This document shows positions 1-64,000 of a stretch of DNA of 64,000 nt, piece after piece. Made by a program: the position numbers and the translations under genes. The stretch is from Selaginella moellendorffii (taxonomy: Eukaryota; Plantae; Lycopodiophyta). The notes under the pieces are model-generated. The model had not been told where the DNA came from and made no database searches. It worked only from the letters and a program-made list of their open reading frames with translations. Position 1 is the first letter of the stretch, and every line of letters begins with the position of its first letter. The stretch is from positions 1,377,713 through 1,441,712 of the forward strand of contig NW_003314312.1 in assembly GCF_000143415.4 (NCBI RefSeq). Reading direction: 5' to 3'.

Positions 1-1030
1 ACCATCAGAGAACTGCTAAGAAGCGAACAGAATCGTGCTAGAGATGCATTTCCATCTCTCCGAATTTTGTAAGCTTTCCTTCTTTTGTGCTTGGAGTCTT
101 AAGCTCGACGTCCCCACAAGTACCTAAACAACAATTACCTCACCGGAGGAATACCAGCAGAACTTTCGTACTTGCGCAATCTAGAAATCCTGTAAGCTCG
201 ACGCTAGAGTTGTCCTCGCCTGCTGATTCCCCCCGTGGCTATGCAGGTACTTGTCTTACAACAAACTTACAGGTCCGGTACCGGACGCAATCGCAAGCAT
301 CCCGAAGCTAACCTACCTGTGAATTTTTCTCACGCAAAAGCTCGTTTTTCTCGTAGATACCTGGATCACAATGCTTTGAATGGCCGACTGTCGTCAGCCT
401 TCTACAGCCATCCGAGCCTGAAAGAGATGTACGTTGGCTCTTTTGCTTGATCATCGATGTAGTAATATCCAAGCGTTTCTTTTTCCAGGTATATTGAAGG
501 GAACCAATTCAGCTCTTCCGCCAAACCAGTTGGTATACACAGGACAATGGAAGTATCCGATGCCGACTTCATTTTTTAGAAGGAAAGAGTTTTATTCATG
601 CAGTTTCTGGTCCACGATTACGCTAGAAGTTGCCAAGGAGAGATTCAGGGAGATCAGGGAGAATATTACTTTTTCACGTGCTAGTGAGTTCGATTCCCGG
701 TACCAGTCACTTTTCAGCCGTGAAGCGTTTCATGCTGTTATTGTGGTTTGTCTGAGACTGCAGAATGCATCCCTGGACAATCTATCATGCATGAGAAAAG
801 CGTACATGGAATATGAGGAGATTAAGGATGCTAGCCAGCTTCTTAGAAGGATGCCTGAAATGATTCCAGCATAATGCGAGCCGTGATTTCATTGATGTAG
901 TCATGGTACTCTCGATACCGTACTATTACAAACAACTTATAGATTTTGTTGGCATGGATGAAAATTTCCACAAAAGTATGGTGATCCTGCAGCAATTTCA
1001 ACTCTCTTTGAGTTTACACTGAAAACACCA

Positions 1031-1703
1031 ATGACCCTTGCAGGATTTGTGTACTGCTTAACTTGCTTGATCGTTGTATTGTCGTCTCTGGGTGTTGCTA
1101 TTGATCCGTTTGAGACGGTGATTCCCGACTGGGTCGATTTGTTTCATTTCCCGCGACCTTCACTTCGGGTAGCTTACGGATCGCAGAACGTGACCGAAAG
1201 GCAGTTTTCGCCGGCTGAAGTTCTTCTGCAGCCCAAGGTGAGCATCACGAATGCTGGGAATAGAGACCTTTTTACGCTTGTAATGGTATCCTCCCGGTCC
1301 ACAAATTCCCATCTTGAGGAACATTCTGCACTGGATTGTAGTTAATATCCCAGCTCAATCTACCAGTAAGCTCTTATTCCAAAAGAAATCAGGACCGCTT
1401 GAGTACATTTATAATGAATTTGCAGATGCATCAGAGCAAGGAGACCATCTTGCCCCTTACTTATCTCCTACACCAGTTCAGGGAGTCCACCGTTATTATT
1501 TTCTTCTCTTCAGACAGGTGAGAAAGACTTTGAGGAGTCCTCACATGACTTGAACATTGTGATTGCAGAAGAAACAAATTCATGCTGGAAGTCTGGCTGG
1601 AAGTCTTATCAGGACTCTCTTCAGTGTCCGTGTGTTCACAGAGAATTATGATTTGGGTTATCCTGTAGATGGAGTCTTCTTCACCTCCAGAGTGATTATA
1701 TAA
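1031..1703 (+). pseudogene. PEBP (phosphatidylethanolamine-binding, FT/TFL1/MFT/RKIP fold) gene with hydrophobic N-terminus; frameshifted near 1285
   Basis: Pieces read LFTLVM / PPGPQIPILRNILHWIVVNIP / YLSPTPVQGVHRYYFLLFRQ / FTENYDLGYPVDGVFF, stop at 1701-1703. GT-AG introns at about 1366-1425 and 1518-1568. The expected DPD motif is missing and the frame shifts right after LVM. Confidence 0.8.
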
Positions 1704-2337
1704 CTGATGAACTCGTATGAATAAATTGAGTAGACATGATCCCAATATCCTCTCCTCCATTGCAAGCATATATGACTTTCCATCCTCCACCTACCTTGAG
1801 TCATAAGATCGTCACTTAAAGTTAACTATATCAAGAATGTGGGTGGAAATTATCAGCTCACGCTCGCTTCACCATAGCACCCAGATTGAAATTTTTTCTT
1901 TCTTTTATTTATTGTGTTTCAGAATATTCTCAGAATATTATTAATGTATGGCTGGGAAAAATTTAATAATTTCTTCTTCCTATGGATTCCCGTGAATGAT
2001 CTCCTTGTCGTGAGTGTCTGGGAGGATCCAAGTTGTACATGCATACTCCACGTTCAAGAGTGAGCCTGGAAATTGCTGAAGAAGGGCGTGTTGTTACCAG
2101 TTCAGCTGCGGCTATCGACCTTGTTGAGTCGGAGAGGGTCGGTCTTGGGATTAGCGAGGATGAATTGGTTTGGTTCCTTAAAGTCTTTCCACTTAGGTCT
2201 CTCCTCGAGCAGCTTACCACACTAATAGCAAGGTATATACTATAGTCTAAGCATTCTCACACGGGAATGCCTAGAAACTCTCAGCTTGCTTACACCACAA
2301 GCTGCTAGAATTTTATGAGAAAGGTGGTACAAGATTG

Positions 2338-2776
2338 ATCACAAGGATAAAGTACATCAGTGCCATGGCTAAGGATTTTATTGTTGTGACTGAGTCATCA
2401 AAGGGTATGAGCTACACTATCAGAATCTACGAAAATCCATCTTGTACCTATTCAGATTTTACACAAAAGGAGAACAGAGGAAAGGTATATTTAGCCTGCA
2501 AGCATATCTATTACATTTTTATGCAGAAACCAAACCAAGATCCTAAGATCAACCATCACATCCACCAGACAAGCCTTACAATTGCAGAGTTTGATAAGTG
2601 TTTCTAGATTACTTTTAGTGTTCAGATTTATATTTATATTTGTATTTTTTTGGTTGAATTTACTTGGAAATATAAATTAAATCAAAATTTGAAAAATGAA
2701 AAGATGTTGGTTTGGGACAAACCAATGTTTTTCTTGTGTTTGAGAAGCCATGAGCTCATGAGCTCAAAACCTACCC
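2338..2776 (+). mobile_element. 3' terminal fragment of the MULE-like family (SWIM finger plus terminus)
   Basis: ORF 2335-2607 (PSCTYSDF...ACKHIYYIF) matches 63495-63971. It ends in GAGCTCATGAGCTCAAAACCTACCC, the reverse complement of the ends at 49157 and 63300. Confidence 0.85.
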
Positions 2777-3542
2777 AGGCTCTATGGGTGGTAGACTCCT
2801 TGACTTAGTATCTATGGTTAACAATGAATCTTGCTCACCAGAAAAAGTAATATAATAATCTAGCTTGTGTAGAAGGCATGAAAAATGTTTGCAGACCCTA
2901 GGCACTATATAGAAGATTGCTGGTTGTTGTCTTTGACTAGAATGAGTGCAAACCAACATAAAGTGTCCAATATGCAATAAATGCTAAATCTTGGAAAATG
3001 CAATGCACTAAAGAACTTCAATTCGTATGAGAAGAAAGTACCCAAATGGGATAGCCCCAAATAAAAGAGTATCCTAATGTATACTTCCCCTGCTAATTCC
3101 TCATAAAAAAAAAAGAAATCTAGCAAAAAAAGGGGGAAAAGACACAAAAGATGTTATGGAAATCACTTGGTAGGGATGTCACTCAAAAAAAATGGAGAAA
3201 AGAAAAGAAAAGAAATCAAACTCCAACACTCAAAACAAAATGCTTCAAGGGAAATACATTTTCATAGAAATCTCTTGACTTTGCCCACTAAACTGAGTGT
3301 CATTGAAAAGACTAGACTCAAACAAGAAAAAAAGACAAAAATTATGGGCTAAGATGTCAAAATATCTAAGAAAAATCAAGTCAAACATCAAATTCTAAGC
3401 AAAGAGAAGGAGAATGGGGTGGAACTCTATACTCAAGCCTCTCATAAGCTTATATACAAGGATGAAAGAATATTCTAAGGACATGGAATATTTTATATCT
3501 AAACTGTGACGCGAGGAGAAAGTAGTGAACCACAACAGTATG

Positions 3543-3775
3543 TGTTATGATCCAGCACAAAAAGACAGAAATCTAATTGCCCTAGACTATGCTACGCCAC
3601 CTCTTGAGGTTCCTCACCACCCAACCACCCCCAAGCTACCTCAAAAGTTCCATTGCGCCGCCGTTCCACTATGAACCCTAGGGTAGGTTAAGTCCCTTAC
3701 CCTAACATGCTTTAATATACCCTTGAGCCTCCCTTTGACCGATGTTGACCACGTAGTCAAAGCTGGCACCTAACA
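3543..3775 (-). repeat. 3' LTR of gypsy element
   Basis: TGTTATGATCCAG...GGCACCTAACA, a direct repeat of 8208-8420. Confidence 0.92.
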
Positions 3776-6700
3776 ATTCGTCCCCCCTCAACAAAGTTCT
3801 TGTCCCAAGGACGAGTTGTACCGGTGATCACCCTTTCTGGGGAACTCTGCTCAAGCTCTTGGTCCATCTTCCACAGCCGTATACATCAAGGAGGCATTGG
3901 GCCCATCACTCTGAGATAGTACACCTTTCAACTGGCTGACATAAAATACCGGATGAATTTTCACCCCAGCTGGCAGCCGCACCCAATGAGCCGCTTTACC
4001 AATGCGCTCCAGCACTTCATATGGACCAGCATATTGATGGGAAAGTTTATCACTCTTCCCTGTCTGTAAAGGCACCAAGGTGTTTTGCTGCTCACTTGAC
4101 GGAAAGATCACTCACACAAAGATGAGATCGCCCACCTTATATTCCCGGAATTGGCGATGCTCATTGGCAAACTTCTCCGCTCTATCCTGAGCTGCTTGCA
4201 AATTCCGTTTGTACACCACCAAGATCTCATCAAGTTCTGTGGCCAGATCAGTTGCCTCGGAATCAAGCTTATCTTGAACGTCCTTACTCAAATGCAATCC
4301 CAACTCCATTGCTGTTCGAGGATGCCTTCCAAACATGGCAAAGTAAGGACTTAGTTTGGTTCCACTGTGTTGGCTATTGTTGTAAGCAAATTGCACCAAC
4401 GGAAGATATAAATCCCACTATCCTTGCCTTTGACCAATGCTACAACGTAGCATATCCTCCACCACCTGATTCACACGCTCGGTTTGCCCATCTGTCTGAG
4501 GATGATCTCCACTCGAGAGTTTCAAAGTCACTTGCATAGCCTTTGCAAAGCTTTTCCAAAATCCACTGGTGAACTTTGAATTTCGATCACTAATGATGTC
4601 CTCTGGCAAACCAAAATCAGGAAAAACCTTCTCCAAGTAAACCGCAGCCAAGTCTGAGGCAGTGTCAGTATTCCGAAGAGCCAACAACCGCACATACTTC
4701 ATCAACCGATCCACTATGACCCATACTTGCTCCTTTTGCCTCTGTGTTCGTGGCAAATAAGTGATGAAGTCCATAGAGATACTACACCAACGGCTCTGAG
4801 GAATAGGTAAAGGTTGCAAAAGTCCCCCCGGCTTCTCCCGTGGCACCTTAACCCGCTGACAAAGCTCGCATGATTTACAATACTTAAGGATATCAGCCTT
4901 CATATTCCTCCAATAAAAGTTGCACTTAATCAACTCATACGTCTTCTTCCCCCCAAAATGACCGGCCTTTGGACGATCATGATAGTGGAATAAAACTTGA
5001 GTAATTAATGCATCCACCCGTGGCAAATATACACAGCCATTGTAGTAGAGAATCCCATCCACCAATGAGAAAGGAGCTTCCATCTGGTCTCGCAAAGAGG
5101 CCACCTCAGCATCCTGAGCCTGAGCATGCTCACCCAACTGTCCAAACTTGCTGACCACCTTACTCAAATGATGACAAAAGCGTGTTTGTAACGTCGTCAC
5201 ATGACGAACACGAGATAAAGCATCTGCCACCACATTCGATTTTCCCGGACGATGCTCAATAGAAAACTCCCCAAACTCCATGAGTTTGACCATCCAACAA
5301 GCTTGCTGAGTGTTCAACTCCTTCTGTGTGAAAAGATACACAAGTGGTTTGTGATCTGTCAACACTACGAACACTGCACCATAAAGATAATGCCACCACA
5401 TCCGTAAAGCATGAACAATAGAGAGTAACTCCTGCTCATATGTGGAATAGCATTGCTCCGCAGAATTCAAAGTTCGATTCTCATATGTAATAGGCTGTCC
5501 CTCTTCCATGAGAACTCCTCCCAGTGCATAACCACTCGCATTGCATGTCACCTCGTAAGGTTTTGATGGATCAGCAATGTGAAGCACTGGAGCCTCGCTC
5601 AATAATCGTTTCAACGCCACAAAACTCTCCTCTTGTGGTGTCTTCCACTTGAATGGCACATTCTTACGTAACAATTGCGTCAAAGGAATAGCCACCTCTG
5701 CAAAATTATGCTAGAAACGTCGGTAGTAACTAGCCATACCAAGAAAACTGCACAATTCAGCCACTGTAGTTGGTGTAGGCTAGTTTTCCACCACAGCCAC
5801 CTTCCTTGGATCTGTCTTGACACCCTTAGATATCACAATATGGCCTAGATATTCCACCTCCGACTTTGCAAATTCACATTTGCTCTTCTTCGCATAAAGT
5901 TTGCTATCTCAAAGTAACAAAAGAACCTTGCGCAAATGCACCCTATGCTCCTCCATATTCTTACTAAAAACAAGAATATCGTCCAAGAAAATCTCCACAA
6001 ACTCATGAAGATAACACCCAAATACCTCCGTCATCAACCGAGTAAATGTGGCCGGTGCATTCGTCAAACTAAACGGCATAACGGTAAACTCAAAATGTCC
6101 GAAGCTTGTGTTGAATGCCGTCTTGAAGATAGATGCATCATCCATTGCAATCTGATGATATCCACTCCTCAGATCAATCTTGGTAAACACTCGTGCTTCA
6201 CCAAGCTTGTCTAGGATATCATCCACACGTGGCATCGGCATCTTGTCCTTCACTGTCTTCTTGTTTAAAGCACGGTAGTTAATACACATCCGCATTGAAC
6301 CATCCTTCTTCTTCACAAGCAAGACCAGAGCACCAAACGGAGACTTACTTGGCTGAATAAATCCAAACTCAAGTAACTCCTTGACTTGTCGTTGAACTTC
6401 TTGCTCCTCCACATAACTTAACCGAAATGGATGCTGGTAAATTGGCCGCGTCCCCGGCTCCAATGTAATCCCATGCTCCACACCTCGTAACGGAGGTAAT
6501 CCATGAGGAAGTTCAGATGGAAAAATATTAGAAAATTTGTCAAGTACATCCTGTACTACTGCTTCTCCCCCACACGTGCCTTGGTCCCCCAAGTCACAAA
6601 CAAACAGCAAGTAACTTGAAAGTGCTTTTCCATTACGACAAGCCCGCTTCAAAGATGTAGCAGAGAGCATAACAAGTAGTGGCTGAACGCCCTCGCCAAA

Positions 6701-8207
6701 CCACACATCTTTAACGCCACCATACTCCAGCGAGATACGCTTAATACTCCACTTTATCTCTGGATCCACCTTCACCAACCATGGCATCCCAAGAATGAGA
6801 TCCACACGATGAATATCCACGAGATAAAAAGTCTCCACAAGTGTGGTTTTGCTAACCAACACTTCCAGCCCCTCGACACAAGCATCGAAATGTTAAGTAG
6901 AGATGGCTGCACCTTCCATTGTGTATGGAAGAACTCCACGTGTGACCAGGCCATGCTCCGCAACAAACTTTGCCGAAACAAAGTTGTCATCACTCCCACT
7001 ATCCAGTAAAATCCGCACTGGATCGCCACAGAACACGCCCTCCAGCATTAAAGCTGATTCATGCATATCCTCAAGCTCCATTTTGTTCCACACACAATTG
7101 AGTTGACGAGCAACGATTGAAAGTCGCTTCCTCCGACCGGAATGGTCATTCTCCTCATCCTCACGCTGCAAAGTTTGCAACTTTTTAGTATCTGACTTAC
7201 TGTGAGAAGAAGATTGGCCATTCTTCTTATCCTGCTGCTTGTTCTTCAACTGCGGACAATCAGCCTTGTAGTGTCCAAGTTCGCCACAATGATGACAACC
7301 TTGTCTATAATTCTTCACAAAGAACTTCTACTTCTTGGACCCCTTTGCATCTGAAGTAGTCACCACCGACTTCAATTTGTGATGCTTGTTCCCATCCTTG
7401 TGTCCATGGCGATTATCACGACGATTCTCGATAGAAGGACTCCGCGAACGCTTGCAAGACTTGTGCTTATCATTGTCAAGTCGACGAGCTGCATCAAAGA
7501 GCTCCTCCAAACTCTTTGTAGGCTGAGAATGACGCAAGTGTTGCCGCATGCTCTCACTATGTAGGCCATCAATGAAGTAGGACTTGTTCTGATCCAGATC
7601 CTTCGTTGGAACACGACTAATCAAGCGAGTAAGCTTCTCAATATAGTCCCCGAGTGTCATTTTCCCTTGCTGGAAATGTCGAAGTTCTGTACGAGCATTC
7701 TCCACGTCGTGATGAGGGGCAAAATGTAAACAGAAAGCAGCCTCAAACTCATCCCTGGTGGTTTCTTATCCGCAACACGGGACTCCTCAAGCCTATTCCA
7801 CCATCGAAGACCCGCATCACGCAAAACCATCAAAATAGCCACTAAAGCCTCTGCATCTGGAGTTCCTCTAGCAGCCAAGAACTTCTTCATATTGGCTAGC
7901 CAAGCAAGACATTCGTCCACACCACCATCACTGGAAAAAGTTGGAATTTTGAGTCGATCTACCAAAGAAGGCTTACTTGGAGCGCTACCCCGTCCAGCCT
8001 CGAGTGCCTCAACATGCCTATGCATGGTATCCATCATGCCATGCATCTCGTCTTGCATCTCTTGCTGATTGCGATTAAGGGCTTGCAGTTCATGAACCAC
8101 ATCTTGAATGGTCCAAATCTCCACAGCTTCGTCAGCACTATCGTCGGCACCACCATCGACAATAGGATTCCAGCGTTCAGCTTGGTCGGTCATCGCAACC
8201 AACTTAA

Positions 8208-8420
8208 TGTTATGATCCAGCGCAAAAAGATAGAAATCTAGTTGCCCTAGACTATACTATGCCACCTCTTGAGGTCCCTCACCACCCAACCACCCCCGAG
8301 CTACCTCAAAAGCTCCACTGCGCCGCCGCTCCACTGTGAACCCTAGGGTAGGTTAAGTCCTTTACCCTAACATGCTTTAATATATGACGTTGACCACATA
8401 GTCAAAGCTGGCACCTAACA
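8208..8420 (-). repeat. 5' LTR of gypsy element
   Basis: Matches 3543-3775 apart from substitutions and a deletion of about 20 bp. Confidence 0.92.
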
Positions 8421-8799
8421 ATATGGAACTTCCCCAATGCCCTACAATCCTTCTTCTTCCAAGCAGCTTTCTCTTCATCTATGGCTTCTTCCCTGTTGTC
8501 ATCATCCATAGACCATGCTCGTCCATGTACAATTTGAAATTTGGTATTCCAGGTATCTTCCCATTGAATTTAGGTGGAGCGGCATCCACTGCCACGTGAC
8601 ATCGACTGAATTGGAAGCCAATGCAGCCCCACCAGTCTGCCCAATTGTCCCAAATGCTATCAAGTCTCCAAGGATTGCTCAGATCCCTTTCCCATTCACT
8701 CTACCTCATACTCATGGGCGAAGAAGAGCTCTGTATACTATGAGACCTAGGATCCTACATGGTGCTGATGTGGAGAGAAAGGATTCACTACAAGCCATA

Positions 8800-8962
8800 G
8801 TCTCCAAGGAGGATGTAGCAAATATCTGATCTTGCAACAACACCTCTTTGGCAAGAAGTGAGCTTGAGATGACAACCGCTGGCACAGTTCCCAGTTTCAT
8901 GAAGAGATTTGGTCCAAACTGCTTGGATAGGGCATGCAATGAGAGGAAGGGAATTCCTGCGA
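8800..8962 (-). pseudogene. P450 N-terminal fragment
   Basis: GIPFLSLHALSKQFGPNLFMKLGTVPAVVISSSLLAKEVL in ORF 8712-9146; there is no downstream P450 sequence. Confidence 0.7.
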
Positions 8963-9223
8963 TTGTGAATGTCGAATTTGTGAAGATTTGAGAAGCAAAT
9001 AGCCCTTGGCATTTATATGCTTGCTTCTTTGAGACTTGTTTGAGAATTCTAGTCAACCACAACTTTGACGAGCAACACACTTGAATTGACTTGATCTTGA
9101 TGCAACAATCTTTCAAGTCACTAAAGATGGACTCATTGACTCCCAATGAAAAACGTTGCTGGTTGTTGATTCTGTTGTTTCAGTGAAAGACGGCCAAGCT
9201 TGACAAGCAAAATAAAAGTTTAA

Positions 9224-10767
9224 TTATATAGGTTTTGGGAGTCTTGAAGAAACAACAACCTCAAGTGGTGTTTCCAACCAGAGAACAGTCCCACTTTGTT
9301 CCTTGAGCTCGTAACAATCCATGCCTTTGCCAGGAACAAAGCTCCAGTCGAAAGAGTGAATCAAGTTAAACAATAGCAATTGAGCAGTCTTCAATCCCAG
9401 TGACATCCCCGGACACATTCTTCGGCCCGCACCAAATGGAAGCAGCTCAAAGTCCTGGCCTTTTACGTCGATCGAGTTCCCAAGGAACCTTTCCGGCTTG
9501 AATTGCAATGCATCCTCCCATACTGCCGGATCTCTTCCAATTGCATAACCATTGACAAATGTGGAAGTTCCTTTGGGAATGTCATAGCCAGCAACCTTGC
9601 ACGCTTCGGTTGACATGTGAATCAGCAGCGGAGCTGGAGGATGAATGCGGAACGCTTCCTTGACAATTGCCTGAAGGTACTCCAGTTTGTCAAAGTCGCT
9701 CTCCGCAACAAGGCGTTCCTTTCCGACAACGGTGTCAATCTCTTCCTGGGCCTTTTGAAGAATAAGTGGATTGTGCATGAGTTCCAACAGCGTCCATTCA
9801 ATCAAACTAGCGCTGGTATCTCCTCCAGATAAAAGCTCCTGCATGATTCGAGATTAGCCAACATTACTAGCGTTGACTTTGTTACCGTGACAATAGCTTT
9901 GACCGATTCCTCTCCCCGGGCTCCTTCGCTTTTCAAGCTTTGCAGCATGATATCCATGAAATCTATGGGCTGCGAGGTCTCGGACTCGAGCCTAGCCTTG
10001 TGATCGTCTAAAATTCTCTGCAAGAACTTGTCTTGTCTCGCATGTATCCTCTTCATCTCTGGGATCTTCCAGTCAATCCGTCTCATGAACGCCGGTACGA
10101 ACTCACTGATGTGGAATTGAAGCATCTGCTCGGTGATTTCAAACACAATGTGCTTGAAATCCTCGGCCTCACTGCTCATCTTAGCCTCATGCTCACCATA
10201 CTCGAAGAAACGCTTGCTCATCAGGATCTGCATGACAACATTGAAGACATATGTTGTCAGGAGGTGCCTCATGTTGATTGGCTTCTGATAGTCAGCCGCA
10301 TTCACAAGCTCAGACAAGACGCCACGCATTTCTCTCGTTCGCACCCCTTGAAACGATTCAATGCGCTTGACAGTAAAGAGCTCTGTAGCGCAAAGCTTCC
10401 TCATTCTTTTCCAGTAGTCGCCATATGGAACAAAACCAATGTCTCGGAAGTTGTAGAAGTTGTACTCCCCCATGATCAAGTATGGCCTCGAGGCAAAATT
10501 TGCATCCTGGATCTTTAGTACCTCTTTCGCTAGCTCCGGACTGGAGATCACCACAGCTGGTACCATTCCCAGGCGTAAAAACACAATCGGTCCATACTTT
10601 GTGGAGAGTGCCTGGAATGAAAGGTGTAGCATTCTTCCCAAGAGATGCAAGTGACCGATAAGAGGCAGCCCCCATGGAGATGGAGGCAAATTAAGCCGAC
10701 GCTTGAAAGATAGCACCAAGAAGAGAAGAGTGATCAACAAAACAACTGCGTATTGAGCAAACTCCAT
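9224..10767 (-). CDS. Cytochrome P450, CYP71 clan (type A), two exons (10767-9886, 9838-9224), about 498 aa, apparently intact
   Basis: Membrane anchor, PPSPWGLPLIGHLHLL, KEAFR (ExxR), PERF and heme motif FGAGRRMCPG. A 47-bp phase-0 GT-AG intron lies before the I-helix. Confidence 0.92.
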
Positions 10768-11430
10768 TACTGATTCAAAGTATCAAACGTGACAGCCTGA
10801 AAGAAGGATGGATCGATGATCTATCGATATAAACATTGGTTGCATCTAACAGTCCATGTGAGTGGCTTTGACTTGATATTTCAACACGTATGTTCTTATT
10901 TTCTTTCTAAACTATTCTGTGCTTAAAACTTAGTGGTCCAAGTTTGACAATTATTAATCAAGATATTTTATGGAGCCGGCAATGTAGAAAAGCAACTTAT
11001 ATCGGTCTCATGCTTGTAAACAATATATGAATGAAGGAATATGTTGAAATGTTCAAGTGTAGTCAGTCTCTTGGAAGACTTGGATTCTAAGGTTCTAGTC
11101 TAAGACTGAGCATAGAATACCGCTGCCATACCCAAGCACCCCACTTCCATATGTGCACCGCGTGAGGAATGACTCGGCTGGGCGAACTACATACATGACA
11201 AAGTGTTCGGTGATCCCGAATTGCGTCAAAAAATTTAACACTCAAGCATTCTCGTGGCTGTTCAAGCATTCTCGTGGCTGTAGTAGTTTGCAAGAATTAA
11301 AATGCCAAATAGCCATGCATATGAAACATTGATTTTCACTTCGTCCGTAGCTAGTTTACATGCGACGCAGCGAACTGCATAGTAAAGGCCACACTACTAA
11401 GAGAAAAATATATGGAAGTACATCAATTTT

Positions 11431-12262
11431 CATATCAGGTTTAATAAATTTTGGATCTGGTTGAGTTTGTTTGAACTTGCCACCACATTTTTTCGGGCCC
11501 AACACGATGATGGTGCGCTTTGGATCCAGAATCCAAGTCCCACGAAACGTGCCTCCACCCAGTAGGGGGTTATCCATGCCATGGTAGCGGCTTCTCGCAT
11601 AGTGGAACACCAGATTCGCTGGGATTGCGCAGGAGAGAACATCCAGGAACTTCAGGAAATCTTTCTTCCCATTCCGGGACGCATTCGCGGCAAAGATATC
11701 GCGGTAAAAGATGAATTCGTCTTCCTTGTCCTGGATCATCCTCCACGTAGTGTTCACGGGGTCCTGAAACGTCTGCACGCTCGGATCGGTGAGCAGCAGC
11801 ACCGCGAAGATTGTTAAACTTATTCTTGTAAAACTCCCTGAGAAACGAGAAGACGTCGTTCACCATCCACATATGATCGAGCATAGCGTTCTGAGCACTG
11901 ATGTAATCCAGGGATTCAACATCCTCATCGTCAAACAAAGCACCCATTACGTAGATGAGTAAGACGTTCTTCCTCCGGTACCTAGAGCTTGTAGTCCTGC
12001 GTCAAGTCGTCACTCAAGATGCTTCTTGCCCAGCCCTCAACAGTGGAAACCGTGAGCTTGAACAGCTCCGGCTTCAACAGAGACCTCAAATCCTTCATCA
12101 GATCGTGGCAGGCTCGATATCCGGCACTTCCGCAAGCGATGCGGTTCCATAGCAGAGGCTATGAACAGTGTCGATATACGATGACGCGAGAGCTCCCCCA
12201 GCAACCTCGTTGTCATCAAATGGATCGTCCAGGAAAGCAGTGAGCCAGGCAAACTTCGCCTG
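11431..12262 (-). pseudogene. Microbial terpene synthase-like (MTPSL) pseudogene, 5'-truncated and frameshifted
   Basis: FLDDPFDDNE and NDVFSFLRE motifs are split over ORFs 12037-12252, 11570-11947 and 11356-11802. Paralogue of 40357-41467. Confidence 0.88.
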
Positions 12263-12363
12263 CTTCGCTTCGAATAACTATTGATGGTTCAAGCCTTGAG
12301 ACTGGTTGTTGCTCAGCGGTTTATAAAATGATATCAATGTGGCGTAATTCCTAATCAATCGAC

Positions 12364-13924
12364 ATGGAGTTTCGATTGCTCTTGTGTTCTTCATCTATGT
12401 TCTTGTATGGGGAATTCCAGGTGGAGGGCACCGCCGTCTCAACTTGCCAGTATCACTCAGTAGGTCTCTTCCATTGATCGGACACCTCCACCTCTTTGGG
12501 AGGAAACCCCATCTCTCTCTCCTTACACTGTCCAACAAGTATGGACCGATCTTCTCTCTCCGGCTGGGAATGGTGCCATCCGTGGTGGTCGCGAGCGCCC
12601 ATCTGGCCAAGGAGCTCTTCAAAGCCCAGGACGTTACATTCTCTTCCAGGCCGTATTTCATGCCAGGGGAGTATAGCTTCTACAACTTCCTTGACATGGG
12701 ATTTGCGCCTTACGGCGATTACTGGAAGAACATACGGAAGCTGTGTGCCACGGAGCTCTTCACAATCAGGCGCATCGATTCTTTCTTGTGGGTACGAACA
12801 GAGGAGCTCCATGAGATGCTATCGGCGCTCTTGGATTCTTCTCTCGATTGCAAGCCCGTCAACATGAGAGACATGGTCACGACATGCCTGTTCAATGTAA
12901 TCACGCGGATCCTGATGAGCAAGAGGTTCTACACGTTTGTGGGAGATGAGGCAACCATGGATGACGATGCCCGGGAGTTTAAGAGCCTCCTGCTGTCCAT
13001 CACAGACCAGGCGCTCGATTTTCACATCAGCGAGTTTGTCCCGCCGTGGCTCAGAGGCATCGACTGGAAGATCCCGCGGCTCAAGAAGCTGCAGGCAAAG
13101 ATTGATAGTTTCTTGCAGAAGATAGTCGACGAGCACAAGCTTGGTGTCGATAGCGGCAAGGAGGACTTCATGCACATCATGCTCGAGTACCTCAAGGATG
13201 AACCATATTGCGAGGACAGTGTCAAGGCCAATAGCATGGTAAGTTCTTCCTCTCGTGATTTGACGTCTCTTAACTATATCCTCGAATGTGCCAGGAGCTT
13301 ATATGTGGAACAGACACAAGTGCCGCCGTGATCGAGTGGGCGATCCTGGAGCTTCTTCACCACCCGGAGATGCTACGAAAAGCTCAAGAGGAGATGGACG
13401 TGGTGGTGGGGAATTCTCACCTGGTCGGAGAAGCCGACATTGCGCAGCTCCAGTATATGCAAGCAGTGATCAAGGAAACCTTCCGCTTCCATCCTCCAAT
13501 TCCTCTTCTGCCTCGCATGGCATCTCACGACTGCAAGCTGGGAGGATTTGATGTTCCAAAGGGCGCAACCACGTTCGTGCACGTCTACGCCATTGGAAGG
13601 GATCCAGCCGTGTGGGACGAACCATTGAAGTTCATGCCGGAGAGGTTCTTGGGGAATTCCTTGGATGTCAAGGGCCAGGACTATGAGCTGCTTCCATTTG
13701 GCTCTGGTCGCAGGGGTTGTCCGGGGATGATACTGGGATTACGAACGGTGCAGCTGCTGGTATCCAACTTGATTCACAGCTTCGATTGGAGCTTTGCGGG
13801 GGAGAGGGGAGGAGAAGCATTTCCTCTGGAAGAACGAGACTCTGCTGGGACTGTTATTTGGACCAAGACTCCGCTCCAAGTCGTGGCCACTCCAAGACTT
13901 AGGAAGGAGGTACTGCTAGGCTGA
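12364..13924 (+). pseudogene. Cytochrome P450, CYP71 clan (type B); body open but ATG out of frame
   Basis: Intron 13239-13294; KETFR, PERF and FGSGRRGCPG present. ATG 12364 is out of frame with the body. Comparison with the paralogue start near 40107 (ATGGGGTTTCTAGCATGCGCGATTGCT) indicates a 10-bp deletion after codon 3. Confidence 0.75.
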
Positions 13925-14817
13925 TTGAGATTTCATGAAATGGGCTTGCAAATATCTCCTCGTTATTTAAAAATTTCTTTTCATAAACTGTTTATACATG
14001 GTCTCGTGTCTCCAAGAAGCATGAAACCAAAAGGTATAATAAGTATACTGTATTGATGAGTGAGGCTGCAACAGAACTCCTCCCAATCGTCTCTACTGTG
14101 GTTGTGGTCGCCCTGCTTCATTGCCAAGTAAACTGACCATTGAATGTACAAGGTAAGAGTGGGAAGTTTCTTTGTACAGCTTTTCTCCGAGAAAATGTTT
14201 CAAACTGAAAGAGCCAATGAAATAAAAAAGTTTTAAATGAAAGGTCAAAAATAAACGCAAGCCATCAGCTACAATTCCACAGTTCTCAACCAACTTCATA
14301 TCCTTGGCATAAGGGGTTGTTAAGTGCCAACTTTAACTCTGTCAACATGAGTCAAAAGGAAAGGTTAACCTACGTAAGGGCTCATAATGAAGCAGTGGCA
14401 CAGTGGGAAGTAGGAGGAATTTCAAGAGGAATTATAGCATAATTTAGAAAGATTAACTTTTTATTATTTAACGTTGGATTTTAACATTTGTATTTGAAAT
14501 GGATGCAGTTTTTAAGGTGTAGCAAATATTTCCTTAAGGCAAGGAGAGTCCCCATAATCGTGAATGTCGAATTTGTGAAGATTTGAGAAGCAAATAGCCC
14601 TTGGCATTTATATGCTTGCTTCTTTGAGACTTGTTTGAGAATTCTAGTCAACCACAACTTTGACGAGCAACACACTTGAATTGACTTGATCTTGATGCAA
14701 CAATCTTTCAAGTCACTATAGATGGACTCATTGACTCCCAACGAAAAACTGCTGGTTGTTATTTCTGTTGTTTTCAGTGAAAGACGGCCAAGCTTGACAA
14801 GCAAAATAAAAGTTTAA

Positions 14818-16193
14818 TTATATAGGTTTTGGGAGTCTTGAAGAAACAACTACCTCAAGTGGTGTTTCCAACCAGAGAACAGTCCCACTTTGTTCCTTGA
14901 GCTCGTAACAATCCATGCCTTTGCCAGGAACAAAGCTCCAGTCGAAAGAGTGAATCAAGTTAAACAATAGCAATTGAGCAGTCTTCGACATCCCCAGACA
15001 CATTCTTTGGCCCAGCCTAAAGTCCTGGCTTTTTATGTCAATCAAGTTCCCAAGGAACCTTTCCGGCTTGAATCGCAATGCATCCATACTGCTGGATCTC
15101 TTCCAATTGTATAACAATTGACAAATGTGGGAGTTTCTTTGGGAATGTCATAGCCAGCAACCTTGCACGCTTCGGTTGACATGTGAATCAGCAGCGGAGC
15201 TGGACCTTGACGATTGCCCAAGGTACTCCAGTTTCTCTCAGCAACAAGGCGTTCCTTTCCGACGACAGTGTCAATCTCTTCCTGGGCCTTTGAAGAACAA
15301 GTGGATTGTGCATGAGTTCCAACAGCGTCCTTTCGATCAAACTAGCGCTGGTATCTCTTCCAGATAAAAGCTCCTGCATAATTCGAGATTAGCCAACTGA
15401 CTTTGTTGACAATAGCTTTGACCGAATCCTCTCCTCGGGCTCCTTCGCTTTTCAAGCTTTGCAGCATGGTCTGCGAGGTCTTGGACTCGAGCCTAGCCTT
15501 GTGATCGTCTATAATTCTCTTAAAGAACTTGTCTTGTCTCGCATGTATCCTCATCATCTCTGGGATCTTCCAGTCAATCCGTCTCATGAACGCCAGTACG
15601 AACTCACTGATGTGGAATTGAAGCATCCGCTCCGTGATCTCAAACACAATGTGCTTGAAATCCTTGCCTCGCTGCTCATCTCAGCCATACTCGAAGAAAC
15701 GCTTACTCATCAGGATCTGCATGACAACATTGAAGACATATGTTGTCAGGAGGTGCTCATGTTGATTGGCTTCTGAAAGTTAGCCGCATTCACAAGCTCA
15801 GGCAAGACGCCACGCATTTCTCTCGTTCGCACCCCTTGAAACGATTCAATGCGCTTGACAGTAAAGAGCTCTGTAGCGCAAAGCTTCCTCATTCTTTTCC
15901 AGTAGTCGCCATACGGAACAAAACCAATGTCTCGGAAGTTGTAGAAGTTGTACTCCCCCATGATCAAGTATGGCCTCGATGCAAAATTTGCATCCTGGAT
16001 CTTTAGTACCTCTTTCGCGAGCTCCGAACTGGAGATCACCACTCCTAGGCGTAAAAACATAATCGGTCCATACTTTGTAGATGCATGTGACCAATAAGAG
16101 GCAGCCCCTGGAGGCAAATTAACGACGCTTGAAAGATAGCACCAAGAAGAGAAGAGTGATCAACAGAACAACTGCATATTGAGCAACCTCCAT
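14818..16193 (-). pseudogene. P450 type A pseudogene (direct duplicate of 9224-10767)
   Basis: Near-identical nucleotide blocks with many small deletions. The heme-motif region is partly deleted (QDFRLGQRMCLG). Confidence 0.9.
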
Positions 16194-17139
16194 TTCTGAT
16201 TGAAAGTGTCAAACGTGACAGCCTGAAGGAAGGATGAATTGATGATCTATCCATAAAGCTGTGGTTGCATCTAACAGTACATGTCAGTGGCTTTCACTTG
16301 ATATTTTAAGACGTATGTTCTACTGAACTATTCACTTACAATGGATGGTCCGCTTAAAACTTGGTGGTCCAAGTGTGACGGTTTTATGCAATTATTGGTC
16401 AAGATATTTTATGGAGCCTAGAATAGCAACTTATATGTTGAAAGTCGAAATGTAATTTTCATAAACATCCCATAGTCTCATGTTGACCTCACAAAGACAA
16501 TGTAGATTATAATTATGTCTTAGTTTTTATTATATTCTTATTTTCTTCAAAGGCTGCCTGTTACAATTTGATTGACATACCACTGAGCTAAAAATATTAA
16601 ATATTCTGACTAGACTAAGAAGTTTTCTTGTCTTCCAGGACAGGACACCTGTGAAACATGCTGGTGTGTAATCTTGAAAATTTAATGGCTTAAGACAATG
16701 TTAGTGATCAGAACATTCACTTCAAGAAGGAAACGTAAAATTTTTTTATTCAACAAAGTTTGGTCCACATTAATTAAACCGAAGCAAGCATATAATTGCC
16801 AAGGGCTATTTGCTTCTCAAATTTTAGACATTCACGATTATGGGGTCTTACTTGCTCTTGTCTATGCCTTAAGGATATATTTCCTGCGCCTTAAGCCGCC
16901 TACATGGATTGCCCCTCCCTGGACACCTCCGTCATCTCGCAGGAATTCCCTTCCTCTCACAGGGTTACAAGGTTCTCCAGCTGTCCTATTTGAGGAGGAA
17001 TCGGTCCGGTGAGTTTGTTGCCATGCAAGTCCCTGCCAGAGAAGAACGCAAGAACTCAGTAAACGAAAACCAACACACACCAACCCACAGTTTCCTGAGA
17101 TCCAGGAAATGATCGGGAACGTTCCAATGATCGACACTT

Positions 17140-17488
17140 GAAAGAGCTCCCTGGAAAGAAAGAAGAAAGTGACGATCAAAGTGATAAGAGGTATTAAAAC
17201 TCACAATTCCGTGGCCATCGGCATTTGGGGAGGAACAAGTGATTCCCGGCCACAATGCCGCGTCTCCATCCCCATAGGGATCCTCCCCATTCCAGCATAC
17301 ATAACCTTCCATCCTCCAGCTGCCTTGAGCTCGTTCAATGCCTTGACTGGAATTGGCAAGATCGTCGCTTAATCCCTGTCTAAATCGAAAATGCAGGTGG
17401 AGAGGATCGACTCACCGTCTCGCTTCACCGTCTTGGCAGCTGCTAGAGTGGCAATTCAGAGCCCAAGAACGAAACCAAGGAGCCCCAT
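17140..17488 (-). pseudogene. N-terminal fragment of a plant extracellular LRR protein (signal peptide plus LRRNT cap)
   Basis: AKTVKRD / intron / VKALNELK..GW...NGEDPYGDGDAALWPGITCS, with a stop and a frameshift; no LRRs follow. Confidence 0.6.
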
Positions 17489-17581
17489 CTCAAGAACCCT
17501 AGATTTTCATTTTTGAATCAATGAATCGGTACTGTAACATTTCAACATTTGTATGGAATCGCTATGTTTTTCACTGGATTC

Positions 17582-19258
17582 TCAGTTGAATTCGCTACCC
17601 ACGCAGTGATGGCACGTAAAGAGATTGATAGGATCGACCCTGCGCTTGATGTGGTACAGGCGAGGATAGTTCTTCCCAAAGAAGGATTGTTGCCAATTGG
17701 GCTCGTTGTAATCGGCCTCGTTCACGTAAGTCCCGGAGCCCGGCGTGAGATCGATGAAGAGCTTGTTCGCCTGCGACACTAGATTCGCAGCAGCCCTCAT
17801 CTCCGCCACCGTCGCATTGTCCCGCCAAGTCAGGGGCGATACGAGCAGCCACAGTCCGTCGCGATACGCCGGATTCACAGCGCTGTCTTGGGGTTCTCGC
17901 ACTTTTCCGCCCCCCAGGATCGCATATGTAGCTGGAACTTGCAGCTCGGTCATGACGCGCATCATGGCCTTTGGGAGGAGGTCTTGTTCGTGGTTGAAGA
18001 GCGATCTCGGGATCAGCCTCGTTGCGAAGACATCCGAGACTCCCAAGTTGTTGAGGCCCAAGCACGATTCCTGCCCTCCACATTGAAACTGCAAGTGCCA
18101 GTCCCAGTACGAGGCATACGTCTCCAAGCTCCCGTCGATCCGGATGTTGTTCTCCCGCGCGTACGATAGCAGCGGGGCCAAGGTGGCGGAAGCATACGAG
18201 ACGTTCCGGTTGGGCAGCAGGAACGTTAGCGTCAGGCTCTGGCTTGTCGAGAAGAAGTAGCCAGACCAGCCGGCATCGGACAGAGAGGGATTCAACCTCG
18301 TAAACAGAGTGAGCAGCCCCTGAAAGGTGGTGGTATCGGGGGCGCTGAAGTTGTGAGGAGCGAAGACGAGGGTGTGAAGAGCTGGAAAAGTCCTGTGCGT
18401 CGCCGAGAGCACAACTCCGAATGTTCCTCCGCCGCCACCCCGGAGAGCCCAGAACAAGTCCGTGTTTTGGCATGCATTTGCTTTGACAAGCCTACCATCC
18501 GCGGTCACCACCTCGTACTCGAGAACGTTATCGGCGCTCAAGCCAATTAGCGGGGAAAGGAAACTTTGGCCGCCACCTTGAGGGTATCCGCCGGCTGCTC
18601 CAACCGAGGAACATCCCCCGCCAGCCAGGATCATCTTTCGTTGATACGCTTGCCGATAGAGCTCCTCCCACTGAATTCCAGCTCCCACCGTCACTGCCGA
18701 GTAGCCACGGTCGCTACCACGGCCGCATTTGAAGCTCTCGTGGAACTGGATCTTCTGGAGGTGGTGCACCCAAATGCTGAGAGCTCCCACCGCCGTGCTC
18801 CGCCCGAGGAAGTCATGCCCCGTGTTTCGTATCACGATGCGCAAGTCGTGCCGGGACGCAAACTTGACGGCCTCTTGGACGTGGGCCGCCCGAGTAACGT
18901 TGACCGCGTAGATCGGGACCGCGCCCTGGAAGCAAGCGGCGGTCCTGTTGGAGGAGATCAGGCAGCGCTGCTCCCCAAACGATTCCCAGCTCGTCCGTTG
19001 CAATGCACCCGGTTGATCGGTCCTCCAGAACGGACTGTTCCAGCCGCTCCTCACGGCGTTGCAGGCTCGCTCGTCGTAGTTTGGATCATGGCATGGCGAT
19101 GCTGGAGGGGCCACGCTGATCATTCTCCCTCCCACGGAGCGATTGAAGGATGCCCAGGTCTGTGCGTCTGGCCAGCACAGCTCGCCCGCTATACACTTGG
19201 AGTGGACATGGCCGGGAGCAAATAGAACGACCAAGAATATCGATAGTATCGCTATCAT
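17582..19258 (-). CDS. Secreted FAD-linked oxidoreductase (VAO/PCMH, BBE-like; fungal isoamyl-alcohol-oxidase type), 558 aa, intronless
   Basis: Signal peptide; C....CWP...W...N.SVGGR; RNTGHDFLGRS (covalent-FAD His); DLFWALRGGGGGTFGVV; C-terminal BBE domain YVNEAD...NYPRL..IK..VDP. Confidence 0.92.
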   Translation of the reverse strand: MIAILSIFLVVLFAPGHVHSKCIAGELCWPDAQTWASFNRSVGGRMISVAPPASPCHDPNYDERACNAVRSGWNSPFWRTDQPGALQRTSWESFGEQRCLISSNRTAACFQGAVPIYAVNVTRAAHVQEAVKFASRHDLRIVIRNTGHDFLGRSTAVGALSIWVHHLQKIQFHESFKCGRGSDRGYSAVTVGAGIQWEELYRQAYQRKMILAGGGCSSVGAAGGYPQGGGQSFLSPLIGLSADNVLEYEVVTADGRLVKANACQNTDLFWALRGGGGGTFGVVLSATHRTFPALHTLVFAPHNFSAPDTTTFQGLLTLFTRLNPSLSDAGWSGYFFSTSQSLTLTFLLPNRNVSYASATLAPLLSYARENNIRIDGSLETYASYWDWHLQFQCGGQESCLGLNNLGVSDVFATRLIPRSLFNHEQDLLPKAMMRVMTELQVPATYAILGGGKVREPQDSAVNPAYRDGLWLLVSPLTWRDNATVAEMRAAANLVSQANKLFIDLTPGSGTYVNEADYNEPNWQQSFFGKNYPRLYHIKRRVDPINLFTCHHCVGSEFN

Positions 19259-19705
19259 CCTTGAAGAACCTTTACAGGGCTGAGAGAAAGAGAGCTATGC
19301 TTTCTTTTGCTGATCGATCTCGAGATGTAGCTTTGTCAATGACTTTGGCACTGCAAGCAACCATTTATATATCACTTGGAAGCCGCGGTTTTCATTCGCT
19401 CGCTGGGTTTGACATTGACATGTTCTTTAGAGGCTGAAAATTCGAGCAATGGCGCCCAGGCGACTTTTCACACGCTGAGATATCAAAGTCATGCATGGAC
19501 ATTATGTACGTCAGTCGACGTGTTGTTTGAGCAATGAACAAGGCCAAGATAACAACCACCATTCCAAATTGACCGAATCTTTCAGAATCTTCTCTAAGCG
19601 CTTTCGTGGATGTCACATTTGCGCGTCGGTCAAGCTGGCCAGGAATGTATTTAAGCAGCCGTCTCGGGATCAAAGTCACAAGTCTTTGCAAGCAATCCAG
19701 GAATC

Positions 19706-21102
19706 ATGGGCGTGATAAGCTACTTCACCGGATACCGCGGCGCTACAGGCTTTGGATCGGGAGCTACAGCCGAGAAAGTTGCAAAGGGGATTTCTCTGGA
19801 ATCCAAAGTGGTAATCGTCACAGGTATGCCGATTCCATCGATAGTTTGCTTCGATTTCTCATCATCAAGCTACAGGGGCTACCTCCGGAATTGGGTTTGA
19901 GACTGCCAGAGTTCTCGCCAAGCACGGTGCGCACGTTGTTATCCCAGCCAGGAAGCTACAGAACGCTGAAGCAGCCAAGTCCAAGATCCAACGCGAATTC
20001 CCTAATGCAAGGGTCACTGTTCTTGAGCTGGATCTGAGCTCCCTCAAGTCGGTCAGGAAATTTGTCGACGACTTCAAGGCTCTAAATCTCCCGCTCCACA
20101 TCCTCATGTGAGTCACTCCTGTTAGTGTTTCTGATCAAAATGCATGGATCAATGCAGAAACAATGCTGGGATGACGGCCAATAACTTCCAGCTCTCACCG
20201 GATGGCTTGGAGCTCGATTTCGCGACAAACCATATGGGTATGGTGTTCAAGTTTTGTCTGTTAGAAAAACCTTCACGCTTTGGATGATGATCCAGGTCCG
20301 TTTTTGCTCACTGAGCTGCTGTTGGACAAGATGATCCAGACTGCATCTCAAACTGGAGTGCAAGGTCGGATTGTCATGGTGGCGTCTGAAGGTCACAGAT
20401 ATGTTCCAAAAGGCGGGATTGAGTTTGACAAGCTGAATGATAAGAACAGGTCAGTTTTTTCATTGACAAGTAGGAGGAAGCATTTCGGTTTTCCTTGCAA
20501 TCTTTCCAATGAACTTTCTTTAACTCTCGTCGTACAGCTTCCAATGGATTACTAGCTACGGAAGATCCAAACTGGCCAACATACTGCATACCAGGGAGTT
20601 AGCAAGCCGCTTGAAGGTGTCCATAGATTCAAAGTTTTTGTGCTCGAGTTTTCCCAGACATAATTTTGATGATCTTCCATTTCAGGAGAAGGGTGCCAAC
20701 GTGCTTGTAAATTCACTTCATCCTGGAACTATCAAGACGAACCTTGGAAGAGATTTCAACCAGACTTCAGCTAGTAAGTTCATGAAACAGTATCTGAAAA
20801 GAATTGAGATTGATCAACTTGTGCTGCTGTGCAGAGCTGCTTCTCTTCCTCGCGAGCCCACTTTGCAAATCCATCCCGCAGGTACAAACATATCATAGCC
20901 TACGTTTCTGGATTAAAGCTGTGATTTCTTTCAGGGCGCTGCTACAACCATGCTTCTTGCGGTCCATCCTTGCATGGAGGGCGTGAGTGGAAAGTACTAC
21001 TTGGATTGCAACGAAGCGGATTGCACCCCTCATGCCAAGGACATGAAGTTGGCTGCAGAGCTGTGGACTTTTAGTGAGGAGTTTATCAAGTCTCATCCTT
21101 GA
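19706..21102 (+). CDS. Short-chain dehydrogenase/reductase, Tic32/retinol-dehydrogenase-like, 8 exons, apparently intact
   Basis: Spliced reading gives [31 protein letters not shown] (YxxxK), LHPG, GAAT, GKYY. First intron 19824-19875; stop at 21100-21102. Confidence 0.88.
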
Positions 21103-21543
21103 GTTACATTAATTTTCTTTCAAAGTTTTGGCCAGGAGCTTTTATTTTCAATTTGAAACATTTTTCAAAGAAAAGCTAAACTTCCTTCTACATCAGTTTA
21201 CTCTGAGTTTGGACCATTTTGACGGCAAACCAGTAAAGTGAACGGGCCAAGCGTGGCAATGAAGCAGGGTGATGACAACGACGGTAGAGACGTAGTTCTG
21301 TTGCGCCTCACTCATCAGGCATGCTTATTATACCTTTTGGATTCATGCTTCTTAAACACCATTTCATGGAATCTCCGTACTTATGGTTTATCAATCAGCC
21401 TAAGAGTACCTCCTTCGGAGTGACCATGACTTAATGCTTCTCCGAAACGCCACGAGCAGCTTTGCCCACAGTGTAGCCGCGTGTGCACTTTCCCCGCGTC
21501 TCACTCCCGTCAATAAAATTTCTGTTTCTAGTGCTAACTTTAG

Positions 21544-24500
21544 ATGGCATCTTCTTCCGCTGCTGTAACCCCTGGCTACTACACAAATTCACAGGAGAAA
21601 ACTTCGCAACCTGGAGAACAAAGGTCCAGCTCATCTTGATGGCAAACGATTGCTGGACAATCGTGGACGGCACCGAAGCTGAACCAGCTGAGCCCGCTCT
21701 CCAGCCAGTGTGGAAAGCCAAGAATAGAAGAGCCCGCTCTGTCATTGGCTTAGGACTCGGCGACGAGTTCATCCATCTGCTGGATCTCTCGAAGACCGCT
21801 CACGAGAATTGGTAGTCCTTGGTGAAGGTGTTTGCTGCGAAAGCAGCAAATGCCAAGATCGTCCTTAACCCAGAAGTTCCTTTCTCTCCGGATGCAGCCA
21901 ACAGACACGATGGCATCGTACATTGGCAAGCTTAGGGGGATGATGCAAGAGCTTAAGGAGGCTGGCGCGCCTGTCTCGGACGATTATGCCAAAGCTTTCC
22001 TTCTCTATTCGGTTTCTTCTGAACTCCAACCGTCTTCCTCTATGTTCTCCTTCGTTCCAGGAAAGACCCTAGACGAGCTCTATTCCAATCTCTTGGAAGA
22101 AGAGCGCAAGCTTCTGGAGCGAAAATCAGGCACGACCTCCGCAGATTCTGCTCGTGATCAGGCTTTGTTCATTGGCAAGAAGTCAGGAAATGGAAATGCC
22201 AAGAAGCGTGGGAATTCTCGCGGATTTGCCTCCATCACAAATGGAAACAAGAAAAAGAAGGGGCCGTGTACCTTCTGCGGGAAGATGGGGCACATAGAGC
22301 GAGAATGTGGAGCTAAGAAAGCAAACACCCAACGGATGCTGACTCAAACAGACGTTGCTGATGGCCGTGGCCTCGTCACTGGTGTCTGGTTTAGACGTCC
22401 TCTGGTTGGACAGTGGTGCTTCTTACCACATGACTCCTCTTCGTACAGCATTCCACACTTTCCACGAATTGCTTTCCCCAAAACAAGTCTTTGTTGGAGA
22501 CAAGCGACTTCTCGACGTTGAAGGCCGTGGCATGGTGCAAGTCAAGTTGCCCAATGGATCTCTCAAGGAAAATCCATAACATGTGCCCGGTGCAGGCCAG
22601 ACTGTCCTTTCGGTTGGCGTCGCCTCCGATCAAGGGTTCTCGCTCACATTCTTTGCAGAAGGATGTACTATTTTTGGAGCAGATGGCAGTGAGGTACGAT
22701 ACACTCTATCGCCTCAACGCAGAGCTTGTTTATCCAGGGACATACATGCTAGCGCTTCGAGGCCAAGAGACAATTCATCTTTGGCATGCTCGTCTCGGGC
22801 ATGTAAATGAGAAGGATCTCCAGAACCTTGCTCGCAGCAAGCTAACAAATCCGAAGTTTTTTAAAACTTCAAAATTTTCAAAAGCTGGGCAGAAAATTTT
22901 ACAGGAAGAAAAATCAGTGTGCTACGCACAGATGGAGGAGGAGAATACATTGCACAAGGATTTCTCCAATTCCTAGCTGAGGCAGGAATTCCTCATCAGT
23001 ACACGGCTGCTTATACACCACAGCAGAATGGTGTGGCTGAGAGGTTTAATCGGACGCTCTTGGATATGGTGCGTTGCCTTCTTCTGCATTCCGGACTGCC
23101 ACACAGCTTCTGGGGAGAAGCAGTGAACACGACGGTGTACTTGCGTAACCGTTTGCCCACCCGGAGCACAGGCTTGATCCCGCATCACGTTTGGACTGGG
23201 AAACGTCCAAATTGAGGGCACATCCGGATCTTTGGGTGCAGTGCGTACGCCCGCATCCCTAATCCGAACAGGCGCAAGCTCGACCCACGCAGCACGAAGA
23301 CCATCTTCGTGGGCTAAGGCCTACCGGCTCTACAATCCGTAGTGAGCTGCGACGTGATTTTCAACGAGCAAGAGCTGTATCGCCTCGAAGGTACTTCAAG
23401 CCATTCAACTGATCTTGTGGATCTTTCTTTGGTTCTGGATGAGGTGCTTCCTCTTTCGCTCCCAGCTCCAGAGAATTTTCCTCCAGGAGGAGCTAACAAC
23501 CAAGGCCCACAAGATCCTGGCCGAGCAGTGCCCTTGGTGGCTGGAGGTGGGATCTCCTCCTCACACGCCACTTCTTGCACCTTCTACTGCTTCCACCAGC
23601 AGTCCCACTTCTTCAGCTGAGCCCTCGCTTGTTGCCATCGTCGACGACATTTTAGGCGATGAAATATTTCATCAAGCATCCACCCAGGCCGTTGACCCCG
23701 TGATGACTCCTCCACCTCCACAGGTCTTTGGTCCACGACGCTCTGGACGTGTAACCAAGCCTTCAGTCAAAGTGCTTGAGGCCATTGCCCAGGAACCACG
23801 ACAGAAAGGATTCTACTGGGCAATGCAAGGCCTTCCTGAGCCTTAAGGATATATGGACGCTCTTGCCAGTCCTGACGCCCAAAAGTGGCAAGATGTGATG
23901 CAAGATGAGTATTCTTCTTTGCTTAAAAATGACACTTGGACTCTCATGCCATTGCCACCAGGAAGGAAAGTTGTGAGCTCCAAGTGGCTCTTTAAAGAAG
24001 AGCAAGGAAGTACAAGGCGGATGGGAGTGTGGAGCGATTCAAAGCCAGATTTGTCGCTTGTGGCTTCTCGCACATTCAGGGAGTTGACTATTCTGACACT
24101 TACAGTCGGGTAGTTAAGCTAACCACCATCCGCTTGCTTCTGGTTTTAACAGCCGAGCTTGATCTTGAGCTCTATCAACTCGATGTGCGCACAGCATTCC
24201 TCAATGGTGATCTTGAGGAGGAGGTGTATGTGGCACAGCCTCAAGGTTTTGTCCTTCCAGGCCAAGAACACCTCGTATATGCATAAAGCTCTCTATAGGC
24301 TTAAACAAAGCCCCAGGTCTTGGTATAACAAGATTAATGGTTTTCTAATTACTCTTGGCTTCATACGCAGCTCAGCCGATGGTAATCTCTACATCTACTT
24401 TGAAGGCGAAGGATTTCTCTTCCTAGCGCTTTATGTGGACGATACCATCCTCGCTTCTAACCAAGTCCGGCTTATTCACAAGATTAAGACATATCTCTCT

Positions 24501-25436
24501 GCAAAATTCGAGATGGCGGACCTTGGTGAGCTGCATTACTGCCTTGGAATCCAAGTACGACGCAACAAGAGACATGGGATTCTCGAGCTCTCTCAAGAAA
24601 AATACATCCTGGATGTACTTCAGAGGTACTCTATGCTCCATGCTAATCCTGTGGCCACTCCTATGCCCGCAGGCCTTAAGCTTTCTAAAGCTTCTACATC
24701 CGAGACATATCGCACTGCCGGGAGGAGAAAAGCGCCAGAACTCTCTACCGTTCGATGGTCGGCATGTGATTTCAACAAGGCCGGATTTAGCCTACCCGGT
24801 AGGCTGCGTGGCAAAGTACTTGGAAAATCCATCGCAAGAACTGCTGTTAAGAGAATCCTGCGGTACGTTGCTGGAACTAAGCACTACTCTCTTCAGTTCT
24901 CCAGACGAGAGAGCTCCACAACGAGCTTGGTTGGCTTCTCTGATGCCGACTGGGCGGGAGACATAGATGACAGGAGATCAACGACAGGCTACGTCTTCCT
25001 CCTGAATGGGAACGTGGTGAGCTGGTGCTCAAAGAAGTAGGTTATCACAGCCATGTCCTCAACGGAATCAGAATACGTAGCAGCAGCAGCAGCAGTAGCA
25101 AAAGAAGCAGTGTGGCTGAGCAAGCTGCTTGAAGACTTGCGAATCCGAGTCCCTCCCATCAAGCTTTGGTGTGACAATCAGTCTGCCATTGCTCTCACAA
25201 GGAACTCTCAATTCCATTCAAGAACGAAGCACATTGAACTGAGGTTCCATTCCATCAGGGAACTCATCAACAAAGGCAAAATTCTTCTGGAAATTTGTCC
25301 TACCAACACAATGCTGGTGGAGGTCCTGACCAAGGCTCTACCTTGTGTACAGCATCAAGTCGTCCTAAAGACACTCAAGCTAGGTGACAGAAACCTTGAG
25401 GAGGAGTGTCAGGAAGCACAACGTCCATGTCACTAG
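21544..25436 (+). mobile_element. Ty1/copia retrotransposon, degenerate gag-pol
   Basis: KFTGENFATW, CCHC knuckle, WLDSGASYHM, LWHARLGH, LRTDGGGEY/PQQNGVAER, YVDD and DADWAGD in copia order. PPT near 25396-25406. Many frameshifts; no matching LTR pair recognised. Confidence 0.92.
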
Positions 25437-25556
25437 CTACATCACATATCTTCACCAACCAGCAAAAGTTGCCATAACGACCAAAATGCAATGAAGTAGC
25501 TACCAAGCTGTTTCCACAAATCCTACAATGGAAGTAGCCCATAATCCTGGCTCTAG

Positions 25557-25672
25557 GAATTCCCCAAGAACCTCTCCAGCATGAACTTCAATGGTATTTG
25601 ATGTTCCAAAGGATGCAACCACATTCTTGCATGTCTATGCTATTGGAAGGGATCCAGCCACATGGGATGAAA
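25557..25672. pseudogene. Distal fragment of P450 type B copy 2 (PERF region; part locally inverted)
   Basis: 25557-25594 is the reverse complement of about 13622-13660, and 25596-25672 matches about 13546-13622 in direct orientation. Confidence 0.75.
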
Positions 25673-27439
25673 CTTGCAGTTTTGAGATGAAACGAACAAA
25701 GAGTGAACCCTAGGTCAACTTCCCAACTTTTTAAGGCATTCCAACCTTAAATCCCATAGGCCATAGAAGATTCTCAAATTATTTTTGTGGTTTATGTCAT
25801 TCTCCCCTTTCTCATGACTTAGCCATTAATGGTAGTCTTGAGAAGGTAAACAAGCCTCACATGAAGAGAGTCCAAAGTAATATAACTATGGAGAAAAGAT
25901 GTGTAAATGGCATTATTAACATTGCAACAAAATGAAAGAAAGAAAGTAAATATGGTTTTCTCGTGATAATATGGTCACAGAAACAAAGGAATGAGAATAA
26001 CGCAAATGGCTCAAATAATATAATTATAGAACTCAATTCTCTCCTTCTTTAGGAATGTTATTTAAATCATAACAAAAACACTCTTTTCATGTTATCCTCA
26101 GTTTCTTATGTAACTTCCTTCATGCAATAACCATTCTATTGAACTAACACTTCATGAGTTCTCTTATAGCGTGTTTTCATCAATTTTTGAGCAAAAATAT
26201 TAGTTAGATCAACCTTCTCAAAATTAATTTTTAGGACCTAGATGATGGATTGATTCACGACATCATTAGAGTGCAAATACAATTTAATTTTACTTACATG
26301 GAACGTTGGATGAATTTTCAAACTAGCTGGCAAGTTTAAAGTGTAACAAAAATCCCTTATTTATTGTAAAATTGTCCAAAGCTTGTAATAGCATTGCCAC
26401 CTCCTTTTAGAGATTGTTGTGCATCTGACAACTTCAGAAAAACCTTGTCACCAACTTTGTACTCCTAATGACTATGATGTTCATCAACTAATCTCTTATC
26501 TTGTATTTAAGCTTGTCTCATATTCAACTTTGCCAACTCAAGCTTGTTTTGTATATCCTCTAGAAAATCACAAATATAAGACATTTGAACCAAAGCCAAA
26601 CTCAAACTCACAGAAGATATAGGCTTATAACCATACATTGCCATAAATGGACTCAATTGATAAGGAGCATGGACCATTTTTAACCTCATGAGTTGAAGTG
26701 TTGAGCTCGCAAGTTGAGCTCAAGTTTCAATTGTAATTTAATACAAACATTATAAACTTTAAAATATTAAGGTTATGATAAACTTAATAATTTTACAACA
26801 CTCTACACATTTTATAGATTAAAATGTTCTAAATATTTACTATATACTATCTTTTATTAATTATATAAAGTATAATAAGTTTATATTATTAATAGAGAAT
26901 AAACATTAATAGTTTTGGCAAATCTAGTTAGCTCTAAAAATGTAGTACATATGCTTGTAAGGAGTATATACCTTCCCACGTTCCTCACACTTAGTAAAGT
27001 CTGGATATATGCAAAGAGAAAAATCTTGAATGGCAATTGTGTACTTTTTAGGTATTGCATTAAGGTTATTCATTTCAATTTGCTTTGTATAGTTGGCATC
27101 GGTGTTGTAGCAATACAGCCAACACTATCTAAAAAATTTTGCTTGTTTTTATTCCCCATAGAAATATGGGGTTGAACAAAAGTAAATTTGTCACTATGGA
27201 TCTAGGCCCATCATTTGCCTCTTAGAAGCATCCTCACACATTTTATATTTGATTTTATTGGCACTCAATTTGTTGAGTGCACTTTCACAACTTGGGGAGG
27301 AGGAACAAAAAAAAAATGTCAAAGGAGGAGTAAGAAAAAAATGTATGGAAGCAATCAAATGAAATTGGTAGCATTATTGTTTGACTTCCCACTTATGTGC
27401 TGGATTTTTTTTGCTCTTGATCTCACACTCTCACACATT

Positions 27440-27645
27440 TAATCTCTCACAATCTCAATTTCAACTCACATACTCAATCTCTCGCACTTTCAATCTCTCT
27501 CTCTCTCTCGCTCTCTTGCTCTCTTGATCTCTCCCACTCCCGCACTCGATCTCTCCCACTCCCACGCTCAATCTCTCCCACTTGTACACGCTTGATCTCT
27601 TGTGCCCAAACCCTAATCCTGACAGCTGCCCTAACCCTAAAAAAT
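27440..27645. repeat. CT-rich low-complexity tract followed by AAACCCTAA/CCCTAA (telo-box-like) motifs
   Basis: (CT)n-like tracts, AAACCCTAAT near 27608 and CCCTAACCCTAA near 27629; typical of plant 5' regions. Confidence 0.5.
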
Positions 27646-28868
27646 CTCTCATCCTGGCTATTCATTCAGACTTAAATCTCAGCCATCATGATATCTTCAA
27701 TCTTATTTTATGACAATATAACTAGCACTTGTCAATATTTCAGTTATTAGAGAAATGATATTATTTTTTCTAAATTATCTAGAAAGGATGCATTCTCATC
27801 AATATTTTATACATATTTTGGAATCATTACAAAAAAATTTAAGAGTATAAATAAGGCACGACAAAATATGTTGTACGATATTAATCTATAAATGGATGAA
27901 TCCTCATCCATAAATTTATTTTTTATTATATTAGAACCTAAACAATAGGTATGTGCTTTAAATGTGATTAACTAGTGTTCATAATTATGGATAAAACCCA
28001 ACTTGTATTTAGAATTGAATCTGTTATTGAAGAATTATTATTACTTAGCCTTAAGATTTGACAAGATTTATCATCACCTAGACATAAAATTTGACAACCT
28101 AACACTTCACACGTGTTGACAGTCAGATTGGATCACTTAGATCTACATGCCATAGTAGAATGTCATTACTGACATCACGACTAACAATCAGACTTCATGT
28201 ATTGAAAATTCTTTCTTGGATCTTTGTGTATATATGCATCAAACATCATAACAGATGACAATAACATTACAATTATCACATTTGCACATATTATATATGT
28301 TGTAGTATTTATATTCACTTTGTATATTATTGACCTTCTTCTTATTGCTCTCCTTAAATTCTAATTTATGTGTCATTATGAATTTTTACAAGCAACATAA
28401 AGAGAGAGAGAATTTTAAAACCTATTGAGAAGGATGGAAAGGTTTCTTCTACATTTTTAAGATCACCCACTTCTTTCATTCTCTTAAAGTATTGTTTTTG
28501 AAATTTTTTTATGTCAACATTTTGATTTTCATTTTGGCTCTATTTTGTTAAAGGCTGTGATTCGCCAAAACACCGGTATAATTGCATGCTCAGAGTTTCT
28601 TTTTTCCGGTGTGGGTGAGGGTGGACAGCAATGGGATTTATAGAATTCCAAATTGAAGGAGATTCAAGTTTTTGGATCTTCAATCAAAATGCTAAGATGC
28701 GCTTCAGCTAAAATGAATATGAAGCAAGAGTTAATTATCATCCTCTCCTCCTCCTTTAGTTCAAATGGAGAAGTCATATTAGTGCTAGTGCTAAATTCAC
28801 TGTCTCTATCTTCACCAATATTCAAATTTGTTAATAATGTTTTCTAGTTTTTATGCCTCTCAATCGAT

Positions 28869-30900
28869 GTGTACTTGTTTTTGTATAGGCCCATGAGTGA
28901 GCTTCCATCCTCCTATAACAACAACATTTTCTTTGAACTACCACCTCTTGTCAGTAGTATAGGTTCCAAATGGAAAGGGATGGAAACCAAACAGGATGTC
29001 CACAAATGGTGCAAGATCAAAACTAGACACTTCAAACATTTCAAAGGTATGGTATCTATAGTTTATTGTGGTGGGTATTTAGATTGCGTGAATGAAGTAT
29101 GTAATCAAGATTGCTGTAGAAATTCTATATTTTTTGAAGGGTTTGCAATCAATTCTCCTGCTCATGACACCATTGTTATTGGATTCAAGTGTCGATTTTG
29201 CAAAAAGTGCTCCTTTATGCTATCTACAAGGCTAGGATGTATTATTTTTTTCCAAAGGATGGAGTGGTTGGAAGAGCTATGGTGTATGTTGGCACACATA
29301 TGCATCCAATGCAGGAAGGGATACAAAGGAGTTCTCTCAATTGTTTCAAAGATGCTGTGTAAGAAAAAGCTATAAGAAACTCATTTGCAATTCCAAAGAA
29401 TATTTAGAAAACCGTCCTTAAGGATTTTATTGCAAGCACCATACTCAATTCGAGTTGCCAAAATACTCAACTAAACAAAGTTATCTTGCCGGACTTACTA
29501 TGAGGCATACAACTTGCTACTAGCTTGAGGAGGTACATCCATTGTAATTCACATATTATAATAATATCTTTTTCTTACATTATATTATTTTGGATAAAAT
29601 TTGGATGTGTGAATCTCGAGAGAGGAAGTTGCAATAAAAAACTGATTCCATCCTTAAATTGAAATGAACTTGTTCATATGAGTTCAACCATAGAAGTTGG
29701 TTTCTAGATAAAGTTGTGAATGAGCAAGAGCACCTCTTCATGTTCAAAATATTTATGATGGGCCCTACCTTAAGTGTAGATCTTGTTTCCTGAATAGATA
29801 TGTCTAAGTTTAATGACCTTGCAAATGCATGGGTACATTTTGACCATATGGAATGTATATCAAGTTGGACAACTATGGAAGGTCATGTGTATAATCCAAA
29901 GTAATTTATTCTCATTATATTAAAATGGTTGTAATATTTATATTTTCACAAGCTACGTTGTAATTTGATAATTGTGACAGTAGAGTTTAAAGTACAAGAC
30001 CAAACAGCCCAAGAATTATTTTGAAGGTCCCTCTCCAATATTGTGCTAAAGCAGGCTAGTAAGGTTGCAAACCTTTGTGGTTTCATGTTAGATGGGGCTA
30101 GTGCAAATTGGAATAGTGTCTAAGCAATTTTTGGAAATGGTCAACTAATGGAAGGTTGTAAGAGGACTTGTCAGTTCCATTGGGCAAAAAGCATAAACCA
30201 ACATTGCCACCTTATCAAGCTAAAATTTCACTAAGTGTTTAAGGAGTTGTGCAAATAATGGGCAAGTTGCATCCTCTGAAGAAGAGCATAAAGCAAAGGC
30301 AAATGAAATTTAGATATGGTAGCATAAAGATGGCTATGTAGATACAAGTTGCCTACCTCAACTTGAGTCATGGTTAGGGTGGTGGGAAGTTATAATATTC
30401 CAGTGGGGACATCACTCCATATTGGTTTCTATTTTTTCTTTTCATTTATTACCTCTTCATATCATCTTTTCCATTAGGATCAACCACTTGAGAACCTCAT
30501 ATACACCCCAATTGTGAATCTTTCTAAAAGTAAGCACTAGAGCTGGCATTCCTTTGAGGCAGGGAAAGGGAAAATGAATTTATATAAAGTGTGTCTATCA
30601 GATTTGATACGCGCTATAGAGCAGTAGTCAAAGCATTAGCATTTGAGGAAGGAAAATATGTAGGAACAAAGCTTTCTGTTGACATGTTATATGATAGGAT
30701 GAAGAGAAAATTGATTCCACCAGCTCGAACGGTGGCAACTGTAGTTGAAGAAGTGCTCTATGACATATCTATGGAGTACACTCTTCGGGCTTCTATTGGT
30801 GATATGAAGACTATCTACTCAAAGCGTCACTTTTCTTTTGCTAGTGAAGATGTTGGCATGAACCTTGGAGCAAAAAGCTCTTTGATATTAAGTATTATTC
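28869..30900 (+). pseudogene. Diverged MULE-like transposase (copy C)
   Basis: YNNNIFFELP..GMETKQD..WCKIKT..YCGG...C zinc domain. Downstream WVHFDHMEC, GFMLDGASANW and TCQFHWAKS correspond to the DDE core of copies A and B; many stops. Confidence 0.8.
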
Positions 30901-31309
30901 TACTCTAAAACACCGCCCCCAGACAAAGGATGGAGAAATGTACCCAACAATGTTTGCGAGAGTTCCAAAGGCATAGAAAATAAAATGCCCTTGGGAGTTA
31001 AAGCTCCTAAGGGCCCCTACACTATACCAGAAGGAAATTGTCAATGCTAGCAATGATGGCGATGCAAGTGATGATGAAGAGGAGGATGAGGAAGCTCTAT
31101 CAAGCTCACATTCCACCATCAGATGGTCAGACTCAAGCTCTAATTCCACCATCAAACATCTAGAATCCATATCAGATTCCACCAGCAAATGACAATGATC
31201 AAGTGGTTCATAGAATATCATGTTAACCTCGCCGTAAGCAAAAATGACTTTTGCAAAGCAAAGGTGGTAGCACATGTTTTTTTGTAAAAATGACTGTTGG
31301 TAGTAATTT

Positions 31310-32490
31310 CATTCCAACTCAACGAGATGCTTGTGATAAGGAGTTGGAGGAACTCTCATTGACAACATGCCATATGATAATAGCATATTATTCCTTAGTT
31401 TTCTCATTCACTTAGCTCTTCTATAAGTTCATCCTCTTTCCCCAATAACACACTAAGGCTCTGTGGGTGTCTTTATTGGCTTTTATAATAGATTGCTGAC
31501 ATCTTTCATAGAAGATGATATAAACATGGATATACAGCACTAGTTGGACCATTAGTGCCAAACGATACAAAAGCCCTTACTTCTAGTTACGTACTTCATT
31601 CTCTTTGACTTTCCAAACAGTCTTTTAGATATTAATGGGAAAGTTGAGGATTGGAACTTTCTTACACTTGACCATATGCATGATGCATTCCTCTTGTCAG
31701 AAACACTTATGCTTAAAGTTGGTTATGTCATTTTTATCCTACCCAACAACCTCAACTAGATATATGAGCTTATGATGTGTGCAACAAAAGTTCATTTCAA
31801 GTCTTTCTCTTCCAGATGCATTATGGATCCTATTGGCATCGATATTAAGTGTCCAAGGGAAGCCTAAAAAGGTGAGTAGGTATTTTTATATTTTAATCTA
31901 ATTTATAAATTTTCTTATTTTCTAGGTTATGATGTGGACCTATCATGCTTTTTATAGAAACGTGCATAATGCGTTTCATGATAATGACCATGTGGCATAT
32001 GTTTTTCCTGGGTATGATAATTCCACTAACATCATACCCAACCTTGTGGATAAACAGATCCATAACACATTTTTAGAGTATCGATTTTGAACTCCATCGG
32101 TGATGCAAGTCTTGTTTGAGCTCTATTGCCCACTAGATGGTGTTGTAATTGATTGCATAGCAAGTTGCAATTCTATGGTGGAGGCACCACATGTCTCTGG
32201 TAAATGGGTGTTTGTTATTGACTTTTTCAAACATCAGCTCAGAGGATTTCGTGAGCTGCCTACAACCTTAAGGAGGTAAATTATGTTTATTAAAATTTCA
32301 ATACATACTTAGTTCTATTTTATAGATCATAATCATTTAGAGTTTTTAGAATTAGAGGCTTTAGAAGTCTCCCCGACTATGCAAAAACCATTGCCCAATA
32401 AATGCAAGGTGAATCTTCCCCATAATACCAATATAGGAGGAGGCATAAAAGAAATCAATATGTTGATGATGAGGCAAGAAAAAGTTAATT
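31310..32490 (+). pseudogene. Beta-class DNA amino-methyltransferase homologue (copy C), tandem with transposase C
   Basis: Manual translation: FILFDFPN near 31595-31620; exon from 31926 reads VMMWTYHA...MQVLFELYCPLDGVVIDCIASCNSMVEA..SGKWVFVID. Collinear with 55581-56434. Confidence 0.7.
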
Positions 32491-33392
32491 GCATCCTTAT
32501 ATGAAATAAAAAACCTATTATATATCAAATGTCAATGACAGTGTTATAAAATGTCTATGATAGTGTCAAATGTCAGTGACACTGTCAGTGTTAGATATCA
32601 TAATTGCAAATTGTCATTCTTGCTTATCACCATCACTCTATAGCACTTTTGTGTTGCCATCTCATCTTTCAATATCTTATAAATAATTATATGTGAAGTG
32701 ATAATATTGTTTGTGTGGCAATTGTGGCAGTGCTCAAGAAAATTATTGAAACCTATAGAAATGAATTTTTGACCCAAGACAAAAAGGCATATTGGGTACT
32801 TTAGAATCAAACTCTCAATGTGTTCACTAATTCCCATTAAATTAGAATGACTATTGCGTTGATCTGAAGGCCGGCAAGTGAGCCTACACATTTTCTTCTT
32901 TCAAGTAATTCCTAAATTGAATATTACATTTCTAATACCTTATTTGTTGTAATCATTTTGTAGTGGATATTCCACTCTAGAATAAGATATGTTATCTATA
33001 ACTATTATCATTTCAATATATATATATAGTCTTTTAAAAAAACAATAAAGCAATCCTAGATCTTACATTTCCACTATAGAGTGGCTTGAAAACCCCATAT
33101 TTTGCACTAGCCAATGCAATGTTTCCCAAGAGGATGTTATTCTTCACCATGAAGTGATAGTGTGTATATGTATCTGTAATTCATTCTTGAATTTATTATA
33201 CATCTATGCGTGCATATTTTCTAAACTTATTATTGGGAAATTGCTACAATGCTCAAGAAAATTTTATAGACCTATAGAGCCATTTGTCTTGTCCAAAAAA
33301 AAGTAGTATATTGAACATCAAATATAATAACATTCTATGCTTTCAAACTATCTTGTTGTGTCAGGAGTAGAATATTGCAAAAACATATAGCA

Positions 33393-33620
33393 CTACTCTT
33401 GAAGTGCTAAAGGCAATCCCTTTCTAGTAAGAAAATCTAGAATTTCATATATAAGGAGCTTTAATTTAGCTTCACTAAAGCCCCCAACAGAAAGAGGATT
33501 ATTATGTGGAGGTGAAGTTGAAATGTTGGTAAAACTTGGGGATGAGGTGGAGATTAATATGAAATACTGGGGATCAAGTACGAATAGCAATGACTTTCCT
33601 TTCAACCATTTTTATGTAAA
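33393..33620 (-). pseudogene. Possible NB-ARC/STAND NTPase relic
   Basis: KWLKGKSLLFVLD (Walker B-like), ILISTS, GGFSEAK and KGLPLAL occur in NB-ARC order; no clear Walker A. Confidence 0.4.
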
Positions 33621-36600
33621 CCTTTCAGCTTTGCAAAGAGCTCAACAAAAGAACTATGGCAACTATAACTTCTCTTGCTAATTTATATACTAAGTTTTGT
33701 CTTAGGAAAGATTATTTATTATGACACTAATAATACTTAGATTCATGAAGTGTCAATCTTGAAAATGGGGCTTCATAATCATAGCTTACTTGCAAACATA
33801 AAAGGTTCTAGAATTCTAACTTATCATGTATACAAATGCTCTATCATTCTAATGATAATATACTCCACTAAGCATATATTGTTTTTTACATATATACCTT
33901 TCTAGGACTATAGACCACATTATAATGGTGGGGTATATTTGCACTTTAGCATTTTTTTTATATGAGAATACTTTTCAATCTTGGAAATGTAGATAGATTG
34001 GATTCTTTGATATGATTACTTTTGAGTGATTTCAATTTCTATTATTATTATTCAAAAACAACTCCCAAAAACTCTTAGTGGGGATTCACTGTGAAAATAT
34101 ACCTTGCCTTTCTCATATGAGAGGATTGGGATATAATCAATCAAGTGGAGATTTTTATATAAATTATTATATAAATTAAAAATTTCATGAAAAGGTTTAT
34201 AAAGTAGATTTGTTTGTGCTCTCCACCGTGTTATTCATTTCTTCATTTCTCTTGCTCTTGACTATTGTTTCAGAAGTAATAAAAACATTTTTATCAATAG
34301 TGATATTGGTCTCCAGAATGGGTAATAAAGATCAAAAATGTAATATAGAGATTGTGATAGTGAAATAAAGTTAACATTTTCACATTCCTTAATACTACAA
34401 CTCTTACTTACAATTTTTTTGTTTTCCTTTCTTTCCATATTTTCAAGAATCCTAGAAAAAACTTTCGAATGAAGGAAAATTATGTAAATATATTAGCTGT
34501 AAAATTATTCAAAATATGTAATTAAATCAAAATATGACAGCTGTAACAATGGTCATAGTAAAATAATATAGCTTTAGAAAAGATAGGTTCTCATTTTTAA
34601 ATGGCTCATTCCAATAAAAACTTTTGACCAAGGTATTTCTATGTTTCAATATTTTAAAGTTTGTTAGAACCTTCATTTCTTCAATTTAGATTTCTTTTAT
34701 AAGGCTTCTAGTTAACGGCATTGACTTGTATTGAGTTGAGCTCAATTCAACTTTAGACTATCCACTTGATAAGCACTATTATAAGTAAATTGAAGTAAAG
34801 GCAAGTACTTCTATACTCCTTGACAAGTCAAATATCCTATAAAAGACTTTAGCATATCTTTCAACAACTTATTCATATGTTTTGTCTGCCTATCTGATTG
34901 TGGATGTTTACAACTACTTATGCTCAGCTTAATATTAGTTTCTCAAATACCATTTCCCAAAACTTGGACATGAACATGGGACTGAATAATTAGCTTACAA
35001 ATAACTAAACAAGTTTAAAAGTTTTAATTGCTATCTTTACTAGGAAAAAGTGAGCCATCTTCATAAAAAAATCCACAACAACTTAAATAACATCATTTCC
35101 TTAAAAAGTTTTGGGTAAACTAATGATAAAGTCCATCAAGATGCTATCCCACTTATTCTTAGCGAGCTTCTAATGATCAACTTTGACTGCTTAGCAGGTC
35201 AAATAACCATATTTATAATTCTTAATATCTAACTTCATCTCAGGCCAAAAACATACCTTTGCACCAACAGATATATTCTTAGTACCTCCAGATGTCTAGC
35301 ACTTGTCACATCATAATACTCAATCAAAATCCATTCAATGAAGTTTGTCAACACGAAGAACCACTATATATCCCTTTTTCACTAGGATTTCAGAAATGAT
35401 GCAAATTTATAACCTTTTAAATCTGTAGAGGCGTCCCTCGACAAAACCTTCACACAAATATCAATGATAAAGGAGCTGAAGTCAATAAACTCTTTAAACT
35501 CATCTAAAAGATTGTTGGACAGCTTTACAAACCAAATGGACTTTACCATTCTAGATAATGTATTAACCATTTTATTGTCACCTTTATGCTTGTATTAAAT
35601 TTTAACAAACATTTCCTATAGGAACTCTTGCCAATGAGCAAAACAACCTTGAAAATCCTTTTGACAACAAGAATATTGGAAAAACTGATAATTTAAATTC
35701 ATATAAAAGTATAATTAATGTCATCAATACCTTCACCCTTTTGCAAGAGGACAATTCTTACCCTAATGTTGAGCCTTGTGACAATGAAAATAATTATGTT
35801 CTTCTTTTGTTGGTCTAAATTAAATTTCTTAACTTTATTGCCATTTTCATTTTTGAGCCCCAATATAGCAATAGCTTTTTCTTCCCTAAATATGAAGCAT
35901 GTTATTACGTTGACTTTCACGTTGACCATTATGTTGACCATAGTTGACTGAGTTGATAAGTAGTTTAGGCAAAAATATCTGAGCTTCAGTAATAGCATTA
36001 GTCAACATTGCTAAAAAATCTTTTTTGACCTTTTGTTACACATCCACCAAGCTTAAACCTTTGATGAAATATTACACCTTTAGCAGTTTATTATAGATGC
36101 CTGTGAAACTAAGGTAAAGATCACAGAATTCTTAGTATATGCATTCAAAGATAAAATCCCCTACCTAATCTTTAGCCACTAGTTCATAAGATCAATCTCT
36201 TCAAATTTCTTGACAAACAAAGTGTAGAAAACTTTTGTCAAATTATTCCAAGAAGTTGACTTCAAATTAGCTTTAATATAATTCTTCCCCACAAAGAAGC
36301 ATAATCCATAAGTTTAATCACAAAAAAGTCAATCTTCACCTTTTCCTTATAAGGGTTATGAGACTAATAACTTTCCCACAATTCTGACCAAAAATTAACC
36401 TCTTGGGTGTCACAAACACGTGGTAGCAACTTTCATTTCACAATACTATAATTATTAGCATGTTTGACATACCAATGGTAATCACGGACACGAGATTGAT
36501 TTAACTTTAAGGGTATATGTGAAGTAAAAAATCCTTAATGAGATTGATAGAATCCTTAACCTCTTTAATGTTTTCCACACAACATCATCAAAAAAAATTT

Positions 36601-37020
36601 CCTCTTTGTTATAGCCATCATTACTAACACCATACTCCTTATTAAGATTTATATCCTATATTTAAACCAAGCCATAAAATATTCTTGGAATATTCCTATA
36701 GTTCAGATGCGAGGATGGAGGCAAAAGGTTTCCTTGATCACTACTTGCACATAATGGAGCTGCACAATGTTGTCTTCTCCAACCAGGCAAGAATTCCCCA
36801 TCTCTTCTTGAGCTTTTCCTAGCATCTCCGGGTGGTGAAGGAGCTCCAGGATTGACCACTTGATCACAGCAGCACTTGTGTCTGTTCCACCAGATATAAG
36901 CTCCTGGCATATATAGTTAAGAGACATCAAATCACGAGAGGAAGAACTTACCATGCTATTGGCCTTGACACTGTCCTCGCAATATGGTTCACATCAGCGA
37001 GTTTGTCCCACCGTGGCTCA

Positions 37021-39470
37021 CATAGTTGCCGGAAAACGTATGAAACTAAAAAAACGTAACATTTTAAACGCGTTAAAAAACGCCATTTTAAACTCCCAAC
37101 ACGTTTGCACTATTTGCAAAAAGAAACAAGGGTTTCTTTAGGGTTTCTTTAGGGTTTCTTCAGGGTCATGTCAGGAATTGGAGGACGCCGCGAATGCTGG
37201 AGCTGGAAGCATGTGATACGAGCAGAGTGGCACTGGACATGTAAGTATTGTCATGAGATTCACACTGGGGGAGCGGAGCGAGTGCGAGCACATCTCGCTG
37301 GAGTTCGGGCAAGAGGTGTGAAAACGTGCAAGGCAATGAGGGAGATCCCTTATGAAGTTCTTAAAAAAGCTCGCAGCAGTTTTTCCGATTTCGAGCTAGC
37401 AGACCCAGCAGATGCTGATGATGGGCATCTGCTGCAGCAAGCCGCACAGGGTTCAGGGGGGCCAGCAGAATCTATGGTGGCAAGCACAGAGAACTGGTCC
37501 AGTGCTGGGACAAGCAGAGCAGTGAAACGTAGATCCTCGGATGGAAATTTGGTGACATTTTTTGATACTGCTTCGGCTGAGGCACTGGATGATGCTGTTG
37601 CAGAGTTCTTCTTTGCCGAGAACATCTCCTTCAACACAATCCGAAGAGACAACTTGAAGAGAATGCTGAAAGTTGCCGCAAAAGTGGGGCATCCAGCGAT
37701 TGACAACCTCATGGGATATGAGAAGTTGCGGACAACTGAGCTACAACGAATATATAACAACATTCAGAAGCGGCTTGAAGATGTGCGGCTAAGTTGGAGG
37801 ACATATGGTTGTACCATTGTCACGGATGGCTGGTCTGATATCAAGAAGCGGTCTCTTATCAACTTCATGGTCAGTTCTGTGAGAGGCTCAATTTTCCTGA
37901 AGGCTGTGGACAGCAAGAATGTGAAGAAAACCGGAGCATGGTTGTTTGAGCAACTGAAACAAGTGATTGCCGAGGTTGGTGCGGAAAACGTTGTGCAGGT
38001 GGTGACAGACAATGCAAGCAACTGTGTGGTCATGGGGGAGCTTTTGCAGCAGGAGTTTCCACAGATTGTACACGTTCGCTGCGTTTGCCACGTTATGGAC
38101 TTGCTGTTCGAAGATATTGGAGCTCTGTCTTGGGTGCAGCCTTTCGTCGATGGCTGTGTGAAGATAGTTACCTTCATCACCTCAAAACCACGGGTTCTAG
38201 CTCTTTATAGAACTTTCTGCAAACGGGACCTGATAAAGCCTGTGACCATGAGGTTTGCTTATATTTTTCTCGTGATGTCTCAGCTTTTGGAAACCACGAA
38301 TCTCTCCGGGCTTCGAAGAATGGTGGTGAGCCAAGAATGGGAGCGACTTGACTGGTCTAAGAAGCCGGAGGGCCTGGAGCTGCGATCTTGTGTTCTCAAT
38401 GACTCGTTCTGGGAGCGGTGCGAGAATTTGTTAATTTTGCTTGGACCTTTACTTCGAGTTCTTCAACTTGCTGATCGGGAGGGGGCGACTTCAGGCCTCA
38501 TCTTTGAAGCTGTTGATCGGCTGATCGAGAAGATGGACGAGGGAGCTCGAAACGGAATTTATGCACATGAGGAAGTGGGACAAATCAAGGATTTCCTACT
38601 TGAATCACACGGTCTGAAGGAGGCAAGGTGGTATCAAATGCACAATGTCATTCATGGAGCTGCTTTTGCTCTTCATCCTCTGTTTTTGGGGGATAACCCA
38701 GAGAACGACAAGCTGGACAATGAGGCATGCGGGAACTGGTTGGAGTACATGCATGTTTATAGCGGAGGTGAGCTGGACTTGCAGCTGAGATTGCAGGCAC
38801 AGTTTGAGAGGTTTCGGCAACAGCTTGGACGGCAAATGAGGTTACCTGTTGCCAAGGATCGGGAGACCAGAAAGTTTCCAGTAACTTGGTGGAGTTCTTT
38901 TGGTTTAGAGATGCCTGATCTACGTCGCATGGCTCTCTGGATTTTAAGCTAGGTTGTTTGCGCTTCTCCATGCGAGAGGAATTGGAGCTCATGGAGCTTG
39001 ATACAAACAAAGCGCAGGTCCCGCTTGCTTCCCAAAAATGCTGAGAAGCTGGTTTACATTCACACAAACTTGCGGGTTGCTCAGAAGCTGAAGAGTGAAG
39101 GTTTGAGGATGTTGGAGATTGATATAGACAAGCTGGAGTTGGAGCCTCATTGGAAGAAGATTTTGGATCTGCAAGAAGCTTTTGAGGAACCAAATCAGGC
39201 TCCTGAGGAGTTTAGCATCGATGAAGGAATGGAAGATGATTCGGAATCGGAAGACGACTAAAATGGCTTCTTCTTTCATTTGTTTTAGTATGTTATTTGG
39301 TTGGGTTTTATAAACTTAATATCAGATTAAAGTGTATTTAGTAAATATTAGTGTTTTCTTAATCATTTTAGGCTTTAACATGTAAACGTTTGATTGTCCT
39401 GAAAAAAACGTTTTAAACGGCATTTAAACGTGGACGCGTTTGAACGTTTGCACGTCTAGCTGCAACTATG
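37021..39470 (+). mobile_element. hAT DNA transposon, 2450 bp
   Basis: TIR CATAGTTGC/GCAACTATG; perfect 8-bp TSD GTGGCTCA (37013-37020, 39471-39478); subterminal AAACG/CGTTT repeats. Confidence 0.95.
37168..39261 (+). pseudogene. hAT transposase (BED finger, DUF659-type core, hATC dimerisation domain) with one in-frame TAG
   Basis: CKYC...HLAG, TDGWSD, VVTDNASN, CVCH, WW..FG. After TAG 38950-38952 the same frame continues VVCASPCERNWS...KLVYIHTN. Confidence 0.92.
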
Positions 39471-40356
39471 GTGGCTCAGATGCATCGGCTGGAAGATCCC
39501 ACGGCTCAAGAAGCTGCAGGCAAAGATTGATAGTCATCCATGGTTGCCTCGTCTCTCACAAACGTGTAGAACCTCTTGCTCATCAAGATCCGGGTGACCA
39601 CATTGAACAGGCATGTCATGACCATGTCTCTCATGTTGACGGGCTTGCAATCCAGAGAAGAATCCAAGAGCGCCGATAGCATCTCACGGAGCTCCTCTGT
39701 TCGCACCCACAAGAAAGAATCCATGCGCCTGATTGTGAAGAGCTCCGTGGTGGTCGCGAGCGCCCATCTGGCCAAGGAGCTCTTCAAAACCCAGGACGTT
39801 GCATATGCCAGGGGAGTACAGCTTCTACAACTTCCTTGACATGGGAGTCGCGCCTTACGGCGATTACTGGAAGAACATGCGGAAGCTGTGCGCCACAGGC
39901 ACCATTCCCAGCCGGAGAGAGAAGATCGGTCCATACTTGTTGGACAGTGCAAGGAGAGAGAGATGGGGTTTCCTCCCAAAGAGGTCCGATCAATGGAAGA
40001 GACCCACTGGGTGAAAACTGTCAAGTTGAGACGGCGGTGCCCTCCACCTGGAATTCCCCAGACGAGAACATAGATGAAGAGCAATCGCGCATGCTAGAAA
40101 CCCCATGTTGAATTACGCCACAAACGACGTCTTGATATCATTTTATTCATTCATTCATTATATTCTCTCAGAACAAAAGAGAGTAGTCCTTTTTTCAGTG
40201 AATAATTGACCGGTCTATTCTTTGCCAGGTGTGATTTGACAACCACCGGTTCAACCTGCACAATCAAAGTCAGTCCAAGCAAGACAGCATGATCAAGTGA
40301 AACTTAGCAATATAAATTGAAGAGCTCTGAAATATCTCGAAACCATCTCTAAAGAA

Positions 40357-41467
40357 ATGGCAAGTCCGTGTTTACAGAAGCTACCAGCGGTAGAACATCT
40401 CTTTGCTCTCACGAGTTTCAAGCTTCCGGAGATACCATGCTCTCTATCTTTCCAAAGGCATCCGGACTATATGTCAATCACCAAGGAAGCAAACGAGTGG
40501 GCATTCAAATGCATGAGGAGGGATTTCAGTCCGGAGGAGAAGAAATGCCTGGTCCAGTGGAAAGTTCCAATGTTTACGTGCCTCTCCACGCCTCACGCTC
40601 CGAAAGCGAACATGTTGGCATCGGCCAAGTTTGCCTGGCTCACTGCCTTCCTGGACGATCCGTTTGATGACAACGAGGTTGCTGGGGGAGCTCTCGCGAC
40701 ATCGTATCTCGACACTCTTCTTAGCCTCTGCTATGGAACCGCATCGCTCGCGGAAGTTCCGGACATTCTTGCCTATCGAGCGTGCCACGATCTGATGGAA
40801 GATTTGAGGTCTCTGTTTAAGCCGGAGCTGTTCAGGCGCACGGTTTCCACTGTTGAGGGCTGGGCGAGAAGCATTTTGAGTGACGACTTGACGCACGAGT
40901 ACGAGCTCTACCGGAGGACTAACGTCTTCATTTTGCCACTCATCTACGCAATGGGTGCTTCGTTTGACGATGAGGATGTCGAGTCCCTGGATTACATCAG
41001 GGCTCAGAACGCTATGCTCGATCATATGTGGATGGTGAATGACGTCTTCTCGTTTCCCAAGGAGTTTTACAAGAAGAAGTTTAACAATCTTCCGGCCGTG
41101 CTGCTGCTCACCGATCCGAGCGTGCAGACGTTTCAGGACGCCGTGAACACTACGTGCAGGATGATCCAGGACAAGGAAGACGAATTCATCTATTACCGCG
41201 ATATCCTTGCCAGCGTCCCGGAATGGGAAGAAAGCTTTCCTGAAGTTCCTGGATGTTCTCTCCTGCACAATCCCAGCGAATCTGGTGTTCCATTATGCGA
41301 GCAGCCGCTACCATGGCATGGATAACCCCCTGGGTGGAGGCACGTTTCGTGGGACTTGGATTCTGGATCCAAAGCGCACCATCATCGTGTTGGACCCGAA
41401 AAGTTGCAACGTGGTGGCAAGTTCAAACAAACTCAACCAGATCCAAAATTTATCAAACTTGATATGA
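40357..41467 (+). pseudogene. Microbial terpene synthase-like (MTPSL), intronless, full length with one frameshift near 41210
   Basis: DDPFD (DDxxD) and NDVFSFPKE (NSE/DTE) in ORF 40357-41325. The C-terminus with the RY motif is in ORF 41207-41467. Net 5-nt loss relative to the 11.7-kb paralogue. Confidence 0.88.
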
Positions 41468-41973
41468 AAATCGGTATACTTCCAGCTATTTTTCTCTTGG
41501 CCTTTACTTTGTAAACTAGATTACACACCAGCATGTTTCACAGGTGTCCTTCTTAGTCTAGTCAGAATATTTAATATTTTTAGCTCGGTGGTATGTTAAT
41601 CAAATTGTCAGCCTTTGAAGAAAAATAAGAATATAATAAAACTAAGACATAATTATAATCTACATTGTCTTTGTGAGGTCAACATGAGACTATGGGATGT
41701 TTATGAAGACTACACTTCGACTTTCAACATAGAAGCTGCTATTCTAGGCTCCATAAAATATCTTGACTAAAAATTGCATAAAACCGTCACCTTTGGACCA
41801 CCAAGTTTTAAGCGGACCATCCATTGTAAGTGAATCAGAATAGTTCAGCAGAACATACGTCTTAAAATATCAAGTGAAAACCACTGGCATGTACTGTTAG
41901 ATGCAACCACAGCTTTATGGATAGATCATCAATTCATCCTTCAGGCTGTCACGTTTGACACTTTCAATCAGAA

Positions 41974-42450
41974 ACGGAGGTTGCTCAATACGCAGTTGTT
42001 TTGTTAATCACTCTTCTCCTCTTGGTGCTATCTTTCAAGCGTTGTTAATTTGCCTCCAGGGGCTGCCTCTTATCGGTCACTTGCATCTCTTGGGAAGAAT
42101 GCTACACCTTTCATTCCAGACACTCTCCACAAAGTATGGACCAATTGTGTTTTTACGCCTGGGAATGGTACCAGCTGTGGTGATCTCCAGTTCGGAGCTA
42201 GTGAGAGAGGTACTAAAGATCCAGGATGCAAATTTTGCATCGAGGCCATACTTGACCATGGGGGAGTACAGCTACAACTTCTGAGACATTGGTTTTGTTC
42301 TTTATGGCGACTACTGGAAAAGCATGAGGAAGCTTTGTGCTACAGAGCTTTTTACCATCAAGCGCATTGAGTCGTTTCAAGGTGCAAATGAGAGAAACGC
42401 GTGGCGTCTTGTCTGAGCTTGTGAATGCGGCTAACTATCAGAAGCCAATC
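41974..42450 (+). pseudogene. P450 type A copy 3, 5' fragment only (start codon ACG)
   Basis: GLPLIGHLHLLGRMLHLSFQTLSTKYGP...; inverted match to 15760-16660 including upstream DNA; truncated by an AT-rich segment. Confidence 0.85.
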
Positions 42451-43989
42451 GTAATGTGAAAACACAAATATCATGACAAAAGCTGTATCAATTTGTTGTC
42501 ATGTACTCACTTTTAATATTACACTCAATACGAATTTAATCTTGTGGCATTTTAATGCACCAACAAGCATTTGAGCAAATGTGAAATTACTATTTGTAAA
42601 CCAAGTATTAATTCTAAGAGATTTTGTGGTATTGCAATATCTTTACAACCCCGATTATCAGATTGATATTTCATTGGTCGATGACATCTTTCATATTCTC
42701 TCTCTTTTGGAAGAAGACCATAATACAAAAAGTAAAAGAATTTACTTTACTATTAGTTTTTTCAATAAGAAAAGAATACTGCCATAATACTAAAGAGAAT
42801 CAATGAGGAAAAACCTATATACTTATAAATTATAGCACTGGCTAATTATAAAATTATAGTCATTAACATATCCATTAACAACATTTAATTTAGAGTTCGT
42901 CATTAAACATTTAGGGTGCGGTGCCACGGGATTATGCATTTCTTTTGCCCACTATATCCCATCAAACTCTTGTGTCCCTTGTCCCCAACAACCAATCATT
43001 TGCCAGCTAATCCTGTGCTAGGCCCTCTAGCCTCAAGAAATCACTAAGCGACATCCCCTTCATAGATTTGCATGATTCCAAGCTCTTTAGCTGCTTTCAC
43101 TATATGTTGCTACATCTCCTTGGCCTTGCATTCCTGAAGACGATACACCAATCTTTAACATTCACTCCAAGCACTTGCGGGCATCCTTTGCTTGAAACTA
43201 CTGCCCTATTGGCAGTCCATTTGTTGCTGCAATCATATATTTTTATTATTAACAATATAAAAAATAAATTTAGTATTAGTATATAACTTTTAGGAGTCAA
43301 CAACAGTAGTGGTGTTTTCTATAAATTAAATTTTTATATTGTTTATCATAAACATATATAGAAGTTTGCGAAAAGATTTAAAATTTGTTTAAGATCTTTT
43401 AAAGCCTATTTAAGACCACAGATTTTTCTTTGAGTCCATTTATAATGACTTGAAAGATTGTTGTATAGTCAATTCAAGTGTGGCACTCGTCAAAGTTGTG
43501 GCTGACTAGAATTCAATCTCAAACAAGTCTCAAAGAAGCAAGCATATAATTGCCAAGGGCTATTTGCTTCTCAAATTTTAGACATTCACAATTATGGGTC
43601 TTGCTTGCTCTTATGCCTTAAGGAAATATTTCCTGCGCCTTAAGCTGCTTACATGGATTGCCCCTCCCTGGACACCTCCGTCATCTCGCAGGAATTCCCT
43701 TCCTCTCATGGCAGGCCCTGTCCAAGCAGTATGGACCAATTCTCTTCATGAATGAATTTTTCGGCAATAGCATTACAGGGTTACAAGGTTCTCCAGCCGT
43801 CCTATTTGAGGAGGAATCGGTCCGGTGAGTTTGTTGCCATGCAAGTCCCTTCCAGAGAAGAACGCAAGAACTCAGTAAACGAAAATCAACACACACCAAC
43901 CCACAGTTTCCTGAGATCCAGCAAATTTGTGACACCGATCGGGAACGTTCCAATGATCGACACTTGAAAGAGCTCCCTGGGAAAGAAGA

Positions 43990-44309
43990 AGAAAGTGACG
44001 ATCAAAGTGATAAGAGGTATTAAAACTCACAATTCCGTGACCACTCGATAGCCATCGTCATTTGGGGAGGAAAAAGTGATTCCCGGCCACAATGCCGCGT
44101 CTCCATCCCCACAGGGATCCTCCCCATTCCAAGCGTACATAACCTTCCATCCTCCAGCTGACCTTGACTGGAATTGGCAAGATCGTCGCTTAATCCCTGG
44201 CTAAATCGAAAATGCAGGTGGAGAGGATCGACTCACCGTCTCGCTTCACCGTCTTGGCAGCTGCTAGAGTGGCAATTCAGAGCCCAAGAACGAAACCAAG
44301 GAGCCCCAT
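43990..44309 (-). pseudogene. LRRNT fragment, copy 2
   Basis: Direct duplicate of 17140-17488. Confidence 0.6.
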
Positions 44310-44402
44310 CTCATGAACCCTAGCTTTTCATTTTTGAATCAATGAATCGCTACTGTAACATTTCAACATTTGTATGGAATCGCTATGTTTTTCACTGGAT
44401 TC

Positions 44403-46059
44403 TCAGTTGAATTCGCTACCCACGCAGTGATGGCACGTAAAGAGATTGATAGGATCGACCCTGCGCTTGATGTGGTACAGGCGAGGATAGTTCTTCCCAA
44501 AGAAGGATTGTTGCCAATTGGGCTCGTTGTAATCGGCCTCGTTCACGTAAGTCCCGGAGCCCGGCGTGAGATCGATGAAGAGCTTGTTCGCCTGCGACAC
44601 TAGATTCGCAGCAGCCCTCATCTCCGCCACCGTCGCATTGTCCCGCCAAGTCAGGGGCGATACGAGCAGCCACAGTCCGTCGCGATACGCCGGATTCACA
44701 GCGCTGTCTTGGGGTTCTCGCACTTTTCCGCCCCCCAGGATCGCATATGTAGCTGGAACTTGCAGCTCGGTCATGACGCGCATCATGGCCTTTGGGAGGA
44801 GGTCTTGTTCGTGGTTGAAGAGCGATCTCGGGATCAGCCTCGTTGCGAAGACATCCGAGACTCCCAAGTTGTTGAGGCCCAAGCACGATTCCTGCCCTCC
44901 ACATTGAAACTGCAAGTGCCAGTCCCAGTACGAGGCATACGTCTCCAAGCTCCCGTCGATCCGGATGTTGTTCTCCCGCGCGTACAATAGCAGCGGGGCC
45001 AAGGTGGTGGAAGCATACGAGACGTTCCGGTTGGGCAGCAGGAACGTTAGCGTCAGGCTCTGGCTCGTTGAGAAGAAGTAGCCAGACCATCTGGCATCGG
45101 ACAGAGAGGGATTCAACCTCGTAAACAGAGTGAGCAGCCCCTGAAAGGTGGTGGTATTGGGGGTGCTGAAGTTGTGAGGAGCGAAGTCGAGGCTGCCAAG
45201 AGCTGGAAAAGTCCTGTGCGTTGCCGAGAGCACAACTCCAAATGTTCCTCCGCCACCACCCCGGAGAGGCCCAGAACAGGTCCGTGTTTTGGCATGCATC
45301 CGCGGTCACCACCTCGTACTCGAGAACATTATCGGCACTCAAGCCGATTAGCAAGGAAAGGAAACTTTGGCCGCCAACTTGAGGGTATCCGCCGGCTGCT
45401 CCAACCGAGGAACATCCCCCACCAGCCAGGATCATCTTTCGTTGATATGCTTGCCAGTAGAGCTCCTCCCACTGAATTCCAGCTCCCACCGTTACTGCTG
45501 AGTAGCCACGGTCACTACCATGGCCGCATTTGAAGCTCTCGTGGAACTGGATCTTCTGGAGGTGGTGCACCCAAATGCTGAGAGCTCCCACTGCCATGCT
45601 CCGCCCGAGAAGTCATGCCCCATGTTTCATATCACGATGCGCAAGTCGTGCTGGGATGCAAACTTGACAGCCTCTTGGACGTGGGCTGCCCAAGTAATGT
45701 TGACCGCATAGATTGGGACCGCGCCCTGGAAGCAAGCAGTGGTCCTGTTGGAGGAGATCAGGCAGCGCTGCTCCCCAAACAATTCCCAGCTTGTCCGTTG
45801 CAGTGCACTCAGTTGATCAGTCCTCCAGAATGGACTGTTCCAGTTGCCTCCTCACGGTGTTGCAGGCTTGCTCGTCGTAGTTTGGATCATGGCATGGCAA
45901 TGCTGGAGAGGCCACACTGATCATTCTCCCTCCCATGGAGCAATTGAAGGATGCCCAGGTCTGTGCGTCTGGCCAGCATAGCTCGCCTGCTATATACTTG
46001 GAGTGGACATGGCCGGGAGCAAATAGAACAACCAAGAATATCAATAGTATGGCTATCAT
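44403..46059 (-). pseudogene. FAD-linked oxidoreductase copy 2, frameshifted in the 5' half
   Basis: Split over ORFs 45817-46059, 44416-45597 and 44403-45299; the 3' part is essentially identical to 17582-18160. Confidence 0.92.
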
Positions 46060-46169
46060 CCTTAAAGAACCTTTACAGGGTTGAGAGAAACAGTGCTATG
46101 CTTTCTTTTGCTGATTGATCTTGAGATGTAACTTTCTCATTGACTTTGTCAATGACTTAATTAAACATG

Positions 46170-49156
46170 TCTTGAACATCCTTGCTCAAATGCAAACTCA
46201 ACTCCAATGATGTTCAAAGATGCCTTCCAAACATAGCAAAGTAAGGATTTAATTTGGTTTCACTATGTTGACTATTATTGTAGGCAAATTGCACTAATAG
46301 AATATATAAATTCCTTTATCCCTGCTTTTGACCACCTCTAGCAAACCAAAATCAGGAAAGATAATTTCCAAGTAGACTACAATCAAGTCTTGAAGCAGTG
46401 ATAGTCTTTCTAATACCACTCTCAACTCCAATGTTGTTTTGAGATGTTTTCCAAATATGCAAAATAAGGACTTAATTTAGTTCCATTGTGTTGGATATTG
46501 TTGTAGGCAAATTGCACTAATAAAATATATAAATCCCATTGTCCTTGCCTTTAATCAATGTTACAACATAACATATCCTCCACTATTTGAGTTACATGCT
46601 TAATTTGCCCATTTGTCTAAGGATGATTTCCACTCAAGAGCTTCAAATTCACTTGCATAACTTTTGCAAAGCTTTTCTAAAATTCATTAGTGAACTTTGA
46701 GTCTTGATCACTAATGATATCCTCCGGCAAACCAAAATCAGGAAAGTCCTCTAAGTAAATTGCGACAATGATGATCTTCTGAAATGCCAATAATTGCACA
46801 TACTTTGTCAATTGATCCATTATAATCTATACTTACTTTTTTTGCCTTTGTATTCGTAGTAAGCAAGTGATAAATTCCATAAGAATATTACACCAATACC
46901 TCTAAGAAATAGGCAAAGGTTGTCAAACTCCCTTTGACTTCTCCTATGGCAGCTTTACCCACTGATAGAGCTTGCATGATTTACAATACTAAAGAATATC
47001 AACTTTCATACTCTTCCAATAAAAATTGCACATAATCAACTCATATGTCTTCATCCCTCTAAAATGATTATCCTTCGAATGATAATGATAGTGGAATAAA
47101 ATATGATGAATCAACACATCCAGCCGTGTCAAATATATATAGTCATTGTAGTAAAGAATTCTATCCACTAATGAGAAAGGTGCTTTTAGCTAAACTCATA
47201 AAGAGACTACCTCAATATCTTGAGCTTGAGCATGCTAAACCAATTGCTCTAACTCACTAACCACTTTACACAAATGATAGCAAAACCATGTTTGTAACTT
47301 CATCATATTTTGAACACAAGATAAAGCATTGGCCACCATATTTTATTTTCCCGAATGATGCTCAATAAGGAATTCTTTAAACTCTATGAGTTTGACCATT
47401 TAACAAGCTTGCATAGTGTTTAACTCTTTCTATGTGAAGAGATATATAAGAAGTTTGTGATCTATTAACACAATGAACATTACACCATAAAGATAATGCC
47501 TGCATATTTATAAAGCATGAATAGTGAAAAGTAACTTTTACTTATATGTGGAATATCTTTATTCCATAGGATTCAAAGTCCAACTCTCATATACAATAGG
47601 TTGTCCGTCTTGAATGAAAACTCCTTTTAATGTATAACCATTTACATTGCATATCACGTTATAAGGTTTTGATGGATTAACAATGCAAAGCATTAGAGCT
47701 TCACTTAACAATTGTTTCAATGCCACAAAATTATTTGCATGTGACTTTTTCCACTTGAATGGCACATTCTTACACAACAACTATGTCAAAACAATAGCCA
47801 CCTTCACAAACTTGTACTAAAAGTGTGAGTAATAACTAACGATACCAAGAAAATTGCATAACTCTTTACAAATTCATATTTACTCTTCTTTACATAAAGT
47901 TTGTTATTAGGTAGTAACGAGAGAACTTTATCCTTCATATTTTTGCTGAAAACAAGAATATCATTCAAGAAAATTTCCATAAACTCCAAACACTTCCATC
48001 ATCAACTAAGTAAATGTGGTTGGTGCATTTGTCAAACCAAATAGTATGATTGTGAACTCAATATGCCTGAAACTCATATTAATTGTCGTCTTGGAAATAA
48101 ATGTGTTATCCATTGCAATCTGAAGATATCCACTCCTTAGATTAATCTTGGTAAACACTTCTACTTTACCAAGCTTATTTAAGATATCATCCACATATGG
48201 CATAGGCATTTTATCTTTCATTGTCTTCTTGTTCAATGTATAATAGTTCATATATCTCTAATGTAATCTCATGCTCCACACCTCGTAATGGAGGCAACTT
48301 ATGAGGAAGTTTAAATGGAAAAACATTAAAAAAAAACTCCTCTGCACTGTTATTATACCAAATATAAATTCCTGAATTTGAACTTCCCAATAGGTCACCT
48401 AACTCAATACTATTCAAACTCAAAGAAGTTTAACTTTAACTATCCCAAGACCCTTATCCGTTCAAAAAATGTCTTGTTTATGGGTTTTTTCCCTTTATAT
48501 TTAAACCTTATAGATACTCAAGGTATAGTAGTCAATATATATCTGTATTGAACCATCCTTCAACAAGCAAGACTAGGGCACCAAACCAAGACTTACTTGG
48601 CTAAATGAATCCAAATTTAAATAACTCTTTGACTTGTCATTAAATTTCTTACTCCTCTATATAGCATTAGAAAAGTCCTTGAGTATCTTGAATGGCTGCC
48701 TCTCCCTCATACGTGCCTTAGTGCCCTAAGTCACGAACAAACAGTAAGTAACTTGAAAGTGTTTTTCCATTATAACTAACACACTTCAAAGGATGTAGTG
48801 GAGGCATAACAATTGGAGGCTAAACAACCCTTTCTAAACCATATATTTTTTATGCTATCATACTTTAGCGAGATATGCTTAATATTTCATTTTATCTTTG
48901 GATCCATCTTTGCCAACTATGACATCCCAAGAATGAGATCCATATCATAGATATGCTAGATAAAAAGTTTTAATATATATGATTTTGCCAACTAACACTT
49001 CCAGCCCGTCTACACAAACATTGAAATGTTAATTAGGAGTAATTGCACCTTCCACTATGCATGGAAGAACTCTTTGTATCACCACGGCCATGGCTTCTCA
49101 ATAAACTTTGTTAAAACAAAATTATCATCACTCCCACTATCCAATAAAATAAGACT
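46170..49156 (-). mobile_element. Eroded gypsy relic of the same family as 3543-8420
   Basis: Collinear with about 4270-7020 (KDKMPMP, LRSGY, FLND, KNVPFKW) but AT-shifted and full of stops; ends at the MULE terminus at 49157. Confidence 0.85.
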
Positions 49157-49331
49157 GGGTAGGTTTTGAGCTCATGAGCTGAGCTCACGGATTCTTAAAC
49201 ACAAGAAAAACATTGGTTCGTCCCGAACCAACATCTTTTCATTTTTCAAATTTTGATTTAATCTATATTTCCAAGTAAATTCAACCAATAAAATACAAAT
49301 ATAAATAAAGATCCAAACACTAAAAGCAATC

Positions 49332-52300
49332 TCAAAACACTTCTCAAGCTTCGCAACAGTAAGGCTTTCCTGGTGGATGTGATGGTCGATCTTAGGATCT
49401 CAGTTTAGTTCCTATATAAAAATGTAATAGATGTGCTTGCAGGCTAAATATACCTTTCCCCTGTTTTCCCGCTATGTAAAATCTGGACAAGTACATGATG
49501 GATTTTCGCAGATTTTGACAGTGTAGCTCGTACCCTTTGACGACTCAGTCATAATAACAAACTCCTTAGCCATAGCACTTATGTAGTTTGTCTTTGTGAT
49601 TGTGCACTTCAGCTCTTTTGCCAACTTGATCTTTACTTGTGCACCTTTTGAAATGGAAGACCTATATTGTACAGCCTTCCCATTCCTAGCTGGGCGTGTA
49701 TGCTGGTTTAGTGTTGATATTGGTGGCATAACAATATTAACAGCAACATTTGAGGAAGTCTTTAGCTTGAAACCTACTCTCTTAAGACTTTCAATCTCTT
49801 CTTTCAAAAGATTGCAGCTTCGCTTAATTGGCCACTCCTCTGGCATAGAATCTAGCTTCAAAATAATTGAGCTGTGGATCCGGTTTGTATGAGTAACATC
49901 AGTCCCACAATAGTAAATCCAACTTGACTGGCAGCCCTTTACCCCTAGATCTTGACAGCCCCAGAAACATGGTACTGTTGAAGAACTTGAACCTGAGCGC
50001 ACAAATGCGAGACACTGACCTCAACTCCCAATCATTCCGGAGCAACGTGCATTGCTCTTGGCACTGACTCTTCGAATTGCCAAGTTGATACAAGAAACTA
50101 GCTCACGAGAAATAACCTTTTCAACCTTTTGCACTGGACTTACTTGTGTAACAACTGGCACCTCCTCCACTCCATGTTCCTTAGTTCTTTTCCAGTGTCA
50201 TAGAACAGAATGGTAGTCAAACTTTGGATGGTGAGAGCTAGAAGGAGTGATGTTTGGCCCATCAAATGTTTGTCGATGCTTCATACGGGCTGTTTTCATG
50301 TCCCCAAGTGGTTTATAACTTGATTTCATAGGAGTTCTAACAACAACTTCCTCCACCATCTTAGATATTGACCCTGCTGCTGGTGTTGTCCTTCTACCAA
50401 CCCGCTCTCGAAGCCTGTCTAAGTTTGGACCTGTACCAGCAAACCTTGCTTCTTGTGCAGCCAAAGCTTTTGATGATTGCTCAAGAGATCTAGTGAGGTC
50501 AGATAGTGTAGCTTCATTGAGGGACACTTTTCCTTTCCCTACTTTGGAAGCTCTCCAACTCCAATGTTTGCTCTCAGAAAGATTAATTGTTGGTGTAAGT
50601 GCTATATCATCAAGTGATTGATCCTATGAAAAATGCAACATTTGAAAGTGATAAGAAAGAAAATGAGAGAAAACTTACATGGAGAGTATAATGACCCCAC
50701 TGAAACATTTGAACTTCCCACCATGCAAGCCAACATTCCATTTGTGGAAGTTTTTCAATTGGCACTTTGTCTCCTTCACGCCACCATATATGCATCTCAT
50801 TTGCCTTTGCCTTGTGCTCTTCTTTAGTTGGTGCATCCATCCATTCCCGACAAAGCTATTTGAACTCATGATGGAAGTTAGATTTGATGCATCGGCAATA
50901 TTCGTTGACACTCTTTGCCCAATGAAACTCACAACTCTTCTCTCTACCTTGTAACGACTGACTTTTATCACCTCCGAATACTTGTCGTACAGCCAACTAG
51001 TTAGCACTAGCAGCATTTGCCATGAAACCATGAAGTTGTTTCTTCCTGGTTCGTTGTTCAACAACTTCGGACATACATGTCCAAAAGATGGTTTGTGCTT
51101 GGAAATCTTGAACCTTGAATTTGGCTATAGCTATAGTCAAGTTGCACTGCAATCTATAGAAGGAATGGTTAAAAAATGAATAACCACTTACTTGTGATCA
51201 TAAACATGAGCTTCTATAGTTGACCAGCTTGAAACTCGTTCCATGTGGTCGAAATGGATCCAAGAATTAGCCAAGTCCCCATCTCCATCCATATCCATTC
51301 GTTGTACAAAGTCCACACCAGAAGCAAGACCAAGGGTAGACATCTTAAAGATGAAAGGGCGTTGATTGTTTGATGTCACTTGGCTAATGAACAAGCTCCC
51401 ATGAATAAACTCATAGGGATATTTTCTCTTTAGCTCCAAAATCCCATCCAATCCAGATTGAAGATTTCCATTTCGCCCTTCTCGCATCCAGTTCTTTATT
51501 CTACCAAAACAAAAAGTGTTATTAGTGATAAAGTAGAGTTAAGTACTAATTTTATACCTGTTTAAATTTGTCACGGGTTCTATATTTCGAGGTAGGTCCT
51601 TCAAGCTATTCTCCGTGAACTCTTTTTTGCTATCAGATTGTAGCAATATGTCCACCACATAGTCCTTTAGTACAAACTATTGAACACACTTTGGAGTTGC
51701 AGCACTTTTTTTCCCAACCTCTGTAGTAACAACAGCCTTCAAATTGCGAAAAGAATCATGGCAGATTCCTTCCTCTATTGCGTGTTGGTGGTATCCAACA
51801 TGCACTGCTTCTTTGCCTAAACATCCATCCCGTGGAAGAAAATAATACATTTTCGCATCGCAACATGCTTGACACATAGGTGTTGCCCCGCATTTGCAAC
51901 ATCTAAACCCTATAGCAACCTCATCACGCCTAGAGGGATTGATCACTGAGCCTTCAAAGAAATACATATTCTTGCCATGATCAGAAATGCATTTCTCACC
52001 GACACACTGAAGCTGTCCACCACAATGGACTATGGACACAAATCCGTCGAAATGAGAGAAGTGGGTTGTCTTTACTCTGCACCAATTATATGGATCAAGA
52101 CGCGTCTCCATACCCTTTTTCCTACTTGATGAACTGGTTAGTGGAAACTCAAAGAATATATTCCCATTATAGGAAGAAAGAAGCTCCTCACCTCTCATAT
52201 ACTGGAACTCCAATTCCAACCGTAATGATCGAGATTGCCGAAATGCCTTATCCACTGCTTCAAAAACTGGTCCAGAAAGAACACACCTACTTGTCTGGGA

Positions 52301-52684
52301 AGCTATGTCGGGAAGCTTATCTTCTTCATTTTCGTCACTAGAGAGAATAACAACTTCATCCTTCACTCCTTGCATAGTTAGCTGTGAAATTGATGCGCTC
52401 TCCTCTACTCGCTTCGGAGATCTTGTAATTAGAATCTCCTGACCTATACATCTATCAAGATCCCATTGAATCCCATTTTCTCCCACACCATTGTCAAGAA
52501 GAATGGATTTTTCTATTTGATTACCCTTATCATGACATACATTCTCCAAACTAACTGATTTCGGCTTCAGCTTGAATCTTCTGCAGAGGAAGCTCTCTCC
52601 TATAACACTCTTAGAAAAAACAATTGAAGGCTCTTGATTAAACTTCAAATAGAATTCTCTCATATCTTCTCCTTGCTCGAGCAC
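49332..52684 (-). pseudogene. MULE-like transposase A (GCM/WRKY-like Zn domain, DDE core, SWIM), intron-containing
   Basis: HCGGQLQC...CCKCG...CCDA...HVGYHQH; WIHFDH; EFHWAK; NLSESKH; CTCPDF...CKH. Several stops and frameshifts. Confidence 0.82.
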
Positions 52685-52929
52685 TTAGAAAAAATTTGGG
52701 GAGAAACTGACAAAAAAGAACAAAGATATTCTTTTGTATTGTGAGCATTAATTAGCTATGTCCTTGTAAAGGACAAGTTAATTATTTTAACAAATTATAT
52801 AACCGTTTAGAATCTAGAGAGATATAAGAATTTTAAAGAGCCACCCATATTAATTGTATAATTGATTGTGAGAGGAATAATATTGTTGAAATGAATATGG
52901 TTATGAGTGAGAAGCGCTAGTCAATCACA

Positions 52930-55366
52930 ATAACTGGCCGAATAGAGTTAGTGACTATTGAACTTGAGGAAAAATGGGATCCTATATGGCTGTGAAAGTC
53001 TCGTGAGTTTGATGGATTCTTAAGACAACATGTGGAGACAGCAGGGTTCATTGGAAAGCTCTTTTGGGTGATCGATGGAAACCATAGGTGGCTAGCATTT
53101 TGGAAGTGCATTCAAGAGAAGTTCCGAGATGACGAAGAACGACACATGAGTGTTTCAGTCACACTTGTCGAACCAATGACTTGGGAGTACACCGTGAAGC
53201 TCAACATGGCATGCCATAAGATCAACATGTAAGAATTTACTTTTTGTAAACTTAGCCAATATCATGTTTTTGCAGGCTAAACCAATTTGTGTTTCAAGCT
53301 CATACATTGGTACATGACATTGAGCACCTTCGGTTTATTGGCATGCTCTCACTAGAGGAGGTCCAAACATTGTACAATTGTGAGGTATTTGAAGCAATTC
53401 GAGTGAAGCTAGCAGCTAGGAAAGGCCAAGAATTGCAGACTTGGTACCAGCTGCCACTTGATTTTCTAGTTGTTGTCTGGGCGAAGGTAAATTAGTATTG
53501 AAGTATGTATCAACTTACATAATGTTTCTTGCAGCCCATAATCAAAGGAGAAAGAGCGTCATTCTTTAAAAATGCCCAAGGGGACGAGTAGTAAAAGGAG
53601 ATGGAGTGGCATGCGATTGAGTAGCAAATTTTGAATACGAAGAGAACAAAGGTGAAAAAGTTGCTCTTGATTGTAGACATACGATGCAGGCAGGAATGGC
53701 TTGATAGCATTGTGGAGATTTGTTCTCGCGTTTATAAGTTCTTCTAAAATTTGTGAAACACTTCATAACTCTTTGTGTGTGTAGGAATTGGTAAAGCACC
53801 GGAGGAACTCATTTACAACATCTCCAAGAGTAAAATGTCCTTTGCTGAACAAAGCGTGTGCTTGGACTTTCTCAACACTTGGCTGCGAAACAACGAAAAA
53901 CATTGTGAGATAAGGATGGAGAAGATGATGAAGGAGAAGGCGTACATTTCTCAGAGTATTGTTGTTGGTGAGGAGATGCTACAAGTTTGGGATGAGAAGT
54001 TTCTTTCCAGCACCTGCACAGGTATCACTCTCGAAGAATATATTCGTGTTTGTCTTGTGGAGCTAGGGAATGGTTGGCTTCCACGTGGTGGGATGAGTTC
54101 GGCTGAGTTCAAGAACCAACCAGGACAACCATTTCTTGCGAGGTGCATGGTTTATAGGTATTTTCTCAATTCTCATTTATATATTGGTATTTATATATTT
54201 ATTTTACTTTGTAGATATTTAAAATATTGCCCCGGTGCACTGGTATACACAACTGGTGTTTTGCAGAAGCTCTTGACTAGAGGCAAGAAGTTTGGGATGT
54301 ATGAGCCAGAGTTCTACTGTCCTTGTACACATGAGAGGGAGCTATGCCAATGGTACCTTGAACTCATGGAGCAGATGCCGACATCAGACTTCACGCTAGA
54401 TCTCTACCTTGAATGTCATCCAGGTTCATTTGAAACTCAGCACTTGGCTAGGAAATATTAACCTTGAGTTATATTCTTATTTTCCAGAGGCTCTTTCTAA
54501 CTATGATAACGATGTTGTTGAAGTTCAATAACTACACCCAGGAGTCCACACTCAGGAAACCATTCAGGAGATGCCAAATCCAAATACCATTGAACCAGAG
54601 GAAACTGTACAGGAAATTCCACCACAAGAGATTCCAGTACCTGCTCCTCGTAACCCCCAAAGGGGCCGTTGTGAAGCCTTTTATGAGAGTAAGGACTTTG
54701 ATTTGGAACATTCTTTTATTCATTCTTGACTTCACTTTTTTCTTATAGATGTTGCAGAGAGCAGCCATCAGTCTTCTCGGCAGACTAAGACATTCTTCCC
54801 ATCCCTCCCTATGGCTACAGACGACGACTTAGAAGAGCTCTCCTCAGCAGCTATGCATAAACAGGTTAGTAAGCATGAATTTTATTTCCAACTTTTAGTT
54901 CTAATAGTTGATTTTCAGGTTCGCCCTCTATCCCCAATGGCCAGTGTTGGGGAAGTTGTTGTTCTCATTGGGGATTACACACAGCTTTTAGATGCTACTA
55001 GTCGGGAGATCTACATGCTTGATCGGTGGATCCATGGTCTGGGTCAGCTCACACCTTATGGGAAGATCGATTTCATCTTTTTCAATCTTCCCAATGGGAT
55101 ACCACCACCGTAGGGGGATACTCCGTCATGGAATGTGTTGTAGGCCCAACACATTTCCCAAGCCTTAAAGGTTGCGAGTAGCTTCATGACATATGAGGGT
55201 GTGGTTGTCATGATCCTTCCCCACTCTCTAATGTGGGAAGGCCTTCTTGCACACTTGGCTGATAACAATGATGGATTTGTTGAGTTTTCATTTGGCTGCC
55301 TTCTTTTGAGTATGGCAGTGGACACAAAAGGCACTAGTGGGCAAAAGCGAAAGGCAAAAAAATTCG
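52930..55366 (+). pseudogene. ParB/Srx-like domain plus N-terminal half of a beta-class amino-methyltransferase (copy A), truncated at both ends
   Basis: FWVIDGNHRWLAF (ORF 53032-53232); IDFIFFNLPNG (54811-55113); MTYEGVVVMILP (55186-55371). The pieces are linked by short GT-AG introns. Confidence 0.7.
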
Positions 55367-55384
55367 ACTAAAAAAAAACTAAAC

Positions 55385-58300
55385 TTAGTCTTCCTCGACA
55401 TCCACATCCACAAAAGGAGGAGTTTATATAGTATTATGCTCTCTAACTATGGGCTTTTCTTGTATATGAGTTTGTGCCATTGCTTCTGTATAACATGGCA
55501 AATGATAGCCCACATCATTGATCCACCTAATATACATAACCATGATGGAATTATTATAAGGAGAAATTTATACTTTATTATCACCTGTTATGAAATGTCC
55601 CAAGAACACCTTCAAATGCACTCTCCTTCTTTAGTGCAAAAACTGCATGCCTAATCTTTTTAGCTGCTAGCACCATCGAACCAAAACCTAGTGTAGCATC
55701 AAGCACAATCCCCTTAGGAAGACAAAACAACTCTAGAAGGATTTGCATGGCCTTTGGTGAACGGTGTTGATAGCCAGGGAATTCTATATGATAGTCCTTG
55801 TTGATGACATTCGGAATGATATCTGTTGAGCTATCATATCTTGGCAATGCCAAACCTGCACACTCATCAGCTCGTGTAATACTATGATGGCAAGAGTAGC
55901 GGCAGAGAGCATGGTAGTTCCATGCTAAAACCTACAATGAAAAGAGGCAATCAATTTAAGATATTGAAAATAAGGAAATGCAAACCTTTTGGATTCGGCC
56001 ACCAGCTCCTTTTGTTTTGACTGAGATGTTTGAGAGTAGGTAGCCTGATGCAAACTCAACAATCTAGAGTCATTATTCTCCGCCATTGTTGCAAGAAGAC
56101 CTCCCCAAAATAAAGAACAGGGAAGAATGACTAGCATAATGCCCTCGTATTGCAACACCTTGGATGCCACATCCACTGCTTGAGAAATATGGTCCGGCCG
56201 AAGGATGTTCCAGGATGGAGTGTCACCTTGTAAAGGTGGTAACCCATCAGGCAAGTCGAAGAATGCGAGGTTGATGCTGAAAGTATTGTTCATTCCCAAT
56301 CCTTGCATCCATCGATGGAACATAGAAGACTCTCGGCTCACGTTGTTGGAAAGCTGAAAGTAGTCCCCAATAACTATTTCTATGTTGCCAACACTTCCTG
56401 TAGGAGAAAGAGGGCAAACCTGAATAGTGTTCAAAACCGGGAAATATTAAAGTTAATACATGTTTGTTTTCATACCTGTTTATGTGAAGCTGATGAAGAT
56501 AACTCTTGGAGGTCATCCTCTGTAGCAATGGGGAGGGATGGAAAGAATGCATTTGTACGTCGATGTATAGAGTGCTAGCTAGTTTCTTTGACATCTACAA
56601 CAAAATTACAATAAGCAAGGTCATTGGATATCAAGTTCTTACTCTCTTGGACGTCCTCACTATGGAGTTGCCTTCGTACATTTCGAGCAGTCGGGGCTGG
56701 ACGAGCAGTGGCAATAGGATCTGGGGAATGAGCAACTGTTGTAGGATGAGATGGGGCAGGAGAATTTTCAGTCGGGTTCTCCACTCGTTTGTCTTCGGTC
56801 TGCTCAATATGAATCTCATCCCTGTCTTGAGGCACTCCCTCCAAAAGTGCCTCTACAATAAATTAGAAACATAAGTTACTACTAGGAAATTGTACTCATC
56901 AAACCTAGATGACACTCAAGGTAGAGATCAAGCTCAAAAGGTGACGATGGCATTTGCCTCCACAACTCCAAGTACCATGGACAAAGTTCTCTCTCCTGCG
57001 TAGTGGAACACTGGAACTTTGGCTCATATATGCCAAGTTTCTTCCCACCAATTAAGAGCTTGAGAAAAACACTTGTTGTGTACACTAGAGCACCTGGGCA
57101 ATGATTGAAATACCTACAAAAGAGCCATGATGAAATAAACAAGTCAATTTCTTGCAATATACCTATATGCCATGTGGCACGAGAAAAATGGTTGGCCCGG
57201 CTAGTTCTTGAAATCTATAGAGCTTGAGTTGCCATCAGGAAGCCATCCATCCCCAAGCTCTTGAAGGGAAGCTCAGACATATTCTGGAAGTGTTATGCTG
57301 GTGCAGGCACTAGTAAGGAACTTCATAATTGTCAAGGCGGAGCAAAACTCATATTTGAAGATTACGCAAGTGATCGATGAGGTGTAAAAGAACCTTGAAC
57401 TACGACAAATTGAGCAGCACATTTTGAACTTGAAGAAATCAAAGGTGAAGAAGCTACTTGCAATTGCAAATATTTGCCACGATAAAGATTGGTTGGATTG
57501 CATTGTAGAGATATGCTCTCATGGTAGTAAGTTAGTCCCTTTTATCTTTCTCATTCCACTTTGAAATCTTTGTCCTTGCAGGAAATGGTAAATCACCTGA
57601 AGAATTGATCTATAACATCGCAAAAAGTGAGCTCTCCTTCAACGAACAAACCTTTTGCTTGGAACTCCTTAACACTTGGCATCGTAACAATGATAAGAGG
57701 TTGGAAAGCAAATTTGAGAATGTGATGAAGGAGATGCTCTATATCACTCAGAGTATTGCAGATGCTAAGGAGCTACTTCAAGTATGGGATGGCTAAAAGG
57801 AAAACTTGTGAGTAGAAAACACAAGTTCATGCAAGAAAAGGATACCTTTGCCCAGACCGCAACCAAAAAATCCATAGACACCTCTTGTAAGTAAGTACCA
57901 AGTAAGCAACTCTTGGCCTTTACATGCTACAAGCTTTGCTTGAACCGCTTCCATAACTTCACGAATATACAGCATTTGGATTTTGTGGAGAGAAAGCATG
58001 CCGACATATCGAAGGTGCTCGATATCATGGACAAAGGTATGTACTTGGAAACCAAACTGATTAAGCCTATAACATAGTTGGTGAGAACAAAGGTTACAAG
58101 TAAAAGATTCTTACATGTTGATCTTGTGACATGCCAAGTTGAGCCTCACAACTTGGTTTCAATCCTGTGGCCCCACAAGCATCACTGGAACACAAATATA
58201 TTACTCGTCATCATCTTGGAACTTCTTTTGGACACACCTCCAAAACACAAGCCACCGGTGGTTTCCATCAATAATGAAGAACATTCGGCCTACAAAGGCT

Positions 58301-59097
58301 TGTGTCTCCTTGTGGCACACCATCAAAGTATCAAACTCTTGAGATTTCCTCTACCATATTTGATCCCAAGTCTGCTCAATCTCGTGAGTAACCATATCTA
58401 TGCGATTTGTTCAGGGGAATGATGACGACACAATAAATGATCCAGCAGTGTGCCCGAATCCAACCTCTATGAAAGAGATATAAATAGCCATGTTGAGGTC
58501 GTAGGCTGAGCGCACCCAGTGACTCTGCTTAAGACAGCAAAGTGGAATCTCAAGATGTTGGGATCCTTTCTAAGCCATTTCACCTAACACCCTGCTGATA
58601 GTTCATTCTTGAGTCTGGACAATAGTCTCGTGTACTTGCTCATTCAAGATCGTGTTGGCCTCTAGCATAGTTACCACCTCATTTCTATGACCTTTAGGAG
58701 CAGCAGCATGTCCACCATTTCCACCACCAAGATTTGCCCCACCATCTATAGCACTAGGTGCCTCATTTCTACCACCAAGTTTTGCACCATCACCACTAGC
58801 AGCTTCTCCTGTGCTATAGCTAGCTTCTGCATTTCCATGCTCTCTAGAACCATCTGGCTCCTGCATGCTAACACCTGGATCAGGATCAACTATTACTTGG
58901 ATCTGGACACCACTGCTCCCACCATGATCTTCCTCCGAAGCAGCACTTTGAACTTGTGAGGTGTCCCTAGTGAATCTAGCACAACGATCTGTCATTTTCC
59001 TGGAGAACGGGTCTATTGAGGTTGACTGGCACGCTTCTTCTGTTGTGGCATGATTTATATATCTGCATGAAAATGACAAATAAACTTGAATAAACAT
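55385..59097 (-). pseudogene. ParB/Srx-like plus beta-class DNA amino-methyltransferase gene (copy B), most complete copy, with stops and an internal inversion
   Basis: FIIDGNHRWLVFW near 58240-58280; INLAFFDLPDG and KVLQYEGIMLVILP (ORF 55925-56434); YQHRSPKAMQILLELFCLPKGIVLDATLGFGSMVLAAKKIRHAVFALK (55581-55853). Confidence 0.75.
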
Positions 59098-59111
59098 TAA
59101 AAAAACTGTGA

Positions 59112-59585
59112 AGCAGTTCCCTTGGCACTAGGAAGATCAATTCATCACCAAACCGATCTTCTCAGTGTCAAGGGAACAAAAAAAAGAAGAAAAGAAGCAG
59201 TTCCCTTGGTGCTGGGAAGATCGGTTCGTCACTGAACCAATCTTCTCAACGCCAAGGGAACAAAAAATAGAAGAAAAGAAGTAGTTCCCTTGGCATAGGA
59301 AGATTGGTTCGTTGCCAAACCGATCTTTTCAGCGCCAAGGGAAAAAAAAAGAAGAAAAGAAGCAGTTCCCTTGGCACTGGGAAGATCGGTTCATCACCGA
59401 ACCAATCTTCTCAGCCCCAATGGAACGACAAGAAACAAAAAAAAACCCAGAACCTGATGTGCTGGGAAGATCGGTTCGTCGTTGAACCGATCTTCTCAGC
59501 ACCAATGGAATGACAAGAAAAAAGAAAACCCAGAATCTGATGTGCTGGGAAGATCGGCTCGCTGCCGAACCGATCATTCCAGCGC
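59112..59585. repeat. Tandem array of six palindromic units (about 81-85 bp period) with A-rich linkers
   Basis: Core GCTGGGAAGATCGGTTC-N6-GAACCGATCTTCTCAGC; units 1-3 extend the stem with GTTCCCTTGG/CCAAGGGAAC. Confidence 0.9.
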
Positions 59586-59792
59586 AAAGTAGCCATGAGG
59601 CGCAAGTTACTTGCTAGGAGTAAAAGATGGGGAGATGAAAAAGCAGCAAAGAGAAGCATAACTTGATTGAGGAGTGTCTTTCTAGTGTCTTGAAGAGCAT
59701 CTAGCATCCTGTTTGAGAAGCATCTTGAAGCATTCAAGTGTTTTTCTCTTGCCCTTCCTTGCTCAAACCCTAGCAGTAAAACCCTAAAAATT

Positions 59793-59846
59793 AACGGTCA
59801 CGATCAATGGTCACTATCAACAGTCACAATCAACTGTCACGATCAA
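59793..59846. repeat. Four 13-bp tandem repeats next to AAACCCTA motifs in the divergent intergenic region
   Basis: AACGGTCACGATC AATGGTCACTATC AACAGTCACAATC AACTGTCACGATC; AAACCCTA near 59765 and 59779. Confidence 0.7.
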
Positions 59847-60165
59847 TTTTTTAACAGTACTTGGATATATTTATAGGACAAATCCACTAAGGAGAACAAG
59901 CAATTAATGTTACAACTCTCGTGATTAATCAGCGCCTCTCACTCATAACCCCAATCATTTCAACAGTATTATTCCTCTCACAATCAATTATACAATTAAT
60001 ATGGGTGGCTTTTTAACATTCTCATATATCTCTAGATTCTAAACGGTTGTATATTTTGTTAAAATCTTTAACTTGTCCTTTGCAAGGACACAGCTAATTA
60101 AAGCTCACAATACAAAAGAATATCTTTGTTCTTTTTTGTCAGTTTCTCCCTAAATTTTTTCTAAG

Positions 60166-63100
60166 TGCTCGAGCAAGGAGAAGATATGAGAGAATTCTAC
60201 TTGAAGTTTGATCAAGAGCCTCTAATTGTTTTCTCTAAGAATGTTATAGGAGAGAGCTTCCTCTACAGAAGATTCAAGTTGAAGCCGAGATCAGTTAGTT
60301 TGAGAATGTATGTCGGGATAAGGGTAATCAGATAGAAAAATCCATTCTTCTCAACAGTGGTGTGGGAGAGAATGGGATTCAGTGGGATCTTGATAGATGT
60401 ACAGGTCAGGAGATTCTAGTTACAAGATCTCCAAAGCGAGCACAGGAGAGTGCATCAATTTCACAGCCAACTGTGCAAGGAGTGAAGGATGAAGTTGTTA
60501 TTCTCTCCAGTGATAAAAGTGAAAAAGATGAACTTCCCAACATAGCTTCTCAAATAAGTAGGTGTGTTCCTTCTGGACTAGTTTTTGAAGTGGTGGATAA
60601 AGCATTTCGGCAATCTCAATCATTATGGTTGGAATTGAAGGAGTTCCAGTACATGAGAGGTGAAGAGCTTCCGTCTTCCTATAATGGGAATATATTCTTC
60701 AAATTTCCACTGGCCAATTTGTCAAGCAGGAAGAGGGGCATGGAGACACGTCTTGATCCACATAATTGTTGCAGAGTAAAGACAACCCACTTCCCCCATT
60801 TCAACAGATTTGTGTCTATAGTCCATTGTGGTGGACAGCTTCAATATGTCGCTGAGAAATGCATTTTTGATCATGGCAAGAATATGTGTTTCTTTGAAGG
60901 CTCAACGATCAATCCCCCTAGGCGTCATGAGGTTGCTACAGGGTTTAGATGTTGCAAATGCGGGGCAACACCTGTTTGTCAAGCATGTTGCGATGCAAAA
61001 ATGTATTATTTTCTTCCACAAGATGGATGTTTAGGCAGAGCAGCAGTGCATGTTGGATACCACCAACACACAATAGAGGAAGGAATCTGCCGTGATTCTT
61101 TTCGCAATTTGAAGGCTGTTGTTACTACAGAGGCTAGGAAGAAAAGTGCTGCAACTCCAAAGTGTGTTCAATAGTTTGTACTAAAGGACTATGTGGTGGA
61201 CACGTTGCTACAAACTGATGGCAAAAAAGAGTTCACGGAGAACAACTTGAAGAAGTTTCTTCAAAATATAGAACCCGTGACAAATTTAAACATGTATAAG
61301 TTAATATTTAACTCTACTTATCACTAAAAACACTCTTTTTTTAGCAGAATAAAGAACTGGATGCGAGAAGGGTGAGATGGAAAGCTTCAATTTAGATTAA
61401 ATGCAATTTTGGAGTTGAAAAGAAAATGTCTCTATGAATTTATTCATGGGAGTTTGTTCGTTAGCCAAGTGACTTCGAATAGTCAACACCCTTTCATCTT
61501 TAAAATGTCCACCCTTGGTCTTGCTTCTGGTGTGGACCTTGTATAACGAATGGATATAAATGGAGATGGTGACTTGGCTAATTCCTGGATCCATTTCAAC
61601 CATATGGAATGAGTTTCAGGCTAGTCAACAATGGGAGCTCATGTTTATGATCACAAGTAAGTGGTTATTCATTTTTTAAGGATCCATACCGATTTACATT
61701 ATAACCATTCCTTTTATAGGTTGCAATGCAATTTGATTATAGTTATAGCTGAATTCAAGGTTCAAGATTTCCAAGCACAAACCATTTTTTGGACATATAT
61801 GTTCGAGGTTGTTAAACAGCGAACCGGGAAGAAACCCAACTTCTGTGGTTTCATGGCAGATGTTGCTAGTGCTAACTGGTTGGCTGTACGACAAGTATTT
61901 GGAGGTGATAAAATTCAGCCATTACAAGGTAGAGAGAAGACTTGTGAGTTTCATTGGGCAAAGAGCGTCAATGAACATTGCCGATGCATCAAGTCTAGCT
62001 TCCATCACGAGTTCAAACAACTTTGTCAGGAATGGATGGATGCACCAACTAAAGAGGAGCACGAGGCAAAAGCAAATGAGATGTGTATATGGTGGTGTGA
62101 AAGAGACAAAATGCCAATTGAACACCTTCCACAAATAGAGTGTTGGCTTGCATGGTGGGAAGTTCGAATGTTTCAGTGAGGCCATTATATTCTCCATGTA
62201 AGTTTTCTCTCATTTTCTTTTTTTGTCACATTCAAATGTTGCATTTTTCCTAGGATCAACCACTTTATGACATTGCATTTACACTAACAATTAATCTCTC
62301 TGAGAGCAAACATTGGAGTTGGAGAGCTTCTGAAGCAGAGAAAGGAAAAGTGTCCCTATATGAAGCTACACTCTTCGACCTCACTAGATCTCTTGAGTAG
62401 TCATCAAAAGCTTTGGCTGCACAGGAAGAAAGGTTTGATGGTACAAGTCCAAACTTAGACAAGCTTCGAGAGCAAGTTGGTAGAAGGACAACACCAGTAG
62501 CATGGTCAATATCTAAGATGGTGGGGGAAGTTGTTACTGAAACTCCTACAAAATCAAATTATGAACCACTTGGGGACATGAGGACAGTCCTTTTGAAGCA
62601 TCAACAGACATTTGATGAGCCCAACATCACTCCTTCTAGCTCTCCAGAGCTTGATTACCATTCTGTTCCACAACACCAGAGAAGAACTAAGGAACATGGA
62701 GTGGAGGAGGTGCCAGTTGTTACTGAAGTAAATCCAGTGCCAGAGGTTGAGAAGATTATTGCTCGTGAGCAGTTTCTCATATCAACTGGGCAATTTGAAG
62801 AGTCAATGCTAAGAGTAATGTGCGTTGCTCTGGAATGATTGGGAGTCGAGGTCAGTGTCTTGCATTTGTGTGCTCAGATTGAAATTCTTCAACAGTACCA
62901 TGTTTCTGGGGTTGTCAAGATCTAGGGGTAAAGGGCTGCCAGTCAAGTTGGATTTACTATTGTGGGACTGATGTTACTCATACAAACCGGATCAAAAGTT
63001 CAATTATCTTGAAGCCAAATTCTATGTCAGAGGAGTGGCCAGTTGAGTGAAGCTGCAATGTTTTAAAAGAAGAGATTGAAAGTCTAGAGAGAGCTGGTTT

Positions 63101-63277
63101 CAAACTAAAGACTTCCTCAAATGTTGCTATTGATACTGCTATGCCACCAATATCAACACTAAACTGGCATACATGACCAGCTAGAAATGGGAAGGTTGTA
63201 TAATATAGGTCTTCCATTTCAAAAGGTGCACAAGAGAAGATCAAGCTAGCAAAGGTGTTGAAATGCACAATCACAAG
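60166..63277 (+). pseudogene. MULE-like transposase B, truncated before the SWIM domain
   Basis: Inverted close copy of 49600-52690; GFMADVASANWLAV (second catalytic D) and KTCEFHW (CxxH). Confidence 0.82.
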
Positions 63278-63299
63278 TGTCGTGGTTAAGGAGGAGCCC

Positions 63300-63974
63300 G
63301 GGTAGGTTTTGAGCTCATGAGCTCACGAGCTGAGCTCATGAGCTGAGCTCACGGCTTCTCAAACACAAGAAAAACATTGGTTCGTCCCGAACCAACATCT
63401 TTCCATTCTTCAAATTTTGATTTAATCTATATTTCCAAGTAAATTCGACTAATAAAATACAAATATAAATATAGATCCGAACACTAAAAGCAATCTAAAA
63501 ACACTTCTCAAGCTCCGCAACTGTAAGGCTTGCCTGGTGGATGTGATGGTCGATCTTAGGATCTTGGTTTAGTTCCTGCATAAAAATGTAATAGATGTGC
63601 TTGCAGGCTAAATATACCTTTCCCCTGTTCTCCCGCTGTGTAAAATCTGGACAGGTACAGGATGGATTTTCGCAGATTTTAACAGTGTAGCTCGTACCCT
63701 TTGATGACTCAGTCACAATAATAAACTCCTTAGCCATAGCACTGATGTAGTTTGTCTTTGTGATTGTGCACTTTAGCTCTTTTGCCAACTTGATCTTCTC
63801 TTGTGCACCTTTCGAAATGGAAGACCTGTATTGTATAGCCTTCCCATTCCTAGCTGGTCGTGTATGCCGGTCTAGTGTTGATATTGGTGGCATAGCAGTA
63901 CTAATAGCAACATTTGAGGAAGTCTTTAGCTTGAAACCTGCTCTCTCCAGACTTTCAATCTCTTCTTTCAAAAG
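63300..63974 (-). mobile_element. MULE-like terminal fragment D (terminus plus SWIM-coding 3' end)
   Basis: GGGTAGGTTTTGAGCTC... terminus; ORF 63495-63971 has intact CTCPDF...CKH; similarity to copy A ends at about 63974. Confidence 0.85.
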
Positions 63975-64000
63975 AGCTATTCGCGTGACCGATGCCTATT

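What the first reader, a model, noticed from the sequence alone, without database searches (positions are those of the whole stretch)
9224..21102. Candidate terpenoid biosynthetic gene cluster built from microbial-type and plant enzymes
Within 12 kb are an MTPSL, two different CYP71-clan P450s (one head-to-head with the MTPSL), a fungal-type FAD oxidase and an SDR. Scaffold enzyme + P450 + SDR/oxidase is the established logic of angiosperm terpenoid clusters, but those use canonical plant TPS. A cluster around an MTPSL with a second microbial-type enzyme would be notable. Here only P450-A, the FAD oxidase and the SDR look intact, so the cluster may be decaying or functional in another haplotype or locus.
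Basis: partly seen in the sequence, partly recalled or inferred. Interest (0 to 1): 0.8.

Follow-up and report, generated by a model that had tools for sequence, protein, structure and literature searches.

The report
Decayed terpene-synthase/P450 gene cluster copy
In the spikemoss Selaginella moellendorffii, a microbial-type terpene synthase, three kinds of P450, a fungal-type FAD oxidase and a reductase-type gene do sit together, but this copy of the neighbourhood has a dead terpene synthase and is one of several decaying duplicates, so it is at best the relic of a biosynthetic cluster.

Summary
The window is the last 64 kb of S. moellendorffii scaffold GL377616.1. It carries these genes:
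- P450-A, intact, 498 aa.
- A microbial-type terpene synthase (MTPSL) pseudogene. It lacks its first ~86 codons and has four frame-breaking indels.
- P450-B, head-to-head with the MTPSL remnant, killed by a 10-bp deletion after codon 3.
- A heavily broken P450-A copy.
- An intact, intronless, fungal-type BBE/VAO FAD oxidase.
- An intact 8-exon SDR.

The order P450-B(<-)(->)MTPSL(->)P450-A(->)P450-C/D recurs at five places on two scaffolds, including a second unit at window 36.7-46.1 kb. FAD-oxidase copies lie beside three of them.

All three MTPSL copies and three of four oxidase copies examined on this scaffold are pseudogenes. Shared lesions show that dead copies were themselves duplicated. 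Each gene type keeps at least one copy with an intact reading frame somewhere; the one intact MTPSL found is on GL377664.1.

In four RNA runs the SDR is highly expressed and spliced. The oxidase is 20-100 times lower and does not co-vary with it.

Verdict: a relic or candidate cluster, not a working one at this locus. No paper reporting it was found. Interest is moderate.

The parts
3543..8204 (-). LTR retrotransposon (RT, RNase H, integrase, gag-like ORFs) flanking unit 1
   Evidence: Pfam RVT_1, RT_RNaseH, Integrase_H2C2, rve. Copies at 89-94% identity next to paralogous units L004 and L007.
8772..8963 (-). Fragment of a P450 of the C/D lineage (aa ~42-92), downstream of P450-A
   Evidence: tblastn, 84% identity to P0129.
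9224..10767 (-). P450-A: intact CYP71-clan-like P450, 498 aa, one 47-nt intron at 9839-9885
   Evidence: identical to P0128. Hinge PPSP, I-helix GGDTS, ExxR, PERF and the FGAGRRMCPG heme motif are all present. Best PDB relatives are CYP76AH1, CYP93C and CYP73A.
11424..12262 (-). MTPSL pseudogene: 5'-truncated at codon ~86, with four frame-breaking indels. DDxxDD and NSE motifs are still readable.
   Evidence: Alignment A1 and lesion map. The same truncation point occurs in paralogue L007.
12364..13924 (+). P450-B pseudogene, head-to-head with the MTPSL remnant. A 10-bp deletion after 12372 shifts the frame, and the hinge is altered.
   Evidence: 93-97% aa identity to the intact 505-aa P0130.
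14818..16254 (-). P450-A' pseudogene: a copy of P450-A with many indels and its heme-binding loop deleted
   Evidence: Zero RNA depth over 15151-16750 in four runs.
17582..19258 (-). Intact intronless fungal-type BBE/VAO FAD oxidase, 558 aa, with an N-terminal signal-like hydrophobic segment. A His motif (NTGHD) and a Cys motif (GGGCSSVG) resemble the covalent-FAD sites of BBE-like enzymes.
   Evidence: Low RNA depth of 3-12.
19259..19705 (.). 447-bp divergent intergenic region between the oxidase and the SDR. RNA contigs end at 19297 on the oxidase side and start at 19690 on the SDR side.
   Evidence: The pair and this spacer are duplicated in L004.
19706..21102 (+). Intact classical SDR of the POR/TIC32/RDH-like group, 321 aa, 8 exons
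   Evidence: Seven GT-AG junctions in RNA contigs, word depth 170-1450. Model built from those junctions shows TGxxxGxG, NNAG and YxxxK. Pfam adh_short.
21483..25436 (+). Copia-type LTR retrotransposon next to the SDR, partly co-duplicated with the oxidase-SDR pair
   Evidence: Pfam Retrotran_gag_2, rve, RVT_2. L004 5025-6951 matches window 24239-22385.
36706..36990 (-). Unit 2: P450-B fragment (aa ~283-365)
37168..38952 (+). hAT/DUF659-type transposase ORF (594 aa) inserted in the unit-2 P450-B copy
   Evidence: Pfam DUF659.
39521..40106 (-). Unit 2: 5' part of a P450-B copy, head-to-head with the unit-2 MTPSL. Its start codon position is ~251 bp from the MTPSL ATG.
40357..41480 (+). Unit 2: MTPSL with a 5-bp deletion at 41213 (codon ~286), leaving a 322-aa ORF that lacks the last ~86 residues including the RY pair
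   Evidence: Pfam PF19086 on residues 91-275. The same deletion is in L006b.
42060..42456 (+). Unit 2: P450-A fragment (aa 33-166) downstream of the MTPSL
43585..43753 (+). Unit 2: P450-C/D 5' fragment
44380..46080 (-). Unit 2: FAD oxidase pseudogene, 96% nt identical to the intact copy. It has three 1-bp indels and a 21-bp deletion.
   Evidence: NCBI models patch the breaks with introns (P0002).

Best explanation
The 12-kb stretch is one decayed paralogous copy of a gene neighbourhood specific to S. moellendorffii. That neighbourhood was amplified by segmental duplication in a transposon-rich scaffold end.

The repeated core is a microbial-type sesquiterpene-synthase-like gene (MTPSL). A P450 of lineage B is transcribed divergently from ~250 bp upstream of it. 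P450s of lineages A and C/D follow it on the same strand. A divergent pair, a fungal-type secreted FAD oxidase plus an SDR, lies next to this core and was co-amplified.

I infer that the ancestral core was a real two-step unit: a terpene synthase makes the hydrocarbon and the neighbouring P450s oxidise it. After repeated duplication most copies became pseudogenes, and one intact copy of each gene type survives at a different place.

At this locus no terpene scaffold can be made. P450-A, the oxidase and the SDR are live genes that would have to work with a synthase encoded elsewhere, or in other pathways.

Shown: gene content, lesions, the duplication structure, and transcription of the SDR (high) and of the oxidase (low). 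Inferred: that the synthase and the P450s ever shared a pathway, and that the oxidase and SDR belong to it.
For: Identity and position:
- The window is the last 64 kb of GL377616.1 of S. moellendorffii.

The same gene order recurs in five places:
- Unit 1, window 8772-13924.
- Unit 2, window 36706-43753.
- L007, GL377616.1 ~1.33 Mb. This is a 5.6-kb collinear block at 93% identity to unit 1.
- L005 and L006, on GL377664.1.

Lesions:
- The unit-1 MTPSL is truncated and has four frame-breaking indels.
- The unit-2 MTPSL has a 5-bp frameshift.
- P450-B has a 10-bp deletion.
- P450-A copies other than the window's are broken.
- Three of four oxidase copies on this scaffold are broken.

Copies with intact reading frames, all scattered:
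- P450-A, here.
- P450-B, at L007.
- P450-C/D, at L004 and L005.
- MTPSL, 372 aa with DDxxDD, NSE and RY motifs, at L006.
- Oxidase and SDR, here. A second SDR at L004 has near-identical exons and a 323-aa NCBI model.

Other support:
- The three P450 lineages are 53-59% identical to each other and are each other's closest relatives in the genome.
- The oxidase-SDR head-to-head pair is duplicated as an inverted repeat, L004 5025-15276 against window 24239-16959.
- A tight divergent TPS-partner arrangement has precedents: MpMTPSL2-MpCPT5 in Marchantia and a TPS-P450 pair in Dictyostelium (bioRxiv 10.64898/2026.07.16.738752).
Against: - All recurrences trace to duplication of one ancestral arrangement, so they are one observation, not five.
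- Dead copies were duplicated. The 5' truncation is shared by unit 1 and L007. The 5-bp deletion is shared by unit 2 and L006b. The 21-bp deletion plus a 1-bp insertion is shared by two oxidase copies. Amplification was therefore not driven by function.
- The one intact MTPSL found has only broken P450s within 10 kb, so adjacency is not being maintained.
- The oxidase and SDR differ 20-100-fold in RNA contig depth. The run with the most SDR has the least oxidase.
- The SDR is of the POR/TIC32/RDH-like type and is highly expressed, which fits a general-purpose gene.
- Counts of synonymous against non-synonymous singleton changes did not separate the intact oxidase from its pseudogene copies.
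- No product, no co-expression data for the P450s or the MTPSL, and no cross-species synteny are available.
Confidence: 0.5

Rival explanations
1. Chance neighbourhood. Members of large, fast-duplicating families (48 MTPSLs, hundreds of P450s, more than 10 fungal-type oxidases, many SDRs) were thrown together in a TE-rich, recombination-prone scaffold end and copied together. They never shared a pathway.
For: - TE load: LTR elements, Copia, hAT and Mutator-like elements fill much of the window.
- Pseudogenes were duplicated as pseudogenes.
- The intact survivors are not adjacent to one another.
- There is no co-variation of oxidase and SDR RNA.
- Other oxidase paralogues occur at unrelated places, for example next to a GH1 gene in L003.
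- Earlier notes report oxidase arrays elsewhere in the genome.
Against: - The MTPSL is bracketed on both sides, within a few hundred bp, by P450s of one Selaginella-specific subfamily.
- The head position is held by lineage B in most copies but by lineage C/D in L005.
- Each gene type keeps one copy with an intact reading frame, as expected if each is still needed.
Confidence: 0.3
2. A functional but dispersed pathway. The intact survivors still act together to make an oxidised sesquiterpenoid, so the window holds working tailoring genes of a split cluster. The survivors are the MTPSL on GL377664.1, P450-A here, P450-B 43 kb upstream, P450-C/D, the oxidase and the SDR.
For: - At least one copy of each enzyme type has an intact reading frame.
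- The oxidase and SDR are transcribed.
- RNA runs hold about half of the sampled words of 9200-13950. That fits P450-A being transcribed but does not prove it.
- P450-A, the oxidase and the SDR keep all catalytic motifs.
Against: - No co-expression or product data exist.
- Oxidase and SDR levels differ by up to two orders of magnitude.
- The oxidase has a signal-like N-terminus, whereas the MTPSL and the P450 catalytic domains face the cytosol. This follows from general knowledge of these families.
- The L005 MTPSL has substitutions in the Asp-rich motif (NDxxDD) and in the RY pair (CY), so only one clearly competent synthase is known.
Confidence: 0.2

Closest known systems
Angiosperm terpenoid gene clusters built on TPS/CYP pairs (e.g. 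rice momilactone and phytocassane clusters, which also contain an SDR)
   Same: A terpene synthase lies next to CYP71-clan P450s with a dehydrogenase nearby, and the block arose and grew by local duplication.
   Different: - The synthase is a single-domain microbial-type enzyme (PF19086), not a plant TPS.
- A fungal-type BBE/VAO oxidase is included.
- The SDR is of the POR/TIC32/RDH-like type, not the SDR110C type of momilactone A synthase (family assignment from my own knowledge).
- Here the synthase copies in the window are dead, and neither a product nor co-expression is shown.
MpMTPSL2-MpCPT5 mini-cluster of Marchantia polymorpha (bioRxiv 10.64898/2026.07.16.738752)
   Same: An MTPSL is transcribed divergently from a pathway partner across a short shared promoter, 1.5 kb there and ~250-350 bp here. 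Both are in non-seed plants.
   Different: - The partner there is a cis-prenyltransferase that supplies the substrate. Here it is a P450 that would act after the synthase.
- The Marchantia pair is proven by knock-outs, reporters and H3K27me3 data. Here nothing is proven, and the pair in the finding is broken on both sides.
Dictyostelium discoideum terpene synthase-P450 pair with a bidirectional promoter (cited in the same preprint)
   Same: A microbial-type TPS sits head-to-head with a P450 that oxidises its product.
   Different: It is in an amoeba, as a single copy, and is biochemically proven. Here there are multiple decaying copies in a vascular plant, untested.
Marchantia chromosome-6 array of five fungal-type MTPSL genes duplicated with flanking transposon remnants (PMC12890914)
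   Same: An MTPSL family was amplified locally with transposon remnants around each copy, and the region shows structural variation.
   Different: That array contains only MTPSLs. Here P450s, an oxidase and an SDR are co-amplified, and most copies are pseudogenes.
Fungal VAO-type oxidases MtVAO615 and MtVAO713 of Myceliophthora thermophila (PDB 6f72, 6f74)
   Same: They are the best solved relatives of the oxidase over its whole length (E 2e-90 and 1e-73), with the same FAD_binding_4 plus BBE architecture.
   Different: The Selaginella gene belongs to a clade of 10 S. moellendorffii paralogues. That clade groups with fern and moss genes among early-diverging fungi and bdelloid rotifers. It is an old plant resident, not a recent arrival, and its substrate is unknown.

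Membership tests
Plant biosynthetic gene cluster (operational definition) | Three or more non-homologous enzyme classes physically adjacent | tested here: met
   P450, BBE/VAO oxidase, SDR and an MTPSL remnant lie within 12 kb.
Plant biosynthetic gene cluster (operational definition) | An intact scaffold-forming (signature) enzyme in the cluster | tested here: not met
   Both MTPSL copies in the window are pseudogenes. So is the third on the scaffold, in L007.
Plant biosynthetic gene cluster (operational definition) | Co-expression of the member genes | tested here: inconclusive
   Only the oxidase and SDR could be laid on RNA contigs (4 runs). SDR depth was 170-1450 and oxidase depth 3-12, with no parallel change. 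P450-A expression was not resolved. Contig depth is a poor measure of expression.
Plant biosynthetic gene cluster (operational definition) | The genes act in one pathway | not testable with these tools
   This needs enzyme assays or mutants.
Plant biosynthetic gene cluster (operational definition) | Linkage conserved beyond what duplication alone explains (other species or independent loci) | not tested
   No other Selaginella genome was reachable. All five recurrences derive from segmental duplication. Look-ups of distant oxidase paralogue loci failed.
MTPSL (microbial terpene synthase-like, PF19086 single alpha domain) | Terpene_syn_C_2 domain with an Asp-rich motif and an NSE/DTE motif | tested here: met
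   PF19086 hits the unit-2 ORF and the intact L006 paralogue. The unit-1 remnant aligns to them at 84% nt identity and keeps DDPFDD and NDVFSFxxE. Its own ORF pieces give no Pfam hit.
MTPSL (microbial terpene synthase-like, PF19086 single alpha domain) | Complete open reading frame including the C-terminal RY pair | tested here: not met
   Unit 1 lacks codons 1-86 and is frameshifted. Unit 2 loses the last ~86 residues, including the RY pair.
CYP71-clan (A-type) plant P450 | P450 fold with a Pro-rich hinge, I-helix (A/G)Gx(D/E)T(T/S), ExxR, PERF and the FxxGxRxCxG heme loop | tested here: met
   All are present in P450-A. In P450-B the reading frame is broken at codon 4 and the hinge is altered.
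CYP71-clan (A-type) plant P450 | Groups with CYP71-clan families rather than other clans | tested here: inconclusive
   Best solved relatives are CYP76AH1, CYP93C, CYP76AH3 and CYP73A. Database neighbours carry CYP71/75/81/736/750-type names at 30-38% identity. No formal clan phylogeny was made.
BBE-like / VAO-family FAD oxidase of fungal type | FAD_binding_4 plus a C-terminal BBE domain, with His and Cys sites for covalent FAD | tested here: met
   Both domains are found. The NTGHD and GGGCSSVG motifs are read directly from the translation. That they are the covalent-FAD sites is my own reading and was not checked by alignment.
BBE-like / VAO-family FAD oxidase of fungal type | Closer to fungal than to plant BBE-like enzymes | tested here: met
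   PDB: fungal MtVAO615 at 2e-90 against plant BBE-like at 1e-23 or weaker. Database hits outside plants are mostly Mucoromycota and other fungi. In the tree the plant sequences are nested among fungal ones (quick search, midpoint root only).
Classical SDR | TGxxxGxG cofactor motif, NNAG, and the catalytic Ser...YxxxK | tested here: met
   All are present in the 321-aa product built from RNA-confirmed junctions. Pfam adh_short.

The most novel reading that the evidence does not exclude
The intact survivors of the duplicated array still form one pathway. They are the MTPSL at GL377664.1:165312-166430, P450-A, P450-B, P450-C/D, the fungal-type FAD oxidase and the SDR. This would be the first terpenoid pathway in a vascular plant built around a microbial-type terpene synthase with dedicated P450s. 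It would also recruit a second enzyme family of fungal type, caught in the act of cluster break-up after duplication.
Probability: 0.18. Interest if true: 0.7.

Novelty: new variant of a known kind. Interest (0 to 1): 0.4.

Why it matters
How non-seed plants elaborate the products of their microbial-type terpene synthases is almost unknown. In the searchable literature the only MTPSL-based cluster is the Marchantia MTPSL2-CPT5 pair (2026 preprint). No MTPSL-P450 unit has been described in any plant.

The recurrent P450-B(<-)(->)MTPSL(->)P450-A arrangement names specific enzyme combinations to test. It also gives a natural series of copies showing how a plant cluster is amplified and then decays. 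The window's own copy is dead, so the value lies in the lead, not in a working cluster.

Tried and rejected
1. Selection test. I counted synonymous and non-synonymous singleton changes in the intact oxidase and its pseudogene copies. All copies gave about 1:1, so the test separated nothing.

2. Independent linkage test. Look-ups of the genomic context of distant oxidase paralogues (P0005, P0012) and of other proteins (P0021, P0124, P0127) found no record.

3. Allelic copy. Protein searches found no near-identical second copy of the oxidase, the MTPSL or P450-A on another scaffold. The GL377664.1 loci are 82-93% identical, so they are paralogues, not the other haplotype.

4. Co-transfer of the synthase and the oxidase from one fungal cluster. 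I consider this unlikely. The oxidase sits inside a clade of 10 S. moellendorffii paralogues, and the MTPSL belongs to a 48-member family (PMC6779861). Their adjacency is therefore derived, not ancestral.

5. Li et al. 2012 (PMC3437839) could not be read. I could not check whether it mentions neighbouring P450s.

6. RNA for the P450-A/MTPSL/P450-B stretch. Only the share of sampled words is known (up to 0.51). That does not say which gene is transcribed, and the single read-laying run went to the oxidase-SDR stretch.

7. GC content as a sign of foreign origin. The 18-20 kb bin is 55% GC against 43-47% in neighbouring bins. This is not informative by itself.

Full report
**Where the window lies.** The intact FAD-oxidase ORF is a known protein of Selaginella moellendorffii on scaffold GL377616.1 (1,441,712 bp). 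Coordinates of fetched loci place window base 1 at record base 1,377,713. The window is therefore the last 64 kb of that scaffold, in the same orientation.

**What the finding's coordinates contain.**
- P450-A (9224-10767, minus) is intact. One 47-nt GT-AG intron (9839-9885) gives 498 aa, identical to database protein P0128. All P450 signature motifs are present. Its best solved relatives are CYP76AH1, CYP93C, CYP76AH3 and CYP73A, all CYP71-clan enzymes.
- The terpene synthase (about 11424-12262, minus) is a pseudogene. I aligned it to an intact single-exon 372-aa paralogue, L006:7476-8594. It begins only at nt 257. It carries a 10-bp deletion, a 4-bp insertion with a stop, a 9-bp deletion, a 2-bp deletion and a 5-bp deletion. 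The DDPFDD and NDVFSFxxE motifs can still be read.
- P450-B (12364-13924, plus) is head-to-head with the synthase remnant. A 10-bp deletion directly after its third codon shifts the frame relative to the intact 505-aa paralogue P0130. Its Pro-rich hinge is also altered.
- A further copy of P450-A at 14818-16254 is riddled with indels and has lost its heme loop.
- The FAD oxidase (17582-19258, minus) is an unbroken 558-aa ORF with FAD_binding_4 and BBE domains.
- The SDR (19706-21102, plus) has 8 exons and gives 321 aa with all catalytic motifs.

**Microbial type of two enzymes.** Intact relatives of the synthase carry Pfam PF19086 (Terpene_syn_C_2). Their best solved relatives are microbial enzymes.

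The oxidase matches fungal MtVAO615 and MtVAO713 over its full length (E 2e-90 and 1e-73). It matches plant BBE-like proteins only over the FAD domain (1e-23). In a 52-sequence tree, 10 S. moellendorffii paralogues form one clade (support 98). That clade lies with fern and moss sequences among early-diverging fungi and bdelloid rotifers. The oxidase family is therefore fungal in type but old in this lineage. The copy here is a diverged paralogue, at most 56% identical to those on other scaffolds.

The same gene order recurs in five places. Written in the synthase's orientation, the order is P450-B(<-)(->)MTPSL(->)P450-A(->)P450-C/D fragment.
- Unit 1 is the finding itself.
- Unit 2 lies at window 36706-43753. 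Its P450-B copy is split by a hAT/DUF659 transposase.
- L007 lies 43 kb upstream on the same scaffold. It is a 5.6-kb collinear block, 93% identical to window 8962-14446.
- L005 and L006 lie on scaffold GL377664.1.

In unit 2 the P450-B start maps about 251 bp from the MTPSL ATG. In L005 a C/D-type P450 occupies the head position, 353 bp away.

The three P450 lineages are 53-59% identical to each other. They are each other's nearest relatives in the genome.

The oxidase and the SDR form a head-to-head pair 447 bp apart. The pair, together with a piece of an adjacent Copia element, is present a second time just upstream of the window as an inverted repeat. That repeat is L004 5025-15276 against window 24239-16959, at 88-97% identity. 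Further oxidase copies lie next to unit 2 (window 44380-46080) and at L003.

**State of the copies.**
- All three MTPSL copies examined on this scaffold are dead. The unit-2 copy has a 5-bp deletion at codon ~286. That removes the last ~86 residues, including the RY pair that binds diphosphate in class I synthases. The role of the RY pair is established knowledge for bacterial class I terpene synthases, not tested here.
- Of four oxidase copies on this scaffold, only the one in the finding is intact. The others have 1-bp indels, a 13-bp deletion or an LTR insertion.
- Of the P450-A copies, only the window's is intact.
- Copies with intact reading frames exist elsewhere: P450-B at L007, P450-C/D at L004 and L005, and one MTPSL at L006.
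- The L005 MTPSL keeps its reading frame but reads NDPFDD and has lost the RY pair.

**Order of events.** Several lesions are shared between copies. The 5' truncation of the MTPSL is shared by unit 1 and L007. The 5-bp and 3-bp deletions are shared by unit 2 and L006b. A 21-bp deletion plus a 1-bp insertion is shared by two oxidase copies. Copies that were already broken were therefore duplicated again. Amplification here is a property of the region, not a response to selection for the cluster. The window is dense with LTR, Copia, hAT and Mutator-like elements.

**Expression.** RNA runs of the organism hold parts of both stretches queried. I laid contigs of four runs on 15151-21150 at 98% likeness or better.
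- The SDR is spliced at seven GT-AG introns, with word depth 170-1450.
- The oxidase is covered only by short contigs at depth 3-12. Coverage is confined to 17590-19297. Depth is zero over the P450-A' pseudogene and over part of the intergenic spacer, so this is transcription rather than DNA carry-over.
- Part of those oxidase contigs carry bases typical of the paralogous pseudogenes. Others match the window exactly.
- The run with the most SDR has the least oxidase.

This gives no support for co-regulation across the shared spacer. However, four runs and contig depths are weak evidence. Which gene accounts for the RNA words in 9200-13950 could not be resolved.

**Is it more than chance?** A rough estimate uses 48 MTPSLs (PMC6779861) and, from my own knowledge, a few hundred P450 genes in about 212 Mb. 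On those numbers, one MTPSL with a P450 within 2 kb somewhere in the genome is not very improbable. P450s of one subfamily within a few hundred bp on both sides is much less likely. Because every recurrence stems from one ancestral arrangement, the statistics rest on a single event.

Three things speak for a former functional link. The arrangement is a tight divergent one. The flanking P450s belong to one subfamily. One copy of each gene type survives intact.

Three things speak against a link that selection still maintains. The survivors are scattered. The intact MTPSL has only broken P450 neighbours. Pseudogenes were duplicated as pseudogenes.

**Comparison with what is known.** The logic resembles angiosperm TPS/CYP clusters. 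It also resembles the divergent-promoter pairs MpMTPSL2-MpCPT5 (Marchantia) and TPS-P450 (Dictyostelium). It differs in combining a microbial-type synthase with plant P450s, a fungal-type oxidase and a POR/TIC32/RDH-like SDR, and in being largely decayed. Literature searches found no report of an MTPSL-P450 cluster in Selaginella or in any plant. The original MTPSL paper could not be read.

**Verdict.** The finding is a decayed copy within a duplicated array. It is best read as the relic of an MTPSL-P450 unit with co-amplified neighbours (confidence 0.5). The rivals are a chance neighbourhood (0.3) and a still-functional dispersed pathway (0.2). Novelty: a new variant of a known kind. Interest is moderate (0.4). 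The lead worth following is the set of intact paralogues, not this locus.

Noticed in passing
window 16764-17350 (-): A spliced minus-strand transcript lies just downstream of the oxidase. It has a 54-nt intron at 17150-17203 (CT..AC on the plus strand) and word depth up to 76 in run X10. The ORF at 16986-17312 looks to me like the N-terminal cap of an LRR protein, but it has no Pfam hit. The paralogous place in L004 is annotated as a chimeric 'BBE + LRR' gene.
   Followed up: partly
window 63292-63975 and L005 14033-14716 (GL377664.1:2647-3330): A 684-bp stretch is 100% identical between the very end of scaffold GL377616.1 and the start region of GL377664.1, inside a Mutator-like element. It is either a very young transposon copy or a sign that the two scaffold ends are misassembled or adjacent.
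   Followed up: no
window 11581-13924, 39805-42416, 43681-45597; L005 10001-12200: Public gene models here are chimeric. The 551-aa P450-B model starts antisense inside the MTPSL pseudogene. The MTPSL models P0121, P0122 and P0123 borrow P450 fragments as terminal exons. Oxidase pseudogenes are given introns to step over frameshifts (P0002, P0003, P0010). Automated cluster finders run on these models would overcount intact genes.
   Followed up: partly
window 37168-38952 (+): An apparently intact 594-aa hAT/DUF659-type transposase ORF is inserted into the unit-2 copy of P450-B.
   Followed up: no
window 17590-19297; L003, L004: Low-depth RNA contigs carry base variants that match the paralogous oxidase pseudogenes (L003 and L004 copies). 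The broken copies therefore seem to be transcribed at about the same low level as the intact one.
   Followed up: partly
window 17582-19258 and proteins P0038, P0079, P0091, P0107, P0108: In the oxidase tree, bdelloid rotifer sequences form a well-supported clade next to the Mucoromycota/Zoopagomycota fungi. This same oxidase family therefore seems to have entered rotifers as well as non-seed plants.
   Followed up: no

Follow-up and report, generated by a model that had tools for sequence, protein, structure and literature searches.

Genes for DNA modification are known from several kinds of mobile elements. Fungal DNA transposons (KDZ, hAT, EnSpm, Harbinger, Helitron and others) carry TET/JBP dioxygenases (PMC12730594), and retrotransposons carry DNMT or prokaryote-like Dam methyltransferases (PMC5890265; bioRxiv 10.64898/2026.05.21.726589). 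VANC and SET are precedents for chromatin-directed accessory genes (cited in PMC12730594). In Marchantia, the host gene MpDN4MT1 is active in sperm and keeps a TSPPY motif (bioRxiv 10.1101/2021.02.12.428880). Our analysis confirmed that Selaginella moellendorffii has a family of cut-and-paste DNA transposons which encloses a conserved gene related to the DNA amino-methyltransferases of phages and bacteria. A prior description of the transposon family with its methyltransferase-like gene was not found in the literature, and protein matches to the family came exclusively from S. moellendorffii. Taking the explanation as a whole, we consider it likely that the region consists of nested, decayed copies of a DNA transposon family with terminal inverted repeats (TIRs), Mutator-like by its architecture, and that the accessory gene is a working part of the element with a role in DNA binding.

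The window, i.e. the whole stretch of 64,000 nucleotides that was analysed, contains two broken and mutually inverted copies of this family (A and B) and a third, diverged copy (C). In A and B the transposase and an intron-bearing gene lie on opposite strands, head to head (Table 1), in agreement with the adjacency described in an earlier note on this DNA. The transposase arms of A and B form an inverted repeat of 87–92% identity (dS 0.20). The transposase of copy A combines a Cys/His-rich N-terminal region, a putative DDE core with GFMADAASANW and CEFHW, and a C-terminal, SWIM-like CxCxnCxH. Copy A starts at 49157 exactly with the terminal motif GGGTAGGTTTTGAGCTC, and homology to other copies begins at 49161–49167; its accessory gene is truncated at both ends: exon 1 and the upstream array are gone, a deletion of ~2.1 kb by comparison with locus L003, and so is the C-terminal motif X/I. 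In copy B, the accessory gene has an internal 380-bp inversion (57409–57791) and a frameshift near 56063, and the element lacks its final ~215 bp, the gene-side TIR among them. Copy D, with an intact CxCxnCxH (63971–63495) that scored E 0.05 for SWIM, is inserted into or abuts copy B and extends past the window edge. The palindrome GGTTCR(N4)YRAACC has seven matches in the window, all inside the family (0.2 expected). As had been noted, all window copies are broken; they are dead and silent.

Table 1 Features of the transposon family, in positions of the window
Feature	Position	Strand	Content or basis
Family fragment: transposase C-terminus and transposase-side TIR (2776–2752, minus strand)	2338..2776	+	Subterminal palindrome at 2709
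Copy C, diverged relative	28434..32276	+	Transposase, then MTase-like domain, same strand
TIR, transposase side, copy A	49157..49229	+	First ~7 nt missing; terminal motif search
Subterminal palindrome GGTTCGTCCCGAACC, copy A	49215–49229		Palindrome scan
Transposase pseudogene, copy A	49472..52684	-	ORFs/frames; inverted repeat with copy B
Accessory gene, copy A (type A)	52996..55354	+	DGNHR domain, helical middle domain, N-terminal two thirds of MTase-like domain
Accessory gene, copy B (type B)	55357..59118	-	Low-complexity exon 1, DGNHR, middle domain, full MTase-like domain
Hairpin array, six tandem ~84-bp units	59094..59588	.	Each hairpin around GGTTCR(N4)YRAACC; between the divergent genes
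Transposase pseudogene, copy B	60165..63276	+	Cut at 63276, ~430 bp short of terminus, by further copy
Copy D: TIR, transposase side (GGAGCCCGGGTAGGTTTTGAGCTC... from ~63293), and transposase C-terminus	63289..64000	-	

The motifs from which the earlier note had started are in frame: VIDGNHRW in copy A (52996–53229, +) and IIDGNHRW in copy B (58350–58204, −), FIFFNLPNG in copy A (within 54919–55110) and LAFFDLPDG in copy B, in which KVLQYEGIMLVILP is also found. The motif HRSPKAMQILLELFCLPKGIVLDATLGFGSMVLAA is limited to copy B (55931–55584, −), since copy A ends at 55354. The methyltransferase (MTase)-like domain of copy B runs from FFDLPDG to VLDATLGFGS with a stop at 55584, that of copy C from FILFDFPNS to VVIDCIASCNS; neither the DGNHR domain nor the middle domain was detected in copy C. 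The introns are real, being of the GT..AG type, 51–56 nt long and shared in their codon position by both A and B and by LOC9661604, an intact solo paralogue. This paralogue, which the earlier note had not foreseen, lies among host genes outside any element, and transposase, TIR or palindrome were not found within 10 kb of it.

Complete elements elsewhere in the genome carry the transposase and the gene between imperfect TIRs flanked by target-site duplications (TSDs) of 8–9 bp, so that the gene is co-mobilised with the transposase inside the family termini, as the earlier note had supposed. TIRs and TSDs delimit L004 (TSD TCCTTACC), L011 (TSD [G/A]CCAAAGTG) and L002 (TSD AAGGAGAAG), the last of which has an internal deletion and sits inside another copy; gene and transposase lie within these ends. 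Linkage to the transposase is kept in nine of ten transposon-type loci; around L014 (type B) no transposase was found within 10 kb. Since the pairing is repeated in the diverged copy C and at six more genomic loci, it is not due to chance. An intact element measures ~9 kb, with imperfect TIRs of 30–45 bp, an 8–9 bp TSD, subterminal GGTTCG..CGAACC palindromes and two divergent genes, between which lies a hairpin array with this palindrome as its building block. One gene encodes the transposase and the other, after splicing, a protein of ~800 aa with, from N- to C-terminus, a low-complexity region, the DGNHR domain, a helical domain of ~300 aa and a homologue of beta-class N6_N4 DNA methyltransferases.

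The designation as Mutator-like, made in the earlier note, stands for the architecture, which combines TIRs and an 8–9 bp TSD with a CxxH behind the second D and a CxCxnCxH at the C-terminus, but none of the MULE profiles gave a match. The TIRs can be aligned over 30–45 bp and, with their duplications, show the combination of TIR and 8–11 bp TSD by which MULEs are recognised. Pfam gave no match to the MULE domain (PF10551) or its relatives at E up to 5 for the exon pieces, which are split by introns; the SWIM pattern CTCPDFTQRENRGKVYLACKH reached E 0.051 (13.6 bits, cut-off 19.6). The N-terminal 335 aa had no database match, and the transposase did not match IS256 transposase genes on plasmids. 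An affiliation with the Zisupton/KDZ group, or with another superfamily producing 8-bp duplications, instead of Mutator/MuDR would account for the lack of a Pfam MULE match and for the eight perfect bases followed by a mismatched ninth in two of three elements, as Zisupton TSDs measure 8 bp (PMC12730594). We regard this placement as unlikely, because one clean 9-bp TSD was verified against the uninterrupted target and a MULE-like core is visible by eye, although in no profile: LTIAIAKFKVQDFQAQTIFW, then GFMAD and CEFHW, with ~66–70 residues between both D.

The C-terminal domain of the accessory protein is, judged by its sequence, a homologue of the beta-class N6_N4 DNA methyltransferases (PF01555). 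When the family alignment was compared by hhalign with six Pfam-verified phage N6_N4 MTases, motif X/I matched with a probability of 96.4% (E 1.3e-9), and a second alignment placed LVDFVFFDMPDGL on SVDAIITDPPYGL; both are colinear (query 52–68 to template 18–34, query 208–255 to template 266–313). A one-piece tblastn alignment to Zeuska gp58 covers 88% of the domain and, together with the hhalign colinearity, upholds the motif order IV, X, I that the earlier note had read as beta-class. In agreement with this, PADLOC returned mad2 (E 4.2e-7) and MTase_II (E 5e-5), tblastn matched 418 phage records (all 19 annotated ones among the 20 matches listed are under DNA methylase genes), and the Atlas features (0.96, 193 shared features) were all N6_N4. 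The Pfam N6_N4_Mtase match remained under the gathering score (13.8 vs 26.7 bits); both AlphaFold models were poor (pLDDT 50), and Foldseek gave no significant match.

Motif IV is degenerate, as the earlier note had suspected. It reads DMPDG in the host paralogue, DLPDG/NLPNG in types A and B, and DFPNS in type C, aligned to DPPYG; D-[LMF]-P-[DN]-[GS] is thus conserved across all four lineages, while the second Pro and the aromatic residue of the canonical (D/N/S)-P-P-(Y/F/W/H) are absent from all of them. Motif I (VVDATAGCGSM/VLDATLGFGSM) keeps D and GxG, whereas P and F of D-P-F-x-G-S-G-T are replaced and the Phe is missing in all lineages. In amino-methyltransferases these residues of motifs IV and I line the target-base and cofactor pocket.

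MULEs capture host genes, and the element might have taken up LOC9661604 or a paralogue by accident, as in Pack-MULE-like transduplication, the gene then hitch-hiking with no role in the transposon. The intact solo paralogue in host gene space, the GT-AG intron positions that it has in common with A and B, and a gene tree compatible with the host copy as outgroup would fit such a capture. We nevertheless hold it to be very improbable, since the accessory genes of types A and B are separated by a dN/dS of 0.15 at dS ~1.7, the gene is full-length and multi-exon with an orientation constant across loci, the MTase module is also kept in copy C despite an amino acid identity of only 39–47% for its transposase, and all four lineages have the same degenerate motif IV. 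A Pack-MULE in the sense of an unconstrained captured fragment was rejected on the same gene structure and dN/dS. Within types, dN/dS is 0.44–0.57, and the transposon-borne gene copies examined are all pseudogenes. Because the gene tree is a trichotomy, capture of a host gene and domestication of a transposon gene are both possible, and LOC9661604 either supplied the module or is itself a domesticated copy.

The homology, the enclosure, the recurrent linkage and the long-term purifying selection indicate that the gene is a working part of the element and not a passenger. Its protein would bind the DNA of the element, perhaps at the palindromes, and would act on this DNA or its chromatin in favour of the element; for example, it may oppose host 5mC silencing or help to assemble the transposition complex. 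On motif grounds, a protein that binds SAM or DNA and whose catalysis is absent or non-canonical has a little less than an even chance. We are doubtful that the protein is a true 6mA/4mC writer, and equally so of the fuller proposal that a functional N6-adenine/N4-cytosine DNA methyltransferase marks its own element and that the host domesticated a copy. Besides the homology and the purifying selection, the retention in all lineages of GxG in motif I and of D and P in motif IV speaks for such a writer, as do the retrotransposons with DNMT or DAM and the fungal DNA transposons with TET/JBP (PMC5890265; bioRxiv 10.64898/2026.05.21.726589; PMC12730594). The altered motifs IV and I argue against it, and so does the strong CpG depletion of the transposon copies (o/e 0.30–0.45, vs 1.03 in LOC9661604), so that host 5mC silencing has won. 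In the RNA runs read, the family has next to no transcripts, with 4 reads out of ~27 million and one short contig. Another function altogether is somewhat less probable than a true writer.

The DGNHR domain probably represents the DndB/DGQHR branch of the ParB/Srx fold. Of the ParB/Srx assignment in the earlier note, the motif is borne out, with a DGxHR/GxxR loop after a hydrophobic strand in the host paralogue (FFVVDGNHRLLAW), copy A (FWVIDGNHRWLAF) and copy B (FFIIDGNHRWLVF), but the profile match stays under threshold and the call is weakly supported overall. TIGR03187 DGQHR matched 2 of 15 members (E 0.0028–0.0057), the host member reaching 16.4 bits against a cut-off of 58.85. Pfam ParB_N, DndB and DUF3723 did not match the domain even at E 10, and tblastn against phages and plasmids returned nothing relevant. 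Atlas features pointed to DUF3723 (0.95) and ParB_N (0.92) with few shared features, and the AlphaFold2 model for the fold (pLDDT 50) was unusable. It is quite unlikely, in our view, that this land-plant transposon lineage encodes a working non-canonical amino-methyltransferase whose ParB-like module would target the palindromes at the element ends and promoter, whose 6mA, 4mC or other mark would oppose 5mC silencing, and of which LOC9661604 would be a copy domesticated as a host DNA-modification gene.

With this family, the mobile elements in which DNA-modification genes are known come to include a plant DNA transposon. Phage and plasmid beta-class MTases share the motif order and the conserved motif X/I with the Selaginella gene, which in contrast is spliced, eukaryotic and transposon-borne, encodes ~800 aa with an extra helical middle domain of ~300 aa, and has D-[LMF]-P-[DN]-[GS] in place of (D/N/S)PP(Y/F/W). 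ParB_N-MTase fusions likewise have a DGxHR-type domain before the MTase, but the Selaginella N-terminal domain matches DGQHR weakly and ParB_N not at all. MULEs with accessory genes, such as MuDR with mudrB, VANDAL with the anti-silencing VANB/VANC, Kaonashi with ULP1 and a Phytophthora MuDR with a SET domain, also combine a TIR transposon with a co-mobilised second gene; the Selaginella protein is unrelated to theirs, being a homologue of prokaryotic-type DNA amino-MTases, and its transposase has no profile support for a superfamily. MpDN4MT1, too, comes from a land plant and is of the type of the prokaryotic beta-class amino-MTases; the Selaginella family is set apart from it, by description, through the lack of a PPY motif, other extra domains and its mostly transposon-borne copies. 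Retrotransposons with DNMT or Dam have also co-opted DNA methyltransferases, including prokaryotic-type adenine MTases; theirs are C5 or DAM-type enzymes with a reportedly preserved catalytic pocket, whereas Selaginella has a DNA transposon with a PF01555 homologue and an altered pocket. The fungal TET/JBP transposons also hold a gene for a DNA-modification enzyme inside complete TIR/TSD structures, and their module moved between transposon lineages (PMC12730594), which parallels the discordant ages of gene and transposase in Selaginella, where types A and B have diverged ~10 times more in their gene halves than in their transposase halves; the Selaginella gene differs in being MTase-like and not a dioxygenase, in belonging to another kingdom and in its degenerate catalytic motif.

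The elements described here constitute a real multi-copy TIR transposon family with a selectively maintained homologue of phage-type amino-methyltransferases (MTases), in which the catalytic motif is altered. The interval of 49-63 kb in the window holds one repeat in two copies, A and B, which are inverted relative to each other and each combine a transposase with an accessory gene. The motifs quoted in the earlier note were all recovered in frame. The last of them is missing in copy A because this copy stops at 55354 and is followed directly, from 55357, by copy B, which is truncated there. In copy B, 380 bp (57409-57791) are inverted and the reading frame shifts near 56063; the transposase of this copy is interrupted at 63276 by copy D, the terminus of which begins near 63293. 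Between A and B the transposase halves are 87-92% identical, the accessory-gene halves 64-70% on the DNA level and 46-67% on the protein level. Given ~69% identity of the gene halves and ~90% of the transposase halves, the two copies did not arise by one large inverted duplication of the same locus.

Positions of transposon genes, copy C and hairpin arrays (in the window unless a further genomic locus, L004 or L014, is named)
Feature	Position	Strand	Remark
Copy A transposase-like gene	52684-49472	-	
Copy A intron-bearing accessory gene	52996-55354	+	head to head with copy A transposase
Copy B accessory gene	59118-55584	-	
Copy B transposase	60165-63276	+	
Copy C	28434-32276	+	transposase 39-47% identical, then MTase-like domain alone, same strand
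Array of ~84-bp hairpin units	59094-59588		between divergent genes
Array of ~84-bp hairpin units	L004:20335-20728		between divergent genes
Array of ~84-bp hairpin units	L014:9409-9661		between divergent genes

Copy C is a far older relative of copies A and B. Neither the DGNHR domain nor the middle domain of the accessory gene nor the SWIM-containing exon was detected within it, and copy C may therefore be a fusion of transposase and MTase or reflect another gene order in the older lineage. An acidic, serine-rich linker lies between its transposase and MTase-like domain. The copies within the window are fossils. An isolated family fragment at 2338-2776 consists of a transposase C-terminus and a transposase-side terminus in opposite orientation. 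Immediately to the left of copy A, reverse transcriptase ORF fragments of a retrotransposon (e.g. PYVDDIL) occupy 46989-48423 on the minus strand; this region is 74-79% related to L004:6421-8531, inside the ~5-kb insert of that locus.

Eight further loci were fetched beyond the window. In six loci (L002, L003, L004, L011, L012, and L013) the accessory gene is again paired head to head with this transposase, while at the type-B locus L014 no transposase was seen within 10 kb. The elements terminate in imperfect inverted repeats, with GAGCC(C/T)GGGTAGGTTTTGAGCTCATGAGCTCA at one end and GGGGCTGGGTAGTTTTTGAGCTGAGCTCA at the opposite end. The element in L004 spans 12.2 kb including the 5-kb insert and is flanked by TCCTTACC, that in L011 spans ~8.9 kb and is flanked by [G/A]CCAAAGTG, and L002 holds a 6.6-kb derivative with an internal deletion, which lies within another copy and is flanked by AAGGAGAAG. 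Since TIRs and flanking duplications enclose both gene and transposase, the two are mobilised as a unit, and the reading as a cluster of host genes that just happens to neighbour transposons is ruled out. The linkage and enclosure proposed in the earlier note thus hold for transposon-type copies. In this nested arrangement (L002:3073-14777) the 6.6-kb derivative keeps both TIRs, part of the transposase and most of the gene, and sits in the middle-domain exon of a same-family copy with a clean 9-bp duplication.

The assignment of the transposase as Mutator-like stands on architecture. Family elements have TIRs and 8-9 bp TSDs, and the transposase shows a Cys/His-rich N-terminal region, a core of LTIAIAKFKVQDFQAQTIFW ... 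GFMAD ... CEFHW with ~66-70 residues between the two D, and a C-terminal CxCxnCxH (SWIM E 0.05). None of the profile searches confirmed the assignment, a protein search with the 335-aa N-terminus gave no match, and tblastn of the core against plasmids gave no IS256-type match. Zisupton has a SWIM finger. Its TSD is 8 bp long (PMC12730594), and membership of the Zisupton/KDZ group is a possible alternative because of the 8-bp TSD together with the SWIM-like finger.

Homology of the C-terminal domain to amino-MTases was borne out. Matches to Pfam N6_N4_Mtase were sub-threshold, with E 0.24 in copy B and 0.055 in the host-resident paralogue LOC9661604, but sit at the expected place in the profile (positions 169-217 of 221). 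The host MTase domain matched 418 of 50,697 phage records by tblastn; among the best 20 of the 418, all 19 annotated rows belong to DNA methylase genes, and 88% of the domain is spanned by one of the alignments. Six phage genes from these matches, confirmed as PF01555 (E 1e-23 to 6e-32), served as comparison set. Aligned to them by hhalign, the family alignment reached a probability of 96.4% and E 1.3e-9 over motif X/I, and a second, colinear alignment placed LVDFVFFDMPDGL on SVDAIITDPPYGL. PADLOC profiles matched the domain with E 4.2e-7 (mad2) and 5e-5 (type II MTases), and language-model features scored 0.96 with 193 shared features, N6_N4 throughout. Pfam placement, phage tblastn, hhalign, PADLOC, and language-model features together identify the domain as a true beta-class N6_N4 homologue, a chance motif match being ruled out by the hhalign and PADLOC matches. 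AlphaFold2 modelled the host protein P0032 from a 36-row alignment with a pLDDT of ~50; Foldseek with this model found no match below E 0.001 in the PDB, and the beta-class MTases CcrM, TTHA0409, M.BceJIV, and M1.HpyAVI were among weak matches only. Against PDB sequences, phmmer and profile searches reached E 0.35 at best (TTHA0409), the profile search being degraded because exon rows are fragments. The host copy and the gene lineages A, B, and C all have D-[LMF]-P-[DN]-[GS] as motif IV, and motif I keeps D and GxG and has lost P and F. The canonical catalytic pocket is not retained, but the altered motif is nonetheless conserved.

For the DGNHR domain the proposed ParB/Srx relationship found partial support. 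The loop FFVVDGNHRLLAW is conserved, and Atlas language-model features indicate DUF3723 (0.95) and ParB_N (0.92). The sole recurring profile match, TIGR03187 DGQHR of the DndB branch of ParB/Srx, reached E 0.003-0.006 in two members and is far below cut-off. Pfam and PDB searches gave nothing usable, tblastn against phages and plasmids gave unrelated matches only, and AlphaFold2 yielded a pLDDT of ~50 from a 15-row alignment. Among the entries listed from 476 scanned phage MTase records none was annotated as ParB fusion. On balance we consider a ParB-type domain somewhat probable. Language-model neighbours of residues 60-290 of the host protein model P0046 were eukaryotic hypothetical proteins (Porifera, Mollusca) and fungal DUF3723, a frequent accessory gene in fungal Starship elements. 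Since a Pfam DUF3723 search of the region gave no match, this likeness is a lead only.

Between types A and B, dN/dS of the accessory gene is 0.15 at dS ~1.7. Within types it is 0.44-0.57, as expected if constrained and post-insertion change are mixed. For the transposases of the two window copies, A and B, dS is only 0.20, so that the element halves are ~ten-fold apart in age. The boundary between ~90% and ~69% identity lies in the intergenic hairpin region, which implies an exchange of gene cassette or transposase between lineages. The hairpin units share the palindrome GGTTYR(N2-6)YRAACC with the subterminal regions of both element ends. It occurs seven times in the window compared to 0.2 expected, always within the transposon family: ~60-90 bp inward of the transposase-side ends and, in four cases, within the array of 84-bp hairpins that separates the genes. 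At other loci it is found at both element ends and in the array, at the host locus LOC9661604 not once. The palindromes may be protein-binding sites.

LOC9661604 (GL377567.1, ~3.9 Mb) is intact and neighboured by ordinary genes (RPL29, an SMP-domain gene, SINA, GPx, and an ABC transporter); transposase, TIR, and palindrome are all absent within 10 kb. It has a CpG o/e of 1.03 at 49% GC (L001:10001-13177), compared to 0.30-0.45 at 40-42% GC in all transposon copies (including window 49472-63276), the signature of a long-term unmethylated gene versus 5mC-silenced repeats. GT-AG intron positions are common to LOC9661604, type A, and type B. In a maximum-likelihood tree host, C, and (A,B) form a trichotomy, and the Selaginella clade is separated from phage MTases with support of 100/99. 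The tree would be compatible with both capture of a host gene and domestication of a transposon gene. Every transposon copy examined carries stops, frameshifts or rearrangements. Several premature stops are of the CGA-to-TGA or TGG-to-TGA/TAG type (e.g. DDDK*HIY in L004, QSH*MRS in L003). Three raw RNA-seq runs yielded 4 reads at ≥90% likeness among ~27 million, and none of the indexed RNA runs searched holds the stretch. The 20 protein matches with the middle domain are all S. moellendorffii gene models. Searched exhaustively by phmmer against 1.8 billion representatives, the copy B MTase piece matched 30 proteins, S. moellendorffii models with one spurious repeat protein; none was bacterial or viral, and prokaryotic MTases are therefore out of reach of direct sequence search.

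Transposons that bring along genes for modifying DNA or chromatin illustrate how elements counter host silencing, an example being VANC of the VANDAL elements in Arabidopsis. With a conserved amino-MTase homologue of phage type in a cut-and-paste transposon of a plant, both a new enzyme class and a new host lineage would join the known cases. Transposon-borne copies beside one intact host-resident paralogue offer a natural experiment, in which it can be tested if such host genes derive from transposons or the reverse, and a concrete route to asking whether a vascular plant uses DNA amino-methylation or a catalytically dead enzyme derivative. No account of the family was found in the literature, with Repbase, where an entry is possible, outside this scope, and Selaginella is absent from the Iyer-Zhang-Aravind survey of eukaryotic N6A-MTases (PMC4738411). 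While Marchantia MpDN4MT1 keeps TSPPY, the Selaginella family has the altered motif IV. Retrotransposons with DNMT (PMC5890265) or DAM (bioRxiv 10.64898/2026.05.21.726589) are precedents, as are fungal DNA transposons with TET/JBP and the VANDAL and SET examples (PMC12730594). With its putative function, the Selaginella family would add to this known theme of mobile elements carrying DNA-modification genes.
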